From IMG/VR virus record IMGVR_UViG_3300037882_004081, positions 1-64,000 of that record: a stretch of DNA of 64,000 nucleotides. The stretch is one strand, 5' to 3'. The notes beneath the pieces were generated by a model that was not told where the DNA came from, ran no database searches, and saw only the letters and a program-made list of their open reading frames with translations. This DNA is from a virus. The position numbers were made by a program, and so were the translations under genes. Shown in pieces: positions 1-64,000 of the stretch; the first letter of the stretch is position 1; every line of letters starts with the position of its first letter.

Positions 1-442
1 CGGCGGGCGCGGGCTGTTCTGGTGCCGGGGCTGGTGCCGGGGCTGGTGCCGGGGCTTGAGCCGTCTCAGACGGATCATAGTCAACTGGCTCGTCCAAACT
101 CCACAGGATCTTGGTAGCCGAGAAGACTTCCTCCGGTACATCCTCGTTGTATCCGATGGTGGCTTCGGGTGCGACCAGCGCCAGACGTACTGGGAGTGGC
201 TTCTGCAACCCACCGAGCGTCGCCACACGGTCTTCTCCTTCTTCTTCGGGTGAGTCGGACATGTGTCTGTCTTGGTAGTTGGTGATGATGTCTCCATCCC
301 CGATACCGAACTGAGACAAAATCTGCTGGTCTAGAAATCTTCCTGTGGGGATTAGGTCGGACTCAACAACGCGAGTTCGGGTCCGGGGAGCGTGGGTTGC
401 TTTCCCATTCAAAAGATCGTTGACCAAATCAGCTGTTTTCAT
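1..442 (-). CDS. Hypothetical protein with Pro/Ala repeat, runs off the window edge (partial)
   Basis: Translated by hand from ATG at 442: MKTADLVNDLLNGK...RVVESDL...QAPAPAPAPAPEQPAPA; no stop before position 1. Confidence 0.75.
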   Translation of the reverse strand, partial: MKTADLVNDLLNGKATHAPRTRTRVVESDLIPTGRFLDQQILSQFGIGDGDIITNYQDRHMSDSPEEEGEDRVATLGGLQKPLPVRLALVAPEATIGYNEDVPEEVFSATKILWSLDEPVDYDPSETAQAPAPAPAPAPAPEQPAPA

Positions 443-466
443 CGTGGATATTTACGCAGAAAGCGG

Positions 467-1228
467 TTAGTCGTAGCGTGGGATGAGTCTTGGTCTCCGG
501 TTCCTCATTTCTTCCGAGACCGTCTTGAGGAGTTCTTCACCTTGCTTGATCAGGTCACCACTGTTGAGCGTGAGAGTAGTGCCACCGGGACCGGGAAGCT
601 GTCCCGAGAACTTGTTGCGGTTGTTGCCCAGTGTAATCATGGCTTTCGCCTTGCACAACTGTGCGAACATGTGGCGGTGGATTTGACGAACTTCATGCAC
701 CCCGGATCGGGCAAGGCTAGTGAACGCGCACGCCGGGTAGCTGACCGGATTATGAATGTGGAGGGTGCTGGTGGATTCTTCCAGGTACCACTGTGGGAGG
801 CGACTAGTCACACGCTGGAACCCGTGGGTCCATTGGAGTGCAAGTTCGATCTCACTGCTGGGTGTTCCACCCGATCCGGAACCACCGCCCGTCATACCAG
901 CCAGATTGGGAACCACGACGCCGAGAAGCTGCGCCATGTAATTGCTGGTGACCCCGTAAATGTTGTGAGGTTGGATAAAGTCCACTCGCCACACTCCCAT
1001 GAAGCCATCAAGGTCCGCAAACGAGTAGGTGGGTGATCCCGCTGGGATCTGCACAGGCCAATTCCTGGGGAACACCTCCGAGTATTTCCAGATGGCTGCT
1101 GATATGGAGTTGTCGAGTGTTTGTGGGTACGCTGGATCTTGGGCTTCGGTGCGCCAGATCAGTCCCGCGAGTTCGCTCTTAAGCCACTCCCGTAGCTGCT
1201 CAATCGTGTAAGTGGGTGGAAGAATCAC
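467..1228 (-). CDS. Neck protein, T4 gp13-like head-tail adaptor
   Basis: C-terminal LGNNRNKFSGQLPGPGGTTLTLNSGDLIKQG resembles the gp13 'KFxGxxLPGGxxLNG' motif. Confidence 0.7.
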   Translation of the reverse strand: MILPPTYTIEQLREWLKSELAGLIWRTEAQDPAYPQTLDNSISAAIWKYSEVFPRNWPVQIPAGSPTYSFADLDGFMGVWRVDFIQPHNIYGVTSNYMAQLLGVVVPNLAGMTGGGSGSGGTPSSEIELALQWTHGFQRVTSRLPQWYLEESTSTLHIHNPVSYPACAFTSLARSGVHEVRQIHRHMFAQLCKAKAMITLGNNRNKFSGQLPGPGGTTLTLNSGDLIKQGEELLKTVSEEMRNRRPRLIPRYD

Positions 1229-1259
1229 CAGTAAACCTAGGCATGGACCTTCGTTTGGT

Positions 1260-1580
1260 TCACCACCGCTGTCCTAGAAACTCGGCGATGGATCGGGCGA
1301 CCTCAAGATCGTCCTCGTCCTGAAAGGCAATGAGTTCCTTGGACTCCCAGTCCCGACCTGCCTTCGTCTTGTATGGGATGCCTCTGGTGGTTCGCCCCTT
1401 GGATGCTATCCCACTGATGCCGCCCCCGCCCCCGCTTCCAACAACTCGCGAGGGAGGCGGTGGATCAACGACCGGTGGGTCTACTGGTGGCTCAACGATC
1501 GGTACGGCAAACCGGGTAATACCCGCCAGTACGACCGAACCCAAATACGCCCCTCTACCGAGACCACGAAGGACGATCAT
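1260..1580 (-). CDS. Hypothetical Pro/Gly-rich protein, possibly virion-associated
   Basis: ATGA overlap with upstream gene; lies in a structural cluster. Confidence 0.6.
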   Translation of the reverse strand: MIVLRGLGRGAYLGSVVLAGITRFAVPIVEPPVDPPVVDPPPPSRVVGSGGGGGISGIASKGRTTRGIPYKTKAGRDWESKELIAFQDEDDLEVARSIAEFLGQRW

Positions 1581-2146
1581 TGGAACCGATCCCTCCGGTC
1601 AGAGCCCCTCGCCCGGTAAGGCTGTGTACCAGCGACATCTTCGAAAATCGGTGCCACGTAGAGCGGGGTTACATCGTCGTCCGCATAGAGTGTTGCCTGC
1701 CCGGTGTTTGGATCGGACACCATTTTGTTGCGGAGAAGCCTCATGATCGTCATGACCTCATTGGTCAGGTCTGGACCCGCCCCAGTAGAGACCGCAATGA
1801 GACCAGCCGAATTGCCAATGATGAGGGATACTTGATTGGCAACCTTTACATCGGCCAAGTTGTGGTTGGCTCCAACGCACACGACCGTGTATTGACCGTC
1901 TTCAAATTCTACCGTGTACCCGTTGATGATTTCAACGGCTCGTGCGTACGTGACGCCAGACAGGGTAAGCTCAGTATTGTGTCGGTGGGTGTCCAAGAAC
2001 ACGATACCCTCAGTTCCGTCTTCAATACCCTTCAGGGATAGGCGCAACCAGTTAACATCCAGTTCGTACGAAGAACCAGAGAGGTAAGTCAGGTCCGTTT
2101 TGGGGACCAGTATGACCTTGTTAGTCCAGTTGATCGAAATAGCCAT
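1577..2146 (-). CDS. Putative virion structural protein
   Basis: Beta-rich composition; start re-assigned to MAISINW directly after the upstream stop. Confidence 0.65.
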   Translation of the reverse strand: MAISINWTNKVILVPKTDLTYLSGSSYELDVNWLRLSLKGIEDGTEGIVFLDTHRHNTELTLSGVTYARAVEIINGYTVEFEDGQYTVVCVGANHNLADVKVANQVSLIIGNSAGLIAVSTGAGPDLTNEVMTIMRLLRNKMVSDPNTGQATLYADDDVTPLYVAPIFEDVAGTQPYRARGSDRRDRFQ

Positions 2147-2147
2147 A

Positions 2148-3563
2148 TCATAAGTCCGCAATCTGAGAAACTGGAATGCTGATTCCGGAAGTAGTCAGAT
2201 TGAATTCCACTTCGTAAGATTTGTAGAACGGGGCGGATGATGCCTTCCTGACCCTTAGTCTGAGATTTAGCGGGACATCGTCCAGGTCGTACACAAACGA
2301 ACCTGTACCATCTGCGGTGAGGCCCGTCGCGACAAGTGAATCGTCACTCACGCGTTCAATACGCCACCTGCTCCCCACCACCATCCCGGAAATATTGATC
2401 GTTGGGATCTGGATGGGTTCCAGATCGAACGTCATAGCAAATTCAAAACTGGACCACCCGCTGCACCCCACCGCCGCAGTAGCCCCGGCAGCAGTTTCAG
2501 CAGCACTGACCAGTGCTATCCCCTCTCCCTCTCGCAGTACGATCCCGGCTTTTCTGGCTAGCATGTCAGTCATCTGCTGACCGACACCGAACACATCCGG
2601 CATGAAGGTCGGACGATTCCGCACCATTTCTGGGAACATGGTGCGATACACCGGACCAAGAAAGTCCTTCGTCTTCAGATAGTTGAACCCCTTTGGGGAT
2701 CCACCAGATGCATCGGAGAAGGCGTTTTCCGGCATCGCGTATGGGAACATTGGGCAGTCCGCCTGAATATCCACGAACGTTGCGGGATCAGCATAATCGG
2801 TATCCATTCTGACTGCTGTCAACCTCTGTGAGACAGTGGCATCAATCAGACCACCGCTAGGGACCAATTGAAGGTACGGGGAATCGTATGTGCCAACCTC
2901 TTCCACCGCCACATCCAGGAGCCTCACCGTCTCGCCGGAACCAGCAGCGTTGTCGATCGCAAAGATAGCGACATCTTGGACGATCGCACTCGTGAAAAAA
3001 GTGGTCGTCCACACCCGGTTCGGGGTGCCAACCCGAATGAGGGTTGCTGTTACCCTCAGCGGCACAGAGTTGTTGAACGTGGAGGCATAAATCGCGACCC
3101 CCTCACCCGCTCGTATCACCACACTTTCTACAATTGAGTCCTTCCTTGGTTTAGCGTAAGCGTTACCGAACCTCCGGGGAGTTTGGCGACCCATCCACGA
3201 TAGGGACGCTTGGTTCATCTGCTTAAGAATGGCAATCCTGCGAATGAACGTTGGAGATGCCACCGCCGCCTGTTTCACCACTGATACTGTGGTCGGCCAT
3301 GAACTCGCGTCGGTGTCCATGGGGTCCAGCGATAATGGATCGCCACCACTTACCGTTGCTCTCCCGAGCGTGAGGTAAGTGGCAGAAGCAGCGCTTACCG
3401 TACCGGCGGTGGCAGTGGAGGTAGAGGTAAGCGAGTTCACCTCCAGTGAACGAATCGTCACCTTCTTGCCACTGGAATTCTTATTAACCAGCGCAAGGAG
3501 TGCGTTCCCGGAGTTGCTTTGCCATGACAACTCCCCGCTGACCCGGTATTGCTGGCGAGCCAT
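2148..3563 (-). CDS. Putative virion appendage protein with two copies of a beta-sandwich-like domain
   Basis: Internal repeats VVIRAGEGVAI / IVLREGEGIAL; paralogous to 3567-4094. Confidence 0.65.
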   Translation of the reverse strand: MARQQYRVSGELSWQSNSGNALLALVNKNSSGKKVTIRSLEVNSLTSTSTATAGTVSAASATYLTLGRATVSGGDPLSLDPMDTDASSWPTTVSVVKQAAVASPTFIRRIAILKQMNQASLSWMGRQTPRRFGNAYAKPRKDSIVESVVIRAGEGVAIYASTFNNSVPLRVTATLIRVGTPNRVWTTTFFTSAIVQDVAIFAIDNAAGSGETVRLLDVAVEEVGTYDSPYLQLVPSGGLIDATVSQRLTAVRMDTDYADPATFVDIQADCPMFPYAMPENAFSDASGGSPKGFNYLKTKDFLGPVYRTMFPEMVRNRPTFMPDVFGVGQQMTDMLARKAGIVLREGEGIALVSAAETAAGATAAVGCSGWSSFEFAMTFDLEPIQIPTINISGMVVGSRWRIERVSDDSLVATGLTADGTGSFVYDLDDVPLNLRLRVRKASSAPFYKSYEVEFNLTTSGISIPVSQIADL

Positions 3564-3566
3564 CGA

Positions 3567-4094
3567 TTAAGTGTTGGCGAGAGTATATTCGATAAAAACA
3601 TCGACCACACCCACGGCGGACGAGCCAGAATGGCGAATGTCCACTCCCTGACCTTCCCGCAAGACCAAAGGCTCGATATCGGTGTCCCCGGTAGCAGCGT
3701 CCCACACACAATTTAGTGGAACCAAACATTCGAACTCGTCACTGGTTCCCGCAGAGGCAGCTGGTTCGTCGTTCGACCATACCCAGTTCCTCAAAGCATC
3801 AGTGGCGGCGGATGTCACCGTAGCACCGTGTGCCACCAGAACCTGTGCCGGGGCTGTTTCGGAAGCAGTGTCATGTTTGACCGGGGTAATGCTCGTGCCC
3901 GCTGACTGGGCGGTGCTGCGGCGCATGCTGAACGTTGTGAGCACGCCGGTGACGCCAGCGGTCTGGTTGTTGAGAATCCAGACGCGCTTGACTCGAATGA
4001 TACGTCCGGAACTAGCACCATTGAAGATGCCAGCCATTGACTTGTTGTTTCCGAAGGCAACCCCGAGGAAAGAGGCAGTGTATGTTTGGGCCAT
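3567..4094 (-). CDS. Putative virion appendage protein, single-domain paralog of 2148-3563
   Basis: IFNGASSGRIIRV...LVLREGQGV motifs shared with 2148-3563; Ala/Thr/Ser-rich. Confidence 0.65.
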   Translation of the reverse strand: MAQTYTASFLGVAFGNNKSMAGIFNGASSGRIIRVKRVWILNNQTAGVTGVLTTFSMRRSTAQSAGTSITPVKHDTASETAPAQVLVAHGATVTSAATDALRNWVWSNDEPAASAGTSDEFECLVPLNCVWDAATGDTDIEPLVLREGQGVDIRHSGSSAVGVVDVFIEYTLANT

Positions 4095-4113
4095 AAGGGT
4101 GAATCAGTGTAGG

Positions 4114-5763
4114 TTATGCGTCCGAGGTGCGGACCGCCGTGGCAGAACCCCCGGCGCTCCCAAGAGTACCAGGAGACTCGAAGGTTTTAATGGGAGTGAC
4201 GCCACCATCCCGGACCCGGATGAACAAGGAACGATCGCCCGAATAAACCGCCGTAAACGACTCAGAAGTCGATGTGGCCAGTTTATCGATGTACGAAATG
4301 AACACGTTTGCTCCATTGGCGGCGTTGTTCCCAGAAAAATTGTGGGAAGCGATCGTAAACGTGGAACCACTCCAAGCGCTGTACACATGTCGGGAATAAG
4401 CCCCGTTCGTCCTTAGGATTCGAATGGTGCCGGTACTCGGGGTATCCAGCGGGATGGAGCCCACGACCACCACGGAGGTGACTGCAGCGCCCGTCAACGC
4501 CCCGTCGAGGGTCATTTGATCGGTGTCGAGCAGACCACCATCCTCTGGACCAATCAGCACGTAGTCTTCACCACTCACGATACCACCGAGTGTAAAGGTA
4601 ACGTAGTTCGGTGCCTGATAAAGCGTGTTGGTGAGGTCGAACACCTTGTCGACCGACGACAGATCGGTCGCTTCCACGCCGAAACCATAGGCACCAACGA
4701 GGGAGGTGCCAGTGGAGGCTCCGCAGCATGGGGTTGAGACTGTCCTCTCGGTTACCGTCACGTTGACCTGACAAGTCGCCGTGGACGCGCCCGTAATTAA
4801 TTGGTTGTCGGTCGGTGCTACCCCGGTCAAGAGCTGAATCCACATCTTCGTGGCAGCGGTGGGGCTGTTGATGGCCAACAGTTGACCTGTACCGCCGCTC
4901 CACGACACCGCTTCGAAGGCAGAGAACGTGCCAGTTGGGCTGTCCACCGTGATTTCGTGAGTGATGCCCCTGAATAGCTGCCCAGCCAACCCAAAAAGGG
5001 TGGTGGTCTCACCGCGCCTCGTCAGGTACTTCAACCGCTCGTAGAACTGGTTTATGGTCGCAGTTCCACGGTTCCATTCGGAGTAGAAGAACTCGTCCGC
5101 CCCGTTGTTGTTGACGTCAATCCCGTTGTACCCGGCTGAAGTCAAGGAAACTGTGGTGAATGGGGAAGACGTAAGTGAACCAATAATGGTTTGGTTGTTC
5201 AGGTCGTCGGCCCAACCGGTGAACGCCATAACGTTGACGCCTCGCGCCGTACCGTTGATTTTGAACTCCAGGAACGCCTTTCCCCACTCCCGCGTTGTAC
5301 CAAGCAAGCGGCGACCGTCAATGTCGGCCCCACCCGTCCTGACCTTGGTCATGAACTGGTGGCTAATACCATTCGGTGCATCCGCGTTGAGACCAGTGGT
5401 CCAAAAATTGGGGGTGATCAGAGCACCATTTTGGATAATCTCTAGGCGCATCCCGGACGGTGCGAGGACCTGAATACCGTCGTAGATCACGTTGCCGGAG
5501 TCCTGAATGATCGATCCACCGTACAGGTGTTGTGCGGCGGTGTCATCAATGTTGAAACCGTTGATCAGGTTAATGATGGTGTCGAAGCTCTTGTCGGATG
5601 GCGTTTCCTTATCGATCGCCATCATGTCGTCACCACTGGATGACGGGTCATCCGCCAAGTCCTGCAGCCACCGGTGAAGTTCCAACACGGTATAGTTGGT
5701 GGTCGTCCCCGTGTACCGGATATCCTTGTCGGCTTGGATTTCGAAGTCCGTTGAAATTGGCAT
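4114..5763 (-). CDS. Putative virion structural protein, 549 aa
   Basis: Thr/Gly/Ser-rich beta-structured protein heading a structural operon. Confidence 0.7.
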   Translation of the reverse strand: MPISTDFEIQADKDIRYTGTTTNYTVLELHRWLQDLADDPSSSGDDMMAIDKETPSDKSFDTIINLINGFNIDDTAAQHLYGGSIIQDSGNVIYDGIQVLAPSGMRLEIIQNGALITPNFWTTGLNADAPNGISHQFMTKVRTGGADIDGRRLLGTTREWGKAFLEFKINGTARGVNVMAFTGWADDLNNQTIIGSLTSSPFTTVSLTSAGYNGIDVNNNGADEFFYSEWNRGTATINQFYERLKYLTRRGETTTLFGLAGQLFRGITHEITVDSPTGTFSAFEAVSWSGGTGQLLAINSPTAATKMWIQLLTGVAPTDNQLITGASTATCQVNVTVTERTVSTPCCGASTGTSLVGAYGFGVEATDLSSVDKVFDLTNTLYQAPNYVTFTLGGIVSGEDYVLIGPEDGGLLDTDQMTLDGALTGAAVTSVVVVGSIPLDTPSTGTIRILRTNGAYSRHVYSAWSGSTFTIASHNFSGNNAANGANVFISYIDKLATSTSESFTAVYSGDRSLFIRVRDGGVTPIKTFESPGTLGSAGGSATAVRTSDA

Positions 5764-5819
5764 GGTGAGATGAGATTCTTGTTTCTACTGTTGAGGCTGC
5801 TGTCTGCGATACTTACCAA

Positions 5820-6368
5820 CTACTTCCACTCCAGTGCGGAGGCGAGTATCTCAGTGGTGTGTCCGTATTCGTCTTTGGTAATTTCGAAACTCCACTTTGT
5901 GATGATCATGGTGGGTTCAACCGAAGCTTCCAAGAGGACCGGAGGTACCTTGATAGCCGCTGGTGCGGGTGCTGTCTTTGGTTTGCTCTTCGTCTTAGCC
6001 CTGGTGATCTTCTTGGCGACTTTGGAACCAGCAGCGGCTTCCCAGAATGTAGCGCCCCTCTTGGAAGCTGGCGATTTCTTGGCGGGTGCCTTTGCCGCGA
6101 CAGAGGCTGGGGGTGCGGTCGCTGATGGCGCTGGGGGAACCACCAGCGCTTGTTTTTTACCACCAGCCACCATTTCCCAAAACCCCCCACGCACAGAAGA
6201 GCGTGATGGACTCTGGCGGACAGGCGACTCCGTCACTTGCGGAGGTGGCGGAGGCGGTGGCGGGGGGGGTGGCGGTGGCGGTGGCGGAGTACGTGTGACA
6301 GGACCTCTTCTACCCCCAGCCGCGATATCCCAAAAACCGCTATCCGTGCGACTTTTGGGATCCCTCAT
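5820..6368 (-). CDS. Low-complexity protein with a poly-Pro run and three FW(D/E)xxAG repeats
   Basis: GFWDIAAGG, GFWEMVAGG, TFWEAAAGS; about 15 consecutive Pro; Lys/Ala-rich linkers. Confidence 0.65.
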   Translation of the reverse strand: MRDPKSRTDSGFWDIAAGGRRGPVTRTPPPPPPPPPPPPPPPPQVTESPVRQSPSRSSVRGGFWEMVAGGKKQALVVPPAPSATAPPASVAAKAPAKKSPASKRGATFWEAAAGSKVAKKITRAKTKSKPKTAPAPAAIKVPPVLLEASVEPTMIITKWSFEITKDEYGHTTEILASALEWK

Positions 6369-6391
6369 GATTACAGCCTTTGGTAAGTTGT

Positions 6392-7117
6392 TTAAGCACT
6401 TTGTTTTACACCGTTGTGGTACGCACTGATCGCGGACTTCAGCGTCTTACGGACCTGCCCGTACCGGTGAGTAGAACACCAGTACCACGTTTGGCCTTTG
6501 ATTTTGGATTTGCGGACCGCTGGAGTCGCCTCTCCGTTTTTCCCGTGGTGCCAAGTTGCCCCAGCCTTCATAACCTCCCGACGCTCTTCGTCGGTGAGCT
6601 TCACCGTGTGGTCCTTGAGGGTGCTGATTTCCGGTGACTCGGTTAACCCGTCGTGCCGGTAGTCACCAACCAGCACCCAGCTATCCGGATCGCCGTACAG
6701 GCGCTTGATTTCCTCCGCGTCATCTTTTAGGTGAAGCGTGGTGGCGTCGCGGGTGCCGTCCACGTGTTTGGCCCAGTAGTCCACCAGCCACTCGCCGATC
6801 ACCGAGAAATCATGGCCACCCGAAAAAGCGCCAATTCTCTCATCGCGGGGGTTATCGACCGCATATCCGAATACCGCCCCATTGTGTTTGGAAGCGAGGA
6901 TGCGGGCGGAGTTGGTACACTGAGTGCAAGAAATCCTGTGCCACTCTTCTGGCCTGTACTGCTTGACTTTGTCATTCGCCAGTACCTTGGGATCGTGGTG
7001 ATCCCAATATGAAAAGCCCTCGTCGTCATCGTACCGCTCCAGTGGAAGCAACGCATCGGCTTCCGCCTCCAGTTCGTCTCGTGTGATGGCTTCGGTGATG
7101 TACTGAGCAAGTGGCAC
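6392..7117 (-). CDS. Hypothetical protein with possible Cys-His-Asp (transglutaminase/papain-like) domain
   Basis: QCTNSA...GGHDF...WLVDYW triad-like order; second small domain after GLTES. Confidence 0.5.
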   Translation of the reverse strand: MPLAQYITEAITRDELEAEADALLPLERYDDDEGFSYWDHHDPKVLANDKVKQYRPEEWHRISCTQCTNSARILASKHNGAVFGYAVDNPRDERIGAFSGGHDFSVIGEWLVDYWAKHVDGTRDATTLHLKDDAEEIKRLYGDPDSWVLVGDYRHDGLTESPEISTLKDHTVKLTDEERREVMKAGATWHHGKNGEATPAVRKSKIKGQTWYWCSTHRYGQVRKTLKSAISAYHNGVKQSA

Positions 7118-7125
7118 AGCGAAAC

Positions 7126-7653
7126 CTACAGATTGACGTAGTCTTCCTTCTGTTTCGACAGGACATTACCAACCGCATGGACGGGTGCACCGATGATAAA
7201 GACGGTAGTGCTGACCACGACCGCAACTGGACCAACCACTGGCCAATGCCCCATCCCACCACCGATGATAGCACTGGTGTTTCCAATGTTCCTACCAACC
7301 CTTTGGCCAACATTCCTGTCTTGGCTTGCGCACGAACACATCGCCAGTAGGCACGATATGACCGGCATGCATCCGGCCATCTCCTTGATCCGTGCCGAGA
7401 ATGTCGGGCTGACGGAAACACAATGGCGTCTATCCCATTCTTCCCTGCCGATCGACTCCAGGTAAGCCTTACCACGTTGCCCATGAGATTCCTTGCACTC
7501 ACCCGACACCCTACCGGAGCCGTCTCTTGCCACCGTCCTGCACCGATATCCACGTTTCGACTTGCACACCGGGCAGTCGACGGACTGGACGGCGGCGGTA
7601 AGAGCCCATCCGGAAATTGGCTCAAGCGGGATGGGGACTCCGTGGCGTTTCAT
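7126..7653 (-). CDS. Zinc-finger protein with in-frame lipoprotein/glycine-zipper-like C-terminal half
   Basis: CPVCxxxxGxxC...H motif, then VISCLLAMCSC and a Gly-rich hydrophobic stretch. Confidence 0.5.
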   Translation of the reverse strand: MKRHGVPIPLEPISGWALTAAVQSVDCPVCKSKRGYRCRTVARDGSGRVSGECKESHGQRGKAYLESIGREEWDRRHCVSVSPTFSARIKEMAGCMPVISCLLAMCSCASQDRNVGQRVGRNIGNTSAIIGGGMGHWPVVGPVAVVVSTTVFIIGAPVHAVGNVLSKQKEDYVNL

Positions 7654-8552
7654 ACTACTTCGGGAATGCGTAAGGCTTCAAGGAACTGATCGGCGCGCAT
7701 CTTGAATCCGCATGCGCCAGCATGCCCGCCCCCACCGTACTTGGTTGCAATCACCGATAGGTCGTGCGGACTGTCGATGCCACCATACAGGGAAACCTGC
7801 ACAGCTGGCGTCACTCCGGGTTTCAACGAATACACGAGCATTGCGTCATGTTTGGCGCGATCGAACACCGTGTCGAAGATGTGCGAACCCTTGCCAGCGG
7901 TGTTCATCGCGATAAAGGTGAGCCCTTCGAACTTCACCACATGAGCCTTCGTGGCTTCACGACGCGACACGGCGGTCCGGTAGGCGAGCAATAGCTGACC
8001 AGCTTTGATGATGTCTTCGAGACCCGCTTCGGTGAGGTTGAACGTGCGGAGCCAGTTTTCCTCAGATCCTTCGGCATTGGGTTCAGTCCAAGGCAAGGTC
8101 TCGTAGAACAGTTGCACTGGCAAAGAGCGAGGGTTGGAGTGGTCGAACACGTCGTGGCGACCAAGGTGGTGCACAACCGGTGGTGATTCAGTACCGAAGA
8201 AGAACTCCCACGCCAGTTCGCATGCCGAGAACCCCTCGCGGCACAGCCCCATGGTGCCGAACTCGTGCTTGGCAGCTTCCCGGATGGCGCTCCGGTGGTG
8301 ATCGATCCACGTCATTGTGCGACACCGGGCCTTGGCGTCCAGCATGATCGGGAACGGCTCGAAACAAAAATCCGTCACGTAAAGGTCGTCCTCAGGACCG
8401 AGATTCTTGACCCAACTGAAGTCCTGTCCGTACTCCACGCCCACCATGCGAATCTCGCTGGTTGGCACGCCGGAAATGCGGAGCGCATGGCGTGTGATGG
8501 CACCCGAGCAAAAACCGTCCAGGTCCCCGGAGTGGTGTGCAATGATCTTCAT
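7650..8552 (-). CDS. DHH-family phosphoesterase with DHHA1 domain
   Basis: HHSGDLDG, VTDF, WIDHH and YGGGGHAGACGF motifs. Confidence 0.92.
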   Translation of the reverse strand: MKIIAHHSGDLDGFCSGAITRHALRISGVPTSEIRMVGVEYGQDFSWVKNLGPEDDLYVTDFCFEPFPIMLDAKARCRTMTWIDHHRSAIREAAKHEFGTMGLCREGFSACELAWEFFFGTESPPVVHHLGRHDVFDHSNPRSLPVQLFYETLPWTEPNAEGSEENWLRTFNLTEAGLEDIIKAGQLLLAYRTAVSRREATKAHVVKFEGLTFIAMNTAGKGSHIFDTVFDRAKHDAMLVYSLKPGVTPAVQVSLYGGIDSPHDLSVIATKYGGGGHAGACGFKMRADQFLEALRIPEVV

Positions 8553-8833
8553 GAGGAATAGTTAACCGGCTCGACCCCCACCTGAACCGGTTCATGCCTG
8601 ATGATGACGGTCCGACCATGCGAAGTCTGGATGGTCTCGCACACCTGCCTGAGTTCACAGCGCGGACGGTACCCGACGCGCAGCATATGAGCTAGCCGAT
8701 ACTGGCGCTTGAGCCGCACGTGCTGATTGCGGTTCTGAATACGTTGCCAGAGGACCCCATCCACGTGGTCTACACGGGGAGGCATCGGAAACTCAGTGAA
8801 ACACTGGACAAAGGTGGAAGTCTTGTCGGTCAT
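8549..8833 (-). CDS. Hypothetical protein
   Basis: ATGA-coupled to both neighbours; start re-assigned to MTDKT. Confidence 0.55.
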   Translation of the reverse strand: MTDKTSTFVQCFTEFPMPPRVDHVDGVLWQRIQNRNQHVRLKRQYRLAHMLRVGYRPRCELRQVCETIQTSHGRTVIIRHEPVQVGVEPVNYSS

Positions 8834-9069
8834 GACTTGGTTCTTGGTTTGGGTGCTGAATATTCGATCCACACCTTCACGGCTCTATCGCCCATCTTCA
8901 TGCAGTCCTTCCACGTCATTCCAAGGTCGGACTCATGACGCTGGATCGAGCCCCTTCTGGTGTCGGCATTGCTAGCTTGATATAGGTCGTTGTCGTGGGA
9001 AACGATCGCCCATGTGGACTTACCATATCCGTTCGCCCACCCCCCATGTAGTCTGACTGGTTTATTCAT
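8830..9069 (-). CDS. Hypothetical protein
   Basis: ATGA-coupled within an early operon. Confidence 0.6.
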   Translation of the reverse strand: MNKPVRLHGGWANGYGKSTWAIVSHDNDLYQASNADTRRGSIQRHESDLGMTWKDCMKMGDRAVKVWIEYSAPKPRTKS

Positions 9070-9641
9070 GCGATGTTGCGACGGGTCGGGAACTGGTTAA
9101 AAAGCTTCCCGTAGATAGAACGATTCATGATGACAGAGGTTGTCCACGAAGCTCGCGAACCACTGTCCATTACCACTTCGATCGTGCTGCGGCTCCACGG
9201 GCTGGCTCCGCCCGAGTAGGTGACGGTGACGGCTTCCTTGATGCCAGCTTCCGTGATCTTAGCAACCAGCTTCCTACAGTAGGACTCGAAGGTCGCCTTG
9301 GCCTCTTCCTTGGCCATCCTGTCGATCTTGGCGCTGGGGTCCGGGATGACGACGACGTCGGGAGCGGAGTCGAAGACGAAGCGCCTCACCGTGGGGTCCG
9401 CTGGGGTCGTCCAAGCACGGACCCAATTGTACTTGGCCATAGTCACCTTGTACACAACCCTCGACATAGTGCTCTTCGGGTACGGGGCGTAACGCTCGCG
9501 GTCCCATCCACATGCCTCCAATTCGGTCCTCAGCTTGAGCACTGCTCCTTCCAGGCTCTTTTTGCTGTTCTGGTAGATCGCATCCTTGATCGGGGCGACC
9601 GCTGCTTCCACCAAATCCCGGACTGGTTTGATTTCGTTCAT
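9066..9641 (-). CDS. Hypothetical phage protein, early and leaderless
   Basis: Strong codon bias; ATG lies 5 nt after TATAAT. Confidence 0.75.
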   Translation of the reverse strand: MNEIKPVRDLVEAAVAPIKDAIYQNSKKSLEGAVLKLRTELEACGWDRERYAPYPKSTMSRVVYKVTMAKYNWVRAWTTPADPTVRRFVFDSAPDVVVIPDPSAKIDRMAKEEAKATFESYCRKLVAKITEAGIKEAVTVTYSGGASPWSRSTIEVVMDSGSRASWTTSVIMNRSIYGKLFNQFPTRRNIA

Positions 9642-9646
9642 CCCGT

Positions 9647-9675
9647 ATTATAACACGGGGAACGACTTTTGTCAA
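9647..9675 (-). promoter_or_regulatory. Sigma70-type early promoter
   Basis: TTGACA-17 nt (ending CGTGT)-TATAAT. Confidence 0.9.
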
Positions 9676-9680
9676 GTAGG

Positions 9681-10064
9681 TCAGTCGGCCTGTTTCACGC
9701 CTTCCTCAAACGGGGTGACGTATCCACCGAATGGCAGGACGGCTCGTACGAACCCTTCCCGCATGAGCAAAAATCCAGACTGCCCTTGGCGGTTATCATA
9801 ATTCACCACTTCGTCACCCGGTTCGGCGAGGTTCAAGAACTGAAGTGCCTTGCTACGCTCCAACTTCTCGTCGTCCTCAGTGCCGTTTACCGCAAGAGCT
9901 TCCAGGTATTCGTCGATCCAAAGCTCCTTATCCCAGTTTGTGACCGTCAGCTGGGATCGTTCCAGCAGATCGCTTTCCCGAAGTAACACGTCTTCCACGA
10001 GTTCAACCTGCCGAAGCAGGACATTGAACACTGGGGAGATGGACGGGATGTCTGCTGTTGCCAT
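9681..10064 (-). CDS. Hypothetical acidic protein
   Basis: Start re-assigned to MATADIP just after the upstream stop. Confidence 0.65.
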   Translation of the reverse strand: MATADIPSISPVFNVLLRQVELVEDVLLRESDLLERSQLTVTNWDKELWIDEYLEALAVNGTEDDEKLERSKALQFLNLAEPGDEVVNYDNRQGQSGFLLMREGFVRAVLPFGGYVTPFEEGVKQAD

Positions 10065-10066
10065 TG

Positions 10067-10279
10067 CTACGCGGCCTTTTTGGTAAGGGTCAGGAGACCC
10101 GATGGTTGCTCCTTGACGATCAAGTGATCCGGCAGGGCTGCGACAGCCTTTTCTCCGGGTTCCTTGGCGGTGAAGAAGTACAGGACGATGTCGGGCTTCC
10201 CTTCGCGCTTGGTGCGATTGGCACACAGGCTGTAAGTTTTGCCCTTCGAGTTGGTGTATTGGAATGCAGTATTAGGCAT
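10067..10279 (-). CDS. Small conserved basic hypothetical protein
   Basis: YTNSKGKTY.L...LYFF...LP....V.E..SGL..L.K pattern recalled from a widespread uncharacterised small-protein family. Confidence 0.7.
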   Translation of the reverse strand: MPNTAFQYTNSKGKTYSLCANRTKREGKPDIVLYFFTAKEPGEKAVAALPDHLIVKEQPSGLLTLTKKAA

Positions 10280-10312
10280 AGCAAACACGCAGAAAACCGG
10301 CTATGTAAAACT

Positions 10313-10822
10313 ATGCGCCTTTTACAACTGCTCTTCATCACCTTTGTCATGCTCGGAGCGTGCTCGTGCGCGTCCAAGCGCACGCCAGTGGCCAGTTCAC
10401 CACTCGGTGTGATCCCTCAGCCGGGTCTCTTCGTCGCTGACTATCCTGATATCCGTCCAGTGGACAGCACCAAGAATTACGAACTGCGCGAGGACTGGGA
10501 AGTCGTGTGGCACGGGAAACGGGTGGCGGTTCCAATGGGGTACCAATACGACGGGGCAAGCGTTCCAAGGTGGCTGTGGAGCATCACCGGGCTCACACCT
10601 GATGGACTCATGCGTTTGGGTGCGCTCCCGCATGACTGGGTGTACGACCACGCCGGTATTATGGACACTGAGTCGTTCACGCGGCTTGAAGCCGATCAAA
10701 TGATGTTCGACCTGTACCGGGCGGCTGGCATGACAAAGTTCGGTGCTGGTCTCGCATATCGCGGGGTGAGGATAGGCGGGTGGTTGCCATGGCGACGTAG
10801 CCTCACCGTCAACGAGCAGTAG
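10313..10822 (+). CDS. DUF1353-family lipoprotein
   Basis: Signal peptide with lipobox (LGAC/CSC); VPxGYxYDGASVPRWLW...HDWVY...READ...YRGVRIGG motifs. Confidence 0.85.
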   Translation: MRLLQLLFITFVMLGACSCASKRTPVASSPLGVIPQPGLFVADYPDIRPVDSTKNYELREDWEVVWHGKRVAVPMGYQYDGASVPRWLWSITGLTPDGLMRLGALPHDWVYDHAGIMDTESFTRLEADQMMFDLYRAAGMTKFGAGLAYRGVRIGGWLPWRRSLTVNEQ

Positions 10823-10912
10823 TGGAACCGAGGGTGGAATCGAACCACCTCATCCAGCTTTGGCCTACCATCTTTCGGGACGCGTTTGGACTAGAAGTGC
10901 ACAGTACCCGGC
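10823..10912 (-). tRNA. Atypical or degenerate tRNA-like RNA, Gly-like; no D-stem, enlarged anticodon region
   Basis: Perfect T-arm GGTGG-TTCGATT-CCACC; 6-bp acceptor GCCGGG/CTCGGT; U discriminator followed by encoded CCA. Confidence 0.55.
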
Positions 10913-10928
10913 ATGCGGAAAGAAAGCT

Positions 10929-11159
10929 TCAATGATCTTGCTTATCATCCTGAATAATCGATCCCTCGTACAGAAGAGCTGCTGACGTATCATCAACGCT
11001 GTACCCGTTCAGAGTGATGATTCTGTCAGACGGGGTGCCCATATTGATAACCATGTCTTCCCCAGACTTCGATGCTTCATCAGCAACGTTTTGCAACCAG
11101 CGGAGCATTTCAAAAATAGTGACGCTTTCGCGGTGGGCGTTGATGTCTCCTGGAGTCAT
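10929..11159 (-). CDS. Stand-alone paralog of the N-terminal domain of structural protein 4114-5763
   Basis: TIFEMLRWLQNVAD...TPSD..IITLNGYSVDDTSAALLYEGSIIQD vs TVLELHRWLQDLAD...TPSD..IINLINGFNIDDTAAQHLYGGSIIQD. Confidence 0.75.
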   Translation of the reverse strand: MTPGDINAHRESVTIFEMLRWLQNVADEASKSGEDMVINMGTPSDRIITLNGYSVDDTSAALLYEGSIIQDDKQDH

Positions 11160-11162
11160 AGG

Positions 11163-11963
11163 CTACATAGTGGACTGTTTGACGAACTCAGCGAGGTCGG
11201 GGTGAACGACCACCAAATCTGAAACGGGTAACAAAGGGTATGGGATCGGGGTTGAAAGACGGGCCAGCTTGATCCGGTTGCCGTTGATTTCGGTTTCGAT
11301 GATTTCCAGGACCTTCGCGTGGACGTCACCAGTGCCTAACTGATGGCGCACCGAAGATCCAATCAGCACGGGCTCTGGCTGTTTGGGGGCCTTGGCGGCG
11401 TACCGCTCGTTCCGGATGAACGTGACCCGCTCATACGTTTTTTTCTCGTCCAGCGTGACCACCAATCGGCTGAACCCTTCCCAGCTGGACGTGATGTACC
11501 CGGTGGTGGCATGCTCCACGTAACCGCAGAGCCGAAAGTGCGCGGTGATGTAGTCGAGGACGACCGAAGACATCTTGGACAACTTTTCGATCGAGTAAAT
11601 GAACATCGAGATTTCCTGCAGCCAGCACTCGTGGGCGTTGTCGGGAATGTTAAAGATGGCGCTTCCCGAGATGTTGGATGGGACGTTCCAAGTCGTTGGT
11701 ACCCGAGTGTTGTTCTTGGCGGACTCCCAGCCATCTTCGGTCAACCCCGGCTGGGTTGGAGTCTTGCGGATCGCCTCCACTTTCTCGTCATAGGAGTTTT
11801 CGAGCACCGCGAACCCATCGTCCTTGGTCACCCACGCCCAATCGCTGCAGCTAATCATGCACAGGAAGAGGTGCATGTCGGTCGGGTACAGGCACGGGTA
11901 GTGCATGCGAAGCCGCTTGATCGTCCGTTCTGCGTGGTTGAGTTCCTTGGTTTCTTTCGCCAT
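11163..11963 (-). CDS. Hypothetical early protein, leaderless start MAKETK
   Basis: ATG 6 nt after TATAGT; frame stays open upstream to a Zn-finger segment. Confidence 0.7.
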   Translation of the reverse strand: MAKETKELNHAERTIKRLRMHYPCLYPTDMHLFLCMISCSDWAWVTKDDGFAVLENSYDEKVEAIRKTPTQPGLTEDGWESAKNNTRVPTTWNVPSNISGSAIFNIPDNAHECWLQEISMFIYSIEKLSKMSSVVLDYITAHFRLCGYVEHATTGYITSSWEGFSRLVVTLDEKKTYERVTFIRNERYAAKAPKQPEPVLIGSSVRHQLGTGDVHAKVLEIIETEINGNRIKLARLSTPIPYPLLPVSDLVVVHPDLAEFVKQSTM

Positions 11964-12173
11964 GTTACCACTATAACACATAGATGGGGCTTTGTCAAGT
12001 ATGCCACATTTTTTGCAGGTGGTCCTCCGTTTGTGCCCTAGGAAACTGTGACCGCACTTTCGGCAGGCGTTGAAGTAGTTGCCGTTCTCAAGGTGGGCAT
12101 CTTCGGGCCAGTTCCGATCGGACTCAAGGAGTTGCAGCGCCGGAACAGTGGCGCGGCGAAGTTGGGTTGACAT
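11964..12173 (-). CDS. Zn-ribbon segment (CxxC...CxxC), in frame with 11163-11963
   Basis: NWPEDAHLENGNYFNACRKCGHSFLGHKRRTTCKKC; no stop before the downstream gene. Confidence 0.55.
11970..11998 (-). promoter_or_regulatory. Sigma70-type early promoter inside an open reading frame
   Basis: TTGACA-17 nt (TGTGT)-TATAGT. Confidence 0.88.
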
Positions 12174-12189
12174 ACCCCACCAGAACGAT

Positions 12190-12312
12190 CTATCCGCGTG
12201 GATTTTGGCTGTGAGCAATTGCCCACGCTACCAGCACGACTGCCCAGAACAGCACTATCCCAACAACGACGAGCGGGGATTCAAGGTCAACGCTTAGGTC
12301 CAGCCCCTTCAT
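12190..12312 (-). CDS. 40-aa single-pass membrane peptide
   Basis: Translated by hand: MKGLDLSVDLESPLVVVGIVLFWAVVLVAWAIAHSQNPRG; TAATG coupling. Confidence 0.55.
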   Translation of the reverse strand: MKGLDLSVDLESPLVVVGIVLFWAVVLVAWAIAHSQNPRG

Positions 12313-12941
12313 TAGGTTCGGATGGACCAAAGGAACGACAGGGACTGTCCTGGGCGTTTCACTACCCCAACCATGGCCTTGCGGGCAAAGAGAGTACCGT
12401 TGGAGGTCCAGAGACCCATCTCGCGGATTGTCTGGGCATTGGCCTCACTCGACGCGAGGTTGCATTCAAACCGGACGATAAACGACTGGGGATAGTCAAC
12501 TCGTGAAATCGGCTTGAGGAAGTCGGTGCCGTTGTACGCGATCATGTTGCCTCCACCTGCCGTAACGTCGGTGGGTTGTGGGGAAAGCGAAGAATCGGTG
12601 AAACGGGGAGCTTCGTCATATCGTCCCCAACTCACCTTCGTCACCACCCATGGGCTGGCCGATCCCGAAAACACGTCCCGGTTGCCCAGCAGATTGGCAA
12701 TAGTCTGGCGACCAAGGTTGACGACGAGGTTTTCACCGATCGCCACCCCACCACCCTCTGGCTTCGCGTACTTCCCAGCAATGCGGCGAGCGACAGCGAG
12801 ATTTTCGAAGACTCCAGCACTGAACGGATCGAGCACGTTGCCAGCTTCGTCCTTCACGGTCATCACGAGGTCGCCAAGGGGTCTCCCGGCCTTCCCGTCT
12901 GGTCCATAGAGGACCGGGTCAATGCTTGCAACGTCGTTCAT
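12312..12941 (-). CDS. Baseplate or tail-collar fibre-attachment-like structural protein
   Basis: ENLVVNLGR...IREMGLW...LFARK...SFLWSI pattern typical of myovirus baseplate proteins. Confidence 0.7.
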   Translation of the reverse strand: MNDVASIDPVLYGPDGKAGRPLGDLVMTVKDEAGNVLDPFSAGVFENLAVARRIAGKYAKPEGGGVAIGENLVVNLGRQTIANLLGNRDVFSGSASPWVVTKVSWGRYDEAPRFTDSSLSPQPTDVTAGGGNMIAYNGTDFLKPISRVDYPQSFIVRFECNLASSEANAQTIREMGLWTSNGTLFARKAMVGVVKRPGQSLSFLWSIRT

Positions 12942-12957
12942 CAGGATAAGTAACCCG

Positions 12958-13224
12958 TCACCACCCCATCAGCTTGGCGGTGTCAGGGAGAAGGATAGCG
13001 AGCATCCTGCGGAAGCCACCTGGATTCACCTCCGGGCACAGGCGCGAGAACGCTTTCCACTTGTCGTCCTGTTCTTTGACGACTGCAGCAACCGCCGAAT
13101 CAGACTTGGCACCGCGAGCCTTCGATTTGGTGGTGATTTCTTTGACGCACTCGTGGAACAGCATCTTGATGGTGCTGGTGGTCGGCGCGGCACGGTATCG
13201 GTCCGCCATCTCTTTGGCTTTCAT
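12958..13224 (-). CDS. Hypothetical protein
   Basis: MKAKEM start, ATGA-coupled. Confidence 0.6.
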   Translation of the reverse strand: MKAKEMADRYRAAPTTSTIKMLFHECVKEITTKSKARGAKSDSAVAAVVKEQDDKWKAFSRLCPEVNPGGFRRMLAILLPDTAKLMGW

Positions 13225-13721
13225 GGATCGGTGTGAAGTAGCGGCAGCGGCTTCCACTGATACCGCGGGTTGTTGGGCTCCCCAAAGCTGTGTCCGGGTA
13301 TGTAAGCGACGTTGACCCGGTATGGTGGTTCCATGGTGGCACTCGGGTAGATGGACTCTCCGAACTCCCGCTTACCCACTTCACGCACCATGATTGGGGT
13401 TCCATCGTCGTGAGTCCCACCATACACCAGTGACCTGCCCTTGTAATAGAAGAAGTATTGGCCGTTGATTTCAACGCCAAGTTCTCCGGAGTCATTCACC
13501 ACCCATCGCACGTCGTCATCGGTCAGCTTTCCTGGCACATGCTCGACGACCTTCACGGTCCGTCGTTGTTTGTGGAACTCGTCAAGGGGTCGGAACGCCC
13601 TGACGTGCCACCACCCAGCCAGTTTGGCCAGCCACCTCCACCGGTATTTGCCAAGTTCAAAGTCGCTGCCGCTTTCACCGTAGATCAGCCCAAGGTCAAC
13701 TAAAACAGAGTAGCGCTTCAT
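13221..13721 (-). CDS. Hypothetical phage protein
   Basis: MKRYSV start, ATGA-coupled; WVVNDSGELGVEI...FFYYKG motif. Confidence 0.65.
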   Translation of the reverse strand: MKRYSVLVDLGLIYGESGSDFELGKYRWRWLAKLAGWWHVRAFRPLDEFHKQRRTVKVVEHVPGKLTDDDVRWVVNDSGELGVEINGQYFFYYKGRSLVYGGTHDDGTPIMVREVGKREFGESIYPSATMEPPYRVNVAYIPGHSFGEPNNPRYQWKPLPLLHTDP

Positions 13722-14152
13722 GCTTTGTTCCAGAAAGAGGGGTCGTACCCGGCTTGCTGAGCAATCTGCCCGCACAATTTTGCGTGGTGATCGGCAACCA
13801 TCTTCGGGTCCCACCCCTTGCCGTCACCGATATCGATCGAGACCTCAATGAGACGGTCCTTGAGGTCAGCAATGCTTCGTGCCAAATATGGGGAACGGAA
13901 GTCTGGTTCATACCCCATTCCTTCTAGAACGACACGAGTAGCATCAAACAGCCATGATAAGTGGTTTCCACGGTCGTTCACCTGTTTACCCTGCTTCACC
14001 ACCAGTTCCCACTCGTCGGGATTGGTGAGGTCGTAAGTCATGACGGCGGTCACGCGACCCCCATAGTTGGCGGTCACGACGGCGGTATTTCCACCGATTT
14101 GGCTGCGGACGATGTCGCCCGCCTCCAGGGTTTTGAATGATTCTGGTCTCAT
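13718..14152 (-). CDS. Hypothetical protein with SH3-like N-terminus
   Basis: LEAGDIVRSQ... start at MRPESF. Confidence 0.6.
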   Translation of the reverse strand: MRPESFKTLEAGDIVRSQIGGNTAVVTANYGGRVTAVMTYDLTNPDEWELVVKQGKQVNDRGNHLSWLFDATRVVLEGMGYEPDFRSPYLARSIADLKDRLIEVSIDIGDGKGWDPKMVADHHAKLCGQIAQQAGYDPSFWNKA

Positions 14153-14160
14153 AGTTGGTA

Positions 14161-14526
14161 TTAGATGGTTTCGCCGATCATGATTGGTCCGGCGATGTCC
14201 GAAACGCACAGTTCGATGGCTTTATTGTAGGTGGCAAGGCCACTGGCCTTGGCGGACTCTGCGTCCTCAACGGCGAGGTGGTCAGCCCAGCAAATGGGCA
14301 GGTCGAACGTGAGCTTGGTCGAGTGGTGCGAATCCGACACGAAAAAATCAGCGGTCCAACCGCAGGACTCATCGAAGTCCTCGTTGACTTCCACGACCAG
14401 CAACCCAGCACTATCGAACGAGACTTCCTGAATCCACTCCCCCGGAATCCGCGTGTAACCCGAAGCGTAGGCAACGGCGACACTGTGGAGGACTTCGAGG
14501 TTGTTTGGGAAATGGACTGCGTTCAT
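14161..14526 (-). CDS. Hypothetical acidic early protein, leaderless
   Basis: ATG 6 nt after TATAGT. Confidence 0.7.
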   Translation of the reverse strand: MNAVHFPNNLEVLHSVAVAYASGYTRIPGEWIQEVSFDSAGLLVVEVNEDFDESCGWTADFFVSDSHHSTKLTFDLPICWADHLAVEDAESAKASGLATYNKAIELCVSDIAGPIMIGETI

Positions 14527-14532
14527 GGTGTA

Positions 14533-14561
14533 ACTATAACACACAAACGGAGCTTTGTCAA
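14533..14561 (-). promoter_or_regulatory. Sigma70-type early promoter
   Basis: TTGACA-17 nt (TGTGT)-TATAGT. Confidence 0.9.
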
Positions 14562-15241
14562 GTAACCCCCCGCAACCCGTCCGCCAACGTCGTGTTTCGT
14601 CCACCACCGATCTGCGGGAGCCCATCTTGCGGGATCATCTTGAGCGCGTGGAGTTCCTTCTCGACCGAAGAAGCCCCACTTGCAACTGCGATTGAGCGAA
14701 GCTCCGCCTTGGTGGTCATCGCATAAACGGGAACCCCAAGGGACTCAATGGCGGTTTTCCCGCCTTCCTCACGGTCCACCATCACAATGGCAAACGCCAC
14801 CTTTCCGCCTTCGTTCCGGATAGCCTCAATTGCCTGAATCGTGGAACCACCGGTCGTGATCACGTCATCCACCACGATCACCGTCTGTCCGGATTTGAAG
14901 TTGCCTTCAATGAGCTTTTTGGTGCCGTGGTTTTTGGGTGCCTTCCGCACGGAAAACGCATTCAGGTTGGGCGAAGACTGCATCGCAATTGCCAGCGAGA
15001 TTGGGTCAGCGCCCATCGTCAAACCACCTATCGCTTCAACCTTCCCGCCAAAGTCCCACACCACCCCCTGCACCATGCTCCATCCAATGTCGCCGATCAA
15101 TTTAGCTCCGTAGGAGTCCATTGAGGTGACGCGGCAGTCGACGTAAAAGTCGCTTTTGGCACCTGATGCTAGGGTGAAGTCGCCGAATCGCACGGATTTT
15201 TCGAGCAGCATTCGGATTAGGGCGTGTCTTTTTGCGTACAT
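14558..15241 (-). CDS. pyrE: Orotate phosphoribosyltransferase, auxiliary metabolic gene
   Basis: FGDFTLASGAKSDFYVDCR, GGLTMGADP, VRKAPKNHG, PRPP-binding VVDDVITTGGS, VDREEGG. Confidence 0.95.
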   Translation of the reverse strand: MYAKRHALIRMLLEKSVRFGDFTLASGAKSDFYVDCRVTSMDSYGAKLIGDIGWSMVQGVVWDFGGKVEAIGGLTMGADPISLAIAMQSSPNLNAFSVRKAPKNHGTKKLIEGNFKSGQTVIVVDDVITTGGSTIQAIEAIRNEGGKVAFAIVMVDREEGGKTAIESLGVPVYAMTTKAELRSIAVASGASSVEKELHALKMIPQDGLPQIGGGRNTTLADGLRGVT

Positions 15242-15383
15242 GGTAAGAGTGTTGTCTCGGTCCGGAGATCGGACGCAGCCGGACCAACGCAAACAAGGGT
15301 ACAGAAACCCCATCCAGACTCTCCGGGATCTAGATGAGCGCGCCAACCTCAGCAGACGCAGCCCATCCGATGGTTCAGAACGC
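15242..15383 (-). ncRNA. Candidate structured RNA or 5' leader upstream of pyrE
   Basis: Three hairpins with G-U pairs that favour the minus strand; duplicated GGCTGCGTC. Confidence 0.35.
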
Positions 15384-17300
15384 CTAAAGGTCCGTCAACA
15401 CTGCCTGAATGGCGTTAGCCACGATTGCGTTACCAGCATCCGACAGGTGCCATTCGTCGGCCTCATAGTTGGCACCCGACAGATCGGACACCTCGCCAAT
15501 TCCAGCGATCTCCGTAAGATCAATGAGGGTGTCGGCAAACGCTTGATACCCGGCGATGACGGCAGCATTGTAGATCGCACGCTCGTCTTCGTACCCCACA
15601 TCGATGCCGGGGGAATTGCGAGGAAGTTCGGTCGCAATGATCACGTGAGCCCCAGCTGCTCGGACAGTCGTGCAGAATTCTTCAACGATGTCGTACACGT
15701 CAGTACCGGTTTCACCGTCGGCAAGAAGGTCGGAGGCCCCACTCCACACCAACACGATGTTACGGGCTCGGTGGTTGGAAAGCATCAGCGCCAACCCGGT
15801 GGCAGTCGCCGCTTCGATCTCCTTGTTGGTGGCAGACGCTGGGATGATGTCCCACGTGGTAAGATCAGCTGCCACCAATTCGTGCCATGGGGTGCTGGCG
15901 ATGTCTCCATTGGCGATGCCAGAACCTTCGATAATCAGCTGAGGCTTGGCGTTGAGTGTCACGGAGCCAACCAGACCAAGGATGCGCTCAAGCTCCGAAA
16001 GCTCGTAGTAACTCAAGCACCGGCTGAATGAACCACAGCAAAGAATCGTACCCTCCAGTGGAGAGTCGGTGTCGGCGGTCGCACCACGCCCAACACGGTC
16101 GAATTGGAACGGAGTGTCACTGGTAACCGGAATCCCAGCGTAGCCGTTCTTGCGCAGGACTTGCCAAGTACCACCGTGCAATCCGACCAGCACGCGGAGT
16201 TCGGTGGGGTTGGACTCATAGGCGTTGGCGACTGCTCCAGACTCCGACATGAAGAAGTCGTTGCCAGCAGTCGTGCCGGTGTTGGGCGGGATCGCGAAGC
16301 CCTGGTTGGCGTCACTCGAAAGACCCAGCACGTAGTTGTATCCCGCTGAAGCCCTGGTAGCCGCTCTCACGACCGCAAAGACGGTCCGGGCGTAAAGCGG
16401 GGTAACGAGAGTGAGGAACTGATCGTTGGCGACCCCAGCGAAGTCGACTCCAGGTGTTGGGGCGTCGAAGGATGGACGATCACCCCCAGTACCTTGGGTG
16501 GCATGGTGTCCGTGTCCGGAAAGATCCTGCCAGAGCGCCACCGCTGCCGCATCGGCAAGCATTAGGTCGTCGGCGGTCCAGTAGGACTGTAGACCTTGAA
16601 TGCCGTTGACCGACCGCATCACGTTGGCGGTGGTAGCTGGACGACGCGTGCTCGGCGTGGAGTCCAGTGGCGCGGCATCAATGAGGTCAGGCACCAAGCA
16701 CATCCACGCGGACGCCAGTACGGTATCGGCGGTATCGTTGCGCAGCCGGAGGATAAGGCCACCGGTAGCGGCTGGTGTCACGCTCGGGGGAAGATCGTTG
16801 GCGAGGGTGTCGGCGACCTGCCATGCTGCTCCTTGGGCTCCCGTGAACGAGTCAAGCACCGTGGAGGTAGCTTCGTCGACAATCTCCAGCGTGAGATCGG
16901 CAAGGAGGTCAGTGAGAGCATCCGTGACCGCACATCCAGCAGTAATGAAGAATCCGGGCTGAGCGTCCGTGCTTGGGATTCCTCCAATGATCACGGTGGC
17001 ACCAGCCAAAATGCGGGTCGTGGGGAGGTTGAAGAACATTATCCCACGGTTAGTGAGACCACGAGCCAACTGAACGATCCCGCGTTGCACCAAAAGGTCC
17101 CGGTGGAACAGATCCCCTTGGACGCGCTGGTCCGTGAAGTAGTTGTACGGGTCAGACCCAACCGAAGCCCGGAGACGACTTTCGTCATCCACCCATGGGT
17201 CACCGGGCTCAGCGGTCTCCCCGCCCCATCCAGTCGCCCCGTCGTCCGGATTGAGCCAAGTCGGTGGGTACCGGTTATCGAGTCTGTTAAGCTGGATCAA
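15384..17300 (-). CDS. Tail fibre/receptor-binding-like protein with ConA/LamG-like and C-terminal SGNH-like domains
   Basis: WxADD...WQDLSGHGHHATQ lectin-like start; C-terminal EGSGI..., WSGASD, DEWHLSDAGN. Confidence 0.7.
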   Translation of the reverse strand: MIQLNRLDNRYPPTWLNPDDGATGWGGETAEPGDPWVDDESRLRASVGSDPYNYFTDQRVQGDLFHRDLLVQRGIVQLARGLTNRGIMFFNLPTTRILAGATVIIGGIPSTDAQPGFFITAGCAVTDALTDLLADLTLEIVDEATSTVLDSFTGAQGAAWQVADTLANDLPPSVTPAATGGLILRLRNDTADTVLASAWMCLVPDLIDAAPLDSTPSTRRPATTANVMRSVNGIQGLQSYWTADDLMLADAAAVALWQDLSGHGHHATQGTGGDRPSFDAPTPGVDFAGVANDQFLTLVTPLYARTVFAVVRAATRASAGYNYVLGLSSDANQGFAIPPNTGTTAGNDFFMSESGAVANAYESNPTELRVLVGLHGGTWQVLRKNGYAGIPVTSDTPFQFDRVGRGATADTDSPLEGTILCCGSFSRCLSYYELSELERILGLVGSVTLNAKPQLIIEGSGIANGDIASTPWHELVAADLTTWDIIPASATNKEIEAATATGLALMLSNHRARNIVLVWSGASDLLADGETGTDVYDIVEEFCTTVRAAGAHVIIATELPRNSPGIDVGYEDERAIYNAAVIAGYQAFADTLIDLTEIAGIGEVSDLSGANYEADEWHLSDAGNAIVANAIQAVLTDL

Positions 17301-17324
17301 AGTTCAAAAATGGTTGGTGGCGGA

Positions 17325-17633
17325 TTACTTGCCGCGCACGGAAATCAGTCGTCGAGCGAGTTTGGCGGCGAGGTCGGGACCAGCACCCGAATGGGTGGTT
17401 GGCCACACGACGACGGCGCGAGACTTGATCAGCACGTGCCGTTCGACACCGTTGGCGTCAAACAGGTTGAGTGCCACGCTCTGAGTCATCCGGTTTTCAA
17501 TGCGAATCGACGGGGTGGCGGCAACTGGCGTTTCCTCGACCACTTCTGGTTCCGGCTGCACAACTGGTTCTGGAGCCACGACTTCGACAGCCGGTACGAC
17601 TTCCAGATCTTGTTTTCGAGGTTTCTTAGCCAT
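17325..17633 (-). CDS. Hypothetical protein with a Pro/Glu/Val-rich N-terminus
   Basis: Clean ORF upstream of the fibre gene. Confidence 0.7.
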   Translation of the reverse strand: MAKKPRKQDLEVVPAVEVVAPEPVVQPEPEVVEETPVAATPSIRIENRMTQSVALNLFDANGVERHVLIKSRAVVVWPTTHSGAGPDLAAKLARRLISVRGK

Positions 17634-17663
17634 GAAGATAGGTAGACAGGTTTCTTGTGGTCT

Positions 17664-17834
17664 GTGAATAAAAAGCCGCTAACTTGCGAACACTGCCGCT
17701 GGTGGAAGAAAGGGGACTGTCGAGTTTTGAAGTTTCAGACTGGCCCTGAGTTTGGGTGCACGTTTCATGAGTTGAAGGGTCACAAAGGCACCAAGCCAAA
17801 GGTCACAAAAACTAACGGCGTATTCCCTCTATGA
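17664..17834 (+). CDS. 56-aa Cys-rich, putative Zn-binding protein
   Basis: Translated by hand: MNKKPLTCEHCRWWKKGDC...FGCTFHE; ATGA-coupled to the next gene. Confidence 0.6.
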   Translation: MNKKPLTCEHCRWWKKGDCRVLKFQTGPEFGCTFHELKGHKGTKPKVTKTNGVFPL

Positions 17835-18574
17835 GTCACGTCATCTTCCACCAATACTGGTCCAGACCCATCCTGACGCCAGTCATGCAACCAAAGGGTG
17901 AGATGCAGAGCGAAGATGGGACTCGGGCGATGCACTGCCCGGTGTACCGGAAAGCCGTCACCAACGCCATTTACTTGGTCACCGAGTCGCCGTTTTCCAT
18001 CACGTGGCGTGGCGGTAGGGAGGTGGAAGTGACGACGCCCGAATGGTGGCAACGATCCATGGACCATGCTCGTGGTGCTTGGGCCACTCGGGCAGTGGCC
18101 AGAGGGATCACCGAGAACCCCACTGCGTTCAGGTTCCACCACTCCAGGCCACTTGCTTGCCCAAAAGCCGGGATCAGCAACTTGTCGGGTCACTGTCTTG
18201 TCAACTTCTTCACCGGGCTATCGATCGAAACCGCTCCTGGTACGGGGGTGCTGGTTCTGCCACCCGTCAACCACAACCACAGCCCCAACCACACCATCCA
18301 GACCGGGGTCTATGACTCGTCCGAGTTTGCCGGGGACTTCTCGTTCAATATGCTGTTGCTCAGGCAGGACGTCAAGATCGAGTTCCAAGCCGGTCAGCCC
18401 GTTGCTTCGCTGTTCATGTTTGGCGAACTGTCTTCACCACCCAACGTCGTCCAGAGCACCATGGAAGACTGTATGAGGCGGAGAGAGCGAGCCGACGCCC
18501 ATTATTTCGCGAAGACTCAAGACGGAGCCAGTTACTCTACCGCCGTGAAGGCGTCAAAGTGTCCCTTCGGCTGA
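17831..18574 (+). CDS. DUF6065-like / dUTPase-like fold protein
   Basis: HCP...A, IETAPG..VLVLPPVN, TGVYD..., IEFQAGQPVA pattern. Confidence 0.55.
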   Translation: MSHVIFHQYWSRPILTPVMQPKGEMQSEDGTRAMHCPVYRKAVTNAIYLVTESPFSITWRGGREVEVTTPEWWQRSMDHARGAWATRAVARGITENPTAFRFHHSRPLACPKAGISNLSGHCLVNFFTGLSIETAPGTGVLVLPPVNHNHSPNHTIQTGVYDSSEFAGDFSFNMLLLRQDVKIEFQAGQPVASLFMFGELSSPPNVVQSTMEDCMRRRERADAHYFAKTQDGASYSTAVKASKCPFG

Positions 18575-18808
18575 CATGACCGTGCCCATGTGCTCCGCGC
18601 ACCGGTAAACACCGCGCTCCCGTCCGGCCTTCACATTTGGCTTCCCGCACACCTCACACGGACCCGGACGATGACGCATTGGTCTCGGGTGGTCCTTCGG
18701 TTCCTCTTGTGGTCGCCCATCCAGGTAATATGGGAACTCACCACCCGCCAACGCCCCAAGTGCCGCCATGGCTACCATGGACGAAAGAGGGTTTCTCATG
18801 CTTCTCAT
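18554..18808 (-). CDS. Small Zn-finger hypothetical protein
   Basis: CEVCG...YRCAEH. Confidence 0.5.
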   Translation of the reverse strand: MRSMRNPLSSMVAMAALGALAGGEFPYYLDGRPQEEPKDHPRPMRHRPGPCEVCGKPNVKAGRERGVYRCAEHMGTVMSAEGTL

Positions 18809-18824
18809 GACGATCAAGAAAGCT

Positions 18825-19616
18825 CTACGGATGGCAGGTGAGAATCGCCTTAAGCTTCCTTGAATTGATGGTCTGTGTGGCAGTGTAGCCAGATCCACTT
18901 GGATACCCGGCCTGATAGAACACCGAATTTGGCACCATCAAGTGCAGGATGCGATCTCCCGACACCCACCAGTCCGACATCTGGAACCCGGATCCCTCAA
19001 GAAGGTTACGGTACACGTAAACCGGCGTTGGGGTGGGGTTGGAAAGCGTGGGAACCGCAATGTCCAGTTTCTCCATGACCGAAATGGACGCCAGCTTGTC
19101 CAAGTCCATGGTGGTGTAAGCGGAAAAGTCAAAAGTGAGCGCCTGCTTGGTGCCACCCGCCCACACGTGGGTGGTCCAGTCGGTGAACCTCATCACGGGA
19201 GCCGCGTTCACGTAACCGTTGACGAGCGAGGTCAGGTTGGAGAACGAGGTCAGGATGGTGTTAAGAGCCGTGTTCAGGTACCCCAAGGTGACGAGGTGTG
19301 CCGACTCAGTGGGAGCGATGCCGGAAACTGGAGCGGTGAACGAGATCGTACCATCCGCCTTGATGAGACCCTGTTCAAGCAGCGTCCGGTTGAAATACGG
19401 GTTTTGGGCGACTGACTGCAAAAGCGAGTTATACGCGTTTACGATCAGGTTGGTACGCAGGATGATGTCGCCAATCTCGCGCTGGTGTGCCGATAGCGTT
19501 CCGGCGTCAGCAGCGGTGATGAAACGGACGGTTCCCGCAGGATTGCCGGTCCTCGTTTCCGCATCTGGATACGAGGCGTCAAGCGTAAGGGGATCTGGTA
19601 AAAGGGCGGCTGGCAT
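18825..19616 (-). CDS. Fibre/whisker-like structural protein
   Basis: IKADGTISFT...APTESAHLVTLGYL trimeric-fibre neck motif followed by coiled coil. Confidence 0.65.
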   Translation of the reverse strand: MPAALLPDPLTLDASYPDAETRTGNPAGTVRFITAADAGTLSAHQREIGDIILRTNLIVNAYNSLLQSVAQNPYFNRTLLEQGLIKADGTISFTAPVSGIAPTESAHLVTLGYLNTALNTILTSFSNLTSLVNGYVNAAPVMRFTDWTTHVWAGGTKQALTFDFSAYTTMDLDKLASISVMEKLDIAVPTLSNPTPTPVYVYRNLLEGSGFQMSDWWVSGDRILHLMVPNSVFYQAGYPSGSGYTATQTINSRKLKAILTCHP

Positions 19617-20152
19617 TAGGTGATCTTCGCTTTACGTCCCGCCAACACCACGCCGGTAACGACGCTGTAAACGGAACCAATGAACCCAATAAGTGACCGG
19701 GTGATTTTGATGCCGATCGCGAATCTGTCCTGCGTGAAATACTGCATGGTAGTGCTGGCAGTAATTTCCTCAATGGTGTCGGTGGAGTCGTGGATGATCG
19801 ACCCGGCACCGATCGAGATTTCCACACCAGATGGCCCAACCGCAGTAATCGTAAACGCACTGGAGAAAGTAAGCGACGTGGGGTCGACAATCGTCACACT
19901 GCTGTTATGATTGTTGATTGTGACTTTGCGGTTTTTGGCAGAATCAAGTCTGGCGATCGAACGCAATAGCGTTTCACCCTGCACCAAGCTCACCAACGTC
20001 CCGTACTGGGAGTAATCTGGGGTTACGGAAGCAGACGGGACTGAAGGCGACCCCGAGACCGGATGTCCCGTATACGCGGCCAACCTGCCGTCACCCAAGA
20101 CGCGGCTGTTTACCTCCAAGTCAAACTCTGTATCGGTGATGAGGGCGCTCAT
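19616..20152 (-). CDS. Putative structural protein
   Basis: Ser/Thr-rich; translationally coupled to 18825-19616. Confidence 0.6.
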   Translation of the reverse strand: MSALITDTEFDLEVNSRVLGDGRLAAYTGHPVSGSPSVPSASVTPDYSQYGTLVSLVQGETLLRSIARLDSAKNRKVTINNHNSSVTIVDPTSLTFSSAFTITAVGPSGVEISIGAGSIIHDSTDTIEEITASTTMQYFTQDRFAIGIKITRSLIGFIGSVYSVVTGVVLAGRKAKIT

Positions 20153-20601
20153 GATGCTTTAGAGACCCTCTTCTTTGGGGTCTTCTTGGGTGCGGAAACT
20201 CTGGAGGTGACTTCTGGCACTGCATCCGCTACTTCAGCGGGAACGGGAACAGTGATGTTCTGGAATGCCAGCTTTGGGCCAATCTGCTTTGGAACGTACG
20301 TTCCGGGCATCTCGGCTGGCGGTGTCTCGGTGAATGAACCCAAGAACCGAGTGAGCGAAACACACTCAACGAGAGCCTTCAGGTAGTGGGCTTGGGCGAA
20401 CAGAGCGAACGGGTCTTGTGACCCCTTTTGCATCGCGTCCTTGTGCTCCTTGAACGTGTCGTCGCAGTTGGAGGTTGTGATGAAGTCAACCCACCAGTTG
20501 TCACCCTCGTCAGTCCAAAGATCGCGAATCACGATCCTGAACAGCCCCTTGTGGTGCCAAGCGATCTTGCCCCTTTTGATCCATGATGGTGTGTCACTCA
20601 T
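20149..20601 (-). CDS. Hypothetical protein
   Basis: Clean ORF preceded by TAGGTTT. Confidence 0.65.
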   Translation of the reverse strand: MSDTPSWIKRGKIAWHHKGLFRIVIRDLWTDEGDNWWVDFITTSNCDDTFKEHKDAMQKGSQDPFALFAQAHYLKALVECVSLTRFLGSFTETPPAEMPGTYVPKQIGPKLAFQNITVPVPAEVADAVPEVTSRVSAPKKTPKKRVSKAS

Positions 20602-20618
20602 TCTGCGCTAGAAACCTA

Positions 20619-21719
20619 TCATTCTGGAACCGATGATCCGTCGAAAATCACTGAATAACCTCCAACGTCCTCGGTGCCGACTTGGTGGGTGATGCTGTTG
20701 ACCCATCCGGTAAGCTGATCTCGCTGGTAATAGCGTTGAGCTAGAGGGGTGCTGGAAAGATCGATGCGAAGTGGCAGCTGCAACTTTTGATCACCAATAA
20801 GATCAGAGCCATGAGCGTACAAGAACCAGCCTTCGATGTCCCACCCCGTGATGCCTTGGTGAGCCGCACCCATTGCTCGCATACCCTCCTTGGTGCGACA
20901 GGCAAACGTCCTGGCCCTCAAGCCGTCAATGGTGGGGATGCCAGCCGGGAGAAGCTCCAGCCGGTCATTCATGAACGCCCCCTTGACGGGATCGAAGCCT
21001 TGGAGTTCAAGCCTCAGCCCCCCATTCCTGATCACGTCCCAAGTTGCTCCCTTGACGCGGAAATTGGTGATTTGCCGCATATCCACCATCGCCTTTGGTG
21101 CACCCCCGTATTTTGGGGTGCAAAACGCAAGGTCCTTTCCGTCGGTCGAGAACAGCCGGAACCCGCCAAACCCATCGTTGGTGGCGGAACGCGGGATCAG
21201 GTATGACTCAACGAATTGCCAAGCCGTGCAACCAGCCTGCACGAGGTGTTCGAATTCCTGCACGCGGCTCGGGGTTTCCCGGTGTTGGCCGATGCTGTAT
21301 CCGGACTCGCCTAGGCACTGCTCCGCTATGTCGAGGGTGCTGGAGCCTTTCCATGCCCGGAAAAGTGGCACCAAGTTCAAAAGAGCGGATTCTTGGACGG
21401 TGGTGAGACTCAGGTATGCGTCACCCTCACTCACGCTATCCTCGCCGACATATGAGTGCACGATGTGCTTGTGCTCCACGCTCTCCTTACCTTCCGTGTT
21501 GACGAACTTGAACTGCACCTGCACAGACGAGCGGAGCAGGTTGGCCAGTTGCTTGAATTCCCCAGCCCGCCCTTTCACGTCTTGGAACACCAGTTCATGA
21601 TGAGCGGTTGAGAACCCGCCACGGGTGCGCTCAACAAGCTTCGTGGAACGCCAAGCATCCGTGATGAGTTGCTCGTTCCATTTCGCGGTCCAACCTACTG
21701 AATGCTTCGTGTACGCCAC
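20619..21719 (-). CDS. Baseplate hub protein (gp27/GpD-like), putative
   Basis: About 366 aa; FRAWKG..., LVQAGCTAWQFV, C-terminal WVNSITHQV...GYS pattern of hub proteins. Confidence 0.6.
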   Translation of the reverse strand: MAYTKHSVGWTAKWNEQLITDAWRSTKLVERTRGGFSTAHHELVFQDVKGRAGEFKQLANLLRSSVQVQFKFVNTEGKESVEHKHIVHSYVGEDSVSEGDAYLSLTTVQESALLNLVPLFRAWKGSSTLDIAEQCLGESGYSIGQHRETPSRVQEFEHLVQAGCTAWQFVESYLIPRSATNDGFGGFRLFSTDGKDLAFCTPKYGGAPKAMVDMRQITNFRVKGATWDVIRNGGLRLELQGFDPVKGAFMNDRLELLPAGIPTIDGLRARTFACRTKEGMRAMGAAHQGITGWDIEGWFLYAHGSDLIGDQKLQLPLRIDLSSTPLAQRYYQRDQLTGWVNSITHQVGTEDVGGYSVIFDGSSVPE

Positions 21720-22085
21720 CTATAGACCTACAGAACGGTTGGATTTCCGTTTCGGCTTGTACCCAAACTTCTCAACGGTATCGGGAGCGTACCTTGGTCG
21801 ATTGTGTGTGATGGTGGGCTGGCTGAATCCAGTGATGATCGAAAGCTGATAATCCGACTGGTGCCAGTCGATTCTAGCAAACACCGACTCCTTGACGTGC
21901 ACTGGGCACCGGCCCTTTTTGCCGGGTGACCACTTTTTGTGACCATTCAGTTCACGCGACCGGGCGGCTTTCCGTTCCCGGCACTTCAGGCATGTTGCCC
22001 CACCGTTTGGGTTTGGTTGCCAGCAAGCGCAGCATTTACCTTCGGCCTTGAGTTGTCGTTGCTGGAGACATTGACGCGATGCCAT
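21720..22085 (-). CDS. Basic Zn-finger plus HTH DNA-binding protein
   Basis: GKCCAC...TCLKC; IDWHQSDYQLSIITGFSQPTITHNR helix-turn-helix. Confidence 0.6.
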   Translation of the reverse strand: MASRQCLQQRQLKAEGKCCACWQPNPNGGATCLKCRERKAARSRELNGHKKWSPGKKGRCPVHVKESVFARIDWHQSDYQLSIITGFSQPTITHNRPRYAPDTVEKFGYKPKRKSNRSVGL

Positions 22086-22089
22086 GTGG

Positions 22090-22383
22090 TTACAGTTTAG
22101 CACCGGAGGTGACCTCTTCGTGTTGCACCTCATCCACGAAAACGTGCGTGTAGATGGTGTTGTGGGCGGAATGCTTGGCCGTAGGTTCCAGGAACGCCGT
22201 CACCGTCATCGGACGGCGCTTGGTGTTGTGACCGCGCAAGCGGAAGATGATTTCGTGACCAGCGGTATCACGTTCGACCACTCCCCACGAGACGCCGTTG
22301 ACGGCGAGCTTCACGATGTCTCCCACGACCACTTCATTGGCGGGGACCTGAACGAAACCGGCTGGGGTGGTGTTTTGCGTCAT
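22090..22383 (-). CDS. Small SH3-like early protein, leaderless
   Basis: VPANEVVVGDIV; ATG 5 nt after TATAAT. Confidence 0.7.
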   Translation of the reverse strand: MTQNTTPAGFVQVPANEVVVGDIVKLAVNGVSWGVVERDTAGHEIIFRLRGHNTKRRPMTVTAFLEPTAKHSAHNTIYTHVFVDEVQHEEVTSGAKL

Positions 22384-22388
22384 CCACC

Positions 22389-22417
22389 ATTATAACACAG
22401 ACCCGGAGTCTTGTCAA
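22389..22417 (-). promoter_or_regulatory. Sigma70-type early promoter
   Basis: TTGACA-17 nt (TGTGT)-TATAAT. Confidence 0.92.
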
Positions 22418-22421
22418 GTAC

Positions 22422-22805
22422 CTACCCGTTCGCTCCGTGCTCGTCCCGTTCTATCTTCAACTCGTACATCAGAGCGGTGTCTTTGCACATTCGCTTCTGT
22501 GTGTTGTTCTTCCACCCGTTGCTCGGAAGATCTACCCACAGTATCCCAGACTCGATCACGCACCTCACCCATCCCAGTTCCTCCATCACGAAATCGTAGG
22601 GCTCCCCCGTGAACCCTCTGGTTTCTGCGATTTCCTTGGCTGTGGAAACGTGGCTTGGTTCCGATAGCCCCTTAACCAGTATCACTTTGCCATTTGGAAG
22701 AGCCCAGAATCCGTGGAACTCTGGGTACTGTGGAAGCTCATCAAAGCCCAATTCGACCCCGGCACGGATCGACTCCAACAAGCGGTTGATGGCCTCAACT
22801 AGCAT
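22422..22805 (-). CDS. Hypothetical protein, candidate capsid-internal protein
   Basis: N-terminus MLVEAINRLLES; HGFWALPNG...H...GWVR motif. Confidence 0.7.
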   Translation of the reverse strand: MLVEAINRLLESIRAGVELGFDELPQYPEFHGFWALPNGKVILVKGLSEPSHVSTAKEIAETRGFTGEPYDFVMEELGWVRCVIESGILWVDLPSNGWKNNTQKRMCKDTALMYELKIERDEHGANG

Positions 22806-23037
22806 CGCTGGGGAGTGTGGTACCAGCGCGGAAGAACGTCACCTCGCCACGGAGAGCGCGGCTGGTGGCGACCTTGTTGGCAAAGCGCTTGGCAGACGTC
22901 CAGTCCTTGAAGACCGGCTTGGTGAGCTTCCACTTGCCCGTCCAGTTACGGTAGGCAACCTGCACGCCACCACTTGCTTCGCTGTCGAAGTCATCAATCC
23001 TGGCAAGCGTTTCTTCGATCCGTTGGACGAGTTTCAC
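22795..23037 (-). CDS. Small hypothetical protein
   Basis: GTG start overlapping the upstream stop (GTGA): MKLVQRIEETLARID. Confidence 0.6.
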   Translation of the reverse strand: MKLVQRIEETLARIDDFDSEASGGVQVAYRNWTGKWKLTKPVFKDWTSAKRFANKVATSRALRGEVTFFRAGTTLPSDAS

Positions 23038-23369
23038 GTCGATAAATAAGCGATAACGCCAAGGAACGAAATGTGCCACGCTTGGTCCATGCACAGTGGA
23101 CCCATGGGCCACATGTCGGGAGTGGTTTGCCCAAAGAACCCCATCCATCTAATGTGAAGTGCGAACCTGTCTTGCAACCAGTGCTGCACGAGGATCGCGG
23201 CCAGCGCCCACCACGGCAACCCAACCTTCCATACCAGCAACAAGAATGGTAGCGCGTAAACCGCCACGTGGACCGTACAAACGAACGAGCTAGAATTCTT
23301 CCGTTGCATCCAGTGGTTCTGGAGCGGGAAATCACCGAACGCGTGAGCGGCAATCAGATACCCTAGCAT
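23034..23369 (-). CDS. DUF3307-family membrane protein
   Basis: AHAFGDFPLQ..WM..K, HVAVY, HWLQD, DQAWH motifs. Confidence 0.88.
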   Translation of the reverse strand: MLGYLIAAHAFGDFPLQNHWMQRKNSSSFVCTVHVAVYALPFLLLVWKVGLPWWALAAILVQHWLQDRFALHIRWMGFFGQTTPDMWPMGPLCMDQAWHISFLGVIAYLST

Positions 23370-23388
23370 ATGTGCCAGAAAAATACAG

Positions 23389-23418
23389 CGAAGCCGCACC
23401 TTGTAGGGTGCGGCTTCG
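23389..23418 (-). terminator. Intrinsic terminator hairpin
   Basis: 12-bp stem CGAAGCCGCACC/GGTGCGGCTTCG with a T-rich tail on the minus strand. Confidence 0.7.
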
Positions 23419-23494
23419 AGAAACAGTTGGGGTGGTGTTGGTTACTTCATGGCGTAGGTGGGTTGGTGTTGACTGTGGGGAAGTTAAGAAAGCC

Positions 23495-23599
23495 CTACCA
23501 GTCCTCGCCGGTGATTTCGCCGCGAGTTTCCCAAGCTTCGTTCAGAAGCTCGGCGTCTTGCTGCTCGGTCTCAGGCTGTTGGTCGGGTTGCTTGCTCAT
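23495..23599 (-). CDS. 34-aa highly acidic early peptide, leaderless
   Basis: Translated by hand: MSKQPDQQPETEQQDAELLNEAWETRGEITGEDW; lies between its own promoter and a terminator. Confidence 0.65.
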   Translation of the reverse strand: MSKQPDQQPETEQQDAELLNEAWETRGEITGEDW

Positions 23600-23604
23600 G
23601 GTAC

Positions 23605-23633
23605 ATTTTACCACACAAAGTGACACTTGTCAA
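23605..23633 (-). promoter_or_regulatory. Sigma70-type early promoter
   Basis: TTGACA-17 nt (TGTGG)-TAAAAT; -35 box overlaps the toxin stop codon. Confidence 0.88.
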
Positions 23634-23947
23634 GTCCCCCCTCTCTTCCACAGGCTGTCGTACTTCGCGTGGGGTCCGATGAAGAACCACACGTAGTCGT
23701 TCCCATCCTTCTTCGCGACTGCCCGATATTCGAAGTTGATCGAAATGCGCCACATACCGGGGATGTGCTTGAGTTCCCGGAAATCAGTCGATGACGGGTC
23801 CTGTTTCCACTTCGCGTACACCTTCCGCGCCTGAGCCTGCACCCGCTCGGGCAGTTCAGTGAACTGCTTGTCGAATTGGCGCGTCTTGGACTCCAGAAGC
23901 TCCGGCTTCCAGTCAAGTACCCGTATGATGGCGGCGGCGGCGGACAC
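23630..23947 (-). CDS. RelE/ParE-superfamily toxin (putative mRNA interferase) with an N-terminal extension
   Basis: TRQFDKQFTELPERVQAQARKVY..WKQDP..., WRISINFEYRAV, WFFIGPHAKYD. Confidence 0.82.
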   Translation of the reverse strand: MSAAAAIIRVLDWKPELLESKTRQFDKQFTELPERVQAQARKVYAKWKQDPSSTDFRELKHIPGMWRISINFEYRAVAKKDGNDYVWFFIGPHAKYDSLWKRGGT

Positions 23948-24201
23948 TAATGCTGTTGGAATGTTACTGAGTCTCCTTCAGTGCCAAGATCATTTTTCCA
24001 ACCCGGCATAAACTCACCAGCCAGTTTCACCAGTTCGGCTGGATTGTTAGTGAAAAACGTGACGGTCGGGTTGTCGGTGTGGTGCGGGTCCCACTCAAAG
24101 TCGGTCGCCAGACCGAGTTGCTTCGCCTTGACGAACAAGCCTTTGGCAATGTCGTCGGCGGGTTCTCCAAGAGATTCTTGGATTCGTTTGGTCAGGCTCA
24201 T
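23947..24201 (-). CDS. Small hypothetical protein coupled to the toxin gene
   Basis: Start MSLTKRIQES; its TAG stop shares a base with the toxin GTG. Confidence 0.65.
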   Translation of the reverse strand: MSLTKRIQESLGEPADDIAKGLFVKAKQLGLATDFEWDPHHTDNPTVTFFTNNPAELVKLAGEFMPGWKNDLGTEGDSVTFQQH

Positions 24202-24214
24202 GGGGATAGGTAGA

Positions 24215-24340
24215 TTACTGGCAGGCTTCACAGCTTCCGCTTCCGTCGTCCACCGGGCAGGAACGCTCGGGGAGTGGCTCATTGAAGTCGTCGTCGGTGA
24301 TTTCGGCGGTGGGCTCTTGAGTGTTTGGATCAGTCATCAT
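24215..24340 (-). CDS. 41-aa acidic mini-protein resembling an RNR large-subunit C-terminal redox tail
   Basis: MMTDPNTQEPTAEITDDDFNEPLPERSCPVDDGSGSCEACQ; own TAGGT motif upstream; in frame with the NUMOD3 ORF. Confidence 0.55.
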   Translation of the reverse strand: MMTDPNTQEPTAEITDDDFNEPLPERSCPVDDGSGSCEACQ

Positions 24341-24967
24341 GACACCTAGTTCGTGCCCAGCCGCTATCATTCTAAAGGCTTCCCTGGTGGCGTTGTTAGT
24401 GCGCATAACTTTACTCATCTTCTCACGAGACTCTTTGGAATGCACACGCCCTACACCAGCAGCGGCTATCTTCTCCCGGTGCTCCCGTGGCAAAGTACGA
24501 CCGGAGAGCTTAGCGCTGACTTTGACGCTTATTTTCGCTCTGGTTTCTTCTGAACATGGGTGACCCTTAAGCGAATTACCGATTTTCTCGCGTTGTTCCG
24601 GCGACAAAATACGCCCCCTGAAAGCTCGTCCGATCCTATCCCGAGTCTCTTGAGAAGCGGGCGCTCTATTCCTTCGTGCGTCACGCATCTTTGCTCTGGT
24701 TTCTTCGGAAGCAGGCGCTCTATTCCTTTGTGCAGCACTTAATTTCGCCCGAGTTTCTTCGGAGATTGGTGGTCTAGGAATATGCGCCCTAGCCCTTTGT
24801 GCGAGCTTCATTTTTTCGCGGGCTTCCTCAGTATGGGGTTTACGCACCCGAGCTTTCTGTGCTGCACTCATTCTCGCCCGAGTTTCTTCCGTGTGGGGTT
24901 TACGCACCCGAGCTTTTTGTGCTGCACTTAGTTTCTTCCGAGTTTCTTCAGAAATTGGGGGTTTCAC
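24215..24967 (-). CDS. NUMOD3-repeat DNA-binding protein (homing-endonuclease-derived, no nuclease domain)
   Basis: About ten (H/I/A)SEETRxK(L/M/I)S repeats; more AT-rich codons than neighbours. Confidence 0.8.
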   Translation of the reverse strand: MKPPISEETRKKLSAAQKARVRKPHTEETRARMSAAQKARVRKPHTEEAREKMKLAQRARAHIPRPPISEETRAKLSAAQRNRAPASEETRAKMRDARRNRAPASQETRDRIGRAFRGRILSPEQREKIGNSLKGHPCSEETRAKISVKVSAKLSGRTLPREHREKIAAAGVGRVHSKESREKMSKVMRTNNATREAFRMIAAGHELGVMMTDPNTQEPTAEITDDDFNEPLPERSCPVDDGSGSCEACQ

Positions 24968-25578
24968 TTGGCGATGGCTTGGACGATGGCGAGAAGCTCC
25001 TTGGCGGCAAATGGTTCACCGGTCATGAAGATGACTTCGCCCTTCACGATGCGATATTTGGCTCCCGGAGAAACCCTAGCTTCGCGTGGTCTCTCGGCGA
25101 GTTTGGCCCTTTGAGCCGGAAGCGCCAATACGGAAGCAGCACCAAATGCTTGCTTGCACTGCTCGCCAGTCATATCTCTCGCCGACACCAGCAGGGTGTC
25201 AGTGATGCCGTTATTGTCGACCAGAAGCTCCACCTTCCCACCACCGTCGGTGAGTCTGGTTTGCTCGCTGATTGGGAGCCGTGCCAGATACTTGGCAGCT
25301 GGATAGTTGGCGATGACGAGTTCCGGGAGAATCTGGCGGCGTCCGATCTGTTCGAACTTGCTCACGGTCGCTGGGGTCAAAATCGGGTTGTTGGCGTCAT
25401 CAGCGATCGCGGCGACCGTATACCCGAAGTCGTCGATCAGTTTCACGACAATCTCCCCGGCTCTGACCCAGGCTTTGATGCCTTGGGTAAACACTTCCCC
25501 AAGTTCTCTCACCAAGTCTTTGGGACGAATGACGCAATCGTTGTTGTCGAGCGGAAGTAGTGATGTTGGTAGTGACAT
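24964..25578 (-). CDS. Hypothetical phage protein
   Basis: Clean ORF downstream of a promoter; GTGA-coupled to the NUMOD3 gene. Confidence 0.7.
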   Translation of the reverse strand: MSLPTSLLPLDNNDCVIRPKDLVRELGEVFTQGIKAWVRAGEIVVKLIDDFGYTVAAIADDANNPILTPATVSKFEQIGRRQILPELVIANYPAAKYLARLPISEQTRLTDGGGKVELLVDNNGITDTLLVSARDMTGEQCKQAFGAASVLALPAQRAKLAERPREARVSPGAKYRIVKGEVIFMTGEPFAAKELLAIVQAIAK

Positions 25579-25638
25579 ATGGATAGTTGGTTGCGATGAC
25601 AAGAAAAGTGACGCACTATACAGTTGTCACCAGCCTAC

Positions 25639-25667
25639 ACTATACCATAGCTTCTAACTCTTGTCAA
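25639..25667 (-). promoter_or_regulatory. Sigma70-type early promoter
   Basis: TTGACA-17 nt (TATGG)-TATAGT. Confidence 0.85.
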
Positions 25668-25982
25668 TCAAAGGCTCGCATCTGGTGCGTCTGGCAGTAT
25701 GATGCAGTTCTGGATCATACCGGGCATGTCGTCGATCCAGATGTCCACGCGGTGACCGGCTTCCCGGCATGCCTCACCCTTTAACTTCCCCTTGCACCAG
25801 ACGATCGGAATGTCTGGAAGGTTGTGGCGGTCCATGTCCTCGGACCACGCATGGCGACCAGTCGCAACGATGCAACGGTGACCCCGCATGGTTGCCAATG
25901 CGATAAACTGGTGCCAGAAGTCAGGGTCTTCGGTCCAAGTCCTATCAAAGTCGATCGCAAACAGGATTGATTTAGCCATCAA
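25668..25982 (-). CDS. Minimal HAD-superfamily phosphatase
   Basis: AIDFDRT (motif I), VATGR (II), K, IWIDDMP (IV). Confidence 0.85.
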   Translation of the reverse strand: MMAKSILFAIDFDRTWTEDPDFWHQFIALATMRGHRCIVATGRHAWSEDMDRHNLPDIPIVWCKGKLKGEACREAGHRVDIWIDDMPGMIQNCIILPDAPDASL

Positions 25983-25991
25983 GACCAGAAC

Positions 25992-26816
25992 TCATCCGTT
26001 CAGCAACTTAGCGACGATCGCATCGGCGCTCTCAAACTCCAGCGCCTTGATGCGGTGCGACTTGCCATCGTCATCCAGATAGAGCACTGGGTCAATCACG
26101 AACAGGTCGCCCTGCTCATCGACCAACACGTTTTCATCGTGCAGGTCTTCCACCCTCACGCCGGTCTCGGGGTTGAAGTAGTCGAATTCGGTACCCGGCA
26201 TTCTGCGGAATCCCTGCTCCGCCATGTGCCGCTCCACCTCCTGTTGGGTCGCCCCGCGCTGTCCCACCACGTGAGGCTGCGTGAATACTGGTTTCAACAT
26301 CAGCTGGCCGATAAGATTTCCACCGACCACGAACCCGCGCAGCGTGAGGGGCGCTTCCGGAAACTGGTGGTTGTGGAGTGCGACCCGGTAGAAGAACTCC
26401 AGATAGGTGCCGTGGTAGCTGAGGTCGTTGGCTTTCCACCAGACGCCCTTGTCCTCATCGAACCAAATCTGACTCTCAGTCTCTCCAAGCTCCCCCTGTT
26501 CCTTCCACTCCCCAAAGAACCAGTTTGAGTCGTAGATCAGGTTTTCACGCTTGGCCCATGCCGCCAGTTCCTTCTGTTCGGCGGCACGCAATTTGGTGTT
26601 CAGCGCGTTTCGCGCTCCTTGCCGAGCCGACCTTGACGGGATTCGCGTGAACTCCCCGTCCTGATCATTTGGTACTGTGCGATGGCATCGGAGACAGATG
26701 TCCGTCGCGGCTTGAAGCGTCGCTCCGCCAGCCCCACCATACGCCTGTTGCGCACCCGATGGGATTCTGTCAGGAGAGTATCTCGGAAGTTTGGAAATCT
26801 TGTAGGCATGATTCAT
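25992..26816 (-). CDS. Ser/Thr/Tyr kinase of the polyvalent-protein type (Kinase-PolyVal-like)
   Basis: GETESQIW..VWWKAND, LHNHQFPE..LRGF, QPHV, catalytic DLHDENVL and FVIDP; start MNHAYK. Confidence 0.85.
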   Translation of the reverse strand: MNHAYKISKLPRYSPDRIPSGAQQAYGGAGGATLQAATDICLRCHRTVPNDQDGEFTRIPSRSARQGARNALNTKLRAAEQKELAAWAKRENLIYDSNWFFGEWKEQGELGETESQIWFDEDKGVWWKANDLSYHGTYLEFFYRVALHNHQFPEAPLTLRGFVVGGNLIGQLMLKPVFTQPHVVGQRGATQQEVERHMAEQGFRRMPGTEFDYFNPETGVRVEDLHDENVLVDEQGDLFVIDPVLYLDDDGKSHRIKALEFESADAIVAKLLNG

Positions 26817-27195
26817 GGTTTGGCCCTTGTGGAGACCTAGTTTGGCGGGAGGTGGTTGGGTAGCAATCTTGGCAGTGATAAATCGAATCGAAACGTGACT
26901 TGTAGAGCCAGCACCCACATTCGATACACTTTCCGACGGGGTCTTCGTGGTCTAGAGGAAGGGGTGTGTAGGCAGCAATTGCGTATTCCCACTGATGAGC
27001 GGTCGGGTCAACGTACTTGCCATCCGGGGTCCGACACCACCAATGTGGCCGGTCTCGATTCCCAACGAACGCATGACCACGCACTAGGGCGAGTTCTGGG
27101 AACGCCTCGACCATGCGATGGCTCGCCTTTTGGCACTGACCAGCCGCCAATTCTGGAGTCGGGTAGTGCTCGATGATCCAGTCAACGTAGGTCAT
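26770..27195 (-). CDS. Hypothetical protein with Cys-His-Asp transglutaminase-like triad and C-terminal Zn ribbon
   Basis: GQCQKAS...HWWC...VDPTAHQW; CIECG...CQDC. Confidence 0.6.
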   Translation of the reverse strand: MTYVDWIIEHYPTPELAAGQCQKASHRMVEAFPELALVRGHAFVGNRDRPHWWCRTPDGKYVDPTAHQWEYAIAAYTPLPLDHEDPVGKCIECGCWLYKSRFDSIYHCQDCYPTTSRQTRSPQGPNHESCLQDFQTSEILS

Positions 27196-27425
27196 CAGAG
27201 TTCGAAGTTGTAGTGATACAGCGCGTCACTGAGGTTGGTGAATTGCTTCACGGGGATGGAATCTCCGACCCGGCACACTTCGAACGTGACCTTCGGAACT
27301 CCGCTGGCTTCGATCAACGTCACCAGCGTAATTCGGGAGACAACCCCACGCCGCTCTCCCGACAACACGCAGTTTCGCACCTTATAGGGTGCGATGTCAG
27401 CAATCTCAACAAGTTTGGTAGCCAT
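27195..27425 (-). CDS. Small early hypothetical protein, leaderless
   Basis: ATG 5 nt after TATAGT. Confidence 0.7.
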   Translation of the reverse strand: MATKLVEIADIAPYKVRNCVLSGERRGVVSRITLVTLIEASGVPKVTFEVCRVGDSIPVKQFTNLSDALYHYNFEL

Positions 27426-27430
27426 GTGTC

Positions 27431-27459
27431 ACTATAACACATCACGACCCACTTGTCAA
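27431..27459 (-). promoter_or_regulatory. Sigma70-type early promoter
   Basis: TTGACA-17 nt (TGTGT)-TATAGT. Confidence 0.9.
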
Positions 27460-27460
27460 G

Positions 27461-27883
27461 TTAGTCGGTGATGCGATGGGTGGTCGCGTCCAACACCCCG
27501 ATGCAGTGCCAGCCCGGAGGGTTGTGCGCCACCTCCCTGATGGGGACCTCCACAAACTTGTGGCCAACAGCTTTCCAGAAACGCCACTGGCTGGGACCGT
27601 ACCACACCGCCATCGGTTTATTGGTCTTGAGGCTGGTTGACAGGAGGTCAACTTGGTGCTTGCTGAACCACACTAGATCGACGACGCGACACACCTCACG
27701 GTCCGTCATGATAAGCGGGAGTCGGAGGCGGGCGCGGGTCAGTGCCAACCAAGTTGACGGTTTCACGGTCAGGGACGCCCTTTCGAGCGTCAAAACCGGG
27801 CCACCGGGACGAAGACGCCTGAGGGAGTCGCTGATTCCAGGACTCTCCCGCGCCACGATCGTAGTGATTTCAGTCGTGCTCAT
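27461..27883 (-). CDS. Hypothetical protein, probably leaderless
   Basis: MSTTEIT start 7 nt after TATAGT. Confidence 0.65.
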   Translation of the reverse strand: MSTTEITTIVARESPGISDSLRRLRPGGPVLTLERASLTVKPSTWLALTRARLRLPLIMTDREVCRVVDLVWFSKHQVDLLSTSLKTNKPMAVWYGPSQWRFWKAVGHKFVEVPIREVAHNPPGWHCIGVLDATTHRITD

Positions 27884-27890
27884 ACCAACA

Positions 27891-27918
27891 ACTATACTTG
27901 TCAGAGGCTCGTTGTCAA
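27891..27918 (-). promoter_or_regulatory. Sigma70-type promoter
   Basis: TTGACA-16 nt-TATAGT. Confidence 0.75.
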
Positions 27919-27978
27919 GCACGAGTTTTTATTGGGTTGCATAATGGACTTCCCCAATCTTTATGAGACCATCCCCAA

Positions 27979-28197
27979 TCAAGGCACCCAGTCGAGCGTC
28001 ACCATTACGCGAACCTCCTGCCCCTTTGGCACTCCATCTTCCACACGCTCCCGCGCCGTCATTTCCGGACCACGTTTCCACGAACGCATGCTACCGGCTT
28101 CGACAGACCACCCGCGATAACGGAGACCGCGTTCATTAGATGCGCAGGAAACCGTTAAGACGGCTGTAACAGCTATGGCAATGGTGCGAAGTCTCAC
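27979..28197 (-). CDS. Small putative lipoprotein
   Basis: MRLRTIAIAVTAVLTVSC signal peptide and lipobox. Confidence 0.6.
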   Translation of the reverse strand: MRLRTIAIAVTAVLTVSCASNERGLRYRGWSVEAGSMRSWKRGPEMTARERVEDGVPKGQEVRVMVTLDWVP

Positions 28198-28205
28198 CAA
28201 GAGAC

Positions 28206-28430
28206 CTAATCCCGCGCCATATTGAGCGTATCCCGCATTACGTGCACCCTGTCATATAGGCGGCGAACCCCTTTGTACCCACGCGGGAGCGACTGGATCA
28301 AACCCTGCACGTCGTCTATCTTCGTGCATTTGGCCATCTCCTGATTGACGAACTCGTTGAGCACCGTTTCTTTCCTTTCGAGGGTATCAACCGCTTCCGA
28401 GAAATCAGCGATGGCTTGGGCGATGTTCAT
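28206..28430 (-). CDS. Small helical hypothetical protein
   Basis: Start re-assigned to MNIAQAI. Confidence 0.6.
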   Translation of the reverse strand: MNIAQAIADFSEAVDTLERKETVLNEFVNQEMAKCTKIDDVQGLIQSLPRGYKGVRRLYDRVHVMRDTLNMARD

Positions 28431-28455
28431 TTGGCGATAGCACAGTTGGAACCTG

Positions 28456-29313
28456 TCAGCGAGCACTTCCGAGTTGGGTGGACTGTTTGAAGCTCTGCAC
28501 GAAATTCGCTTCGAATGTGTGAGGTGGGATACAGAGTTCGATACCGCGCTCCGAGTCGTCATCAAGCCTTAGGTAGTACCATCCGGGTTTCGGTTGGTAC
28601 GCCTTAATAACCGCATCTGGCACGTCGTCAACAATAGTCGAACGGGCGATACCAGCCAGCGTGAGACACCACGTATCCCGACCGGCGTTCTGGCTGACTT
28701 CCTCAATACGACCCGCTGACACCTCATCCCGCGTCCGCCATGACTTCATGCCTTTATTGCCAATTGGGTTGAGAGTGTCTGGCATCCGGCGATCCGCGAT
28801 TGCCCCCATCGCCAGATGAACTTGCACGTGGATTTCGGAGGCCGCGCCATAGTTGTCGATGACGTGGTGGGCAATCTCCTTGAGACTGTAGTCGGTATTA
28901 TCCGACACCCCCTGATCCTGACGGTCCACCCACAACAGGACTATTTGCGGATAGAGCGAGAGAAGCGCCTTGTATTCGGAGACCCGACGGATTCCGCTGA
29001 TCACCTGATAGCCGCGATCGATAAGACCCATCGCAAGGGCGGCTGGGTTGGCTTCGCACAGCCGGTCTCCAGTCTCGATCATCTCGGGGCGCATTTGCTC
29101 CTTGGGTGACGTCCGGATGTGGTTGATGGCGGACGCTAGATCGCTGAAGTCCCCACGTTTCACTCGCACTCTCGCCATTTCATCGACGATAATGTCGCTG
29201 GTCTCACCAGCTTTGACGGTAAGACGATCCGCCAGCATTTTGGCAATTGTGGACTTACCAGATCGAGGACCACCTGTGATAACAATCAGGTGCGGTGCAT
29301 AAGAGGCAGGCAT
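28456..29313 (-). CDS. Deoxynucleoside monophosphate kinase-like P-loop protein with extra C-terminal domain
   Basis: IVITGGPRSGKST; KEQMRPEMIETGD; VISGIRRVSE; WVDR. Confidence 0.8.
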   Translation of the reverse strand: MPASYAPHLIVITGGPRSGKSTIAKMLADRLTVKAGETSDIIVDEMARVRVKRGDFSDLASAINHIRTSPKEQMRPEMIETGDRLCEANPAALAMGLIDRGYQVISGIRRVSEYKALLSLYPQIVLLWVDRQDQGVSDNTDYSLKEIAHHVIDNYGAASEIHVQVHLAMGAIADRRMPDTLNPIGNKGMKSWRTRDEVSAGRIEEVSQNAGRDTWCLTLAGIARSTIVDDVPDAVIKAYQPKPGWYYLRLDDDSERGIELCIPPHTFEANFVQSFKQSTQLGSAR

Positions 29314-29613
29314 GGTAGAGGAAGCAGAAAGGTTGCTGATGGTGTGATGAACTTGCAGTGAAAGGGTCCGTCTTGGACGATCGTGCCCCTACCGTATCCC
29401 GCTATAGACCACTCCACCCCCGATCTTTCAGGGCATGATTCAGATAGCCTTGGGGCAACGGAGTCCAGGGTGAGTTTGAGCGCACACACATAATCGGTGC
29501 CTCCATGAAGGGCTTTTGATACCCGCCGTGCATCTCTCCACGCTATTTCAACCTTTTGGACCGGAACTCCAATGAAAGGCGCTAGCGTTTTCGCCGTATT
29601 TCCAGCGGTCACG

Positions 29614-30150
29614 TTAGGCGGCGGCGGAGATCGGCGACATACCGTCGAACGACGAGAGCAGATAGCGGAGTGCTTCACACTGTTCCGGTGTGACGAGACG
29701 ACTGCCCACCCAAACCCTCACATTACCATCGGGTTCCACACTCCTGGCGAAATTAGAGACGCCGTGCTGTTCGGAGTTTGGTGGCAACGCGGCTTTCCAC
29801 TCCATCGTAATGCTCCGTACCCGTGATGTCAATGCCTGAAGTGCGTGCCGGTTGACTGGAGCACGCATTGGTGGCATCTTGGTTTCGTTCACCTTGTCGG
29901 ACCAAGCCGTATCGACCTTTTTCGTGCGGAGCGTCACACCGACAGCCCCAGAACTTTCATCCTCAACAACGTCTATCACCATGAACGCAACCAGCATGTC
30001 GTTGGTGGTCAACGCCCATCGTGTCGTGCCCGCTTGTTCTTCGCCTGTCCCCAGTGTGGCCAACTGTTCTTTATCATGAACAAGTTGGAAACCAACGCTG
30101 GTGCCGAGTCTCGCAACAGACTCCCGGATTTGCTCAAGTGTGTTTGTCAT
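29614..30150 (-). CDS. Hypothetical protein
   Basis: N-terminus MTNTLEQIRES; preceded by TAGGTTT. Confidence 0.65.
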   Translation of the reverse strand: MTNTLEQIRESVARLGTSVGFQLVHDKEQLATLGTGEEQAGTTRWALTTNDMLVAFMVIDVVEDESSGAVGVTLRTKKVDTAWSDKVNETKMPPMRAPVNRHALQALTSRVRSITMEWKAALPPNSEQHGVSNFARSVEPDGNVRVWVGSRLVTPEQCEALRYLLSSFDGMSPISAAA

Positions 30151-30213
30151 GCTAGTTCGGAGAAACCTAGTTTCAGTGTATGTTGGGAATGTGATGAAGT
30201 CCCCATCATTAGG

Positions 30214-30966
30214 CTACTCGTCGGACTTCACAGGAGTGTTCTCAGCTTGCTTCGCTGACGCTTCCTTCAAGATATGTGCGATACGTTCCAACGTCTTCAC
30301 GACACGGTTTCGACTTGGTGCGTTCAGTAGTGGCACCTTAGTAGCCTCTTCCTGTTTGCTGAGCGCGGAGTCGCTTGGTGCTGAAACTGGTGGTGTATCC
30401 GATAGGTGCTTCAACGTGGCGCGCATCTCCTTCTGCAACAACCCGTATAACGTGATGAGTTCGCCGGGTTCAAGGTTGTTAACCCCGATCTCTTCAAAGA
30501 GCCGGTGTTCTACCGACTCCAGACGAGCACCCATGCGACCAATCTGCGCATACTGAAACGCACGACCGACCATGATCATTAGGTCGGATTTTTCGCGTGC
30601 AGATTGAAGTTGCCACTTTAAAGCCGCCTCAAGCTCTGGCGACATCCTGGTGCCGGTCGTAATCGCAGCCGCCACACCTTTCAGCATTTGCGCCTCCGCA
30701 CTCATCTCGGGAGCACGGTGGGGGATGAGTGCGCTCCACGGGGTACCTTCCCCGCCATCGCGTGGCACAGAAGCAGCTGCTGGTAGGCTGTGTTCGTGCA
30801 TGACCTGTAAGGCCATTGTCTCTCTGGTCCTCTCTGAAATCCACCTACCTGCTGTCTCTTCGTCACCGAAGGTCTGCACATGGGCGACCACGTTTCCGTC
30901 CATCACTCGCACCAAGAAGGTGCCGTCTTCTTGTGGAAACGGACCTTCATATGCGAGCCAACTCAT
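30214..30966 (-). CDS. Hypothetical protein with helical C-terminal half
   Basis: ATGA-coupled ORF; no recognised motif. Confidence 0.65.
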   Translation of the reverse strand: MSWLAYEGPFPQEDGTFLVRVMDGNVVAHVQTFGDEETAGRWISERTRETMALQVMHEHSLPAAASVPRDGGEGTPWSALIPHRAPEMSAEAQMLKGVAAAITTGTRMSPELEAALKWQLQSAREKSDLMIMVGRAFQYAQIGRMGARLESVEHRLFEEIGVNNLEPGELITLYGLLQKEMRATLKHLSDTPPVSAPSDSALSKQEEATKVPLLNAPSRNRVVKTLERIAHILKEASAKQAENTPVKSDE

Positions 30967-31595
30967 GCGTTCAGATTCTGACCGTTCTTCTGAGCAAAGT
31001 AGGCGTTACAAGCCGCTGGGCTGGGGAATCGTTGACCATCATACTCCACCTGGGCGGTGCCGTCGATGGTCGTCATGATCGCACCGGGAGGAAGAGCGCG
31101 TGGCTGTACCGATCCGGTGAGTTGCGAAACATCCGTGGTGCCGTGAACCGGAGCGGCGTCAGCGGTGACATGAGTGGTTGGCTTGTCGGGGAACTTGGGT
31201 GCCGATTGGGCTTCACCTGGGCGCTTTGGCAACGCTTGTTTGGTGCGCACTGAATCTCGACGCTGAACCGCGAGCGCATTGAAGTTCTTGAACTTCGGAT
31301 TGTCGAAGCGAATGCGGCTGATGATGCCTTGGGCGACCAGCGTTTCCAACGCCGCGTGGTGATCAACGAGCAGACCGGTATCGCGGTCGATGACTGGTTG
31401 TCCTGGATTCAGCGCCACCGAGCGACCCCCAATCGTGCAGTGAACCGGCATTTGACGAGTGTTCATGTACCCGATGTACATGGGCTGATCGGCGGTTTGG
31501 GTGCCTTCGGGTGCGTTTGGGTCCATGGGTTGGTTGGTGGGCGCAGGTTTTGCTTGTTTTTGCGCCGGGTTTGGCTTTGGTGGCTTCACGGTCAT
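30963..31595 (-). CDS. Hypothetical Pro/Gln-rich protein
   Basis: Clean 210-aa ORF. Confidence 0.7.
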   Translation of the reverse strand: MTVKPPKPNPAQKQAKPAPTNQPMDPNAPEGTQTADQPMYIGYMNTRQMPVHCTIGGRSVALNPGQPVIDRDTGLLVDHHAALETLVAQGIISRIRFDNPKFKNFNALAVQRRDSVRTKQALPKRPGEAQSAPKFPDKPTTHVTADAAPVHGTTDVSQLTGSVQPRALPPGAIMTTIDGTAQVEYDGQRFPSPAACNAYFAQKNGQNLNA

Positions 31596-31711
31596 GAAAG
31601 GAGTTGGTTATGCTATCACAAACCAAGAAAAGGGGTGCGCCACCAAAACCCACCACACAGCCGTCAGCCCTTAGAGTTTAAGGCTGACGTAAACGAATAC
31701 CACCCAACGGC

Positions 31712-31873
31712 TTAACCGTTGAGGACTTGCTTGGCCACAAACCGCTTTTCACCGCTGCTCTCTGTCAGCGCTTTATTGCGCTTATCGGCTTCCTGATTGG
31801 CCTCAACCAATGTGGGTTTCGAGTCAACCACTTCACCAGTTGATTGATCTCTTACAACATATCGTTCACTCAT
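31712..31873 (-). CDS. 53-aa protein ending KQVLNG
   Basis: Translated by hand: MSERYVVRDQSTGEVVDSKPTLVEANQEADKRNKALTESSGEKRFVAKQVLNG; ATGA-coupled. Confidence 0.7.
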   Translation of the reverse strand: MSERYVVRDQSTGEVVDSKPTLVEANQEADKRNKALTESSGEKRFVAKQVLNG

Positions 31874-32187
31874 GATCCTCTTAGTTTGCGTGGTTTAAAA
31901 ACCCAACGTGTTTTCGCGCCGATCAGGAAGTGTTGGTCACTTCCGCTGGCGCGCTTCTTAAGGTTGAAGCGAATCGACCTTGGTCCATCTTCACGTGGGA
32001 CTAAGCTGAAAGTCCCCATGTCGACTTCCTGTTCGTTCGCTATTTTCCAACGAATCCACGAGACTACCGCACGGAATGCGTCACGTGCTTCTGTTGGTTC
32101 CATTCCGCTTTGCGCAATGATCTCTTCAACAGCAGTACGTGCATAAACTCGTCGGTGTTCGTTGTCTCCAAAAAAGTTATCTGGCAT
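31870..32187 (-). CDS. Divergent HU/IHF-like DNA-binding protein
   Basis: Two helices, then EVDMGTFSLVPR..arm..VFKP, matching the HU fold layout. Confidence 0.5.
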   Translation of the reverse strand: MPDNFFGDNEHRRVYARTAVEEIIAQSGMEPTEARDAFRAVVSWIRWKIANEQEVDMGTFSLVPREDGPRSIRFNLKKRASGSDQHFLIGAKTRWVFKPRKLRGS

Positions 32188-32259
32188 TATGGCGTTTAGG
32201 TATGGGGTGCCTAGCGTCGACTAATCGCCAGAAAACCTAGTCGTCGTTCTCAGCTTTCA

Positions 32260-33444
32260 ATGCCCGGTGGACCCAAAGGACATCAATGGCTAGGGCCATT
32301 TAAAGGAGTAGTAGAACAACGCAATGACCCGCAAAGGGCAATGCGAATCAAGGTTCGTGTAACCGGGATTCACGGACCAGAGGTAGCGGTGGACAAGTTA
32401 CCGTGGGCACTGCCGGATTCGAAAGCATGGAAAGGCGGCGGGTTCCTTGGCGTTCCACCTCTAGGCAGCGTAGTGTGGGTGAAGTTTGAGGGTGAAGGCG
32501 ATCACGCTTATCCGGTGTGGAGTGGAGGTATCTGGCCGGAACACTTCGTGACAGATCGAGAGAAGCCGGTGAGGAGCAGTTGGTTTGGCAGCGACAAGCC
32601 GCACGATAAGGGCAGTCCGCTCAGGCCAGATCCGGTGAAGGGCGATCCGTCGCTGGCACCAAACGTCTTTGGTTACATCTCGCCGTTGCAGAAGACGATC
32701 GAACTCGATGACCGCAAGAAGCGCGAGAAGATCCTGTTGAGTGACCAACTTGGAAACTGCCTCTTTTTCAACACTGAAGCTGGCGGTTTCACGATGGAGG
32801 CGATATCGGGTCACCAAAGTGAGCAGGAAAAGCCCCGTGGTCTCACCGTGCTGTCGGATGCGACCAACGAAAAGGAAGCTTGGCAGTTCTATTCGGCGGC
32901 TGGCTGGCTCGTAGGTCAAGACGATCTCGCCAAAAGCTTCCGAGTTTCCAGCCCAGCCGGTTTCCACGTGTCGGTTGATGAAGAGCGCGACAAGGTTGAG
33001 ATCGTCACGCCAAACGGTGTCAGGCTCACCATCAACAACGAAGCCAAGTCCATTCGGTGCGACACGCCAGCTGGGCGTCTCATGGAAATCAGGGATGGCA
33101 GCGGGGGTGACGGCAGGATCATCATGAAGGGCGCAACAGAGGGCACTTATCTGCAGATCACGGAGACGGGTGGTGAGGCCAATGTGGAGATGCGCAGCGC
33201 TGGCAACATGTCGATCAAGGCGGTTGGCACCCTCACGTTCGCCTCTGGTGGTGACACAGTATTTTTGGCCGAATCGGTCCTCAGTTTCCAACCTGAGGGG
33301 GTTCCAGTTGACGTTTCCAACACAGACGCCGGGACCGACGAACTTTCGACCCTCAGTGACCACGAGCAGCTTCCGAAAGCTTGGGAGTACTCGTGTTTTT
33401 CAGATCCGGTAAAGGCAGGAGGTGCTGCCACCCCGAACGCTTAG
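32260..33444 (+). CDS. Baseplate central spike, gp5/Vgr-like (OB-fold plus beta-helix, no lysozyme domain seen)
   Basis: GVVEQRNDPQRAMRIKVRV.GIH...LPWA, PPLGSVVWVKFE.GD..YPVW; repeated (S/T)PxG beta strands. Confidence 0.9.
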   Translation: MPGGPKGHQWLGPFKGVVEQRNDPQRAMRIKVRVTGIHGPEVAVDKLPWALPDSKAWKGGGFLGVPPLGSVVWVKFEGEGDHAYPVWSGGIWPEHFVTDREKPVRSSWFGSDKPHDKGSPLRPDPVKGDPSLAPNVFGYISPLQKTIELDDRKKREKILLSDQLGNCLFFNTEAGGFTMEAISGHQSEQEKPRGLTVLSDATNEKEAWQFYSAAGWLVGQDDLAKSFRVSSPAGFHVSVDEERDKVEIVTPNGVRLTINNEAKSIRCDTPAGRLMEIRDGSGGDGRIIMKGATEGTYLQITETGGEANVEMRSAGNMSIKAVGTLTFASGGDTVFLAESVLSFQPEGVPVDVSNTDAGTDELSTLSDHEQLPKAWEYSCFSDPVKAGGAATPNA

Positions 33445-33475
33445 CAGTTTCGAACGGATGCCCCAACGTTCGTAC

Positions 33476-33504
33476 TTGACAAACGCAAATCGATAGTATA
33501 AAAT
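33476..33504 (+). promoter_or_regulatory. Sigma70-type promoter for primase
   Basis: TTGACA-17 nt-TAAAAT. Confidence 0.75.
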
Positions 33505-33530
33505 GCGGACGCCCCATCCGTAAAAACCCT

Positions 33531-34550
33531 GTGCTCCCCAGTGCTCATCTCATTGACACCCTAGAGGCTCGCTTCGGCGAGGGCTCTTGGATCGCCCCCA
33601 ACGGGGAGATCCAGGTTCGCTGTCCCAGCTGTCACCGTCGAGGAATGTCCGCCGACACCGGGGGGCACTTGGGACTGAACCTCGAACGCAACGTGGGACA
33701 TTGCGTCCGGTGTGACTGGGGCACCAAGAACCTACGTGAGTGGCTTCTCAAGAACGGGGTCGATCCTGGGCAGTTCATCACGATCAGCGACTTTTCGTTG
33801 GGCATCTTCGATTCGTTCGTCCAGAAGAAGCAGTTGGCTGAATACCGGACACAAGCTCTGGATCTCCCCCGCAACACCGTCCAGCTTGATCCACAGGACT
33901 GGGAGTCAGACGATCCTTACGCGGGGAGCCTCATCAAGAAACGGCTCACGTACGACGAGGTGCAGTATTGGCCACTTGGCGCATGCCGGTCCGGGTATTT
34001 CGAGGGGTATGTGATTTTCCCGTTCATTGAGGACAACACGGTCGTCTATTGGCAGGGCCGCGCCATCAACCCGGAAGCCAAGCTCCGCAAGCTGAATCCT
34101 CGCAAGCAGGATTGTTCACTCGGGAAGAGTCACTGGCTGTACGGGTATCCGTTCGCTCAGCGTGAGCACCACCTGTACTTGGTCGAGGGAACACTAGACC
34201 AGATTTCGCTGCAGAATTGGCTATGGAAGAATAAAGGGCTTGATCACACTGCACTTGCAATCAACGGAACCTCGCTTAGCTTCCCCCATGAGGACCAGCA
34301 CCCGCTCAACAGCCAATTCGGGCAGATCGTGGCGCTCAAGCCGTCCTCTTTGACTTTCATGTTCGATGCCGATGCCTACCACAAAGCCGAGGGCTTGGCC
34401 CAAGTGTGCTCAATGGCTGGCATCTCAAGCAAAGCCGGACGTTTGGTCGGCAAAGACCCAAACGACACAGATCACCAAGACCTTAGCGCGGCAGTGTCCG
34501 CCAATGGCTTTGAGTGGATGCAATTGGCGCTCCAAAGAGCCCGCTACTAG
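33531..34550 (+). CDS. DNA primase (Zn-binding plus TOPRIM)
   Basis: CPSC...HCVRC; VIFPF...YWQGRAI; LYLVEGTLD; FMFDADA. Confidence 0.9.
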   Translation: MLPSAHLIDTLEARFGEGSWIAPNGEIQVRCPSCHRRGMSADTGGHLGLNLERNVGHCVRCDWGTKNLREWLLKNGVDPGQFITISDFSLGIFDSFVQKKQLAEYRTQALDLPRNTVQLDPQDWESDDPYAGSLIKKRLTYDEVQYWPLGACRSGYFEGYVIFPFIEDNTVVYWQGRAINPEAKLRKLNPRKQDCSLGKSHWLYGYPFAQREHHLYLVEGTLDQISLQNWLWKNKGLDHTALAINGTSLSFPHEDQHPLNSQFGQIVALKPSSLTFMFDADAYHKAEGLAQVCSMAGISSKAGRLVGKDPNDTDHQDLSAAVSANGFEWMQLALQRARY

Positions 34551-34555
34551 ACCTT

Positions 34556-36886
34556 ATGATACCTGCACTGTCACTTCACACCGCCACCGAGTCTCCACCC
34601 CCAACCCCCGTTAGCAACTGGTCCGGGTATCGATCCAGAGTGCCAATTCGAGTGGCCCATAAAGCATTCGCCATCATGGCGAACTCTCCCGAACTCCACA
34701 TCCACGAGGTTGCGAAGATCCTCGACGTGGACTCAGATGAGCTTGAGCGTGGCTTCATGGGTGCCAACATCCCGTACCGGAAGTTCGTCAAGGAAGAGCC
34801 CCCACTGGCCATCTTGGATGAAGGGTCTTCGGGCTCCTTCATTTACCAACACCCAGATTCACTGACCGAAAAGGACGTGATCGAGCTTTGTCTGCCGGTG
34901 TGCCGTCAGCAGGCCGCGTATTGGTTCCGCACCAACGCTGGGTTCTACGGGAAAATCCAAATCAACCAGGATGACATGACATCATACCTGCTTGACTATG
35001 TGGTGATGTCGCGACTGGTGCCGACGGTCCGCGCCAACCCAATCCACTATCTAGGCTTTCGCTGTCCTGATTGCGGAGCCCAAATCTCGCCGAAGGACAC
35101 GTTGTTCCCCAACCAGGACTGGGATGCGCTCAGGAAGGCCGGAAAAATTCGGTTGGACGAAGCTGTTGACCTTGATGCGATCGAGCCGGGTTCGGGGATT
35201 GTGCAATGCCTTTTCGAACGTCGCCAGAAGGGGGTCTCTGAGGCTTGGGGTGGATGCGGTCTCATCATGCCATTTTCAGAGTGGCCAACCGGCGATCGTG
35301 GGGCTTCTTTGGTGCGCAGCTGCAAGACTGCTTGTCACCGCGCCATGATGACCTACCACCGGTTTCACTACGATGGACCACGTGGCATCCCCCACCGCGA
35401 AGCCGGTTATCACGATCAGGCATTGGAGGAAGGGGACGTGGACTTCGCGTGTGTGTCACGGATCGTCACGCTTGACGCCCTTGGCGTTGACCCGCCTGAT
35501 GCGGAACTCCAGTATCAGGAGGTCTGCCCGAGTCTCCGTAAGATGGAGTTCAAAAACCTTATCGACAAGTGCCCGGACCCGGACGTACAAAGGTTCCTGG
35601 TAGTGGTGGGTGCGTCCGGTGCCAAGACGCCACTCCACATGCTTCGCCGCCGTATGAACATCGCCCAAGACGAATGGGACGACCTCATCAGCCGCACCCG
35701 CACTTATTACCAACACTCACACCAATTCACTAACAACGCTTCCATGGACTCCACTCAAATTCAACGCTTCCGCGAAATCGCCCTCCGTGCCCAATCAGAC
35801 GGCAGGATTGTTAGACCCGAAGAGAATAGCACGGTGTTGGACATCCCGGACGTCTCCCGCGAAGCCCTTATCCGCATGCTGAATTCGCTGCCAGATGACA
35901 AACTTGGCATCGCGGCTCAGTTGTTGGAAGATAAACTTGGTGCCAACGAGGTTGTTGGGCTCGTCGCCGCCCCAAGCCGAGACGGGATGTCGACCGACGC
36001 TCGCATTCGCCGCAAAATCTCCCGAGATATTGACATCGAGTATCATGCGGTTGGACTCACCCTTGGCATTGAGATCAACAGTCGGTTATCACCCTTCAAG
36101 ATCAGCCAGATCGTCCGTGAGAGTTATGGGGCGCTCAGTGACGAAGAAAAGGACGAGATTCCAGCACACGTTCGCGACATCATCCAGGCGATCATTGAAC
36201 AGCCGAGCCAACCGACCGACGTGGCAATCAAGCGCGATCGCCGCGTCACCACGAACATCCGAAACATCCAGCGACCGAAGGTTGCCACACCGAATCGGCC
36301 ACCAACCTTCAGCCCCACCAGACTCACCGCCCAATCAATCCGCCTGTTGAGGGTTGGTGCGTCAACCGCCGACGCATACGAGTTCGTCAAGGACAACCCC
36401 CGGTGGCTGGCGTTTCTGGAAGCCGACGGGGTCTCGGTGAAACTCCTGCAGAAGCGCAAGATGAAGGACGGAGTGGCGACGATGACAGGCGGGGTCCTGG
36501 AACTCACCAGCCCCAACTTCCACGGGTGGGACGACACCACCATCGCCGCCAAGGTATCCGACGCGTTCGGGCCGATCCCAACCGGACACCCACAGGAAGC
36601 CACGGAGACCACCTCCGAAGCATCCACCGTCGAGGACCCCATCGACGCACCGCCGACCCGCCGCAAAGGGCAGGAAGGTATCTCGGAGCTTCAACAGTCT
36701 ATCCTCAACTTGGTCAAGAATTCTGGCAAAGCCACTACGACTGATGTCGCCCGTGCGATTGGCCAGAAGACCGCCGCCACCCACAGCAGTCTTCAAGCGC
36801 TCCAGCGCAAGAACCGTCTCACCAGCTACAAGCCACCCGGCGATGCGCCAATCGAGTGGTCAGTGGTCGAGGAATCTGCTGAGTAG
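34556..36886 (+). CDS. Large putative transcription regulator: divergent sigma-like N-half with Zn ribbon, C-terminal winged helix
   Basis: N-terminal HTH (IHEVAKILDVD); region-2-like NQDDMTSYLL; CPDC...C...C; C-terminal LQQSILNLVK...TTTDVARAIG...SLQALQRKN. Confidence 0.45.
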   Translation: MIPALSLHTATESPPPTPVSNWSGYRSRVPIRVAHKAFAIMANSPELHIHEVAKILDVDSDELERGFMGANIPYRKFVKEEPPLAILDEGSSGSFIYQHPDSLTEKDVIELCLPVCRQQAAYWFRTNAGFYGKIQINQDDMTSYLLDYVVMSRLVPTVRANPIHYLGFRCPDCGAQISPKDTLFPNQDWDALRKAGKIRLDEAVDLDAIEPGSGIVQCLFERRQKGVSEAWGGCGLIMPFSEWPTGDRGASLVRSCKTACHRAMMTYHRFHYDGPRGIPHREAGYHDQALEEGDVDFACVSRIVTLDALGVDPPDAELQYQEVCPSLRKMEFKNLIDKCPDPDVQRFLVVVGASGAKTPLHMLRRRMNIAQDEWDDLISRTRTYYQHSHQFTNNASMDSTQIQRFREIALRAQSDGRIVRPEENSTVLDIPDVSREALIRMLNSLPDDKLGIAAQLLEDKLGANEVVGLVAAPSRDGMSTDARIRRKISRDIDIEYHAVGLTLGIEINSRLSPFKISQIVRESYGALSDEEKDEIPAHVRDIIQAIIEQPSQPTDVAIKRDRRVTTNIRNIQRPKVATPNRPPTFSPTRLTAQSIRLLRVGASTADAYEFVKDNPRWLAFLEADGVSVKLLQKRKMKDGVATMTGGVLELTSPNFHGWDDTTIAAKVSDAFGPIPTGHPQEATETTSEASTVEDPIDAPPTRRKGQEGISELQQSILNLVKNSGKATTTDVARAIGQKTAATHSSLQALQRKNRLTSYKPPGDAPIEWSVVEESAE

Positions 36887-36903
36887 GGTACTAGGTTTCA
36901 ACG

Positions 36904-37137
36904 ATGAGCGTCACCAAACAAATCCTCCGAGAACTGGCTGAACCAGCTGGTGACCTCGACCCCGGATACGCGGTGTATCCGAAAGCCAAGACACTGGTGG
37001 GTGCATTTGGGACTCCAGCCGGAACCGTGGTGGAACTGGTTGGCGCAAACGCCTACAATCCAGCGCTCATAATATGCAAATGGCCAAGTGGGCAGGTCAT
37101 GGAATTGGAAGCCCACGAATATGAACCCATCTCATGA
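36904..37137 (+). CDS. Small SH3-like hypothetical protein
   Basis: Preceded by TAGGTTT; N-terminus MSVTKQILRELAE. Confidence 0.7.
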   Translation: MSVTKQILRELAEPAGDLDPGYAVYPKAKTLVGAFGTPAGTVVELVGANAYNPALIICKWPSGQVMELEAHEYEPIS

Positions 37138-37391
37138 GTGTCGAACGCCAACTCAACGAAGTGCTTAGCAACAACCCCGCGCAACACGCAGTCACAGAAC
37201 TGGCGCGGTTGTTTCCTGGTGCCGAGGTTACCCCGGTCGATGAGTGGAAAGTGAGGATCTCCGGACCGACCGTGGGGCCGAAGTTGGCTGACGATAGCGA
37301 GTGGGCTCGTGATGTGGACTTCGACTATGCGGCGGTCGAAGACGTGCAGTGGAGTCCGGACGAGCGGGCCATATACGTGATTCTGTGTTAG
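37134..37391 (+). CDS. Small acidic hypothetical protein
   Basis: ATGA-coupled; N-terminus MSVERQLNE. Confidence 0.7.
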   Translation: MSVERQLNEVLSNNPAQHAVTELARLFPGAEVTPVDEWKVRISGPTVGPKLADDSEWARDVDFDYAAVEDVQWSPDERAIYVILC

Positions 37392-37399
37392 GTTTGTGA

Positions 37400-38350
37400 G
37401 TGATCTTCGATTGGCCAGAACCAGAATTCCCGGACGGAATCATTCCGGACACCAACCTGCTGCCGGGTACTCCGCAGACCCCGCTTGGCCAGCCTTGGCC
37501 ACCGTCTTGCCTGACCCCGCATGATGGGGTGTTCCTTCATTTGGCGCGGGAAGCTCTGCTCAAAGGTCCAAACTCCACGATCAAGGCCGGGTTCCTGCGC
37601 ATGTACGACGTGGGCATGCAGGGGTGGATTGAGTTTTGGAGCAGGAGCCCCGATATCACAGTGCCGGTGGTTCAAGCAGTACCGGGATCAGCGTTTTCCA
37701 CGTATGCCCAACTGATCAAGCGTCTGCAAGCTGCCGGTGGGAGCGGGTCATTGGAACCGTCACTCACTTGCACCCCTGCTCAGCCGTTGTCTTTCCCGCT
37801 CCCTCTCATTTCGTTTTCCAACCTTGGGTACGACCAGGGTCCAACGGGTCGCAATGACCCAATGCCAATTCGTCTCATCACGTATCTCAACCCAGGCCAA
37901 TCGAGGGCTTCGTGGACGAGGTTTCCGAACCCGATCGAGGTTCGCTATCAGATTGACATTTGGACAAGGCGTCGGGCTGACTTAGTGTGGCTAGTACATC
38001 GACTAGAAACCCAGTTCTCAGGCATGCGAGCTCACTGGTATGTGGTGGCTCCCCATGAGCAAAAGATCCTGATGCCTGTCAAAATGAGCGGTGGAGATGA
38101 CCAAAGCGCTCGTGAAAGGGCGGAGGACGAGGACGCCCTTCATCACTACGTGTTCAACGTCAAGGTCGAGGGTCGGGCGTTTCACGACGAGATGGTCGCA
38201 CCGGTTGTTTTGCACGCAATCGCCGAGTACCGGGTACCATACACTAGGGCGTCACTGGAGCCTAGCGACTTGGTCACGGAAATTGACGCCCCGGCGTTTC
38301 CCGACAACGTGGTTGCTGACACCCCAGACCCACCCCCGTCTGACCCCTAG
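37400..38350 (+). CDS. Tail terminator / sheath stabiliser, T4 gp15-like
   Basis: PLPLISF...PNPIEVRYQIDIWTR...FNVKVEG pattern. Confidence 0.7.
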   Translation: MIFDWPEPEFPDGIIPDTNLLPGTPQTPLGQPWPPSCLTPHDGVFLHLAREALLKGPNSTIKAGFLRMYDVGMQGWIEFWSRSPDITVPVVQAVPGSAFSTYAQLIKRLQAAGGSGSLEPSLTCTPAQPLSFPLPLISFSNLGYDQGPTGRNDPMPIRLITYLNPGQSRASWTRFPNPIEVRYQIDIWTRRRADLVWLVHRLETQFSGMRAHWYVVAPHEQKILMPVKMSGGDDQSARERAEDEDALHHYVFNVKVEGRAFHDEMVAPVVLHAIAEYRVPYTRASLEPSDLVTEIDAPAFPDNVVADTPDPPPSDP

Positions 38351-38393
38351 TTGAGTTAGTCCGAAACCCGAACTTTCGGGGTCAGCGGCTAGT

Positions 38394-39386
38394 ATGGCAA
38401 AGAAGCTTTTCTGCCCCTTTATGGCTACGGCAGCGGACTCACGACGCATCATCTTCGAAAACGACTTGGTAGAGAGCTACGCGCTCATGTACCGTAGGAA
38501 TCGAACGTTTGCTCTTTACCATCGGATCTGCATGGAGATGCAGAACCTGATGGATACGATTATCAGGACCAACAAGTTCCACCTCGCCGCCCCGTTCGCA
38601 GACATCCGGAACCACCTTTATCTGCAGGTTGAACGGTGGATCGACCACTGGCGACCCGGTCAGGGCAAATGCTACAGCTACTTCAGTTCTTGCTGTAAGC
38701 ACGGGTGCACAAGTTACATCCAGAAGGAAAACGCGCTTCGCGCCCGTCTGGCCTTCACGGACCTTCCCGCCGAAACGTTCGATGCCGGGAGCTACGACAC
38801 CAACTTCGACACCGACCTTGGTGACAAAATACGCGAAGACGTGATGACGATTGCGACCCGGTGGCATGAACCAGCGATTGTGGAGGTGCTGCAATTCCTT
38901 GTGGAAGTGGTGATGCAGGGGCGGGCGGTCACGCGGAGACGGCAGGCACTCGCCACCGTCACCAAGAGCTTCGGAATCGCAGACTCAGAAGCCGCATTCC
39001 TGCTCGACTGGGCACAAGCACAAGTCCGCTCCAAATTGCTCGACCACTATGACATCCCGATCGGTGACGAGGAAGCTTGGCGGTGCAGTGAGAAGTACAG
39101 CCACATCCCGGACCTCATGAAGCTGATCGGCGTGGATGCCACCAAGCGCTTGATGGCAGTATACGGGGGCAAAGCGCTCAAGTTGCCTAGCCCGAGCCAA
39201 ATCAGACGGGTGTCTCTGCTCAAGGACGGGTATCAACGCTACTGGAGTTCCCCCGATCCGGAAGTTGCCGACGGGTTATCCAGGTCCTTGCGGGTGGCAA
39301 GGCAACGCCTCGAAACCGACCTCCACGACATGGCGCGTGGGGTCAACAGCGGCATCACGTTCGACAAGCCGCTATTCAACGACTAG
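38394..39386 (+). CDS. Late sigma factor-like protein (T4 gp55-like) fused to a Mor-like domain
   Basis: IDHWRPGQGKCYSYFSSCCKH resembles gp55-type region 2 (F.P.K...FAYFT); C-terminal LIGVDATKRLMAVYGGKALKLPS is Mor/C-like. Confidence 0.65.
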   Translation: MAKKLFCPFMATAADSRRIIFENDLVESYALMYRRNRTFALYHRICMEMQNLMDTIIRTNKFHLAAPFADIRNHLYLQVERWIDHWRPGQGKCYSYFSSCCKHGCTSYIQKENALRARLAFTDLPAETFDAGSYDTNFDTDLGDKIREDVMTIATRWHEPAIVEVLQFLVEVVMQGRAVTRRRQALATVTKSFGIADSEAAFLLDWAQAQVRSKLLDHYDIPIGDEEAWRCSEKYSHIPDLMKLIGVDATKRLMAVYGGKALKLPSPSQIRRVSLLKDGYQRYWSSPDPEVADGLSRSLRVARQRLETDLHDMARGVNSGITFDKPLFND

Positions 39387-40115
39387 CTTGCTATTGATCA
39401 GGTCGGCCAGTCTCCCCGTCCTCAGGGATTCACTGAACCGATGGTGATAGTGATATTCGGCGGTCGTCTGGTATCCATGTTTGGCCAGCACTTGCTGTGC
39501 GATACCCCGGAACTCCAGCGCAACCTCTTTCTCCTTGGCTGTCAGTTTGTATGGGCTGACGTGCGCCTTGACGAGGATGCTTTCGATGTCGTCCTGCGAC
39601 ATTGACGGATCAATACTGCTGGTCAAAGAACCGGTGTTCTTGAAAATCTCGGGCTGGCGTGAGTCGATAGCCTCCACGTACACTGGTGTTCCTTCCAGTC
39701 CGAACGTCTTGATGACCGTGTAGGCCAGATTCTCCGCGTCAACCTTGTTGCTGCGGCACCAGAACGAGATGGCGCTGAACTTCCCTAGGGCAGCGTTGTT
39801 GACGCCCTTCCATAGCCTCCCGCTTCTCGTCAGAATCCGGTTCTCGCCCATCTGCCCACCGAGTTTGGTGGCAACTGCCATGAAGGTGGGGAGGTCGAGT
39901 TTACCCTTGATGCCCACGTCGTATCCGGCCAGTGTTTTCTTGACCTCCGCTTCCGTTTTGGCGGATAGGGAGGCTTTCATGCCGTTGATGATAAACAGGT
40001 GGGTGCGGGAAGAGTACAGGACGGCACTCCCGATCACGGAAAACGTGATGGCGCTTGCGTGGTCGTGCGGCAGCACCAACTCTTTGAGTCTGAAATTGTC
40101 GGGATTGGATTTCAT
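39372..40115 (-). CDS. Hypothetical protein, candidate capsid-internal protein
   Basis: Start MKSNPD; C-terminal FSES-LRTGRLADLINSKLVVE tail. Confidence 0.7.
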   Translation of the reverse strand: MKSNPDNFRLKELVLPHDHASAITFSVIGSAVLYSSRTHLFIINGMKASLSAKTEAEVKKTLAGYDVGIKGKLDLPTFMAVATKLGGQMGENRILTRSGRLWKGVNNAALGKFSAISFWCRSNKVDAENLAYTVIKTFGLEGTPVYVEAIDSRQPEIFKNTGSLTSSIDPSMSQDDIESILVKAHVSPYKLTAKEKEVALEFRGIAQQVLAKHGYQTTAEYHYHHRFSESLRTGRLADLINSKLVVE

Positions 40116-40140
40116 GCTTGATGATAGGTAAGTCGATGGG

Positions 40141-41355
40141 TTAGACCGCAACCACCTTCGTGATGCGGCGAATGTCGGTCTGGGCGACCTCTTGGTAATA
40201 GCGGTGTTTCGTGATGGTACCGGTGAACTCGTAGGTGCCACCCACTTCGGCGTCCATCTTGCCACCCACCATCACGTTCCCAGCCTCGTCCACCATCAGA
40301 TAGTTGTAGGAGGTTCCGCCGTTGAAGTCGTTAGGGAATTCGAGGATGCGGGTCACCTTGGCGCGGAACTTGCGACGCTCACCGATGGTTCCGACGTGCT
40401 GGGAAGTGGCGACCAGCTTGTCGTGATTGGCTTCCCGTTCGGCCTTGTTGATGGCGATTTTGCGCGAAATCGGCATTGCGATGGCGAGCCCAAGCAGGCT
40501 GCTTGGTGCGAAGCCAGCGGTCGCGATCACGTGCAGGTTGCGGGAGAAGTCGTCATCACCGGCATTGGCGCGGAAGTGCTCAATCACCACTTCAGCTTCG
40601 GCACGGTCTTCGTCGTCGATCGAGTCCATGAAGTCCTTGTCTTTGGCGACCCCGGTGACGCGATCGCGGATGAACTTGGACGAGCTTTCCACGCCATTTT
40701 CTTCGGCGCGATTCTTGCCAATCCACGCGAAATCCCTCATGTAACGGACGGCGGCAGCGACGACGGTAACGAGTTCGTAGGAAACGTCACCACCGCGCAC
40801 CCCGTATCCGCGCTCCGTTTCCGGGTAGGCTTCCAAGGTGCGGTACAGCGTGTTGAGGAATTCGAACTTGCTGGCCAGATTGTTGGCGGAGTTGGAGCCC
40901 ACGAAATCCTGCAGGCAGGACTTCCCAATCTGACGGAACCCGCCGTCTTGGTGGCGCACGATGTAGGTGTGCTTGCGATCCCGGTTGGTGCGGCAGTGAT
41001 CACAGGAGGTGGGGTCCTTGTGGCGGATGCTCTCCGGGAACTCCACGCCCGGAACTCCCAAGATCACGTTGCCGGTGTCGCTGCCCCCGGCGTGGACGAC
41101 GCCAGCAAACGACCACCCGGAGTAGGCGACGGTGCCGGTGTCAAACACGTTGATCGTGGTGACCTTCACGATGGTCTTGCCGTCGAGTTCCGTGTTGCCC
41201 ACGTAGTCCACCGTGTAGACTTCGACCTCTTCCATCTGGCTCGACACCACGTCGAACTGAGGAACTGGGAGTCCGAGCGCCGCCGCCCGACGCTGCAGGC
41301 CGCGAAACACCTTCGTGAAGGTCTCGACGTCGCGAATCTTGAGGGTCGTGTTCAT
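40141..41355 (-). CDS. Conserved phage early protein with Zn motif and C-terminal OB-fold-like domain, leaderless
   Basis: CDHCRTNRDRK...QIGKSCLQDF; SQHVGTIGERR...GTITKH; extreme codon bias. Confidence 0.8.
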   Translation of the reverse strand: MNTTLKIRDVETFTKVFRGLQRRAAALGLPVPQFDVVSSQMEEVEVYTVDYVGNTELDGKTIVKVTTINVFDTGTVAYSGWSFAGVVHAGGSDTGNVILGVPGVEFPESIRHKDPTSCDHCRTNRDRKHTYIVRHQDGGFRQIGKSCLQDFVGSNSANNLASKFEFLNTLYRTLEAYPETERGYGVRGGDVSYELVTVVAAAVRYMRDFAWIGKNRAEENGVESSSKFIRDRVTGVAKDKDFMDSIDDEDRAEAEVVIEHFRANAGDDDFSRNLHVIATAGFAPSSLLGLAIAMPISRKIAINKAEREANHDKLVATSQHVGTIGERRKFRAKVTRILEFPNDFNGGTSYNYLMVDEAGNVMVGGKMDAEVGGTYEFTGTITKHRYYQEVAQTDIRRITKVVAV

Positions 41356-41360
41356 CAGGA

Positions 41361-41389
41361 ACTATAACACACCCGGTGACTTTTGTCAA
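41361..41389 (-). promoter_or_regulatory. Sigma70-type early promoter
   Basis: TTGACA-17 nt (TGTGT)-TATAGT; ATG 5 nt downstream. Confidence 0.92.
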
Positions 41390-41622
41390 GTAGGAATCTG
41401 TGCCGGAATCACTGTGGGCTGGGTATCACTTTTCGCGTAGAATTCCTCAAGGGCAGTAGTGACCGCTTCCGCGTGTTCCGGCGACATGCACTCCGCCCAG
41501 TGTTCAAGATCGACCGAGTAGACCTCATAGGCGGGTCCATTAGGTCCACCATAGGTGCGCCAGCGAAACCTTTCGTGGTGACCGCGTGGGAACGGGTTGG
41601 GCGCTGGTGGTATGCTGCTCAC
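41386..41622 (-). CDS. Hypothetical protein
   Basis: GTGA-coupled. Confidence 0.55.
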   Translation of the reverse strand: MSSIPPAPNPFPRGHHERFRWRTYGGPNGPAYEVYSVDLEHWAECMSPEHAEAVTTALEEFYAKSDTQPTVIPAQIPT

Positions 41623-42245
41623 TGCGTTTTGTAAGGTTCAAAATACACCGTAATCCCACTGACTTTGTAGCCGTAAACCGTGTTTTCGGAAGAGTCCACG
41701 TTGCCATCCCCCATGACCTTGTATTTCAGCATGGCTGGTCGGTCTTTGACGGACTCCCATAGTGGGACGTTCAGTGCGTGGAAGTCACCGACCAAAAAGA
41801 ACTCGTTACCCTCTATCCTCTCGGTGCGGATGTTCCGCATTTCCCCGACCGTGTGAGTCGGTGAAAGGACACCAGCTGGACTACCTTCCAAGTTCACCAG
41901 ACACGGGCTCGGGAAGGACTCAAACGAGTTCTCGTGGTAGATAAGGCCACTGTTCGGAGACGGATGGCCAAGCTGGATCAACTCCACTGTACGAAGTGAT
42001 AGTTGCTCCGATTCCGGGCGCGGATCGGTCCATATCCACCCAAAGCTCTCGGACCGCCGCAGTTTCAGGTCCCCGATTGGGGTTGTGCAGACCACCCCAG
42101 TTGGGTCAAAGCCACACCGCTCAATGAGGTCTCCGAGCATCTTCGGAACCGACTCCACGTTGATTTCCTGAACCTGCCGATCGCGTTCATCGAACGCACA
42201 AATGTTACCGTTTGGGAACAGGATGAGTGACTTGAGTTGTTTCAT
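41619..42245 (-). CDS. Hypothetical two-domain protein
   Basis: Clean ORF; C-half faintly resembles the prohead-protease fold. Confidence 0.6.
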   Translation of the reverse strand: MKQLKSLILFPNGNICAFDERDRQVQEINVESVPKMLGDLIERCGFDPTGVVCTTPIGDLKLRRSESFGWIWTDPRPESEQLSLRTVELIQLGHPSPNSGLIYHENSFESFPSPCLVNLEGSPAGVLSPTHTVGEMRNIRTERIEGNEFFLVGDFHALNVPLWESVKDRPAMLKYKVMGDGNVDSSENTVYGYKVSGITVYFEPYKTQ

Positions 42246-42423
42246 TTCGTTTGAGTGGCTTTCCCATGTACTGCCTCCAAGCTCTGGTGCGTTGACAAGT
42301 GTGGCAGGTCACGTCTCGACCGTCGTAGGCGGCGTGCTCCGACCCGACCAGACCGCAACCTGTCACGTTGCGGTTCGAAGGTCGGAAGTGGACGGGACGC
42401 CCGATCCGTGGCACGTAGGCCAT
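42205..42423 (-). CDS. Small Zn-finger protein
   Basis: VH...CG...VTCHTC; TAATG coupling. Confidence 0.55.
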   Translation of the reverse strand: MAYVPRIGRPVHFRPSNRNVTGCGLVGSEHAAYDGRDVTCHTCQRTRAWRQYMGKPLKRNETTQVTHPVPKR

Positions 42424-43103
42424 TACAGCTTGCCCTCTTTGACTTGGGTGCCGGTTGGCACCAGTTCTTCCAGCGCGTCGAATTGCTCCTTGCTGAGCGC
42501 CTTGGACTCCAGCATGCTCAGCTTTTTGCTGTTGTAGCCTTCGGTCGGGAACACTTGCATCTTGAGCGCAATCACGTCGTCGGGGTTGAGACCAAGCTTG
42601 GTCAGCATTTCCTTCATGCCCTCGTAAACGGCGGTCTGCTTGTCTTCGGGGATTTTGGCGCTGGTGATCGAGAGCGAGAAGCGCTCTTCGAAAAGAGCTT
42701 CCGCGTTGTCCTCGCCGATCCGGGCGACGAGTTCGGTGGCAACCGCATCGGAATCGTCGGTGCCAGCGGTCTTGACGGCGAAACGGGTGGTGTCGGGGAA
42801 CGACACCATCACGACGCCACCTTCAGGACCGAGGATTTTGACCGAGGAAACCGCCGCACCGTTGTGGGTCGGGTTTTCGAGGTAGTTGGCGCGGGCAAAC
42901 CCGGAGATGACCGACTTGGCACCCTTGAGGGAGGTCTCCATTTCCTTGAACTTCTTGTTGTCAACGGCGAACGAATCGACGTATTCAGCGAGTTCAACGA
43001 GTTCCGGATTCGCCTTGGTGTCCAGCGAAATGACGCGGTGGGCTTCCTTGAGAGCCTTGGTGACGGTCGGCTTGGCGGCGGCGAGTTTGGAGCGAAGGGC
43101 CAT
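42423..43103 (-). CDS. Highly expressed early hypothetical protein
   Basis: Extreme codon bias; C/A-rich leader without Shine-Dalgarno; downstream of a consensus promoter. Confidence 0.8.
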   Translation of the reverse strand: MALRSKLAAAKPTVTKALKEAHRVISLDTKANPELVELAEYVDSFAVDNKKFKEMETSLKGAKSVISGFARANYLENPTHNGAAVSSVKILGPEGGVVMVSFPDTTRFAVKTAGTDDSDAVATELVARIGEDNAEALFEERFSLSITSAKIPEDKQTAVYEGMKEMLTKLGLNPDDVIALKMQVFPTEGYNSKKLSMLESKALSKEQFDALEELVPTGTQVKEGKL

Positions 43104-43153
43104 GGTGTGAGTTGGGTTGGGTTGGTTGGTGAAAGCGTAATTGCTACATCGGA

Positions 43154-43182
43154 ATTATACCACACCTTTGTACGTTTGTCAA
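43154..43182 (-). promoter_or_regulatory. Sigma70-type early promoter
   Basis: TTGACA-17 nt (TGTGG)-TATAAT. Confidence 0.92.
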
Positions 43183-43187
43183 GTCCC

Positions 43188-43586
43188 CTACTTAGAAAGC
43201 CCTTCCAGCATCTCCTTGATGGATGGTGGTACCCCCGCTTCCCGCTCCGCCTTCTTCCGACACTTGCGCTGTTTTGCCGTCCACTTGTTCAGGTGCGTGA
43301 TGACGCGGGCCAGCTGCACCGCGTCCACGTCCACTTTTTCAGCCTCTGCGATCGGGTCCAGGCGTTCCCGGATGCACCGGACCGCCGTCACCCCCACACG
43401 GAGATGACGGGCGAAGTCGTCGCACGAAGGAATCGTCACGGTCGTCCCACCGATGTGGGCGATGAGACGCAGGACCTCATCAGGTCCCAGCATCCACGTG
43501 AGCAACTCCAGTCCCGGATGGGACTCGTAAAACAGAGCCAGCGAAAGCTCGTTGCCAAGCCCTTCGAGTGGATCTGGAAGTTTCAC
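43188..43586 (-). CDS. Mor/C-like transcription regulator
   Basis: MLGPDEVLRLIAHIGGTTVTIPS followed by an HTH-like segment. Confidence 0.6.
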   Translation of the reverse strand: MKLPDPLEGLGNELSLALFYESHPGLELLTWMLGPDEVLRLIAHIGGTTVTIPSCDDFARHLRVGVTAVRCIRERLDPIAEAEKVDVDAVQLARVITHLNKWTAKQRKCRKKAEREAGVPPSIKEMLEGLSK

Positions 43587-44147
43587 CTACTCGCCAATGA
43601 TAGGAAGCGTACCGTCCGCGACACCCTTGGCGAGGCGTGCCAGTTCGGATTCCCGTGGAGCACCCGTCACCGGGTCGCGCACCACCTCGCCGAGCTTGTC
43701 TTGGTCCTCGTAGGTCTGCTTGGTCCACCACTCGCGGTACTTGCGGAAATCGGCGAGTTGCTCTGAGGTCCAATCTGGGTTTTCGGGGTGGTTGAGATTC
43801 GGCAGCACCATGATAACGCTGTGCGGGTTCTCTTCGACCTTCCAGCCCATTTGGCCATTGAGACCATTGGGGACGCGCCACATCGTGGTGGTGTGGAGCA
43901 GCACGATGTCGCCGACTTTGACGCGTTTGACATCGGGTCCGATTTGGACGACTTCACAGATTTCGTACTTCTTTTCGAGAGCGTCCTTTTTGCCTTGCGG
44001 CAGCACGATTCCGGATTCCGTTTGACCCGCGCAATACTGCATGGTGTCAACCGCGAAAATGGCGGCTCCGATGGGGCTCGCGAGCGACATCGGGACATAG
44101 AGGATACAATTCGACAGGGTGGTTGGTGCGGCAGATGATGACGACAT
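43587..44147 (-). CDS. GroES-like co-chaperonin (T4 gp31 analogue) with extensions
   Basis: TESGIVLP mobile loop; EVVQIGPDVKRVKVGDIVL. Confidence 0.8.
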   Translation of the reverse strand: MSSSSAAPTTLSNCILYVPMSLASPIGAAIFAVDTMQYCAGQTESGIVLPQGKKDALEKKYEICEVVQIGPDVKRVKVGDIVLLHTTTMWRVPNGLNGQMGWKVEENPHSVIMVLPNLNHPENPDWTSEQLADFRKYREWWTKQTYEDQDKLGEVVRDPVTGAPRESELARLAKGVADGTLPIIGE

Positions 44148-44401
44148 ACACGGCGCAGAAAACCCTATGTTTCGAGATGACTTCTTCTAGCGATCTGCCC
44201 GGTACCCTCCACAGTGTTGACATTGAAGACAACAAGATCGTGGGAGGCGTCGTGGAGGTGGAGGATCACGGTTGCCGGATCTGCCTAACGAGTGAGCGGA
44301 TCAGCGAGGACGTGCGGGAGATCGGGACGCACGGGTTGCTCCAGTGGAACAACGGGTGGTACTTCAACGCTAAGCCCTCCCCCAGGCAATTTTCGTGTTG
44401 A
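44135..44401 (+). CDS. Hypothetical protein
   Basis: Only ORF filling the gap between two minus-strand genes. Confidence 0.4.
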   Translation: MMTTYTAQKTLCFEMTSSSDLPGTLHSVDIEDNKIVGGVVEVEDHGCRICLTSERISEDVREIGTHGLLQWNNGWYFNAKPSPRQFSC

Positions 44402-45419
44402 TCACGAGGGTTCCGAGAGCCCCTTTGGTGCGGTCTTCAGTGAGCGTCCACAGGTGTTGCGCGTAAGTGATGTCTTCGATGTGGTCCTCGAAGTCATCGG
44501 TGTCGTAAACCGAAATGCCAAGGGTGCGCACAATGCCGGTCACTGCACCCTCGCCGATCGTCGTCACATAGTTGATTTCGAAGCTCCCCGGCACATAAGC
44601 GTCATCGGTCATCGTGAAGTTGTTGGCGTTGGTACGCCCCGCCACGTTGGTTCCACTGGCATCAGGCCAAGCGGGTGCCACGATCTCATCGGCCAACACG
44701 AACAGCCGGAAGAATCGCTGATCCCCACCCGCACTGGTACGGCGTGATGGCTCACAGATAACCGCGTGACCGGCGTCCGCTGAATCGTCCATCCCGGCAA
44801 CGCTGGCGTTGTATCCGGCAGTGCCAAATGGGAATGGCACAACGTTCCACCAGAGTAGCGCGGGAACTGCCATAGTGCTTTCCCACCCTGTTCCACTGAT
44901 CCCAAGCCCGACCGCTGATCTTGTCGAGGCGTTCCTTACCACCAACGTGACTTCGAAAATGAGCCTGAGTCTCCGCCCCGGTGACACGGGTATCGATGGA
45001 AGGAGAGCCCTTGCGAACAAGTTGTCCCCAGCACTTCCTTGACTCGAAATCCCGCACTCGCGATAGGTGGTAAGGGCGACCGGGGTTGCGAAGTCGAAGC
45101 AGCGCCTGAATAACACGCGGTCATTCGCCGAGTCGTTCAGATTGTCGCACGATTGCAGCGTCTCCGCCCCGACCACCCAGTCAAACACCGCGTAGTCGTT
45201 GGTCCTTGATTCTTCGTCGATGAGCCCCTCTTGCACGATAGATGGGGCAGTGCCATCCAAGCCAGCTGCCGCATACTTGAGTTGTTCCCACCAACACTCG
45301 TCAACTAGGCGGTCTAGCCCGGAATTGATGATGGTACAGGTTTGCCACCCGGTCTCAAATAGGACCGCATCAACATCGTTGATCACGAAGGCTTTAACAC
45401 GATTGGCGGCGGTGATCAT
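44370..45419 (-). CDS. Baseplate/fibre-attachment-like structural protein, related to 12312-12941
   Basis: CTIINSGLD...YRECGI...NLFARALL...LRLIFEV; start re-assigned to MITAAN (ATGA overlap). Confidence 0.65.
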   Translation of the reverse strand: MITAANRVKAFVINDVDAVLFETGWQTCTIINSGLDRLVDECWWEQLKYAAAGLDGTAPSIVQEGLIDEESRTNDYAVFDWVVGAETLQSCDNLNDSANDRVLFRRCFDFATPVALTTYRECGISSQGSAGDNLFARALLPSIPVSPGRRLRLIFEVTLVVRNASTRSAVGLGISGTGWESTMAVPALLWWNVVPFPFGTAGYNASVAGMDDSADAGHAVICEPSRRTSAGGDQRFFRLFVLADEIVAPAWPDASGTNVAGRTNANNFTMTDDAYVPGSFEINYVTTIGEGAVTGIVRTLGISVYDTDDFEDHIEDITYAQHLWTLTEDRTKGALGTLVINTKIAWGRA

Positions 45420-47158
45420 CCAGATATGGTTGGTGGTGGTCCTGGTGACGGAATCGCGGATTCCGTCACAATGGTGGTGAGCAAAGTCTGCATGTCCGTA
45501 GGCCACACGTTCACACGCTCCGCTGGAAGAAATGCTGTTCCGTCGGTCGTATATGAAGCGCCGGGGAGGGTCATCGAGTATCTGTTCCGCATGTAAAACG
45601 CGCCGAGGTCGTAAAACTCACCATCCGGGTGACCGTCTGGGACGCCATCTCCGGGAGCGGTCGTCGAATAAACAGTCCCGGTGTCGGCCTCAGTGACTGT
45701 GACCGCCCCGCCCAACATGGTCTTTTCGCGATTCTGCCCGTTCCAAGCGCTATATTCAGAGATTCCTGTGTCCAGCGCAACCAGTTCGATACCGTCGGGG
45801 TGGTCGTCATACGCCCAAGGGTACGTGGCTTCAACGATCGTACTAACCTGTCTAGAGTGGAACTCTACGTAGAACCCGCCAGCGCTGGATGAAATGCGCA
45901 CGTAGAACCTGACATCCTTGGCGATTCTTCTTAGGTACCACCCCATTCCGGTGTTGAATTCAAACAGCGCAGTTTGTGACTCAATCACCGCATGGGTGGC
46001 AGAATTTCGAAGTTGGATGGTGAGGGTGATGTCTGAGAAACTGTTTGACCCAATAGCGCCCATACTAGCCGGTGGTATGGTGTGGGAGATGTTGTTCGAA
46101 CCACCGCCAGTCCGTCTAGCTAATACCAGTCCAAGATCATCGTCCACCACGTCACTTGCCGGGCTTGGATTGGTGGTGTCGAACGGGTCGTTGACAAATA
46201 TGAGCACAAAAAGCTGCTCTTCCTCCGGTGGTGGGGCGATCGTATGATCCACCACGAGTGGGTCTGGGTATGGCTTCAACGAATAGGAGTACCCGCACGT
46301 GGTTGATAGGAATTGAACTTCCCCACCTCCGTCGTCAACGGTCCAATAAAAAGGTCCGTAGAGGGAGGCGGCAGCAACTTCCAGAGTGTCACCAACCCCA
46401 ACCCCGTAAACCTGGGTGTCAACGAGTGTTCCGCCCGGATAAGTCGAATCACCCGTGTAAAGGCGGAATGTGACGGTGCCAGCGGACAGCACGTTGAACA
46501 GGTGGTACTCAGTGGTGCACCAGTAAAACGGATCTGGCGTGGAGTCCACATATGAACCGCTTGGGATCAGCCACCCGACAAAGGCGTCTGTGCCAGCGTG
46601 CTCCGGTTCTGGTTCATCGGTGCCAGCACCCCATTTGGTGATTAGACAGTCAGCAAGCGCTTGACGCTGGTCCGCATCGGTCATTGCGAACCTCAGGAAC
46701 GCGAGTTCGCAAAACTCCAGAGTAGCACCGAACCCAGAATCGTCAAGTGAGCCAATGCGAAAGTCGTCACGGTGGTTTTCAACGGATGCCGCATTGTCCG
46801 CGTCCACGAGAGCCCATGACTGATAGGAGTCTTCACGATACAGGTGGACCTGAAGCACTTCGTCGTCTTCAAGGTCTCCCATGACAAGCATCCACACCGA
46901 CCTCCCGTCCGGTGGTTCAAGTCCAAATTCCAGAGTGTGGAAACCGACACGGAAATGACAGGTCCACAAACCTCCAGTTCGTTCGAACCAAAATCCCAGT
47001 CCCGGTGGTGCAAGCTCCCAAGCCCACCCAAGGACTGGCAACAAATCCTCTCCTGGTTGTCCACCAAACACGTCCACCACCAACACCAGCGTCATGGCGT
47101 CCGTAAGCCCCCAATCGCGGAGCTTTGCAGAAGGAATGGCGAAGGTGGTGGTAGCCAT
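45416..47158 (-). CDS. Tail fibre/appendage protein; N-terminus resembles the second half of a LamG-like domain
   Basis: FRIGS...FCELAFLRFAMTDADQRQALADCLITKWG. Confidence 0.6.
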   Translation of the reverse strand: MATTTFAIPSAKLRDWGLTDAMTLVLVVDVFGGQPGEDLLPVLGWAWELAPPGLGFWFERTGGLWTCHFRVGFHTLEFGLEPPDGRSVWMLVMGDLEDDEVLQVHLYREDSYQSWALVDADNAASVENHRDDFRIGSLDDSGFGATLEFCELAFLRFAMTDADQRQALADCLITKWGAGTDEPEPEHAGTDAFVGWLIPSGSYVDSTPDPFYWCTTEYHLFNVLSAGTVTFRLYTGDSTYPGGTLVDTQVYGVGVGDTLEVAAASLYGPFYWTVDDGGGEVQFLSTTCGYSYSLKPYPDPLVVDHTIAPPPEEEQLFVLIFVNDPFDTTNPSPASDVVDDDLGLVLARRTGGGSNNISHTIPPASMGAIGSNSFSDITLTIQLRNSATHAVIESQTALFEFNTGMGWYLRRIAKDVRFYVRISSSAGGFYVEFHSRQVSTIVEATYPWAYDDHPDGIELVALDTGISEYSAWNGQNREKTMLGGAVTVTEADTGTVYSTTAPGDGVPDGHPDGEFYDLGAFYMRNRYSMTLPGASYTTDGTAFLPAERVNVWPTDMQTLLTTIVTESAIPSPGPPPTISG

Positions 47159-49887
47159 CAGTAGATACCAATGCTCATGGAGGCGGCGGTCGGGAACGTT
47201 CCCGCCGAATATGAAGCGAGTTGCTGGCCAGTCGGGAATGTGAATGGAGTGGCCAGCGGCACAGTGCCCTGGATTGCGCTGATCAATGACGAAGAAACAG
47301 TCTGACTGAAGACATCGGTGATGTCGTAGAGCTGCACCAAAATGCCATCGCCGCTACCCTCTCCGGTGTGCCATACCGAAGCTCCCTCTGTCCACGTGAT
47401 GCCGGTAACGCCCGTCATATCAACTGGCACCGTCTGCACCAACACTCCGTCTTCACGAACACGCGTGTTCCTCATGCCGGTACCACCGCCAGTGTAGGCC
47501 AACTGTCCAGCCGCCAAATAGTGGATCACATCGCTAGTGAGCGCGAATGCCCCGAAAATCGCCCCGGCTACCGTGTCACTGTATGGAAGAGTGCCAGTAC
47601 CATCAGCCACACCGCCATATTCCGGTGTTCCCGTCGAATACCAGACCATGCGAATGACACCGGGAGAGGCGTCTGCTCGCACTTCGATTTTGAATGGGTT
47701 GGTACGCGACATCCTGCCGAACTTGACCCCATTCAGCGCTGACATCGTCACATTCTCCGTGGAAACCAGCGTATAAGACCCCAGCACGTAGTCGTAAATG
47801 CTGAAGGTGAGCATCGAGGTGACGGTAATCTGCATGGAGGAACTGTGGTTGGTTGATCCAGCCCACTGTTCCCCGGTAGCATATGCAGTACCAGCGGACC
47901 TCCGATAGATCACGACAAACCCGTCGGTCTCAGTCGTCCCGTCCACGATCACCGCTGTCCCACTGTCCTCATTGACGTATCCAGATGAACCAAAGTGAAG
48001 GATGTAGTACGGAATGACAGGATCGCTTTCGCTGTAAGAGCCAGTGAGTTCCCACTCCACCTCCAGATCCCGCCCGGTGTGCTCGGGCGGTTGGGTGTAG
48101 ACATCCGAACCAAATAGGAGACTCGAAATTCCTCCGGGTGGCTCTCTCAGAATTGGTGCCTCGACGAGAGACTGCGAAATCGCGTTCCTAGATCTTCCCG
48201 ATCTGTCTTCCAATAAGAGGATCGAGTCCCCGTCATCGTATACCGCACCAAGGCAACTCGCATCTAGCCAAGCAACCAAAGCGTCAGTGGTGGTCTCGGG
48301 CACCTGGATGTCGAGAAGCTCGCACATTTCGGTGTTGCATCCTTCGAGCGTGCAATAGTCGATCGAGCTACCGGGCACATTTTGCGACCCCGAATCACGA
48401 CAATACCCGCGCACCAAGTCGATAGCCCCATCGACGTTGCCCTCTTCGCCGTTGTTGAGCACGATGTCAACCGGGTATCCGTGTTCGGGGATTTGGGACG
48501 CTGGGATGGTGACGACCCCTATCTGCATCACGTAGTTGCCAGACCGATTCTGTGTGATAGGGGCAGACAGCGCCACCTCCCACGTCGAGGTGTTGCGGGG
48601 TCTTGGCCAGGACAGAAGCAGAGGACTGTTGGCAATCAGGAACGCGGGGGACGCAGCAACCTTGCTATCCTGGTTCCTCGACTGTGATGCGTCGAGCAAC
48701 TGAGGTACAGGTATGCAGATGTGCGAAAGCGGACTGTACAGCCCAGATACGACCGCATTCCAAGTTTCAACCGGACAGATCCTCGTGCCCCACTTTTCCG
48801 GGGTAAGTGCAAACGGTCGACAGTTAACGATGATGGAGCTAGCGGGCGACGAACTTGTGACTAACACCACCTCCCTAATTTCAAGAGCATCCCACGAGTC
48901 TGAGATCGAAGGCGACAGAAGCGTCATCACGATCACATTGTCGCCGCTCTTGATTTGGTCAGTCACGTCCAGCACGCTCCCGCTGAACCACGCCAAATAG
49001 TGTCCGTTGAGAATGAACTGAACTGACTGTGTGCCTTCCCAGTTGGCACCACCGGAACCAGTCAGGAAATACCGGTAGTCGCTGTTCTTGGTCGGCACCC
49101 CGCCTTGTTCATTCGGGAAGTCCTCCAGATTGAAGGTGACCGGAGCGGGTGCAGTATCGACGCCAGCGTCGAAGAGGTCGAGCCCACCTTCCGCAGACCG
49201 ATATGACCACTGGTTCTCGGGAATGCTATCGGGGAACTCACTGTCTGATCTCCGCACCACCATCTGCTGATTTGGATAATATGCCGGGTCGGAGTCATCG
49301 GGTTCCAGTGCCACCACGCCGAACATCGAGTTCCATGATTCGAGCCGGTAACCAACAATCGCGGATTCATCGGGACCCCAGTAAGATGGGAGTGCGTGGG
49401 TCGCGTAGATGAACCCTTCTGGCCACAGGTGGGAAGCGGTGAAGGAGTGGGATGGGACCGTCAGGACCGTCGTCTGCTGCCAGACAAGTTCCAGAAGGGC
49501 ATCTCGGAGCCCGTCTAGCCGTTCGGGGATCGAGCTACCGGGGGCAGCGAACGGAAGGCTTCCTGGGTCAACAGGAAGCCAAGAAGACCGGTCTAGCCAT
49601 AATGGCGCAATCGCAATAATGGCGGACTGAACGTCATCGAGCCACGCAGACCATATCGAGACGTCGGAAGCCCCCTCTGCTAGCACCTGCTCGTAGTTTA
49701 CCTCCGGCATCACTGTTCCACCCAATTCGGTGGTAGGCACCGGAACACCAAGTGCGGCGTTGCGTTCCAGCAACCCGCACCACACCGCCACTGCGGCTCG
49801 CCAGTCAACCCGACCACCCGGACCCCACCCCGCAGCACGAATGCGGGGTCTGGATGGCTGTTGATGAATGGGCGAGTTCGCGTCCAC
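47158..49887 (-). CDS. Large acidic multi-domain tail fibre/appendage protein
   Basis: 909 aa, beta-rich; jelly-roll-like FILNG...LDVTDQIKSGDNVI; LVAWLDAS...EDRSGRSRNA. Confidence 0.65.
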   Translation of the reverse strand: MDANSPIHQQPSRPRIRAAGWGPGGRVDWRAAVAVWCGLLERNAALGVPVPTTELGGTVMPEVNYEQVLAEGASDVSIWSAWLDDVQSAIIAIAPLWLDRSSWLPVDPGSLPFAAPGSSIPERLDGLRDALLELVWQQTTVLTVPSHSFTASHLWPEGFIYATHALPSYWGPDESAIVGYRLESWNSMFGVVALEPDDSDPAYYPNQQMVVRRSDSEFPDSIPENQWSYRSAEGGLDLFDAGVDTAPAPVTFNLEDFPNEQGGVPTKNSDYRYFLTGSGGANWEGTQSVQFILNGHYLAWFSGSVLDVTDQIKSGDNVIVMTLLSPSISDSWDALEIREVVLVTSSSPASSIIVNCRPFALTPEKWGTRICPVETWNAVVSGLYSPLSHICIPVPQLLDASQSRNQDSKVAASPAFLIANSPLLLSWPRPRNTSTWEVALSAPITQNRSGNYVMQIGVVTIPASQIPEHGYPVDIVLNNGEEGNVDGAIDLVRGYCRDSGSQNVPGSSIDYCTLEGCNTEMCELLDIQVPETTTDALVAWLDASCLGAVYDDGDSILLLEDRSGRSRNAISQSLVEAPILREPPGGISSLLFGSDVYTQPPEHTGRDLEVEWELTGSYSESDPVIPYYILHFGSSGYVNEDSGTAVIVDGTTETDGFVVIYRRSAGTAYATGEQWAGSTNHSSSMQITVTSMLTFSIYDYVLGSYTLVSTENVTMSALNGVKFGRMSRTNPFKIEVRADASPGVIRMVWYSTGTPEYGGVADGTGTLPYSDTVAGAIFGAFALTSDVIHYLAAGQLAYTGGGTGMRNTRVREDGVLVQTVPVDMTGVTGITWTEGASVWHTGEGSGDGILVQLYDITDVFSQTVSSSLISAIQGTVPLATPFTFPTGQQLASYSAGTFPTAASMSIGIY

Positions 49888-49894
49888 TCCAGAC

Positions 49895-51313
49895 CTACCT
49901 GCCTCCGGAGATTTGGCTCAGTTCATCCTGAAGAGCATCAAGGTCCGGACCGGCGTACCCAAAGGCACCACCGGCAGCGGGTTGGGACTGCTCAGCGGCT
50001 TGGAGGTCAGCGATGGTGCGAGCCACGGTGTCCTCGACTTCGTCGGATTCACCATCTTGGCCTTCACCACTTTCCTCGTCACCTTCCGTATTACCCCAGG
50101 CGCTGATGTCCCCGGTAATGCAGGTTCGCTGCCAATCGAGCAGCGCCAGCCAGCACGGGCTCTTGGGATTCATGGCGGCATACTGGTTTTTGTCGGGGAA
50201 CTGCTCCATGAACACATCCGGCCACTCCTTGCGAGTGAACTTTGGTGCCCCAGGAATTTGGCGACGCTGACCCTCTTCGAACGTGTAGAACGTGTAAACG
50301 CCATTCGCGCCGTCAATCAGCTTGATGGAACGAAGTGCTTCCCACGTGGTCCACAAATCGGAGAGACCCGACGCGTACTTGCCGTGCGATTGGTAGGTCA
50401 GAACAAGCTCCAAACGCCGTTCCGGCATGAACAGCCGGTTTTTGACGATCGAAGCCCGCACCACGTGCCCGTTGCTGGGCGGCTTGGGCTTGTCGGAGGA
50501 CACCGTAGGCGAGGTCTTCCCGTTCTGCATCCAATAGCGCTGGGCATACTGAAGGTGAATCCGGTAGTCTTGCCGGTGGTGGAACGCATGACCACCGGGA
50601 CTTTTGATGTCACCCGGCGATTCGAGGTTTTCCCGCGCCTCGTTGATCCACATGAGGAACGCGTTGGTCTTATCGAGCATCGTACGAACCTCGTTGATCG
50701 TCTGTGATAAGATCGCCGGGATTTCGCTGTACTGCGACTTCTGACCTAGCTTGGTCGTATCCTCAACCCGCTTTTTAGGGTCGAAGCTGGCCAAACTGTC
50801 AATCAGGATGAAGAGCGGTTCCGGCGTCTTTTCCTTGTACAGCTTGAGCATCAGCTTGAGCAACGATGCGATCAGCGACTCCAAGGAGTGTGGACGCGCA
50901 ATGACCATGCGCGGGTTGGCAGAGTCGCGAGCCCCCAGGATATGAGGCTTGCTGACCAGAAGCTCTTCCATGAGAGCCCGCTCCTTGTCGTAACACATCG
51001 CGAGGCTGAACCGTTCGCGGAGTTGATACAGGAACCGGTCCAGCACCAGCTGTGACAGTTCCGACTTGCCGGACTTGTTGACCCCATAGACTTCGGCCAT
51101 TTTGGTGGCACCGAATCCACGCCCCAACTTGTCGATCGCCAAGTCGAGACAGGCGAGTCCGGAGCGGAAGTGATAGGGTGGTTCAAGGATTGTGATTTCC
51201 CCGTTCCAGTGTTCGGCGGTGTCCATCTTGCCGACAAAGTCGAGCGATTTGAACACACTGCCACGCGTTTCCTCGCCTGCCGCCTTTTTGGCGGCTGCTG
51301 TTTTAGAAGCCAT
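49895..51313 (-). CDS. RecA/UvsX-like recombinase
   Basis: SGLACLDLAI, Walker A EVYGVNKSGKS, YDKE, ILIDSLA, INEAR, SPGGHA, IVKNR. Confidence 0.9.
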   Translation of the reverse strand: MASKTAAAKKAAGEETRGSVFKSLDFVGKMDTAEHWNGEITILEPPYHFRSGLACLDLAIDKLGRGFGATKMAEVYGVNKSGKSELSQLVLDRFLYQLRERFSLAMCYDKERALMEELLVSKPHILGARDSANPRMVIARPHSLESLIASLLKLMLKLYKEKTPEPLFILIDSLASFDPKKRVEDTTKLGQKSQYSEIPAILSQTINEVRTMLDKTNAFLMWINEARENLESPGDIKSPGGHAFHHRQDYRIHLQYAQRYWMQNGKTSPTVSSDKPKPPSNGHVVRASIVKNRLFMPERRLELVLTYQSHGKYASGLSDLWTTWEALRSIKLIDGANGVYTFYTFEEGQRRQIPGAPKFTRKEWPDVFMEQFPDKNQYAAMNPKSPCWLALLDWQRTCITGDISAWGNTEGDEESGEGQDGESDEVEDTVARTIADLQAAEQSQPAAGGAFGYAGPDLDALQDELSQISGGR

Positions 51314-51336
51314 AACCTGTTAGTGTGTGGGTTGGC

Positions 51337-52395
51337 TTACTCCGCGCCAGTAATGGCAGCGAGTTCTTTGAGCAGCGAGAGGTTGGTTCCGGAACCATCA
51401 CCCATTGGAATCTGGTCCGCCTCCATGGCGGCAGCGGAAGCTGCCGGTGGTGCTGGATTGGAAACGGCGGCGGTACGGCTCGGAGGGAGCGTTGGAGCGG
51501 TCCGTGGTGGTCCGGCCTCACCGGGCATCCGGAACGCCATTCCACCCGTAGCTCCACGGGAAGATCCGGGACCGGAACCACTGAGTTCGGAACGGTTGCC
51601 ACGATCGCGGCGACCAGCCCTCACATCGTCCACGAGTTTATCGAAGCTCGCTTGAAGCATCGGTTGCTGTTCCAGCATTTGGTCGAGCAGGAACTTCTCC
51701 AGATCGGTCGCCGAACTGAGGATGTTCTGGATGTCGGGCGGGGTGCTGGCGATCGGAGATGGGGCCTGCAGGGTGAACATGAAGGTGTTATGCCCCTGAC
51801 CGTTTTTACCACGGATCATTTCGAGGTCCGATCCGTTCACCGGATGAATGAAGTCGTCCTTCGCGTTGGTGACGCGGTCGATGTAAAGCGTGATGAGTTC
51901 ACGGAAAGCAGCACGGTGGGCGAACCACTTGAGCACCACCCCATCAACTTTGACGTTCATGAGGTTGGCCTCTTGGAAGTTGAGGTTCCGTTTGAGACCG
52001 GCTTGAGCGAAGTCGTTTTTGATGACATCGCGGCGTTCGCAGAACGGGCAGTGGGTGGCCAGTGTGCTTCCACCTTCAAAGTCGCGATTCCCGGCCTTGC
52101 CGCGAAGCTCCTGATTGATGGGACAGAGGAACGCGATGTCCATCGGATCGCGACCGGGTTCAGGTGGGCGAGGATCGGGAGCCCAGTGTTGAACGAGTGG
52201 GATGTGAAACTTCTTGCCAATGGAACCGAAGCTTCCGGGAAGCACGCGGATCAAGTACTTCTTACCTTCAATGGGCTTGAATACGTCCTGATCGCCTTGA
52301 GCGGCTGCTTTGTCTCCGCCGTATGAGGCGAGAAGCTCTGGATCAATGCCGAGTGCTTCGGCGGCGGCGAGTTGTTCTTTTGTGAAGTGTTGCAT
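51337..52395 (-). CDS. Single-stranded DNA-binding protein, T4 gp32-like
   Basis: FKP..G.YLIRVLP, QHW, LCP...CPFCE zinc site, DFIHPVNGSDL.M.R. Confidence 0.85.
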   Translation of the reverse strand: MQHFTKEQLAAAEALGIDPELLASYGGDKAAAQGDQDVFKPIEGKKYLIRVLPGSFGSIGKKFHIPLVQHWAPDPRPPEPGRDPMDIAFLCPINQELRGKAGNRDFEGGSTLATHCPFCERRDVIKNDFAQAGLKRNLNFQEANLMNVKVDGVVLKWFAHRAAFRELITLYIDRVTNAKDDFIHPVNGSDLEMIRGKNGQGHNTFMFTLQAPSPIASTPPDIQNILSSATDLEKFLLDQMLEQQPMLQASFDKLVDDVRAGRRDRGNRSELSGSGPGSSRGATGGMAFRMPGEAGPPRTAPTLPPSRTAAVSNPAPPAASAAAMEADQIPMGDGSGTNLSLLKELAAITGAE

Positions 52396-52509
52396 ATGTG
52401 GTGTTTCAGTTACGATTTGGTCTTGTTGTTCGATTTGGTCTATTGGGTCTATTTTCGGCCCAGACAGGCCGGATTCAACAGAACGCCCACCGCAAGCACC
52501 ACATGTGTG
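52396..52509 (-). promoter_or_regulatory. Candidate translational operator of the SSB gene (H-type pseudoknot plus A/C-rich repeats)
   Basis: CGGCC-T-GTCTG-GGCCG-AAAA-TAGAC at 52447-52471, followed by repeated AGACC/GACCAAATCG. Confidence 0.55.
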
Positions 52510-52980
52510 TTAGCGTGACCTCAAATCGGTGCGCCGATCGGCACCCCACGAAATCAGCATGCTGTGCCTGATCTGCAACCCTACCAAACCAGCTTTGAGT
52601 GCACCTTCAACCTTCTCCCACTGCCACAAGCTTTCATAGGCTTCGATGACCTTCGGGCGAATGGGAAGCTGGCGATTCACAAACGCATCGGTGACCCTGA
52701 TCCCGCTAGTTTGGAAGTAGTGGTCACGGAGCCAGTTCGATTCTTCCGCTTCCACACGTTTGATCCAACGCTCGGATGCCTTCACCTGCAATTCGGCAAG
52801 CGTCACCTGATACTGTAAAGTGGCCTGCCATTCCGCTTGATTCGCGTAAGCTTGGTCGAGATTGTCCGGGTTGAGCGTGAGCAACTCCCGGAGAGGAATT
52901 TGCATGCTGGGCTCAATCGTCAGAGGAACCGGGATGAGTTCTGGTGCGGGTCTCATTCCCGCTTCGGTATAGACGTTCAT
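52510..52980 (-). CDS. UvsY-like recombination mediator
   Basis: Helical, about 156 aa; LNPDNLD...LISWGADRR; lies between helicase and SSB. Confidence 0.6.
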   Translation of the reverse strand: MNVYTEAGMRPAPELIPVPLTIEPSMQIPLRELLTLNPDNLDQAYANQAEWQATLQYQVTLAELQVKASERWIKRVEAEESNWLRDHYFQTSGIRVTDAFVNRQLPIRPKVIEAYESLWQWEKVEGALKAGLVGLQIRHSMLISWGADRRTDLRSR

Positions 52981-54596
52981 GCTACTGTTAGTGATTTTCG
53001 CCACCATGGCGGGAAGAACCTGCGTGACCTCTCATAGAAGGTCTTGAAGTTCTCGTCAAGGATGATCGAAACGCCCCAGTCATCATTGCTCCGCACCACT
53101 CGCCCACAGGCTTGCACGATGGTCTTGGCGATGGTCCAGTCGTACCAGTCGGGGTCAACCTGTTTGCGGCGTCTCACCCAGGAGTCACCGAGGTATGGGT
53201 ACGGCACCTTCGCGATCACCGAGAACCTTCCTTTATCACCCTTAAGGTCGATACCTTCGGTCGCACTCGGACTGATGAGCACACCGGCTGGCGTCATCTG
53301 GTGGCGCATGGTGACCGAAGCGGCGTTGTCATTGGGGACGTGCAACACCAACCGGTCGATGTAGCCGAGGGATTTGAGCCCCGCAAAGATCTTCGCGGCC
53401 AGCGCAAAGCTGTGCGTGTGGATCACACCCCTCATGCCGTTGAACTGGTTGTCGAGCAATCGCGCCAGAGCCGTGATCATCTTGGGCAGTGTGTCCGCCA
53501 TCATTTCCTTGCTCATCTTGCCGACGGGCGCATAGTAAACGGGTCGGTTGCTAACTTCGAACGGGGAGTCCAAAACCATCGAGCTATGATGCTCAAGACC
53601 GAGCCACCCCGCCATCAACTGGGAATCCAACACTGTCGCACTCGTCATGAACAAGTTGTACTGTTTTTGCAGACCCTTGAAGGCGAATTGGATGCCGAGC
53701 GGCTTGAGCCGGAATCCCGCGTAATACTCCTGCTGGTCATCCTCGTACTCAAGGTCAAGCACCCAGTCGTCCCCCTCTTCAATAGACTCCAGGATCGTGT
53801 TGGCTTGGTGGACGAACGTGGAGCACCGATCAAGGGTGGTGGCAGCAGCTTGGTCAAGTGGGGTGTCAGAGGTTTCCTCTTGGAGCGAAAGAAGCTCCAC
53901 GATCGCGGTCGCCTTTGGTAAGTGTAGTCGGAGAAGCGCGTAAGCCTCTTCCTCCGTCCGCGGTAGTCCGGGTTCCTCGCCCCAACACTTGGTGACCTGT
54001 GACCTCACGAAGATCGTTGACACGTCGGCCAGCGCAGTCGGGAGGTGGTGAAACTCGTCAAACAGCAACCACGAGTGAGGTGGGTGCTGTGCCTTCAGGT
54101 AGTTGAGCAGGAATGCGTAGTTGGTGAGTCCAATCCGAGAATTCAGGAACTGATTCCTCGCGATCACGTATGGACAAAACGCCATATCCTTGTCGATCTT
54201 TTTGCACGCCGTCTTACCGGTCTTGCAGTTCCTGATTTCTCCCTGCGTCGTGCCACGGTTGTTGCAGATATAGTTCTGCGCACCCTTCAGGAGCCTCATC
54301 TCCTGGATTTCCGCTTGGTACTGCTCCTGCAGCTGGATTGTGGGAGTGACGACAATCCCGCGTTGCCAAGTCGCTATGGAACTGGTCAGACGGCTCTTAC
54401 CAACCCCACACGGGGCTTCCAGGATCAAAACCGGGCGTTTGGTGGGGTCTGATTCCTTCAGCGCCTTGACTTCCCCGCTGATCCACTGGAGTGCGGATAC
54501 CTGAGTATCGCGTGGTGGCTGATCAAAAGTCCATTCGATTTCGGTACCTTCAACGAATTGCTTGGTGGGTTGGGCGGGTGGTGGTAACTCGTTCAT
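52977..54596 (-). CDS. DinG/Rad3-family DNA helicase
   Basis: EAPCGVGKS, LQEQY, LKG.QNY.C with four Cys, FDEFHHL, TSAT, EGIDL.GD, KVPYP, QACGRVVRS.DDWG. Confidence 0.93.
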   Translation of the reverse strand: MNELPPPAQPTKQFVEGTEIEWTFDQPPRDTQVSALQWISGEVKALKESDPTKRPVLILEAPCGVGKSRLTSSIATWQRGIVVTPTIQLQEQYQAEIQEMRLLKGAQNYICNNRGTTQGEIRNCKTGKTACKKIDKDMAFCPYVIARNQFLNSRIGLTNYAFLLNYLKAQHPPHSWLLFDEFHHLPTALADVSTIFVRSQVTKCWGEEPGLPRTEEEAYALLRLHLPKATAIVELLSLQEETSDTPLDQAAATTLDRCSTFVHQANTILESIEEGDDWVLDLEYEDDQQEYYAGFRLKPLGIQFAFKGLQKQYNLFMTSATVLDSQLMAGWLGLEHHSSMVLDSPFEVSNRPVYYAPVGKMSKEMMADTLPKMITALARLLDNQFNGMRGVIHTHSFALAAKIFAGLKSLGYIDRLVLHVPNDNAASVTMRHQMTPAGVLISPSATEGIDLKGDKGRFSVIAKVPYPYLGDSWVRRRKQVDPDWYDWTIAKTIVQACGRVVRSNDDWGVSIILDENFKTFYERSRRFFPPWWRKSLTVA

Positions 54597-54961
54597 GCGC
54601 TGGGGACTTGCTGGGTATCCGTCATGACTCTGGACATGTTAGCGCCGAACGCTTTGCCAAGCTGCTTGAGCAGCGCATACCCGTTGTCAACCGGAGTTCT
54701 GAGCACCTGAACAGCCGACATGAGTCGATAGGCGACCAGAATAAACGTCAGGAGTGCCAGCCAAATGCTTATCCCAACGAACAGGAGAGACCACAGGACA
54801 GCATTGAGAGGTTGGATGATGTTGGTGATACCCATCACGACCGTCACCGGCACTGGAAACAGCACGAGAGCGGTGAGCAGCAAAAGCCCTATCTCAAGCC
54901 AGTTGTAGGGTTTGTAGGGTATCGCGGAAATCGGCGGTTCTTCCATACTGGACAAGAACAC
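54593..54961 (-). CDS. Two-TM membrane protein
   Basis: Two hydrophobic helices. Confidence 0.65.
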   Translation of the reverse strand: MFLSSMEEPPISAIPYKPYNWLEIGLLLLTALVLFPVPVTVVMGITNIIQPLNAVLWSLLFVGISIWLALLTFILVAYRLMSAVQVLRTPVDNGYALLKQLGKAFGANMSRVMTDTQQVPSA

Positions 54962-57366
54962 TACGCCAAGGCGGCATTCCCATTCTCATCCATACGGGCT
55001 TGAGACCGTTTTTCTAGCATCACTAAGGTAACGAGTGGCTCAATGAGACGGGCGAACAAACGCTCTTGGGAATCGTATTGCTGCTGACGGGTGGTCGCCT
55101 CACGTGCCATACGGTCGCTGTCTCGGGACGCTTGTTCAAGTCCCAGTTCCTGTCCCGGTACGGTACGGCTGAATGACGCCAAGGTCTCCGTTTGGTCACC
55201 GAACAACGAGGCGTCGATAGCCTTGGAACGCTGGAACTCCATGAAGCGCTCCACCGAGCCAGTCCACCCTTCCGCGTCAGCCTCCTTCGAGATCGCGCCA
55301 CTCCGCACCAGTTCCTCCGCCGTCGGGTCCTTGCCGCTCATGATGCCGAGATAGGCGGCACGGTTCAGAGCACCAAAGTTCTTCGGTGAGTACCCAGCAT
55401 CCACCATGCGCTTGATCAGATCCGAACGGCGGCGATTCAGATCGGAGAACGGCACCGCTCCCTTGCCCGCGAAGTATTTGCCATCCTTGGAGAACTTCCG
55501 TGCCATGTCGTCTCGGAACGCCATGTCACGTTGCATCGCCGAGTTGTTCTCCGCAATGATCTCCTGCCCCTTGGCTTCCGTGTACATCGACGAAAGCTCA
55601 AGACCCACCGAACCAATCGTTGCCCCCGACATGGCGGCACCTGCTATCCCGGCTTTACCGGCGAATGAAGCGCCGAGGCGACCAGCAAGCTGACCCAACA
55701 AACCGCGCCCAGCGGCTCCCCCGGCTGCAGTGGCTGCCGCGCCACCTACCGCCCCGGCGCTACCTGCTGCCGCCGCTGATGTCCCAGCACCACTCGCCGC
55801 TGCGGTGAGCGCTCTCGCGCCACCTCGTGTGAATAGACCAGAAGCCCACCCACCGAGACCGCGCAATCCACCCATTGCCGAGGAACCCAGGCGACCAATC
55901 CCAGCTTTTCCACCGAGTGACATCAGCGCCTTACCACCCGCTAGGGCACCCTTGGCGGCACCCAACCCTAGAATGGCACTAATAGCCGGGTTTTCGCGGA
56001 CCATCTGAATGATGGTGCCAAGCTTCCGGTTTTCATCGAAGATTTCCTGCAGCCATGGAGGAATTGCGTTCGCCACTTCCGCTCTCATCGCGTCCACCCG
56101 CTCGTCGGCGCTTGTGATCTCCGGTACCAACGCCGAAGCAGATTGAGCAGTCAGCACGTTCCCACTGGGCTTCGAGGACTCCGCTTGGCGAACCTTTTGA
56201 CCAGCCAACAGAGACTCACCCAAATCGAGGTCTCCGGGAAGCGATGAGGCCACTTGCTGAGCGGTGAGCAAGCGCATCGTTTCCGAGTTGCTCATGGTGT
56301 CACCACGATTCTGTTTGCTGAGAAGTGCCTGATAGTCCCCTCCGGTCATGCCCTGGCTCCGCAATACGCCCTTCGCGTAAGCTTCGTCCATTGCGGCGGC
56401 TTTTTGCTTTGCCACTAGCCCCGTGCCCCGGTGGGCGTTGATCCAATCGAGCGTTGACACCCCGGCAAAGCTCGCTTGGACGGCAGCTTCCCCGAACCTA
56501 TCCATGCCCTTGGTACCAAGGAGTTTGCTCGTGTACTTGCCGAAGTCTTGCGCTGATCTTTCAATGGTGGCGGCAGCAATCAACTGCTTCTTGAGGAATT
56601 CAGCCCGCGCAATCTGGTCCATGCGGAGCGTGTCCTCGAACGACTCCTGGATTGTCTGGATGGATTTTTGCGCCGACAACCCTTCGGAACCAAGCGACGA
56701 CACCAGCGACATCACCTCCTCATATTGGTCGACATCCTGACGGAGCCCACCAAGCAGCAGACCCTGCAACGTCGCAATGTCACCAGCACTCGCGCCAGCG
56801 AGTTTCCCCGCACTGGCTGAGTTGCTCAACCGGGATGAATCCGCGTCGGTGAGCACAGAAGCTTCCCCGCGACGAGTGGCGCGGAACACCCCCACTTGGC
56901 TCGCACGGATCGTGGCGGCGTCCGCGCTACTCCACCCACCCTCTTTCGCGATCCTCTTGAGCTTCGCCGCTTCGGTGTTGATGAAAGTCCCGAGATTACC
57001 GAGTTCGTTTTGGAACGCCGCCGTACCCCGATAAGTCTTGCGCACCATGTCGCTCCACCCGATCGTGAGAGCCCCGATTTCGCCAGCCGCCTTTACCCCA
57101 GTACCGAATGCCACCGCCACCTTTTTCCAGGCATTTTCCACCCGCTCACTGAACCTGATGACGCTGGTAGCACTCGCAGTGGTGGTGCTATCCAGTTGGG
57201 TGATGGCAGCAGCAAGGCTGGAAGTGCCCTGGGTTGCGCTACGGCTCGCGCTGGTGATACCGGAAAAAGCTGCCGACACCTGACCACCCATGGCGGCGGA
57301 GGCAGCTTCGCCCCTTCTCATCTCCGTGATGAGTTGGGACATGAATGAGTCTAGGATTCCGGCCAT
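54961..57366 (-). CDS. Tape measure protein
   Basis: 801 aa, Ala/Gly-rich and helical with a glycine-rich hydrophobic segment. Confidence 0.75.
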   Translation of the reverse strand: MAGILDSFMSQLITEMRRGEAASAAMGGQVSAAFSGITSASRSATQGTSSLAAAITQLDSTTTASATSVIRFSERVENAWKKVAVAFGTGVKAAGEIGALTIGWSDMVRKTYRGTAAFQNELGNLGTFINTEAAKLKRIAKEGGWSSADAATIRASQVGVFRATRRGEASVLTDADSSRLSNSASAGKLAGASAGDIATLQGLLLGGLRQDVDQYEEVMSLVSSLGSEGLSAQKSIQTIQESFEDTLRMDQIARAEFLKKQLIAAATIERSAQDFGKYTSKLLGTKGMDRFGEAAVQASFAGVSTLDWINAHRGTGLVAKQKAAAMDEAYAKGVLRSQGMTGGDYQALLSKQNRGDTMSNSETMRLLTAQQVASSLPGDLDLGESLLAGQKVRQAESSKPSGNVLTAQSASALVPEITSADERVDAMRAEVANAIPPWLQEIFDENRKLGTIIQMVRENPAISAILGLGAAKGALAGGKALMSLGGKAGIGRLGSSAMGGLRGLGGWASGLFTRGGARALTAAASGAGTSAAAAGSAGAVGGAAATAAGGAAGRGLLGQLAGRLGASFAGKAGIAGAAMSGATIGSVGLELSSMYTEAKGQEIIAENNSAMQRDMAFRDDMARKFSKDGKYFAGKGAVPFSDLNRRRSDLIKRMVDAGYSPKNFGALNRAAYLGIMSGKDPTAEELVRSGAISKEADAEGWTGSVERFMEFQRSKAIDASLFGDQTETLASFSRTVPGQELGLEQASRDSDRMAREATTRQQQYDSQERLFARLIEPLVTLVMLEKRSQARMDENGNAALA

Positions 57367-57383
57367 TACGATACCTATACAGG

Positions 57384-57707
57384 ATGGCTTGGATGTACGA
57401 CTTTGGACTTGAAAGGGGCGACGTGGTAGAGCAAGTTCGTGCTTGGGTGTCCGAGTGGATTGACGAAAACAACGACCTTATCACGAAAACCCTGACGGCC
57501 CGCCAGTTGCTTGTACTGGTGGATATGAAGGACGGAATCAACGTTGCCAACGACTTTTCGTGGATATTCCCCGACGAGCCCACCAAACAACTGTTCGGGT
57601 TGCTCAGTTACGGTGGTCCTACGACTCGCCGTCTTGGACTTGGAGATTGGCTTGAAAAGAAGTGTCAGGATGAAGCCGATAAGTCCCTACTTTTAGCACT
57701 CAAATGA
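57384..57707 (+). CDS. Hypothetical protein
   Basis: ATGA-coupled to the neck gene. Confidence 0.6.
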   Translation: MAWMYDFGLERGDVVEQVRAWVSEWIDENNDLITKTLTARQLLVLVDMKDGINVANDFSWIFPDEPTKQLFGLLSYGGPTTRRLGLGDWLEKKCQDEADKSLLLALK

Positions 57708-58483
57708 CATTCTCATCCCGCATCCTCATCGGACACGACAAGAAGTGGTTCCACGCGCTCACGCTTCAGGATCTCATCCTTTACGGTGAACGTCCAGTCC
57801 TCACACCGCAGGATGATCTTGAAAACCGCTTTGCAATGGCGGGTTTGCACGACTACAAGCAGGCACTCGCGATCACCGTTGAGTGGTATGAACGCACTAT
57901 GCCGGTGCTGATTTTCCATGAGCTTGCCGGTACCACCAGCACCGATGCGATTGACCTACAGTATGGGGAATCCAACACCCCCGAAATCAAGTTCTCACGG
58001 TCGATCCGTCTCCCCGCTTCCATTAAACAGGACCCGCTCAAGCGCAGGTGGACTCCCGAGGGAATGGTGGCTCGCCAGAACGGTGAGATTTACCTCAGCC
58101 CGTATCACCTCGCCCAGATGAACTACACACCGGGCGTAGGTGACTTCGTGATCTATCGGGCCGAGGTTTACGAGGTGACGAGCGTACAAGCTCAGCCGAC
58201 CGACTACTGGTTGCAAACTGGCATCCCACTCCACGTTCAAATCATGATCAAAGGAGCGACACTTCCAAATGACACCAGCTGTCTGGAGTGTTTGGCACTC
58301 GAAAGCCCTCCTGGCCTTCAGTGCGACGCTGAGGGAGTCCCGGCTATGCAACAACTTGCGCCCATTGACCCCTTCCCGGCTTCACCCCCAGGCAACCAGT
58401 CTCCGGTTGCCCCCGTGTCCACCATCACTCCGCTGGTGTCCGGGCCACTGGACGTTGGCCCGTACGATCCGCAGGACATCTAA
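57704..58483 (+). CDS. Neck / head-closure protein, T4 gp14-like
   Basis: IDLQYGES...FSRSIRLPA, YTPGVGDFVIYRAEVYEV...YWLQ. Confidence 0.7.
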   Translation: MTFSSRILIGHDKKWFHALTLQDLILYGERPVLTPQDDLENRFAMAGLHDYKQALAITVEWYERTMPVLIFHELAGTTSTDAIDLQYGESNTPEIKFSRSIRLPASIKQDPLKRRWTPEGMVARQNGEIYLSPYHLAQMNYTPGVGDFVIYRAEVYEVTSVQAQPTDYWLQTGIPLHVQIMIKGATLPNDTSCLECLALESPPGLQCDAEGVPAMQQLAPIDPFPASPPGNQSPVAPVSTITPLVSGPLDVGPYDPQDI

Positions 58484-58932
58484 CGAGCCCGTGCGGCACG
58501 AAGGAGTTCCTTGATGCGTGGTTCTGGCTTCCAGTAGTTTGGACCTTTCGTGACCTTTCCGTTTCCATCGTAGGACGCACTCCCGTCCTCGTTGAGTTTG
58601 GAGGCGTTGGACTCCATGATGATTTCGAGAATCTCGTTGAGTGGGAGCCCGAATTTCGCGGCTTCGCTGTGAGCGTACACGCACAGGTCGCCCAACAGGT
58701 CACCAATTTCAACGAGCAGGTCCAATTCCTGTTCATCTTCCAGTACCCCAGCAACCGCACGGCTGTCCAAAATGTCGTCAATTTCATCGACTTCCCCGTG
58801 GAGCGTCTTGGCGAGTCCGGTCAGACGGGTACGCCAGTCCTCATTCAGTGCCGAGATGGTGGGGTATTCGGCAGTAGGCAAGCGGTACATCTGGTTGAAG
58901 CCACCACACGATTCAAGGAGTTGTTTCGTCAT
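58480..58932 (-). CDS. MazG-like all-alpha NTP pyrophosphohydrolase
   Basis: EVDE, EIGDLLGDLCVY, IMESNASKL..DG...GKVTKGPNYWKPE. Confidence 0.9.
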   Translation of the reverse strand: MTKQLLESCGGFNQMYRLPTAEYPTISALNEDWRTRLTGLAKTLHGEVDEIDDILDSRAVAGVLEDEQELDLLVEIGDLLGDLCVYAHSEAAKFGLPLNEILEIIMESNASKLNEDGSASYDGNGKVTKGPNYWKPEPRIKELLRAARAR

Positions 58933-58954
58933 AGACCATATGAGAAAACACAAA

Positions 58955-58984
58955 CGAGGGGCGGGAGTTGCCCCCCGCCCCTCG
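58955..58984 (-). terminator. Intrinsic terminator
   Basis: 11-bp stem CGAGGGGCGGG/CCCGCCCCTCG followed by TTTGTGTTTTT on the minus strand. Confidence 0.85.
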
Positions 58985-59005
58985 CACACACCGCACCAAC
59001 GATCC

Positions 59006-60184
59006 TTACGCTTCCGCAAGGATCGAAGCTTCCTCAGCGCTCAGCGCTGCCGCCTTTTCCGGATCACCGGCTTGGAGGTAAAACGCCTTGGCATTTTCGA
59101 ACACCACGTCTTTGTCGGGCTTGACCCCTTCCAGATCGAAGCTGTCGGAGCCGAGCCAGTCACCCACCAGACCGAACAGCCGTGGGGCGAGGTTCGGGGT
59201 GTAGTGGGTGGCGCACTCCGTGGCGATTTGGATGAGTTGGTAGGCCGACAGTCCGATTGGGCAGTTGGCGCGAAGCTTGTGAGGCAGGTCGGTCAGCGTC
59301 ACCACGCCGATTTCGCTGAGTTTCGGGGCGATCACGGCGGCGAGACCGCGACGGATGCTGTTGACCTTCTCGTCTTCACCACGGAGCGAGCGAAGCAGTT
59401 CCATCGCCATCGCGATCGACGCCGAGGTGTGCAGGGACTCGTCGATGCGGCTCTTCAGCATCATGATGCCGTGTTCGTCCACGTGGCGCAGGTACTTCTG
59501 GACGGTGACCGCTGGAGTGAGGTTCTTGGAGCTAGGAACCGGCGAGCGGAACGCGGAACTCATCGCCACCATCCCGTTGGAGCACACTTGGCGCAGCATG
59601 GCAACGAAGCTCTGCATTTGGCCATATCCGTCCATCGGGATTTGAAGCGCCACTTCCGGGTTGTGGTGGTCGCCCTTGCCGAATTCGAAGGAACCCGCAA
59701 CATCCCGGTACAGGATGATCTGTCCGTCGCTGTAGCTGAACGCCTTCAGGAGCCCTTCCTCCATGAGCGGGGCGGCGACCGTTTCCAGACCCTTGGGGCT
59801 GAACCGGCAAGCGCTGTCGCTGGTGACCGCAAGGGCGCGGGTGCCATTTTCCACGGCGACCGTAACCATCACGTCACGACCCTTGTCGTTGCGCTTGGCC
59901 ACAGCGCGTTCGAAGACCTCTTGGTGCGAGAAGAGATTGAAGACCGACTTGGGCACCCCGATCAGTCCGGTCAGGGAAGCCCAAAAGCGGGCGGTCGTGC
60001 TGACCGTCATGCCGCCAATGCCAATGTTGTTGTCGGCGACGACGCGCAGTTCGTTCATCGGAATCCGGGCGAACTCCATCGAGGGAACCAAGCTCCAGTC
60101 GGTCGAGCGGGAGAAGGAGGCTTCCCGGCGACGGGCTGGCTGGATGGTGCGGTCAGGATTGGCGAATGGGTTGTTGGTGCTCAT
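59006..60184 (-). CDS. DUF932-like early protein
   Basis: MLRQVCSNGMV motif; start MSTNNPF; strong codon bias. Confidence 0.7.
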   Translation of the reverse strand: MSTNNPFANPDRTIQPARRREASFSRSTDWSLVPSMEFARIPMNELRVVADNNIGIGGMTVSTTARFWASLTGLIGVPKSVFNLFSHQEVFERAVAKRNDKGRDVMVTVAVENGTRALAVTSDSACRFSPKGLETVAAPLMEEGLLKAFSYSDGQIILYRDVAGSFEFGKGDHHNPEVALQIPMDGYGQMQSFVAMLRQVCSNGMVAMSSAFRSPVPSSKNLTPAVTVQKYLRHVDEHGIMMLKSRIDESLHTSASIAMAMELLRSLRGEDEKVNSIRRGLAAVIAPKLSEIGVVTLTDLPHKLRANCPIGLSAYQLIQIATECATHYTPNLAPRLFGLVGDWLGSDSFDLEGVKPDKDVVFENAKAFYLQAGDPEKAAALSAEEASILAEA

Positions 60185-60227
60185 AAGATAGGTGGGTAGT
60201 GGATTAGTGGTGATTAGTAAGTATGGT

Positions 60228-60256
60228 ATTTTAACACACTCTTGGCGTTTTGTCAA
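60228..60256 (-). promoter_or_regulatory. Sigma70-type early promoter
   Basis: TTGACA-17 nt (TGTGT)-TAAAAT. Confidence 0.9.
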
Positions 60257-60259
60257 GTC

Positions 60260-61534
60260 CTAGCCAATGATCATGGCTCCGGCGTCGTGCTGGGCAGCTT
60301 CCATAGCAGCACGCTCTTCAGCGGCGGAAGGACGCCATCCGCCATGCTGCAACTCCTTCAGGTAAGCCTCGCGGCGAGCCTTAAGAGCCTGCAGGGCGCG
60401 GATGCTGTCCACCCGCTTCATGATCGCGACGTGCTGGGATTTGACTTGGGTGGTCACGTGGACCAATTCACGGGCTTTTTCGAGGTCGCTCGTCATTTGC
60501 ACCCAAGCCTGCCCGCCCCCTTCCACTTCCACTTGGTTGAAGCGGTTCACTGGGTCGGCCCAATGGACGAAGCTCATATTACTGTTGGTGCTCTGGACGA
60601 TGTTCTTGCGGGTTCCCTTGAACTGGCGAAGCACCCGACCCGCCATTTGCTTGCAAACGCTCTCCGTGTGGGTGTCCCGCACAAACACCGTCTTGAGGCT
60701 TGGGACGTCGAGCCCTTCGCTCAGGATCGACATTGACACTAGCACCTGCAGGTCCCCATTACCAAGGTCGTCGATCATTTCTTCGCGTTTCTGATACGGC
60801 GTGCTGCCCGAAATAAGCTCTGCGCGGTGTCCGAGTGCCCGGAGCATGTTGACCGCTTCCGTGCAGTCAGCCAAGGTCAGGAAGAACATGACGGACTTGC
60901 CGAATACGTCCTGCTTGTCGTGCCACGCATTCACCACCGAAGCCGGGTTGTAGGCGGAAAGTTGGTAGAAGTCGAATTCCGCCAGATATCCCTGCTCGAT
61001 CAGGAACCGGTAACCACAATCGGTGATGCGGTGCTGGAAAAGGAGCGTCGCATGGTCGCCACGGCTGGGGGTGGCGCTGAGTCCGAGGCTGTACTGGGGG
61101 AGGATCGTGTTGGCGACCACTTGAGCGGTCGAGCAGGCATCGTGGTGGCACTCATCAACCACGTAGAAGCGAAGCGGCTTCTGCATGATCGGGTTGTTTT
61201 TGACCTTCTCGCCATCCCACATGAGGATTGGGAACAACTGGTCCTGTGGCACCATCGGGCCATTGGAACCCGGCCAGCGTGACACCCGGTTTTCCTCGAC
61301 CACTTGATTCAGGAGGTTAGACTTGCCTGCCATCCAGCCGATTCCCACGTCCTGTGGTGCAAACCCAAGGGATGGGGCAACTTCGTGGATGAAACGATCA
61401 GCGACGCGGAGCGCCATGGCGCTCTTTCCGCTAGCCGTTGGGCTCTCGATGAGTTGGGTTGTGTACTTGGCCCATCCGGCAGTCGCCTTGTCGGTGATGC
61501 GGATTTGGTAGTCACGTGGTTCGAGTTGCTTCAT
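60260..61534 (-). CDS. SF2 DEAD/DEAH-like helicase, leaderless
   Basis: PRDYQ, SPTASGKS, VVDECHH, GLSATP, LSEGLDVP, QMAGRVLR. Confidence 0.92.
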   Translation of the reverse strand: MKQLEPRDYQIRITDKATAGWAKYTTQLIESPTASGKSAMALRVADRFIHEVAPSLGFAPQDVGIGWMAGKSNLLNQVVEENRVSRWPGSNGPMVPQDQLFPILMWDGEKVKNNPIMQKPLRFYVVDECHHDACSTAQVVANTILPQYSLGLSATPSRGDHATLLFQHRITDCGYRFLIEQGYLAEFDFYQLSAYNPASVVNAWHDKQDVFGKSVMFFLTLADCTEAVNMLRALGHRAELISGSTPYQKREEMIDDLGNGDLQVLVSMSILSEGLDVPSLKTVFVRDTHTESVCKQMAGRVLRQFKGTRKNIVQSTNSNMSFVHWADPVNRFNQVEVEGGGQAWVQMTSDLEKARELVHVTTQVKSQHVAIMKRVDSIRALQALKARREAYLKELQHGGWRPSAAEERAAMEAAQHDAGAMIIG

Positions 61535-61539
61535 ATAAT

Positions 61540-61568
61540 AACATACCACACCTGTCAAGCTTTGTCAA
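61540..61568 (-). promoter_or_regulatory. Sigma70-type early promoter with a duplicated -35 box
   Basis: TTGACA-17 nt (contains a second TTGACA, ends TGTGG)-TATGTT; ATG 5 nt downstream. Confidence 0.8.
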
Positions 61569-61597
61569 GTCCTTACTCCCCCTTGGAGAACACGAGA

Positions 61598-61702
61598 CTA
61601 CGGAAGAGCTTTATCGAGCAACCTAAGAAACCCCCATAGGACAACCTGGGATAGGAGGATACCGAGTATCACTGCGGAACCATAGAACCAGATGTGCCTC
61701 AT
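61598..61702 (-). CDS. Small membrane peptide
   Basis: MRHIWFYGSAVILGILLSQVVLWGFLRLLDKALP. Confidence 0.5.
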   Translation of the reverse strand: MRHIWFYGSAVILGILLSQVVLWGFLRLLDKALP

Positions 61703-61728
61703 AGCCCTCATACCTACCCATATATGAA

Positions 61729-61761
61729 GAGGGCCACCGAGTGTGCTGCTCGGTGGCCCTC
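61729..61761 (-). terminator. Strong hairpin, probable terminator
   Basis: 13-bp stem GAGGGCCACCGAG/CTCGGTGGCCCTC. Confidence 0.75.
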
Positions 61762-61805
61762 CCCCTATGCTATCTGTACTCTGGTGTGCCCCCACACCAA
61801 AAGGC

Positions 61806-62267
61806 TTAGACGCCCCACTCGGACGGCGAAGGCACCGCACCGAAGCCAGCGGTGGTGTCGCCGACGGTCGAGAGACCGGCTTTCCCGTTCTGGGCGGACG
61901 CGATGTCCACTTGGCCGAGGAAAGGCTTGCCGTTGTGGGTCAAGTCGACGCGCACGGTCGTGGAACCGTCAACGCCGCGAGTTTGCAACTTGATCTTGGT
62001 GTACTTGCTGCGAACGGACGCCAGAGCTTCGCCACCGGGCTTGATGGTGATGGCGGAACCGAGGTTTGCCCAGGACGAACCATTGTACTCCTGGACTTGC
62101 ACGACGGCGTCGTACCCGGCTTTCGGGTCCATCGCCTTGTCGTGTTGAGTCAGGTTGGTCAGGATGATCTGGAACGGGCCAGTGCTCTTGTGGAGCGTGA
62201 GGTTGAGCGCGTCAGCGACGGCTGCAGCGGCTGGGCAATTGACTTGGAAGACGGAGTTAGCGGCCAT
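61806..62267 (-). CDS. Highly expressed putative virion protein (decoration-like)
   Basis: Beta-rich, strong codon bias, followed by a terminator. Confidence 0.6.
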   Translation of the reverse strand: MAANSVFQVNCPAAAAVADALNLTLHKSTGPFQIILTNLTQHDKAMDPKAGYDAVVQVQEYNGSSWANLGSAITIKPGGEALASVRSKYTKIKLQTRGVDGSTTVRVDLTHNGKPFLGQVDIASAQNGKAGLSTVGDTTAGFGAVPSPSEWGV

Positions 62268-62284
62268 GGTAGTGGTTGGATTGG

Positions 62285-62647
62285 TTACTGAGTGGCGGAA
62301 CCCTGGTTATCCGGGACAATCCGGAGAAACAGGTTACGGATGCCGTTCACGATCATTTCCTGCCGATAGGCTTTGAACGGGAGTACCGTCACGCCACCGG
62401 GCCTGTAATGACCACGTTTTGCATTGGCTGCTTGTTCCTTAGCCGCCTGAGCACCCTGCCGAAGGTCTTCCAAGACCGCCGTCCGCACGTGTTCGTACAG
62501 TTCGTCAGTCGGTGGAGTGACCCGCATCAGTAGTTCCCCACTCTTCCCCTTCTCCACCCATTTCAGGGCGGTTACTAGGTTGAGTCGCTCGAAACGGCTG
62601 GTCAACAGACCAACCACTCCATCAGCGAACGGGTTCCTTAAGCTCAT
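62285..62647 (-). CDS. Hypothetical protein
   Basis: Clean ORF. Confidence 0.65.
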   Translation of the reverse strand: MSLRNPFADGVVGLLTSRFERLNLVTALKWVEKGKSGELLMRVTPPTDELYEHVRTAVLEDLRQGAQAAKEQAANAKRGHYRPGGVTVLPFKAYRQEMIVNGIRNLFLRIVPDNQGSATQ

Positions 62648-62695
62648 CGTGGATAGCTAAGTGGTGACTCCGCGTATTATTCCAGACCCTAAACG

Positions 62696-63040
62696 TTAAG
62701 GCTTGGGAGCCATTTGCGCGTTGGCTCGGATGGCCTCAACAACGGGTTGCAACTCGGTGAGGGACTGCAGGATGATGGCTTGTTCCTGCAGCGATTTGCC
62801 TAGATAGGCACCGTGTTTCCACGCGACCTCAACTGCTGCCGCCAGATTGACGACCGCCGACAGATTGACCGACACGGGTACCGGTTCCGACGGAGCCTCC
62901 GGTTTTGGTTCATCAGCTTTTACTGCATGCGAAACCGGCTCTAGTGGCACTTCCATTTTGGGCTCTTCAGCCGAGTAAGATGGGGCTGGTGTCAATGGCT
63001 CAGCCGGACCCGTCCCCCTTAGCGCTCTGTCTTTAATCAT
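62696..63040 (-). CDS. Hypothetical Pro/Glu-rich protein
   Basis: Start MIKDRAL after the upstream stop. Confidence 0.65.
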   Translation of the reverse strand: MIKDRALRGTGPAEPLTPAPSYSAEEPKMEVPLEPVSHAVKADEPKPEAPSEPVPVSVNLSAVVNLAAAVEVAWKHGAYLGKSLQEQAIILQSLTELQPVVEAIRANAQMAPKP

Positions 63041-63044
63041 GGCA

Positions 63045-63413
63045 CTACAGAACACCCAATCGCTTCAGGTACTGATAGGCCAACCAGACCAGAATGTTTA
63101 CCGTCCAAGCGGGTATCCGGTCACCGAACACCGTCATGACGAGTTCCACGATCGCGGACTGCTTCTCGGACTTTCCGATGTCCTGCCGGGAGATCTTCAA
63201 ACACCACCCCGCGACAATCTCGAAATCACCGATCGTGAGACCGGGTTTTCCATCCAGCATCGTCATTTTGAGGAACGACGCCTGACAAAACTTCGCAACC
63301 GGCGAAAGCCAAAGTTTGATTTTCGACTTGGCAGTAGCAAACCTGAAGTCCCTGGCGACTGATTCAGTCGCCATGAACCCATCCTGACGAAGTTGTTGAA
63401 TGCGGGCGCTCAT
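63045..63413 (-). CDS. Hypothetical protein
   Basis: ATGA-coupled. Confidence 0.65.
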   Translation of the reverse strand: MSARIQQLRQDGFMATESVARDFRFATAKSKIKLWLSPVAKFCQASFLKMTMLDGKPGLTIGDFEIVAGWCLKISRQDIGKSEKQSAIVELVMTVFGDRIPAWTVNILVWLAYQYLKRLGVL

Positions 63414-63853
63414 TTGACTGGTTTGCCTAGGCGAATCGCAGCCACGTCGCGGATGAGTCTGGAAAGGGGAGCGAGCACCAGGGCTGCGCGGATTGCGATG
63501 ACGCGGGCCGACTCGTGATCAATGTCGCCGAGGCTGTCCACGATCTTTTTGGTGAGCGCTTCCACTTCGGTATCGGTGAGGTCAGCCGCTTCCACGCCAA
63601 TTTCGCGCCAGTGCAGGAATGCACCAGCGGTCTGCCGGACCGGGTTGAGAAGTGGCAACGCGTCAGCGACCGTCAGTCCATCAGCCGCTGCCTCTTCAAA
63701 TGCCGCCGCCATGGCAACGATGGAAAGCAACGCGGCTTCGGTCTTGTCGCTGTCCGTGGTACCGTGCAATTCCGGGATGACCGGTTCGTCAGGCGTGATT
63801 GGGTTGATGGTGCCAAAGACCTTGTCGACGATGGTTTTGAATGAGAATTTCAT
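63410..63853 (-). CDS. Hypothetical helical protein
   Basis: AADGLTVADALPL...EAADLTDTE pattern seen in phage proteins. Confidence 0.7.
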   Translation of the reverse strand: MKFSFKTIVDKVFGTINPITPDEPVIPELHGTTDSDKTEAALLSIVAMAAAFEEAAADGLTVADALPLLNPVRQTAGAFLHWREIGVEAADLTDTEVEALTKKIVDSLGDIDHESARVIAIRAALVLAPLSRLIRDVAAIRLGKPVK

Positions 63854-63870
63854 CGTCTATAACTAAGCGG

Positions 63871-64000
63871 TTAACTGCGGTCTCTCATATCACGCACCAT
63901 CGCTTCAACCTTAGCCAAGTGCTCAGGTGAGGTTTCGAGGAACATGCGGATTTGTTCCTCCGAGGTGCCGGAGTGTCGGGAATCCTTGACTTCCTGAACC
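63871..64000 (-). CDS. 3' end of a gene entering from outside the window (partial)
   Basis: ...SEEQIRMFLETSPEHLAKVEAMVRDMRDRS-stop. Confidence 0.55.
   Translation of the reverse strand, partial: VQEVKDSRHSGTSEEQIRMFLETSPEHLAKVEAMVRDMRDRS

Follow-up and report, generated by a model that had tools for sequence, protein, structure and literature searches.

We found that at least six small proteins of one phage, with bodies unrelated to each other, carry a similar N-terminal peptide of about ten residues that ends in Ile/Leu-x-Glu. The phage is an uncultured, distantly T4-like member of the wider T4 superfamily, and the window, the whole 64,000-nucleotide stretch analysed here, belongs to a contig of 102.7 kb with a completeness of ~55% (CheckV). 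We read these peptides, tentatively, as capsid-targeting leaders like those of the T4 internal proteins. At 22422-26816 there are two late-type units, one made up of gene 24201 and a translationally coupled ParE-like toxin gene, and the other of genes 23037 and 22805 (Table 1; genes are named by position, and a slash marks a proposed cut).

The consensus of the leader is M-(S/T/K/P)-(L/V)-x-x-(R/Q/Y)-(I/L)-x(1,2)-E, as a rule with S, T or A next, and it is amphipathic and 9-14 residues long. The proteins of genes 24201, 23037, 36904, 37134, 7117 and 94535 start with M-x-(L/V)-x-x-(R/Q/Y)-(I/L)-x(1,2)-E or a very similar sequence, and those of 22805, 30150 and a GNAT fusion at contig position 85330 fit more loosely. 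Overall, a short shared N-terminal peptide with an (L/I)-x-E end was found in 5-6 proteins, and loosely in about four more, but not in the window's kinase. With curated starts, 9-10 N-terminal decapeptides form a cluster that was never reproduced at a score of 16 or more under column-permutation and within-peptide-shuffle nulls (0/1000). A T4-like pattern chosen a priori, M-x(5-7)-[LI]-x-E, has 9 matches against 3.6 expected (P 0.013), and the leader pattern has 5 against 0.10 expected, in a small sample and with part of the pattern set post hoc. The cluster is weaker with purely automatic starts (P about 0.04-0.13). The starts of 23037 and 24201, which are critical to it, are pinned down on separate grounds: a TAnnTAT element lies exactly 4 nt before each, as it does before about ten further genes, and upstream stop codons also set the curated starts; that of 23037 overlaps the stop codon of the DUF3307 gene (GTGA). 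The position of the Glu varies among the leaders (9, 10, 12, 14 or 19), and in one member Leu comes next.

Table 1. Features of the window and one related gene outside it
Feature	Coordinates	Strand	Remarks
Gene truncated by contig end, start MKTADLVNDLLNG...VVE/S	2..442	(-)	TAnnTAT 5 nt upstream
241-aa protein, MPLAQYITE/A, leader member	6392..7117	(-)	GTG start; internal GLTE/S; TAGGT 6 nt upstream
127-aa protein, MLVEAINRLLE/S	22422..22805	(-)	Weaker leader-like start; next gene downstream of 23037
80-aa protein, MKLVQRIEE/T, core leader member	22795..23037	(-)	GTG start; leader pattern
DUF3307 membrane protein	23034..23399	(-)	Fixes start of 23037 gene
TATTTAT, TAnnTAT element	23042..23048	(-)	4 nt before 23037 GTG
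Intrinsic-terminator-like hairpin, 12 bp, 9 GC, T-run	23389..23418	(-)	Ends early unit upstream of DUF3307
ParE/RelE-like toxin, 105 aa	23630..23947	(-)	GTG start; PF24732, PHROG 1213
84-aa protein, MSLTKRIQE/S, core leader member	23947..24201	(-)	Leader pattern; element 4 nt upstream
TACCTAT, TAnnTAT element, late-promoter-like	24206..24212	(-)	4 nt before 24201 ATG
NUMOD3-repeat protein, 250 aa	24215..24967	(-)	No nuclease domain detected
Consensus sigma70 promoter	25639..25667	(-)	Upstream of 212-aa gene, NUMOD3 gene, 84-aa gene, toxin
Kinase-PolyVal protein kinase, 274 aa	25992..26816	(-)	From ATG at 26816; tail ...LEFESADAIVAKLLNG, unsupported as tag
Consensus sigma70 promoter, TTGACA-17-TATAGT with TG	27431..27459	(-)	Upstream of kinase-containing unit
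178-aa protein, MTNTLEQIRE/S, peripheral member	29614..30150	(-)	Matches a priori T4-like pattern
53-aa protein with LTE/S, ...KQVLNG end	31712..31873	(-)	C-terminal example of the original prediction
77-aa protein, MSVTKQILRE, leader member	36904..37137	(+)	TAGGT 7 nt upstream of start
85-aa protein, MSVERQLNE/V, leader member	37134..37391	(+)	Second gene in 36904 unit
Partner protein, 247 aa	39372..40115	(-)	Homologues adjoin kinase gene in other phages
Portal-adjacent protein gene, leader member	contig 94535, outside window		Leader ends LCE/T

The leader genes appear, from their upstream sequences, to be co-regulated with virion genes. TAnnTAT occurs 25 times in the contig (both strands), and 19 of these copies lie 4-10 nt before ORF starts. 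Among the genes that follow it are the leader genes 24201, 23037 and 85330 as well as baseplate and tail genes supported by PHROG matches (79040, 89542 and a gp6-like gene). TAGGT lies 5-7 nt before nine starts, including those of 7117 and 36904. TAnnTAT (4-8 nt) or TAGGT (5-7 nt) precedes 4 of the 5 leader genes defined by the regular expression, and the association of leader with element is significant for this set (Fisher P 0.003) and for the extended set (P 0.0017). The link between leader genes and an upstream motif that had been proposed earlier is borne out, with the same elements standing before tail and baseplate genes. The related contig L039 has three copies of TAnnTAT, each in front of a gene of the head module, the prohead protease gene among them. 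Judging by the content of the genes that they precede, TAnnTAT and TAGGT would be late promoters.

No protease, scaffold or capsid gene is present on the 55%-complete contig; a gp31-like co-chaperonin gene is found in the window. An S77 protease is predicted for this phage from its distant relatives (22-49% identity, 14 genes in common). A gp21-type protease (Peptidase_S77) is encoded in the relatives G002 and L039 and in 5 of 5 IMG/VR records that bear the kinase, and the capsid protein of the relatives is of the gp23 type. The relatives have the protease and a scaffold with many (L/I)TE/(S/A) sites in one fusion protein; the scaffold parts hold 11 and 5 [LIV][TS]E[SAT] sites where about 0.45 would be expected, which suggests a protease preference for (L/I)-(T/x)-E, like most leader ends. 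Two homologues of the 94535 protein, P0173 and P0174, have their N-terminus precisely behind its LCE/T, and a longer P0173 is ruled out by an in-frame stop codon. The head module of L039 contains GNAT-like and ART-PolyVal genes with leader-like starts, and also an InPase gene. No N-terminal leader family was found in G002.

In T4, the internal proteins IPI, IPII and IPIII and the propeptide of gp24 have a capsid-targeting sequence that is processed by gp21. If the leaders work in the same way, each would serve both as capsid-targeting sequence and as propeptide, as in an internal protein, and would carry its protein into the prohead core, where a gp21-type (S77) prohead protease would then remove it after the Glu; the trimmed proteins would exit the capsid together with the DNA. 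We infer this targeting, cleavage and injection from several points of likeness. As in the T4 internal proteins, an amphipathic N-terminal leader of ~10 residues with an (I/L)-x-E end stands on unrelated small proteins, and an S77 protease occurs in the lineage. The T4 internal proteins also have a leader common to all and variable bodies (PMC3012670), and so, by sequence, do the proteins here. Unlike in T4, the leader consensus is a different one with predicted cuts at 9 to 19 residues, the protease of the relatives is fused to the scaffold, and the phage, with its PolA-type polymerase and NAD ligase, is far from the Straboviridae. Giant phages like phiKZ and SPN3US cleave at (S/A/G)-x-E and take off long propeptides, in contrast to the (L/I)-(T/x)-E preference and short leaders here. 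Their ejection and inner-body proteins bear propeptides, and many proteins inside the head are shortened behind a Glu by a protease related to gp21 (PMC5694885, PMC7411985, PMC10052503).

The original prediction was broader, namely that tags at one terminus or the other (at the C-terminus as ...E/SADAIVAKLLNG) get the toxin, the kinase, a Cys-His-Asp protein and further proteins packaged and injected. We consider this full version very unlikely. All peptides that it quoted are in the sequence where it had placed them, and its domain calls hold for the toxin (PF24732, PHROG 1213) and the kinase (PF18762; E 2e-29, 102.9 bits, cut-off 27). But its loose motif, (L/I/V/F)xE with S/A/T/V as the next residue and no more than 25 residues from a terminus, is low in information (183 occurrences in 31,927 residues; 11.8% of interior 25-residue windows) and is not enriched at the termini, with 16-20 N-terminal windows against 14.3 expected and 16 C-terminal windows against 14.3 (P 0.07-0.36 across three start rules). 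C-terminal 8- and 10-mers show no clustering apart from one pair of paralogues, and T4-type targeting sequences are N-terminal. The kinase site, L-E-F-E/S, breaks the rule of the prediction itself, with Glu in place of L/I/V/F two residues before the cut. Several kinase homologues do have VFE/S, VTE/S or ISE/S 12-15 residues from the end, and the partner family retains (F/L/T)SE/(S/N) near its end, with a TAnnTAT element 8 nt upstream of the partner gene in the window. However, the tails after these sites are unconserved and 3-25 residues long (3-17 and variable after the conserved FSE/S of the partner protein), and a tail of three residues is too short for a targeting peptide. The 31712 protein, for its part, is conserved whole in G002, tail included (41% identity). 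Such resemblances are of the kind expected by chance from a four-residue motif, and the kinase, its partner and the other C-terminal examples are most likely not of the leader class.

For the kinase, predicted virion packaging has a precedent, as the enzyme domains of polyvalent proteins are predicted to be carried in the capsid, which for T4 Alt is known, and Kinase-PolyVal, ART-PolyVal and InPase belong to this repertoire (PMC5512222; Iyer, Burroughs, Anand, de Souza, Aravind 2017). The window resembles these systems in its Kinase-PolyVal gene, and L039 in the ART-PolyVal, InPase and GNAT-like genes of its head module, but the domains here are in separate small genes and not in one giant protein. 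Many of the 833 kinase relatives at E<=1e-3 lie within proteins of 2000-4300 residues. For the kinase in the window we found neither a leader nor, at the usual spacing, a late-type element, and in G001, a relative whose genome is complete, the pair of kinase and partner is placed away from the head module, among small non-structural genes. The kinase and toxin genes had been said not to start directly at an early sigma70 promoter. Each has a consensus sigma70 promoter upstream, and no terminator is predicted in between. The kinase is therefore probably outside the leader family. Overall, the T4 analogy stands for a subset of the N-terminal peptides, but not for tags at either end of the toxin and kinase.

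As regards the leaders themselves, it is possible, though rather unlikely, that they are real but serve another purpose, with no capsid loading or cleavage. They could be a common first helix that docks onto one partner, such as a chaperone, a membrane or an assembly factor; they could signal degradation or regulation; or they could reflect a limit on the choice of first codons in mRNAs without a Shine-Dalgarno site. Shine-Dalgarno sites are indeed nearly absent from the genome, and the first 30 nt of its genes are poor in G (0.21 vs 0.29). The amphipathic i, i+4, i+7/8 pattern is typical of many helices, the Glu is not at a fixed position, and the 24201 and 36904 proteins are alike over their first ~31 residues (blastp E 0.002), well beyond a ten-residue tag. 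But genes 8552, 12941, 17633, 57366, 79040 and 89542 have the upstream element without the peptide, and the peptide is therefore not a by-product of that type of mRNA; synonymous positions also differ between the members. Within-peptide shuffling destroys the cluster, so that the order of residues matters and not their composition. Homologues of 94535 that exist without a leader, and the fit of the leader end to the site preference in the scaffolds of the relatives, also speak against this reading. That nothing is shared, and that the peptides resemble each other by chance through a motif of low information, freedom in the choice of starts and N-terminal composition bias, seems unlikely. It would agree with the lack of enrichment of the motif as defined, the unclustered C-termini and the weaker cluster with automatic starts, and the larger control phage G001 also has an excess of similar N-termini, there from paralogues and common domain starts. 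Against it are the rejection of both nulls with starts set independently of the peptides, the association of leader with element, the homologues that begin exactly after a leader, and the N-terminus of P0026, a foreign homologue of the toxin, whose best scores among 127 N-termini are those of exactly five leader members.

P0026 is 77% identical to the toxin, has a leader-like N-terminus and keeps LLES, so the toxin may, on these sequence comparisons, be a member of the leader class. It matches ParE_like PF24732 over residues 35-97 (32.6 bits, cut-off 24.4) and the RelE-like PHROG 1213 (E 2e-4), leaving about 14-19 N-terminal residues, LLE/S among them, ahead of the region matched by the HMMs. 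The toxin fold had been said to start right after the proposed cut at residue 19, whereas the PHROG alignment, when extrapolated, begins at about residue 15. The AlphaFold model of the toxin is too poor to place the start of the fold relative to the cut. In an improbable further scenario, a T4-style leader would bring the toxin into the capsid, and the toxin would enter the host with the DNA and act there as a shut-off weapon, restrained in the producing cell by the co-translated 84-aa protein, which likewise bears a leader; if true, the two would be a packaged toxin-antidote pair. A more plausible view, which we nevertheless hold short of probable, is that they form a conventional type II toxin-antitoxin pair at work in the infected cell in addiction, exclusion or counter-defence, with no relation to the capsid; this view is compatible with any reading of the other leaders. 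As in ParDE/RelBE modules, the gene of the ParE_like toxin is coupled to a small gene upstream of it, whose stop codon overlaps the toxin GTG by 1 nt (TAGTG) in the usual antitoxin-toxin layout. Both genes lie downstream of a sigma70 promoter as well as a late-type element, so that their expression may not be confined to the late phase. Unlike in those modules, family-model searches of the 84-aa protein matched no antitoxin family and gave no recognisable antitoxin or DNA-binding domain, and this protein has a leader and a late-type element of its own. Both proteins start in a leader-like way, the toxin homologue bears the leader-like extension as well, and the setting is a lytic-type phage genome.

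We compared residues 2-11 of 127 proteins all against all, using curated start codons, and found that the N-termini of 24201, 23037, 94535, 36904, 37134 and 7117 (genes named by their start coordinates), together with some weaker members, fall into one cluster. At a pair score of at least 16, 9 proteins joined by 10 edges form the largest component, a size reached by none of 1000 column permutations and none of 1000 within-peptide shuffles. The post hoc pattern M.[LV]..[RQKY][IL].{1,2}E occurs at 5 N-termini against 0.10 expected, and the a priori, T4-like pattern M-x(5-7)-[LI]-x-E at 9 against 3.6 expected (P 0.013). From residue 13 on the clustered proteins are unrelated, except that 24201 and 36904 have about 31 residues in common, and codons differ among the members at synonymous positions. 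The unrelated bodies matter because in a complete 198-kb relative used as a control (G001) some N-terminal excess arises from paralogues and common domain starts; a second control phage, G002, has no N-terminal cluster. The cluster weakens under automatic start rules, as the starts of 23037 and 24201 lie inside longer ORFs. Both starts are fixed independently, each lying after the stop of a supported upstream gene and exactly 4 nt past a TAnnTAT element. This N-terminal signal, narrower than the one originally predicted, is real.

The original prediction was that a toxin, a kinase and other proteins carry tags at either terminus, bounded by (L/I/V/F)xE and a following S, A, T or V, for packaging and injection. 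All the peptides it quoted are present in the sequence. The motif [LIVF]xE[SATV] occurs 183 times in 31,927 residues and is present in 11.8% of interior 25-residue windows. Chance alone would put it in 14.3 windows at either terminus; under three start rules, 16-20 windows at the N-terminus and 16 at the C-terminus had it (P 0.07-0.36), so that the motif as defined is at chance level at the termini. A four-residue cleavage motif near a protein end is met by chance in ~12% of proteins and is insufficient alone to call a protein cargo. The C-terminal tags fared no better: terminal 8- and 10-mers show no clustering beyond one paralogue pair. The kinase site L-E-F-E/S (a slash marks the proposed cut) breaks the rule under which it was proposed, and 17 aligned kinase homologues are conserved up to GK..R and then end in variable tails of 6-25 residues. 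The site (F/L/T)SE/(S/N) of the 39372 protein is kept in its family, but is followed by 3-17 unconserved residues, and such a short, variable tail is ill suited to targeting. A common C-terminal tag, ADxI..KLLNG, on the kinase, 39372 and 31712 proteins was also considered and rejected, as the pair scores (16-20 for the kinase and 31712 tails) are within noise. The strict site [LI]TE[SAT] occurs 11 times in the contig proteome against 4.0 expected; the proteins with a copy include 7117 and 31712, but also enzymes that are plainly not virion components (NAD ligase, SbcC-like).

Two short upstream elements accompany the leader genes. TAnnTAT(C) has 25 copies on both strands of 102.7 kb, 19 of which sit 4-10 nt before an ORF start. 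It precedes PHROG-supported baseplate and tail genes (79040, 89542 and the gp6-like gene), and also a GNAT fusion (85330), the kinase partner (start 40115), the gene at 442, 24201 and 23037. In L039 (Ga0181343_1002173, 1-7493), the head module of a related phage, all 3 copies precede head-module genes, the prohead protease among them. From its placement, TAnnTAT(C) looks like the late promoter of this lineage, yielding near-leaderless mRNAs. The second element, TAGGT, stands 5-7 nt before nine start codons, including those of 7117 and 36904, and has 87 copies genome-wide; such constant spacing could equally mark a translation signal or a promoter. One or other element is found on 4 of 5 regex-defined leader genes against 18 of 122 others (Fisher P 0.003; P 0.0017 for the leader set with 94535 and 85330 added). 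Since there are element-bearing genes that have no such peptide, this type of mRNA does not of itself bring the peptide with it. Shine-Dalgarno sites are nearly absent across the contig, and genes open with 30 nt that are poor in G (0.21 vs 0.29) and rich in A and C. A TGnTATAAT-type -10 box is seen 5-6 nt before several starts (9641, 14526, 22383, 27425 and 41355, and 81640 on the contig).

Positions of the kinase-toxin region genes, promoters and upstream elements
Feature	Position	Strand	Remarks
Kinase-PolyVal kinase	25992-26816	minus	
104-aa protein	beside kinase	minus	PHROG 4256
212-aa protein	between 104-aa gene and NUMOD3 gene	minus	
250-aa NUMOD3-repeat protein	24215-24967	minus	80.9 bits
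84-aa protein	start 24201	minus	
ParE-like toxin	23630-23947	minus	GTG start
34-aa acidic ORF	after toxin	minus	own promoter, then strong terminator
DUF3307 membrane protein	after terminator	minus	
80-aa protein	start 23037	minus	
127-aa protein	start 22805	minus	
Near-perfect sigma70 promoters (n=4)	27431, 25639, 23605, 22389		
TAnnTAT copies, examples in window	24206-24212, 23042-23048, 40124-40130, 448-454, 57371-57377, 63859-63865		
TAGGT near starts, window	1233, 7122, 21724, 36892, 37389, 49891, 57371		
TAGGT near starts, contig	64328, 64903		
Partner-kinase neighbours, phage L020	8997-10756		
Partner-kinase neighbours, phage L022	8997-10756		

IMG/VR relatives were reached through kinase homologues, and Peptidase_S77 scored above cut-off in all five kinase-bearing records searched. 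G002, which has 14 genes in common with the contig, has a gene for a 672-aa fusion of protease and scaffold, and next to it comes the gene for a gp23-type capsid protein. L039 carries, in order, InPase, a 111-aa gene, a GNAT-like gene, ART-PolyVal, a homologue of 94535, an S77 protease-scaffold and a gp23-type capsid protein; domains of the 'polyvalent protein' kind are thus separate head-module genes there. Its GNAT-like protein begins MNLLRQLLRE/S, and its ART-PolyVal protein includes MTSLLATLLTE/S. The portal-adjacent 235-aa protein 94535 starts with MTLTERIERAILCE/T, and both of its homologues begin exactly one residue past the Glu of that leader; for one of them, the L039 DNA has an in-frame stop 24 nt upstream that rules out a longer form. 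The idea that 94535 is a hidden protease found no support. In the scaffold parts, [LIV][TS]E[SAT] occurs 11 (L039) and 5 (G002) times against ~0.45 expected, and the looser motif 22 and 15 times against ~5 expected. These counts give a picture of true motif enrichment and indicate a T4-like cut preference in the lineage.

A system like that of the T4 internal proteins is the most likely account of these patterns, one we hold tentatively and place just short of an even chance. A short leader would take small late proteins of diverse kinds into the core of the prohead, and an S77 protease would then remove it after Glu. The T4 internal proteins are likewise diverse and conserved only in their targeting sequence (PMC3012670). 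The principle would be the same. The branch is very distant, with its own leader consensus, its own putative late-gene element (a tight link to TAnnTATC) and a ParE-like toxin as a possible member. For this toxin, the only retrievable homologue (P0026) is 77% identical; identity is ~90% from LLES on and the first 16 residues differ. Among 127 phage N-termini ranked against that of P0026, the top five (7117, 94535, 23037, 36904 and 24201) are all leader members, so the toxin family carries a leader-like extension. The PHROG alignment of the toxin, extrapolated, begins near residue 15 (the proposed cut is at residue 19), and an AlphaFold model from a two-sequence alignment (pLDDT 48) was too poor to place the fold start. 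The layout also fits an ordinary toxin-antitoxin pair made up of the toxin and the 84-aa gene, whose stop shares one base with the toxin GTG; this alternative is somewhat less likely than not.

If the leader is a capsid-loading signal, as in the T4-like account, it marks which uncharacterised small proteins enter the host at infection. The T4 internal-protein principle would then extend to a very distant branch, the sequence of a short peptide would be enough to predict virion cargo in uncultured phages, and the toxin would be a candidate for cargo of the toxin type.

The polyvalent-protein domains predicted to be carried in virions include this kinase type, ART and InPase (PMC5512222). On present evidence we do not count the kinase as cargo, because it lacks a leader and no upstream element stands at the usual distance from its start. 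Both kinase and toxin have early-type sigma70 promoters upstream, and no terminator is predicted between promoter and gene. The kinase and partner genes of G001 are paired ~11 kb past the head module, where the surrounding genes are small and non-structural. The partner is a 247-aa protein (39372-40115). In two T4-like IMG/VR phages the gene for its homologue immediately precedes the Kinase-PolyVal gene and overlaps it; in G002 the homologue is 9 kb from the kinase gene. Adjacency in two other phages suggests that the 39372 protein and the kinase are probably functionally linked, and the former looks like a conserved kinase partner without known domain. The 104-aa gene beside the kinase showed no similarity to the additional C-terminal domain in P0173, a 94535 homologue, and a link between the two was rejected. 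The 24215-24967 protein consists almost wholly of NUMOD3 repeats, with no nuclease domain detected; it could have descended from a homing endonuclease, as a stand-alone remnant that binds DNA or as a regulator.

The contig is single, of the linear class, 102,728 bp long and 55% complete (CheckV), with the window as its first 64 kb. In the GenBank phage collection it has no close relative: 20-30 kb of the window had no counterpart there at the DNA level, nor did the kinase at the protein level. No match was found for most leader-bearing proteins in PHROG and Pfam, for the 7117 protein in the viral contig search or for the kinase homologue P0003 in the genome contig search, and the protein atlas gave no usable lead for the 7117 protein or the kinase partner. 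Neither a capsid protein (Gp23 families) nor a prohead protease (Peptidase_S77) was found on this ~55%-complete contig. The recognisable genes suggest a remote branch of the T4 superfamily: they encode a portal, gp6-, gp25- and gp5-like baseplate proteins, UvsX, a gp31-like co-chaperonin and helicases, along with a PolA-type polymerase and NAD ligase. A 76-aa ORF (10929-11159) is 52% identical over 64 residues (E 3e-16) to the N-terminal part of the 549-aa protein 4114-5763, a partial duplication. Two adjacent 52-aa hydrophobic paralogues (contig 68858-69016 and 69013-69171) are 38% identical, with near-identical C-termini.

Follow-up and report, generated by a model that had tools for sequence, protein, structure and literature searches.

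The locus considered here encodes a toxin of the RelE/ParE superfamily and, directly behind it, an acidic peptide of 34 amino acids that has its own promoter and terminator. What, if anything, neutralizes this toxin, and what is the peptide for? The sequence-only reading of this DNA had proposed that the toxin is injected or made late and that the early peptide is its antitoxin. All positions are those of the window, by which we mean the whole stretch of 64,000 nucleotides that was analysed. Every gene of the locus lies on the minus strand, at the coordinates that the sequence-only reading had assigned to it. The features are, in the order of transcription:

25639 to 25667, minus strand: sigma70-type promoter (TTGACA-17-TATAGT), with a leader, recognized by its match to the consensus
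23947 to 24201, minus strand: ORF for an acidic protein of 84 aa (net charge −6, pI 4.76), with a coding score of 0.374 bit per codon
23630 to 23947, minus strand: RelE/ParE-superfamily toxin of 105 aa with a GTG start, identified by PF24732, PHROG 1213, and its fold
23891 to 23947, minus strand: first 19 codons of the toxin, for an N-terminal extension that is not part of the fold and has its LLE end just before Ser20
23605 to 23633, minus strand: early-type promoter (TTGACA-17 nt-TAAAAT) with a TG-extended −10, matching 11 of 12 consensus positions
23495 to 23599, minus strand: leaderless ORF of 34 codons for the acidic peptide, with its ATG 5 nt past the −10, recognized by that start and by codon usage
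23419 to 23494, minus strand: 3' untranslated stretch of the peptide transcript, 76 nt, C/A-rich and G-poor
23379 to 23418, minus strand: intrinsic terminator with a 12-bp stem (9 G-C pairs), a 6-nt loop, and a T run

The source record in IMG/VR is 102,728 bp long, with a G+C content of 56.7% and an estimated completeness of 55%. Where we report that something is missing genome-wide, the scope is this 102,728-bp record, or about 55% of the phage genome. Judging by its sequence, the phage is large, novel, and T4-like. The record encodes a UvsX-like recombinase and a helicase, most of its large proteins lack a PHROG match, and we found no near relative of the phage among GenBank phages or in IMG/VR. 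In particular, neither the region nor the toxin, P0014, or P0006 had a match among 50,697 phage records by megablast and tblastn. Scans of IMG/VR with the toxin, its 212-aa neighbor, P0014, P0004, and P0006 returned nothing useful, and neither did scans with the 84-aa ORF and a back-translated motif of the peptide. (One IMG/VR scan match, L002, was a false positive.) Two scans of JGI metagenomes for relatives of the locus found none. The genome is compact, and overlaps between genes are the rule in it.

That the toxin is RelE/ParE-like, as the sequence-only reading had it, is borne out by three lines of evidence. The protein matches the Pfam family PF24732 (ParE_like) at E = 8.3e-8 (32.6 bits, above the cut-off of 24.4), it matches PHROG 1213 ("RelE-like toxin") at E = 1.9e-4, and its predicted fold is nearest to that of RelE. 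The AF2 model, built from an alignment of 102 sequences, has a pLDDT of 87.5, with values of 95 and above in the core. From residue 18 onwards it is a beta-alpha-alpha-beta3-alpha fold, with a low-confidence helix ahead of it (strands at 18-21, 65-69, 74-81, and 84-92; helices at 23-31, 34-49, and 93-103). The best fold match, as found by Foldseek and VIA-align, is RelE (3bpq_B; Z of 11.6, rmsd of 2.1 over 82 residues), followed by YafQ (Z of 10.8) and YoeB (Z of 10.4), with ParE lower (Z of 8.2-8.7). The toxin is also basic (net charge +6, pI 9.7). ParE-like-domain proteins have been annotated in the large lytic myoviruses RaK2 and fHe-Yen9-04.

When 1.84 billion cluster representatives were searched exhaustively with HMMER, 430 relatives of the toxin came up at E <= 1e-3. 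The sole close relative is P0001, a protein of 103 aa from a Logan assembly that is about 79-82% identical. Among 102 relatives, W87 and H93 are invariant and F25, L32, P33, A40, R75, G91, and Y96 are nearly so. The Arg-to-His spacing of 18 residues equals that of R65 and H83 in YoeB. Despite the ParE_like name of the Pfam family, we infer from the alignment and the model that the toxin is an RNase-type member of the superfamily. As it combines a RelE/YoeB/YafQ-like fold with a conserved set of Arg, His, and Tyr, it most likely cuts mRNA on the ribosome in the manner of those three toxins. No antitoxin with a helix-turn-helix (HTH) or ribbon-helix-helix (RHH) domain was found beside it: the flanking ORFs gave no such match in Pfam, PHROG, NCBIfam, or the PDB sequences, which agrees with what had been noticed at first sight.

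Residues 1-19 were suspected to stand apart from the toxin fold, and this proved correct. Typical relatives are 85-90 aa long, and their residue 5 or so pairs with about residue 21 of our query; since they align only from about residue 20, residues 1-19 are an add-on. Every VIA alignment of the toxin begins at model residue 15-19, and the extension has a pLDDT of 56-71, versus 95 and above in the core. The comparison with P0001 shows conservation at 3 of the first 16 positions, versus 88% over the remainder. The first 19 codons have a coding score of 0.60 bit per codon.

An extension is present in about 20 of the 102 aligned relatives, and in 12 relatives a hydrophobic-x-Glu motif lies at a distance of 7-19 residues from the Met (FLRLFE, LIRLLE, IIKLLE, FLHLFE, or LLE before Ser, for example). 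In a maximum-likelihood tree of the core domain only, 11 extended relatives fall within one group of 15 rows (support 91/90). Placing the presence of the extension on this tree takes 10 changes, as compared to 16.7 in shuffles, and none of 500 shuffles was as low. The toxin belongs to a distinct clade, described here for the first time, with an N-terminal extension of 10-20 residues that ends in hydrophobic-x-Glu. Three viral contigs in IMG/VR (L004-L006), which are from large phages and are 7-11% complete, have ILE-S or ITE-S directly ahead of the same domain. (The proteins on these contigs also have C-terminal extensions, which we considered as fused antitoxins and rejected: they are basic, not acidic.) Among 301 sampled genomes of Planctomycetota, the top matches were short-form toxins only.

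The sequence-only reading had also allowed for late expression of the toxin, for which we found no evidence. Upstream of the toxin is the sigma70-type promoter at 25667-25639, and there is no terminator-like site on the minus strand between that promoter and position 23418. The order of genes behind the promoter is a 212-aa ORF, a gene with NUMOD3 repeats, the 84-aa ORF, and the toxin, and the promoter probably drives all four as one operon. A proposed late-promoter motif, TAGGTYT, occurs at 12 sites as compared to 5.8 expected (4 of 100 shuffles reach 12), and no exact copy was found upstream of the toxin.

The transcription unit of the peptide is as it had been described. The promoter (TTGACA-17-TAAAAT, at 23633-23605) lies over the end of the toxin gene, so that the toxin's TGA stop (23632-23630) is inside the −35 hexamer. 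Translation would start without a leader at the ATG at 23599, and the stem of the terminator itself spans 23418-23389. This terminator ends the peptide unit along with any read-through out of the toxin operon. (We considered whether the 3' stretch and hairpin belong to the Rfam family NsiR4, but the score of 25.4 bits is below the gathering score of 40.) The peptide contains 3 Asp, 7 Glu, and 2 Trp and ends in EDW, with a net charge of −8 and a pI of 4.05. We scored its codon usage with a codon table derived from 59 long genes of this record. The ORF of the peptide reaches 0.554 bit per codon, as compared to 0.34 +/- 0.18 for 34-codon windows in the true reading frame. A score as high as the peptide's is found in just 0.03% of windows that are off frame and in 0.7% of antisense windows, and the peptide's two other frames are negative. 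Given this codon usage, the peptide is a real coding gene.

Neither the promoter nor the start of the peptide is peculiar to this locus. The promoter belongs to a family with 12 sites per 64 kb, as compared to 2.4 expected (a count of 12 was reached in 0 of 100 shuffles), and at 8 of the 12 sites an ATG lies 5-6 nt past the −10. Shine-Dalgarno usage was not seen: a Shine-Dalgarno core precedes 9 of 102 genes, versus 14 in internal control 16-mers. As 8 of 12 promoters are leaderless and Shine-Dalgarno usage was not seen, leaderless early mRNAs are the rule in this phage. So, the start of the peptide is credible, but it is not special. Also, with one such promoter for every 5 kb or so, and no leader at 8 of the 12, the adjacency of one of these units to the toxin is expected by chance.

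A more direct way to look for the antitoxin is to ask what accompanies this toxin family elsewhere. At 72 of 80 cellular loci (L007-L086, from Cyanobacteria, Planctomycetota, Acidobacteriota, Bacteroidota, and others), an ORF of about 72 aa lies upstream of the toxin and ends 4 nt inside the toxin's start. This canonical antitoxin is acidic (median net charge of −8) and appears from its sequence pattern to be helical, with a near-invariant Trp and L-x-x-LA-x-x-A motifs; it is not covered by Pfam or NCBIfam. When an HMM of 72 antitoxins was run against the 2401 six-frame ORFs of the phage record, the best E value was 1.5, for an unrelated frame. (That of the 84-aa ORF came 18th, with 1.7 bits, and that of the peptide scored −0.5 bits.) The family's canonical antitoxin is, by this profile, undetectable in the 102,728-bp record.

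We then have two candidates for a diverged antitoxin, namely the 84-aa ORF and the peptide. The 84-aa ORF occupies the antitoxin position of the cellular relatives, and its TAG stop shares a G with the toxin's GTG start (TAGTG, an overlap of 1 nt). With overlaps being the rule in this genome, this coupling is weak evidence. Compared to the antitoxin profile with HMMER, the 84-aa ORF scores 2.6 bits, and 33 of 2000 composition-matched shuffles do as well. With hhalign, its similarity has P = 0.014: its EWD pairs with the motif of the invariant Trp and, after an insert of 9 residues, F-6-L-KLA-E-M pairs with the antitoxin's most conserved helix. In contrast, the ESM Atlas models the 84-aa protein as a small globular alpha/beta domain (pLDDT of 0.66), unlike the helical canonical antitoxin. 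No homologue of the 84-aa ORF was found in the collections searched, although a toxin that is 79% identical (P0001) exists.

The peptide does less well by the standard methods. It scores 0.9 bits with HMMER, with 808 of 2000 composition-matched shuffles as good, and P = 0.19 with hhalign, and we dropped a resemblance between the peptide and the antitoxin that we had seen by eye because of these values. We also used a home-made semi-global profile alignment, with the initial Met held fixed in the shuffles, whose outcome depended on the parameters for both candidates. With lenient gaps, the 84-aa ORF and the peptide both had P of about 0.014-0.02; with slightly stricter gaps, P was 0.37 for the 84-aa ORF and 0.04 for the peptide. 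In this alignment, the peptide pairs with the antitoxin's N-terminal half (P-x-x-EQ-DA ... W). As for the 84-aa ORF, its similarity to the canonical antitoxin, at P of about 0.015, is marginal, and none of the similarities of either candidate is significant once we allow for two candidates and several methods. The 84-aa ORF, which the sequence-only reading had named only briefly, is at the antitoxin position and is at least as good an antitoxin candidate as the 34-aa peptide.

The reading frame allows another look at the peptide. The toxin and the peptide are in one frame, and between them are the TGA and ten sense codons; reading through the TGA (as in table 4) thus gives a natural toxin-peptide fusion of 150 aa. 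In the AF2 model of this fusion, the toxin part has a pLDDT of 95 and above, while the peptide forms a helix at residues 127-141 with a pLDDT of 52-60. The model gives no sign of confident docking of the peptide, which is a weak test as the peptide has no alignment depth. Among 5.8 billion proteins, the only match to the peptide was the peptide itself (the query was the 43-codon frame), and the ESM Atlas gave no usable lead for either the peptide or the 84-aa ORF. The proposal of a peptide antitoxin therefore fares unevenly: the coding gene, its own promoter, and its terminator are all upheld, but no test that we ran supports a link to the toxin (808 of 2000 shuffles as good with HMMER, P = 0.19 with hhalign, pLDDT of 52-60 in the fusion).

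The explanation that we tentatively favor, while giving it somewhat less than an even chance, is that the toxin is a RelE-type RNase, that the 84-aa ORF is its likeliest neutralizer if it has one, and that the peptide is independent of both. The toxin would be a phage-adapted member of a widespread cellular family of type II toxin-antitoxin systems. Host RNA polymerase would transcribe it from the sigma70-type promoter at 25667-25639, along with the 84-aa ORF, and the 84-aa protein, encoded at the antitoxin position, would be the most likely partner if any protein neutralizes the toxin. The part of this explanation that concerns the 84-aa ORF has against it that the similarity, at P of about 0.015, is gone under stricter gap penalties. 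The peptide is encoded by a genuine early gene that has no leader but a promoter and a terminator of its own, and the phage has at least 8 such units; it would most likely be an independent host-takeover or anti-defense product, and its adjacency to the toxin would be incidental.

If instead the peptide serves as the antitoxin, its strong leaderless promoter would supply it in excess, and it would neutralize the toxin by binding to it directly. This would make sense of a real coding gene for a very acidic product (−8) beside a basic toxin (+6, pI 9.7), of the amphipathic helix that is predicted in the peptide, and of a separate promoter in addition to the predicted co-transcription with the toxin. 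There is a precedent for the placement of the promoter: higBA of plasmid Rts1 is a toxin-first locus in which the antitoxin has a promoter of its own, close to where the toxin gene ends. The alignment of the peptide with the canonical antitoxin's N-terminal half under lenient gaps (P of 0.014-0.04, depending on the gap parameters) also points this way. But HMMER and hhalign do not separate the peptide from chance (808 of 2000 shuffles; P = 0.19), the fusion model leaves the peptide at a pLDDT of 52-60 (a weak test, given no alignment depth), and the toxin family has its antitoxin upstream at 72 of 80 loci. Also, with such promoters about every 5 kb, adjacency is expected by chance, and no homologue of the peptide was found in the collections searched. 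We consider a peptide antitoxin to be improbable. Another alternative is that there is no antidote at all, and that the toxin is a true orphan: an early endoribonuclease like RegB of phage T4, directed against the mRNAs of the host or the phage's own early mRNAs. On this view, its role would be a faster host shut-off or the switch from early to middle expression. RegB itself is an early mRNA endonuclease that has the RelE/YoeB fold with an additional helix at its N-terminus, and no antitoxin is known for it (PMC3014915). The phage studied here is T4-like in its UvsX-like recombinase and its helicase, the toxin gene is in a sigma70-promoted unit, the canonical antitoxin is undetectable in the 102,728-bp record, and the large lytic myoviruses RaK2 and fHe-Yen9-04 have ParE-like-domain proteins too. 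However, the toxin has no sequence relation to RegB: it does not match the RegB family (PF10715) at E <= 1, and that family has no match in the 102,728-bp record, so the likeness to RegB would be an analogy of role and fold class only. Further points against an orphan are that the toxin plainly stems from a family of toxin-antitoxin systems, in which the toxins depend on an antitoxin, that an ORF with a marginal resemblance to that antitoxin sits at the antitoxin position, and that the record covers 55% of the genome, with 45% outside it. We regard a true orphan as rather unlikely.

The N-terminal extension suggests a different kind of explanation, which is compatible with any model of the antidote. 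The toxin might be packaged in the virion and ejected into the host, with its N-terminal 10-20 residues serving as a capsid-targeting propeptide of the T4 type. The prohead protease would cut after the Glu of hydrophobic-x-Glu, leaving a toxin that starts at Ser20. In T4, the internal proteins are diverse effectors that have only a short capsid-targeting sequence in common, and the prohead protease removes this sequence after a Glu, as has been described for T4-type and giant-phage proteases (PMC3012670, PMC5694885). Residues 1-19 of the toxin, with their LLE end, fit the pattern of such a propeptide (10-20 residues with a hydrophobic-x-Glu end), and a cut after E19 would give an N-terminus like that of the cellular proteins. 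The occurrence of the extension in about 20 of 102 relatives (12 of them with hydrophobic-x-E), the clustering of extended relatives on the core-domain tree (11 in a group of 15 rows), and the ILE-S or ITE-S ahead of the domain on three viral contigs argue in the same direction. On the other hand, neither a gp21-type protease (PF03420) nor a gp23 capsid gene was found in the 102,728-bp record, which is 55% complete; as the capsid gene is missing as well, the head module is probably in the remaining part of the genome. Across the genome, N-termini show no enrichment of a loose motif, [LIVF]-x-E-[SAT], which was seen 8 times as compared to 8.2 expected. The toxin is in a sigma70-type unit with no exact copy of the proposed late motif upstream, its own extension fits the tag pattern less well than the extensions of its relatives do, and most of the extended relatives come from Logan contigs. 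We judge a packaged effector to be unlikely. A bolder combination is that large T4-like phages have recruited a RelE-type clade as capsid-packaged, protease-processed ejection proteins that halt host translation on arrival, and that the leaderless early peptide of 34 residues then switches the injected toxin off. Such a toxin-antidote pair would be divided between the virion and the early genes. We think that this combination is very improbable.

Returning to the favored explanation, a RelE-type toxin with the 84-aa ORF as its likeliest neutralizer and an independent peptide, we can ask how much of this locus is new. The superfamily, the Pfam family, and the annotation of related domains in large myoviruses were already known. 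What is new is the N-extended clade, the occurrence of such a toxin in a lytic T4-like phage in which its canonical antitoxin is undetectable, and the evidence for coding in a leaderless gene for a 34-aa acidic peptide that has no homologue in the collections searched. To our knowledge, the toxin-antitoxin toxins of strictly lytic T4-like phages have been annotated but not studied. This locus is a testable case of a cellular toxin that has been kept by a phage and whose canonical antitoxin is undetectable. If the toxin simply pairs with the 84-aa ORF, then this would be an ordinary phage-borne toxin-antitoxin module with a diverged antitoxin.

Of the known systems, RelE, YoeB, and YafQ (3bpq, 2a6r, and 4ml0 among the structures) share the fold of the toxin, with Z of 10.4-11.6 and rmsd of 2.1-2.4 over 77-83 residues. 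They are likewise basic, and the relatives of our toxin conserve an Arg, a His, and a Tyr within the last strands and the helix at the C-terminus. However, the toxin is only 10-19% identical to them, it has about 16-19 extra residues at the N-terminus, it lacks an antitoxin of the RelB, YefM, or DinJ type, and its activity is predicted only. Closer in sequence are the cellular PF24732 pairs, whose toxin core is homologous (30-47% identity) and which have, like the phage, an acidic ORF directly upstream that overlaps the toxin's start. The cellular toxins differ in being 85-90 aa long with no extension, in having a 2-residue insert (in the HPSL region), and in following a conserved helical antitoxin of 72 aa, of which none is detectable in the phage.

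RegB of T4 shows that an RNase with the RelE fold can be useful to a phage without an antidote. It is a longer protein (153 aa) that uses two His residues, and it cuts GGAG in Shine-Dalgarno sites, whereas the phage studied here shows no Shine-Dalgarno usage. The locus resembles higBA of Rts1 in that the small gene behind the toxin is driven by a promoter at the toxin gene's 3' end. In the phage, the downstream product is 34 aa long, with no DNA-binding domain and no detectable relation to an antitoxin, and promoters of this type recur throughout the genome. The direct-ATG starts of most of its early transcripts, together with the lack of Shine-Dalgarno usage, should help to annotate very small early genes. 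Finally, the internal proteins of T4 (IPI-III and Alt) have a short hydrophobic N-terminal tag that ends in hydrophobic-x-Glu, with an unrelated effector domain behind it. The corresponding tag of our toxin is a putative one, proposed from its sequence pattern. If it does work as a capsid-targeting propeptide, then RelE-type toxins would join the ejected effectors of the T-even phages.

The stop codon of the toxin overlaps the promoter of the acidic 34-aa peptide, and the features considered here are as follows.

23597-23632, minus strand: overlap of the toxin stop and the peptide promoter, with the TGA (next base C) within the -35 hexamer TTGACA
23611-23621, minus strand: 11-nt palindrome, AAGTG-T-CACTT, in the spacer of the peptide promoter
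23391-23447, minus strand: NsiR4-like match (Rfam), sub-threshold, scoring 25.4 bits where the gathering score is 40
23034-23369, minus strand: DUF3307 membrane-protein gene (PHROG 2470), beginning directly past the terminator's T run
22422-22805, minus strand: 127-aa ORF, two genes 3' of the toxin, with N-terminus MLVEAINRLLES

The toxin and the peptide share a reading frame, so read-through of the TGA would yield a toxin-linker-peptide fusion of 150 aa. Probably the promoter sequence produces this arrangement by coincidence. The spacer palindrome could be an operator, or else it arose by chance; spacers differ in the other promoters of this family. The window holds 12 such promoters (TTGACAA...TGTGnTAnnnT), and 8 of them start transcription at or beside an ATG. 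No recognisable sigma70-family promoter was found ahead of the DUF3307 gene.

The NsiR4-like match lies over the 3' end of the peptide transcript, taking in its C/A-rich 3' UTR and the terminator hairpin. NsiR4 is a cyanobacterial sRNA. Although this match itself may be chance, it hints at a cyanobacterial host when combined with the toxin's cyanobacterial relatives and with the absence of Shine-Dalgarno usage across the phage record (9 of 102 genes, versus 14 in internal controls).

In sequence, the start of the 127-aa ORF is close to tags found at the N-termini of toxin relatives in other samples: MNIHRLIRLLE of P0004 and the RRLLES that ends the P0001 extension. This resemblance hints that the tag is a transferable module. 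The toxin domain is also found in three IMG/VR contigs, each 7-11% complete, of large phages (L004:1230-1973, L005:3959-4576, and L006:1670-2287). In all three, ILE-S or ITE-S motifs precede the domain, a basic C-terminal tail of ~90 aa is fused to it, and the next gene encodes a conserved 578-aa protein with no assigned function.

In cellular genomes, the PF24732 toxin is paired with a conserved, acidic, helical protein of ~72 aa (72 of the 80 loci L007-L086), whose gene takes up the roughly 216 nt just before the toxin (e.g., L014:1786-2001). This partner, for which Pfam and NCBIfam both lack an entry, is an unannotated antitoxin family. The family is widespread, with members in Cyanobacteria, Planctomycetota, Acidobacteriota, and Bacteroidota.

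Follow-up and report, generated by a model that had tools for sequence, protein, structure and literature searches.

The window, the first 64,000 nucleotides (64 kb) of the 102,728-bp IMG/VR virus record IMGVR_UViG_3300037882_004081, which is estimated to be 55% complete, harbors on its minus strand an open reading frame (ORF) of 250 aa at positions 24215..24967, which begins with GTG and ends ...TDDDFNEPLPERSCPVDDGSGSCEACQ-TAA. This GTG overlaps the stop codon of an upstream 212-aa ORF of unknown function at 24964..25602 (-) in the arrangement GTGA, so that the two are translationally coupled; the upstream ORF matched no Pfam or PHROG family and had no relatives in viral contigs. A strong sigma-70-like promoter (TTGACA-17-TATAGT with TG, 11 of 12 matches) lies ahead of the 212-aa ORF at 25639..25667 (-), while no promoter-like site was found inside the 250-aa ORF. 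Downstream, in the same operon, an 84-aa ORF at 23950..24201 (-) starts 13 nt after the stop codon of the 250-aa ORF. The IMG gene call at this locus is a 130-aa protein (denoted P0122 here) starting at an internal TTG, and misses both the full ORF and the internal boundary described below.

The first 209 residues of the ORF (24341..24967, minus strand) constitute a basic array of NUMOD3 repeats. Pfam detects NUMOD3 (PF07460) with an E-value of 6.3e-23 in six stretches, above the family cut-off, and we count ten repeats by eye. Two blocks of the array are recent DNA-level tandem duplications with periods of 60 and 54 nt, and eleven helices are predicted in this part by AlphaFold2. Relatives of the array are mostly group I intron or free-standing endonucleases, in line with the occurrence of NUMOD3 modules in GIY-YIG and HNH homing endonucleases of the I-TevI type. 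However, no GIY-YIG or HNH nuclease domain was found by the Pfam search, PHROG homing-endonuclease families match only in their DNA-binding part, the repeats start at residue 3, and the open frame extends only 16 codons further upstream.

The last 41 codons plus the TAA stop, at 24215..24340 (-), encode a segment of a very different nature, MMTDPNTQEPTAEITDDDFNEPLPERSCPVDDGSGSCEACQ, with the C-terminus ...DDDFNEPLPERSCPVDDGSGSCEACQ. It contains 11 D+E and one K+R and has a pI of 4.05, while the preceding 209 residues contain 54 K+R and have a pI of 11.5. AlphaFold2 predicts the segment to be unstructured, giving coil with low confidence. A tandem in-frame ATG ATG (24335..24340, minus strand; 24340-24338 and 24337-24335, residues 210 and 211 of the long ORF) sits exactly at the junction and is a candidate internal start, and the motif TAGGT at 24344..24348 (-) lies 3 nt and 6 nt upstream of the two ATGs. 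TAGGT is truly recurrent in this phage: of its 87 copies in the record, 14 lie within 15 nt upstream of 130 crude gene starts, corresponding to 10.5% of starts in a 124-gene call against 0.6% of random positions; seven of the 14 are spaced exactly 6 nt from the start, which is the modal spacing, nine are spaced 5-7 nt, and in six of them the TAG is also the stop codon of the preceding gene. On the other hand, four of 17 sense-strand intragenic TAGGT copies are followed by an in-frame start, which is about chance level, and no stop codon separates the segment from the array. We also considered whether a frameshift hides a stop at the TAG of TAGGT, but rejected this idea since that frame is closed only 5 codons upstream. 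An acidic C-terminus ending CxxC-x(1-2) is rare, being found in 1 of 4370 background ORF C-termini. These results confirm what the preliminary description had seen in the sequence, namely, an acidic 41-aa end in frame with basic NUMOD3 repeats of opposite composition, with tandem ATGs preceded by a recurrent TAGGT motif.

At first, this tail appeared to be an orphan. A whole-protein homolog search returned 1364 NUMOD3 hits, none with this tail, and the tail is absent from the 120 protein relatives and the 80 viral NUMOD3 loci compared. A search with residues 200-250 among proteins of 137-438 aa gave nothing, because the relatives fall outside that length range; a phmmer search of the last 55 residues against 1.84 billion representatives returned only P0122; and megablast of 10 kb against the phages collection gave no match. 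However, a length-appropriate search using P0122 as the query identified a MazG-like pyrophosphatase (denoted P0123; PHROG E-value 8e-28) that ends SDDDFNEPLPERTCNLDDDECEACQ, with 19 of 27 residues identical to the tail in the window. Pattern and alignment scans of viral and metagenome contigs then recovered about 20 loci (L numbers below) carrying the same module. Stand-alone ORFs of 55 aa occur in L093, L097 and L099, located after MazG-like or DnaB-type genes. Stand-alone ORFs of 35/36 aa (MITEPITL.EEDDDFNEPLPVRTGGCDGEVCESCQ) occur in L102, L103, L105, L107, L110, L113 and L115; in L102 the gene lies between the T7-type scaffold and capsid genes, and the other loci show the same ORF layout. 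A 34-aa ORF occurs in L109, near a helicase and a Holliday-junction resolvase, and longer proteins carry the module at their C-terminus in L094, L096, L098, L100 and L101. In L094, the gene just upstream of the tail-bearing gene has two NUMOD3-like repeats (E-value 1e-4), suggesting that the fusion in the window arose from such a neighborhood. No member was found by an exact-pattern scan of 185,579 prokaryote genomes, and tblastn found none in cultured phages. Four of the five small family proteins tested, not including the window's own tail, weakly match the C-terminal end of phrog_9555, a 53-aa family of unknown function (E-values 0.2-0.8).

The alignments of these sequences indicate an invariant core consisting of DDDF-[ND]-EPLP-x-R followed by C-x(4-8)-C-E-x-C-[QS]-stop. 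In the window the core lies at 24218..24295 (-) and reads DDDFNEPLPER, then the C-terminus SCPVDDGSGSCEACQ-stop, in which the first Cys is followed by 8 residues and by C-E-A-C-Q at the very end. The 35/36-aa genes are under strong purifying selection: in comparisons between distinct variants, pS is 0.31-0.49 and pN is 0.012-0.024, giving a pN/pS of about 0.03-0.06. The start of the stand-alone 36-aa protein (M-I-T-E-P) aligns with M-M-T-D-P at the tandem ATGs in the window, which together with the TAGGT-N6-ATG signal favors an internal start, and 21 of the 41 positions match the stand-alone 36-aa protein of L102. Similarity to the 55-aa type reaches a little further upstream, where REAFRMIAAGHELGV aligns with TEALKEKGVELEV; thus, an in-frame ATG at 24416..24418 (-), residue 184, which would give a 67-aa product, is an alternative start.

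We next asked whether the module resembles the C-terminal tail of class I ribonucleotide reductase (RNR) large subunits (NrdA), the preliminary description having proposed a likeness to the tails of class I/II RNR large subunits. The look-alike at the motif level is plain, as genuine tails read, for example, ...DDGCESGACKI (E. coli), ...AEDCSSCKL, ...DDEGCDSCSI and ...GAGEDCFACQ, and the segment in the window likewise has a Cys pair (CxxC) within its last ~7 residues after an acidic linker predicted to be flexible (...DDGSGSCEACQ-stop). However, pairwise alignment of the window's own tail to seven RNR tails was no better than that of shuffled sequences (p 0.05-0.57), and the signal appeared only with the family and with better-chosen tails. 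We collected 54 distinct NrdA tails from marine phage contigs, which typically end ...EExCESCAI or ...DDCESCKL, and used 53 of them after dropping one outlier (L168). In profile-profile comparison by hhalign, the family matches these tails over 17-18 terminal columns, with a P-value of 9e-5 for the whole family and 3.6e-5 for the 55-aa subfamily; the score is 22.4 against 8.8+/-2.2 for 200 column shuffles, none of which reaches it. L093 aligned to the NrdA tail of Synechococcus phage MC09 with p 0.0005. Furthermore, the best hit in an unbiased tblastn search of the 36-aa protein against 50,697 phage genomes is the C-terminus of the annotated NrdA of Pseudomonas phage Cygsa01 (...MNTPPVVLKEEAEPQFHQDSGEVCESCQ-stop). 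Although its E-value of 2 is not significant on its own, the hit covers the full length, the alignment runs end to end with an 8-residue gap, and 0 of 5000 shuffles reach its score. The nearest Pfam-bearing Atlas cluster to the tail consists of PF02867 fragments, but this match is weak (score 0.76).

The PyrE of this phage is 57-65% identical to the PyrE of Verrucomicrobiales such as Roseibacillus, Luteolibacter and Akkermansiaceae MAGs, pointing to this group as the likely host, although this assignment rests on one gene. NrdA in this group is class I in its domain make-up (ATP-cone, all-alpha domain and barrel), and its tail reads ...ACS[IL][ED]AMxNGxxCEACQ-stop with three Cys, the same architecture as ...SCPVDDGSGSCEACQ-stop in the window; six of the seven tails examined end CE[AS]CQ, and four of the seven end in the same five residues as the window's tail, CEACQ. 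Accordingly, the third Cys, which we initially took as an argument against an RNR origin, is a feature of this tail type. hhalign of the family against these tails covers all three Cys, with a P-value of 1.3e-4 and 0 of 200 shuffles reaching the score.

Nevertheless, the similarity to RNR is short, covering only the last 13-18 residues. Profile and phmmer searches of PDB sequences, which include RNRs, found no RNR at E<=10 and nothing significant; the full family HMM, which is dominated by DDDFNEPLPxR, found neither NrdA tails nor free members in eight whole Verrucomicrobial genomes at E<=10; and tblastn of the window's 41 aa, the 55-aa protein and the 34-aa protein against phage genomes returned no RNR. 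The most conserved part of the family, DDDFNEPLPxR, has no counterpart in RNR alpha tails, and the idea that DDDF copies the docking tail of the beta subunit is not supported, since marine phage NrdB tails end ...FSGFKL. In addition, the module is found in replication modules or, in T7-like phages, in the scaffold-capsid interval, and in none of the gene contexts is it next to nucleotide-reduction genes. The 102.7-kb record holds no match to RNR large or small subunits or NrdD (PF02867, PF00268, PF13597), thioredoxin or glutaredoxin. No RNR large-subunit match was found in any of eight carrier records including this one, and no thioredoxin or glutaredoxin in the six searched for them; one of the carrier records is 97% complete.

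Taken together, our favored explanation, in which we have only moderate confidence, is that the 41-residue end belongs to a conserved, unnamed phage family of portable RNR-alpha-tail modules. In this view, the module is an unstructured acidic peptide whose end copies the redox-shuttle tail of class I RNR large subunits, including the three-Cys tail of NrdA in Verrucomicrobiales; in other phages it is made as a free protein of 34-64 aa or appended to enzymes such as a MazG-like pyrophosphatase, while in the window it is joined in frame to a nuclease-less NUMOD3 array, being certainly made as the end of that 250-aa protein and, as likely as not, also made alone from the TAGGT-N6-ATG signal. The C-terminal Cys pair of RNR alpha reduces the active-site disulfide after each turnover and is itself reduced by thioredoxin or glutaredoxin; TCEP works only through this pair, whereas DTT reduces the active site directly (PMC4078304, PMC6459318). 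Since no RNR or redoxin gene was found in the carrier records, the peptide is inferred to act in trans on the host's RNR alpha and/or the thioredoxin or glutaredoxin that recharges it, with the invariant motif as the docking element that would replace covalent tethering. What our analysis demonstrates is the membership of the tail in the family, the existence of stand-alone relatives, the purifying selection acting on them and the resemblance to RNR tails, whereas the target, any electron-shuttling, inhibitory or decoy activity, the direction of the effect (support or inhibition of the enzyme) and separate translation in this phage are inferred. We are almost certain of the family membership and fairly confident that the likeness to RNR tails is genuine, whether by descent or mimicry, but the action on host RNR or redoxins remains tentative; the host NrdA keeps its own tail, so that a benefit from a free copy is not obvious. 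The preliminary interpretation, a free tail that re-reduces or inhibits RNR in trans or decoys host thioredoxin, is thus supported in part: two of the three conditions that could have refuted it, the lack of stand-alone homologs and the lack of similarity to RNR tails, were examined and both came out in its favor, while the suggestion that an RNR of the phage itself, encoded outside the window, lacks its tail is not supported.

Of the alternatives, the one that survives best, although we consider it unlikely, is that the tail is only the C-terminal extension of the NUMOD3 protein, working as an acidic, DNA-mimicking or autoinhibitory tail that folds back on the basic repeats, or as a docking tail that recruits a partner to DNA bound by the array. 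The uninterrupted and translationally coupled ORF, the lack of an internal promoter, the opposite charges, the chance-level frequency of in-frame starts after intragenic TAGGT copies, and the C-terminal fusions in other members (P0123, L094, L100) are consistent with this reading. However, the module exists alone in many phages under strong purifying selection, and therefore has a function that does not depend on NUMOD3; the ATG pair and TAGGT-N6 sit exactly at the module boundary; and simple charge neutralization does not explain an invariant 11-residue motif and three invariant Cys. Less likely still, the module may be a metal-binding (Zn or Fe-S) or hub-docking peptide unrelated to RNR, with convergent likeness to its tails, in which DDDFNEPLPxR would bind some conserved host or phage protein, for example an SSB-tail-binding protein or the packaging machinery, and the three Cys would complete a metal site. 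The invariance of the Cys and the DDDF motif, the replication or capsid contexts, the negative PDB and whole-genome profile searches, and a terminase large subunit ending ...DDDFVEPLPFIMI (L106 and L114) are in its favor. However, the three-Cys spacing and the terminal CE[AS]CQ are themselves found in genuine class I NrdA tails of the likely host clade, the best genome-wide hit of a stand-alone member is an NrdA tail aligned end to end, AlphaFold2 predicts no compact knuckle, and the terminase match may be due to chance, as we estimate that about nine chance matches to the DDDFxEPLP pattern are expected in a six-frame scan of the collection. It is very unlikely that the peptide supplies in trans the missing tail of a tail-less RNR encoded by the phage itself: although split arrangements are known for class II RNR (PMC5704485) and the record is only 55% complete, no PF02867 match was found in this record or in the seven other carrier records. 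Finally, unselected read-through or a chance low-complexity end with no function is contradicted by the matches to P0123 and L102, the invariant core across about 20 loci from unrelated phages and the low base rate of such an end, even though no close relative of this phage was available to measure constraint at this particular locus.

In comparison with known systems, the tail shares with the redox-shuttle tail of class I NrdA an acidic segment, predicted here to be disordered, that ends in a Cys pair one or two residues from the C-terminus, as well as the last five residues and the upstream third Cys of NrdA in the likely host clade, but it is not attached to an RNR barrel, as the ORF holds only NUMOD3 repeats, carries the DDDFNEPLPxR insertion that RNR tails lack, and occurs free or on unrelated proteins in phage records with no RNR match. 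NrdJb, the separately encoded Cys-rich C-terminal domain of split class II RNR (NrdJa+b; PMC5704485), provides a precedent for the electron-delivering part of an RNR being encoded by its own gene; however, this Cys-rich domain is 150-220 aa in fused NrdJ enzymes, has a four-Cys zinc finger plus a Cys pair and belongs to the enzyme's own gene set, whereas the family described here consists of peptides of 34-64 aa predicted to be unstructured, that in the window having 41 aa, three Cys and no predicted fold. In yeast, the CX2C tail of Rnr1 reportedly acts across the dimer, with Sml1 as its competitor (Zhang et al. 2007, PNAS), showing that an RNR tail can work on an active site other than that of its own chain and that a small protein can compete at that step, but there the tail remains part of the alpha dimer and no free tail peptide is involved. 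We found no paper describing free RNR-alpha-tail microproteins in phages; what is new relative to the known redox tail is that it is detached, carries its own conserved motif and is fused here to a DNA-binding array.

A more far-reaching possibility, which we regard as unlikely but which would be of considerable interest if true, is that the module is a portable RNR-tail tag, in which DDDFNEPLPxR docks on the host's RNR alpha or its redoxin and the three-Cys end takes the place of, or competes with, the enzyme's own recharging arm. Phages without an RNR would use it free to retune host dNTP synthesis, and would also append it to other proteins, a MazG-like pyrophosphatase elsewhere and a NUMOD3 array here, thereby tethering the host reductase to nucleotide-pool enzymes or to phage DNA and building a dNTP-supply hub at the replication site.

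RNR turnover depends on a flexible Cys-bearing arm that is normally part of the enzyme. A conserved phage family that carries only that arm, plus an invariant docking-like motif, appears in phage records where no RNR was found. This would be a previously undescribed way for viruses to reach into host DNA-precursor synthesis or the thioredoxin system, and would give a function to a set of unannotated micro-ORFs in marine and soil phages. It also shows that one short linear module can be shuffled between a free gene and fusions to unrelated proteins.

TAGGT is a start-associated signal throughout the record of this phage, for example at positions 7128, 37389, 49897 and 57377 of the window. Fourteen of its 87 copies lie within 15 nt upstream of gene starts, most often 6 nt away. 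In six of these fourteen copies, the TAG is also the stop codon of the preceding gene, suggesting a stop-restart junction motif rather than a classical Shine-Dalgarno sequence. In addition, a near-consensus sigma-70-type promoter (TTGACA-17-TATAGT with an upstream TG) is located at 25639-25667 on the minus strand, ahead of the 212-aa ORF, and it probably drives the operon that contains the NUMOD3-tail gene, the 84-aa ORF and the RelE/ParE-like gene. The latter, at 23630-23947 on the minus strand and two genes downstream in the same strand block, encodes a 105-aa ParE/RelE-like toxin homolog (Pfam PF24732, E-value 8.3e-8).

The NUMOD3 array itself contains two DNA-level tandem duplications, namely, one at 24640-24763 with a period of 54 nt (74% identical, 2.3 copies), and one at 24834-24949 with a period of 60 nt (89% identical, 1.9 copies). 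The array is expanding by recent duplication. In another phage that carries the tail module (locus L094), the gene directly upstream of the tail-bearing gene (L094:4902-5678) has two NUMOD3-like repeats (BLASTP E-value 1e-4 against the protein P0001), which is a possible unfused precursor of the arrangement in this window. As the tail module is fused or adjacent to MazG-like genes in other phages (the MazG-like protein P0123, and loci L093 and L099), it is also of interest that the phage of this window has a weak MazG-like match (PF03819, E-value 0.0015) at 58480-59019 on the minus strand.

At two loci (L106:2242-3837 and L114:1192-2787), a 531-aa open frame with a terminase-large-subunit-like end, as judged from our reading of the sequence alone, finishes with ...DHDDDFVEPLPFIMI, and shares DDDFxEPLP with the core of the family. 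This similarity may be due to chance, since several chance matches to this pattern are expected, or it may hint at what the motif binds. An unannotated ORF of up to 51 aa in the Burkholderia phage vB_FKKS2 (PV072744.1, 6879-7034; L197:1390-1545 in our set of loci), located between the tail tube gene and the next gene, ends with ...VCNFEEGCESCQ at its stop codon. It has the same three-Cys end as the family, but lacks the DDDF motif, and six closely similar Burkholderia phages have it.

The class I NrdA proteins of Verrucomicrobiales that we examined (L236-L243, about 1080-1180 aa) have a three-Cys C-terminal tail, C-x9-C-x2-C-Q, instead of the two-Cys tail of the textbook enzymes, a variant that we did not find mentioned in the papers we read. 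The PyrE of this phage (14561-15241, minus strand) is 57-65% identical to the PyrE of Verrucomicrobiales, including Roseibacillus, Luteolibacter and Akkermansiaceae MAGs, which points to that order as the host group.
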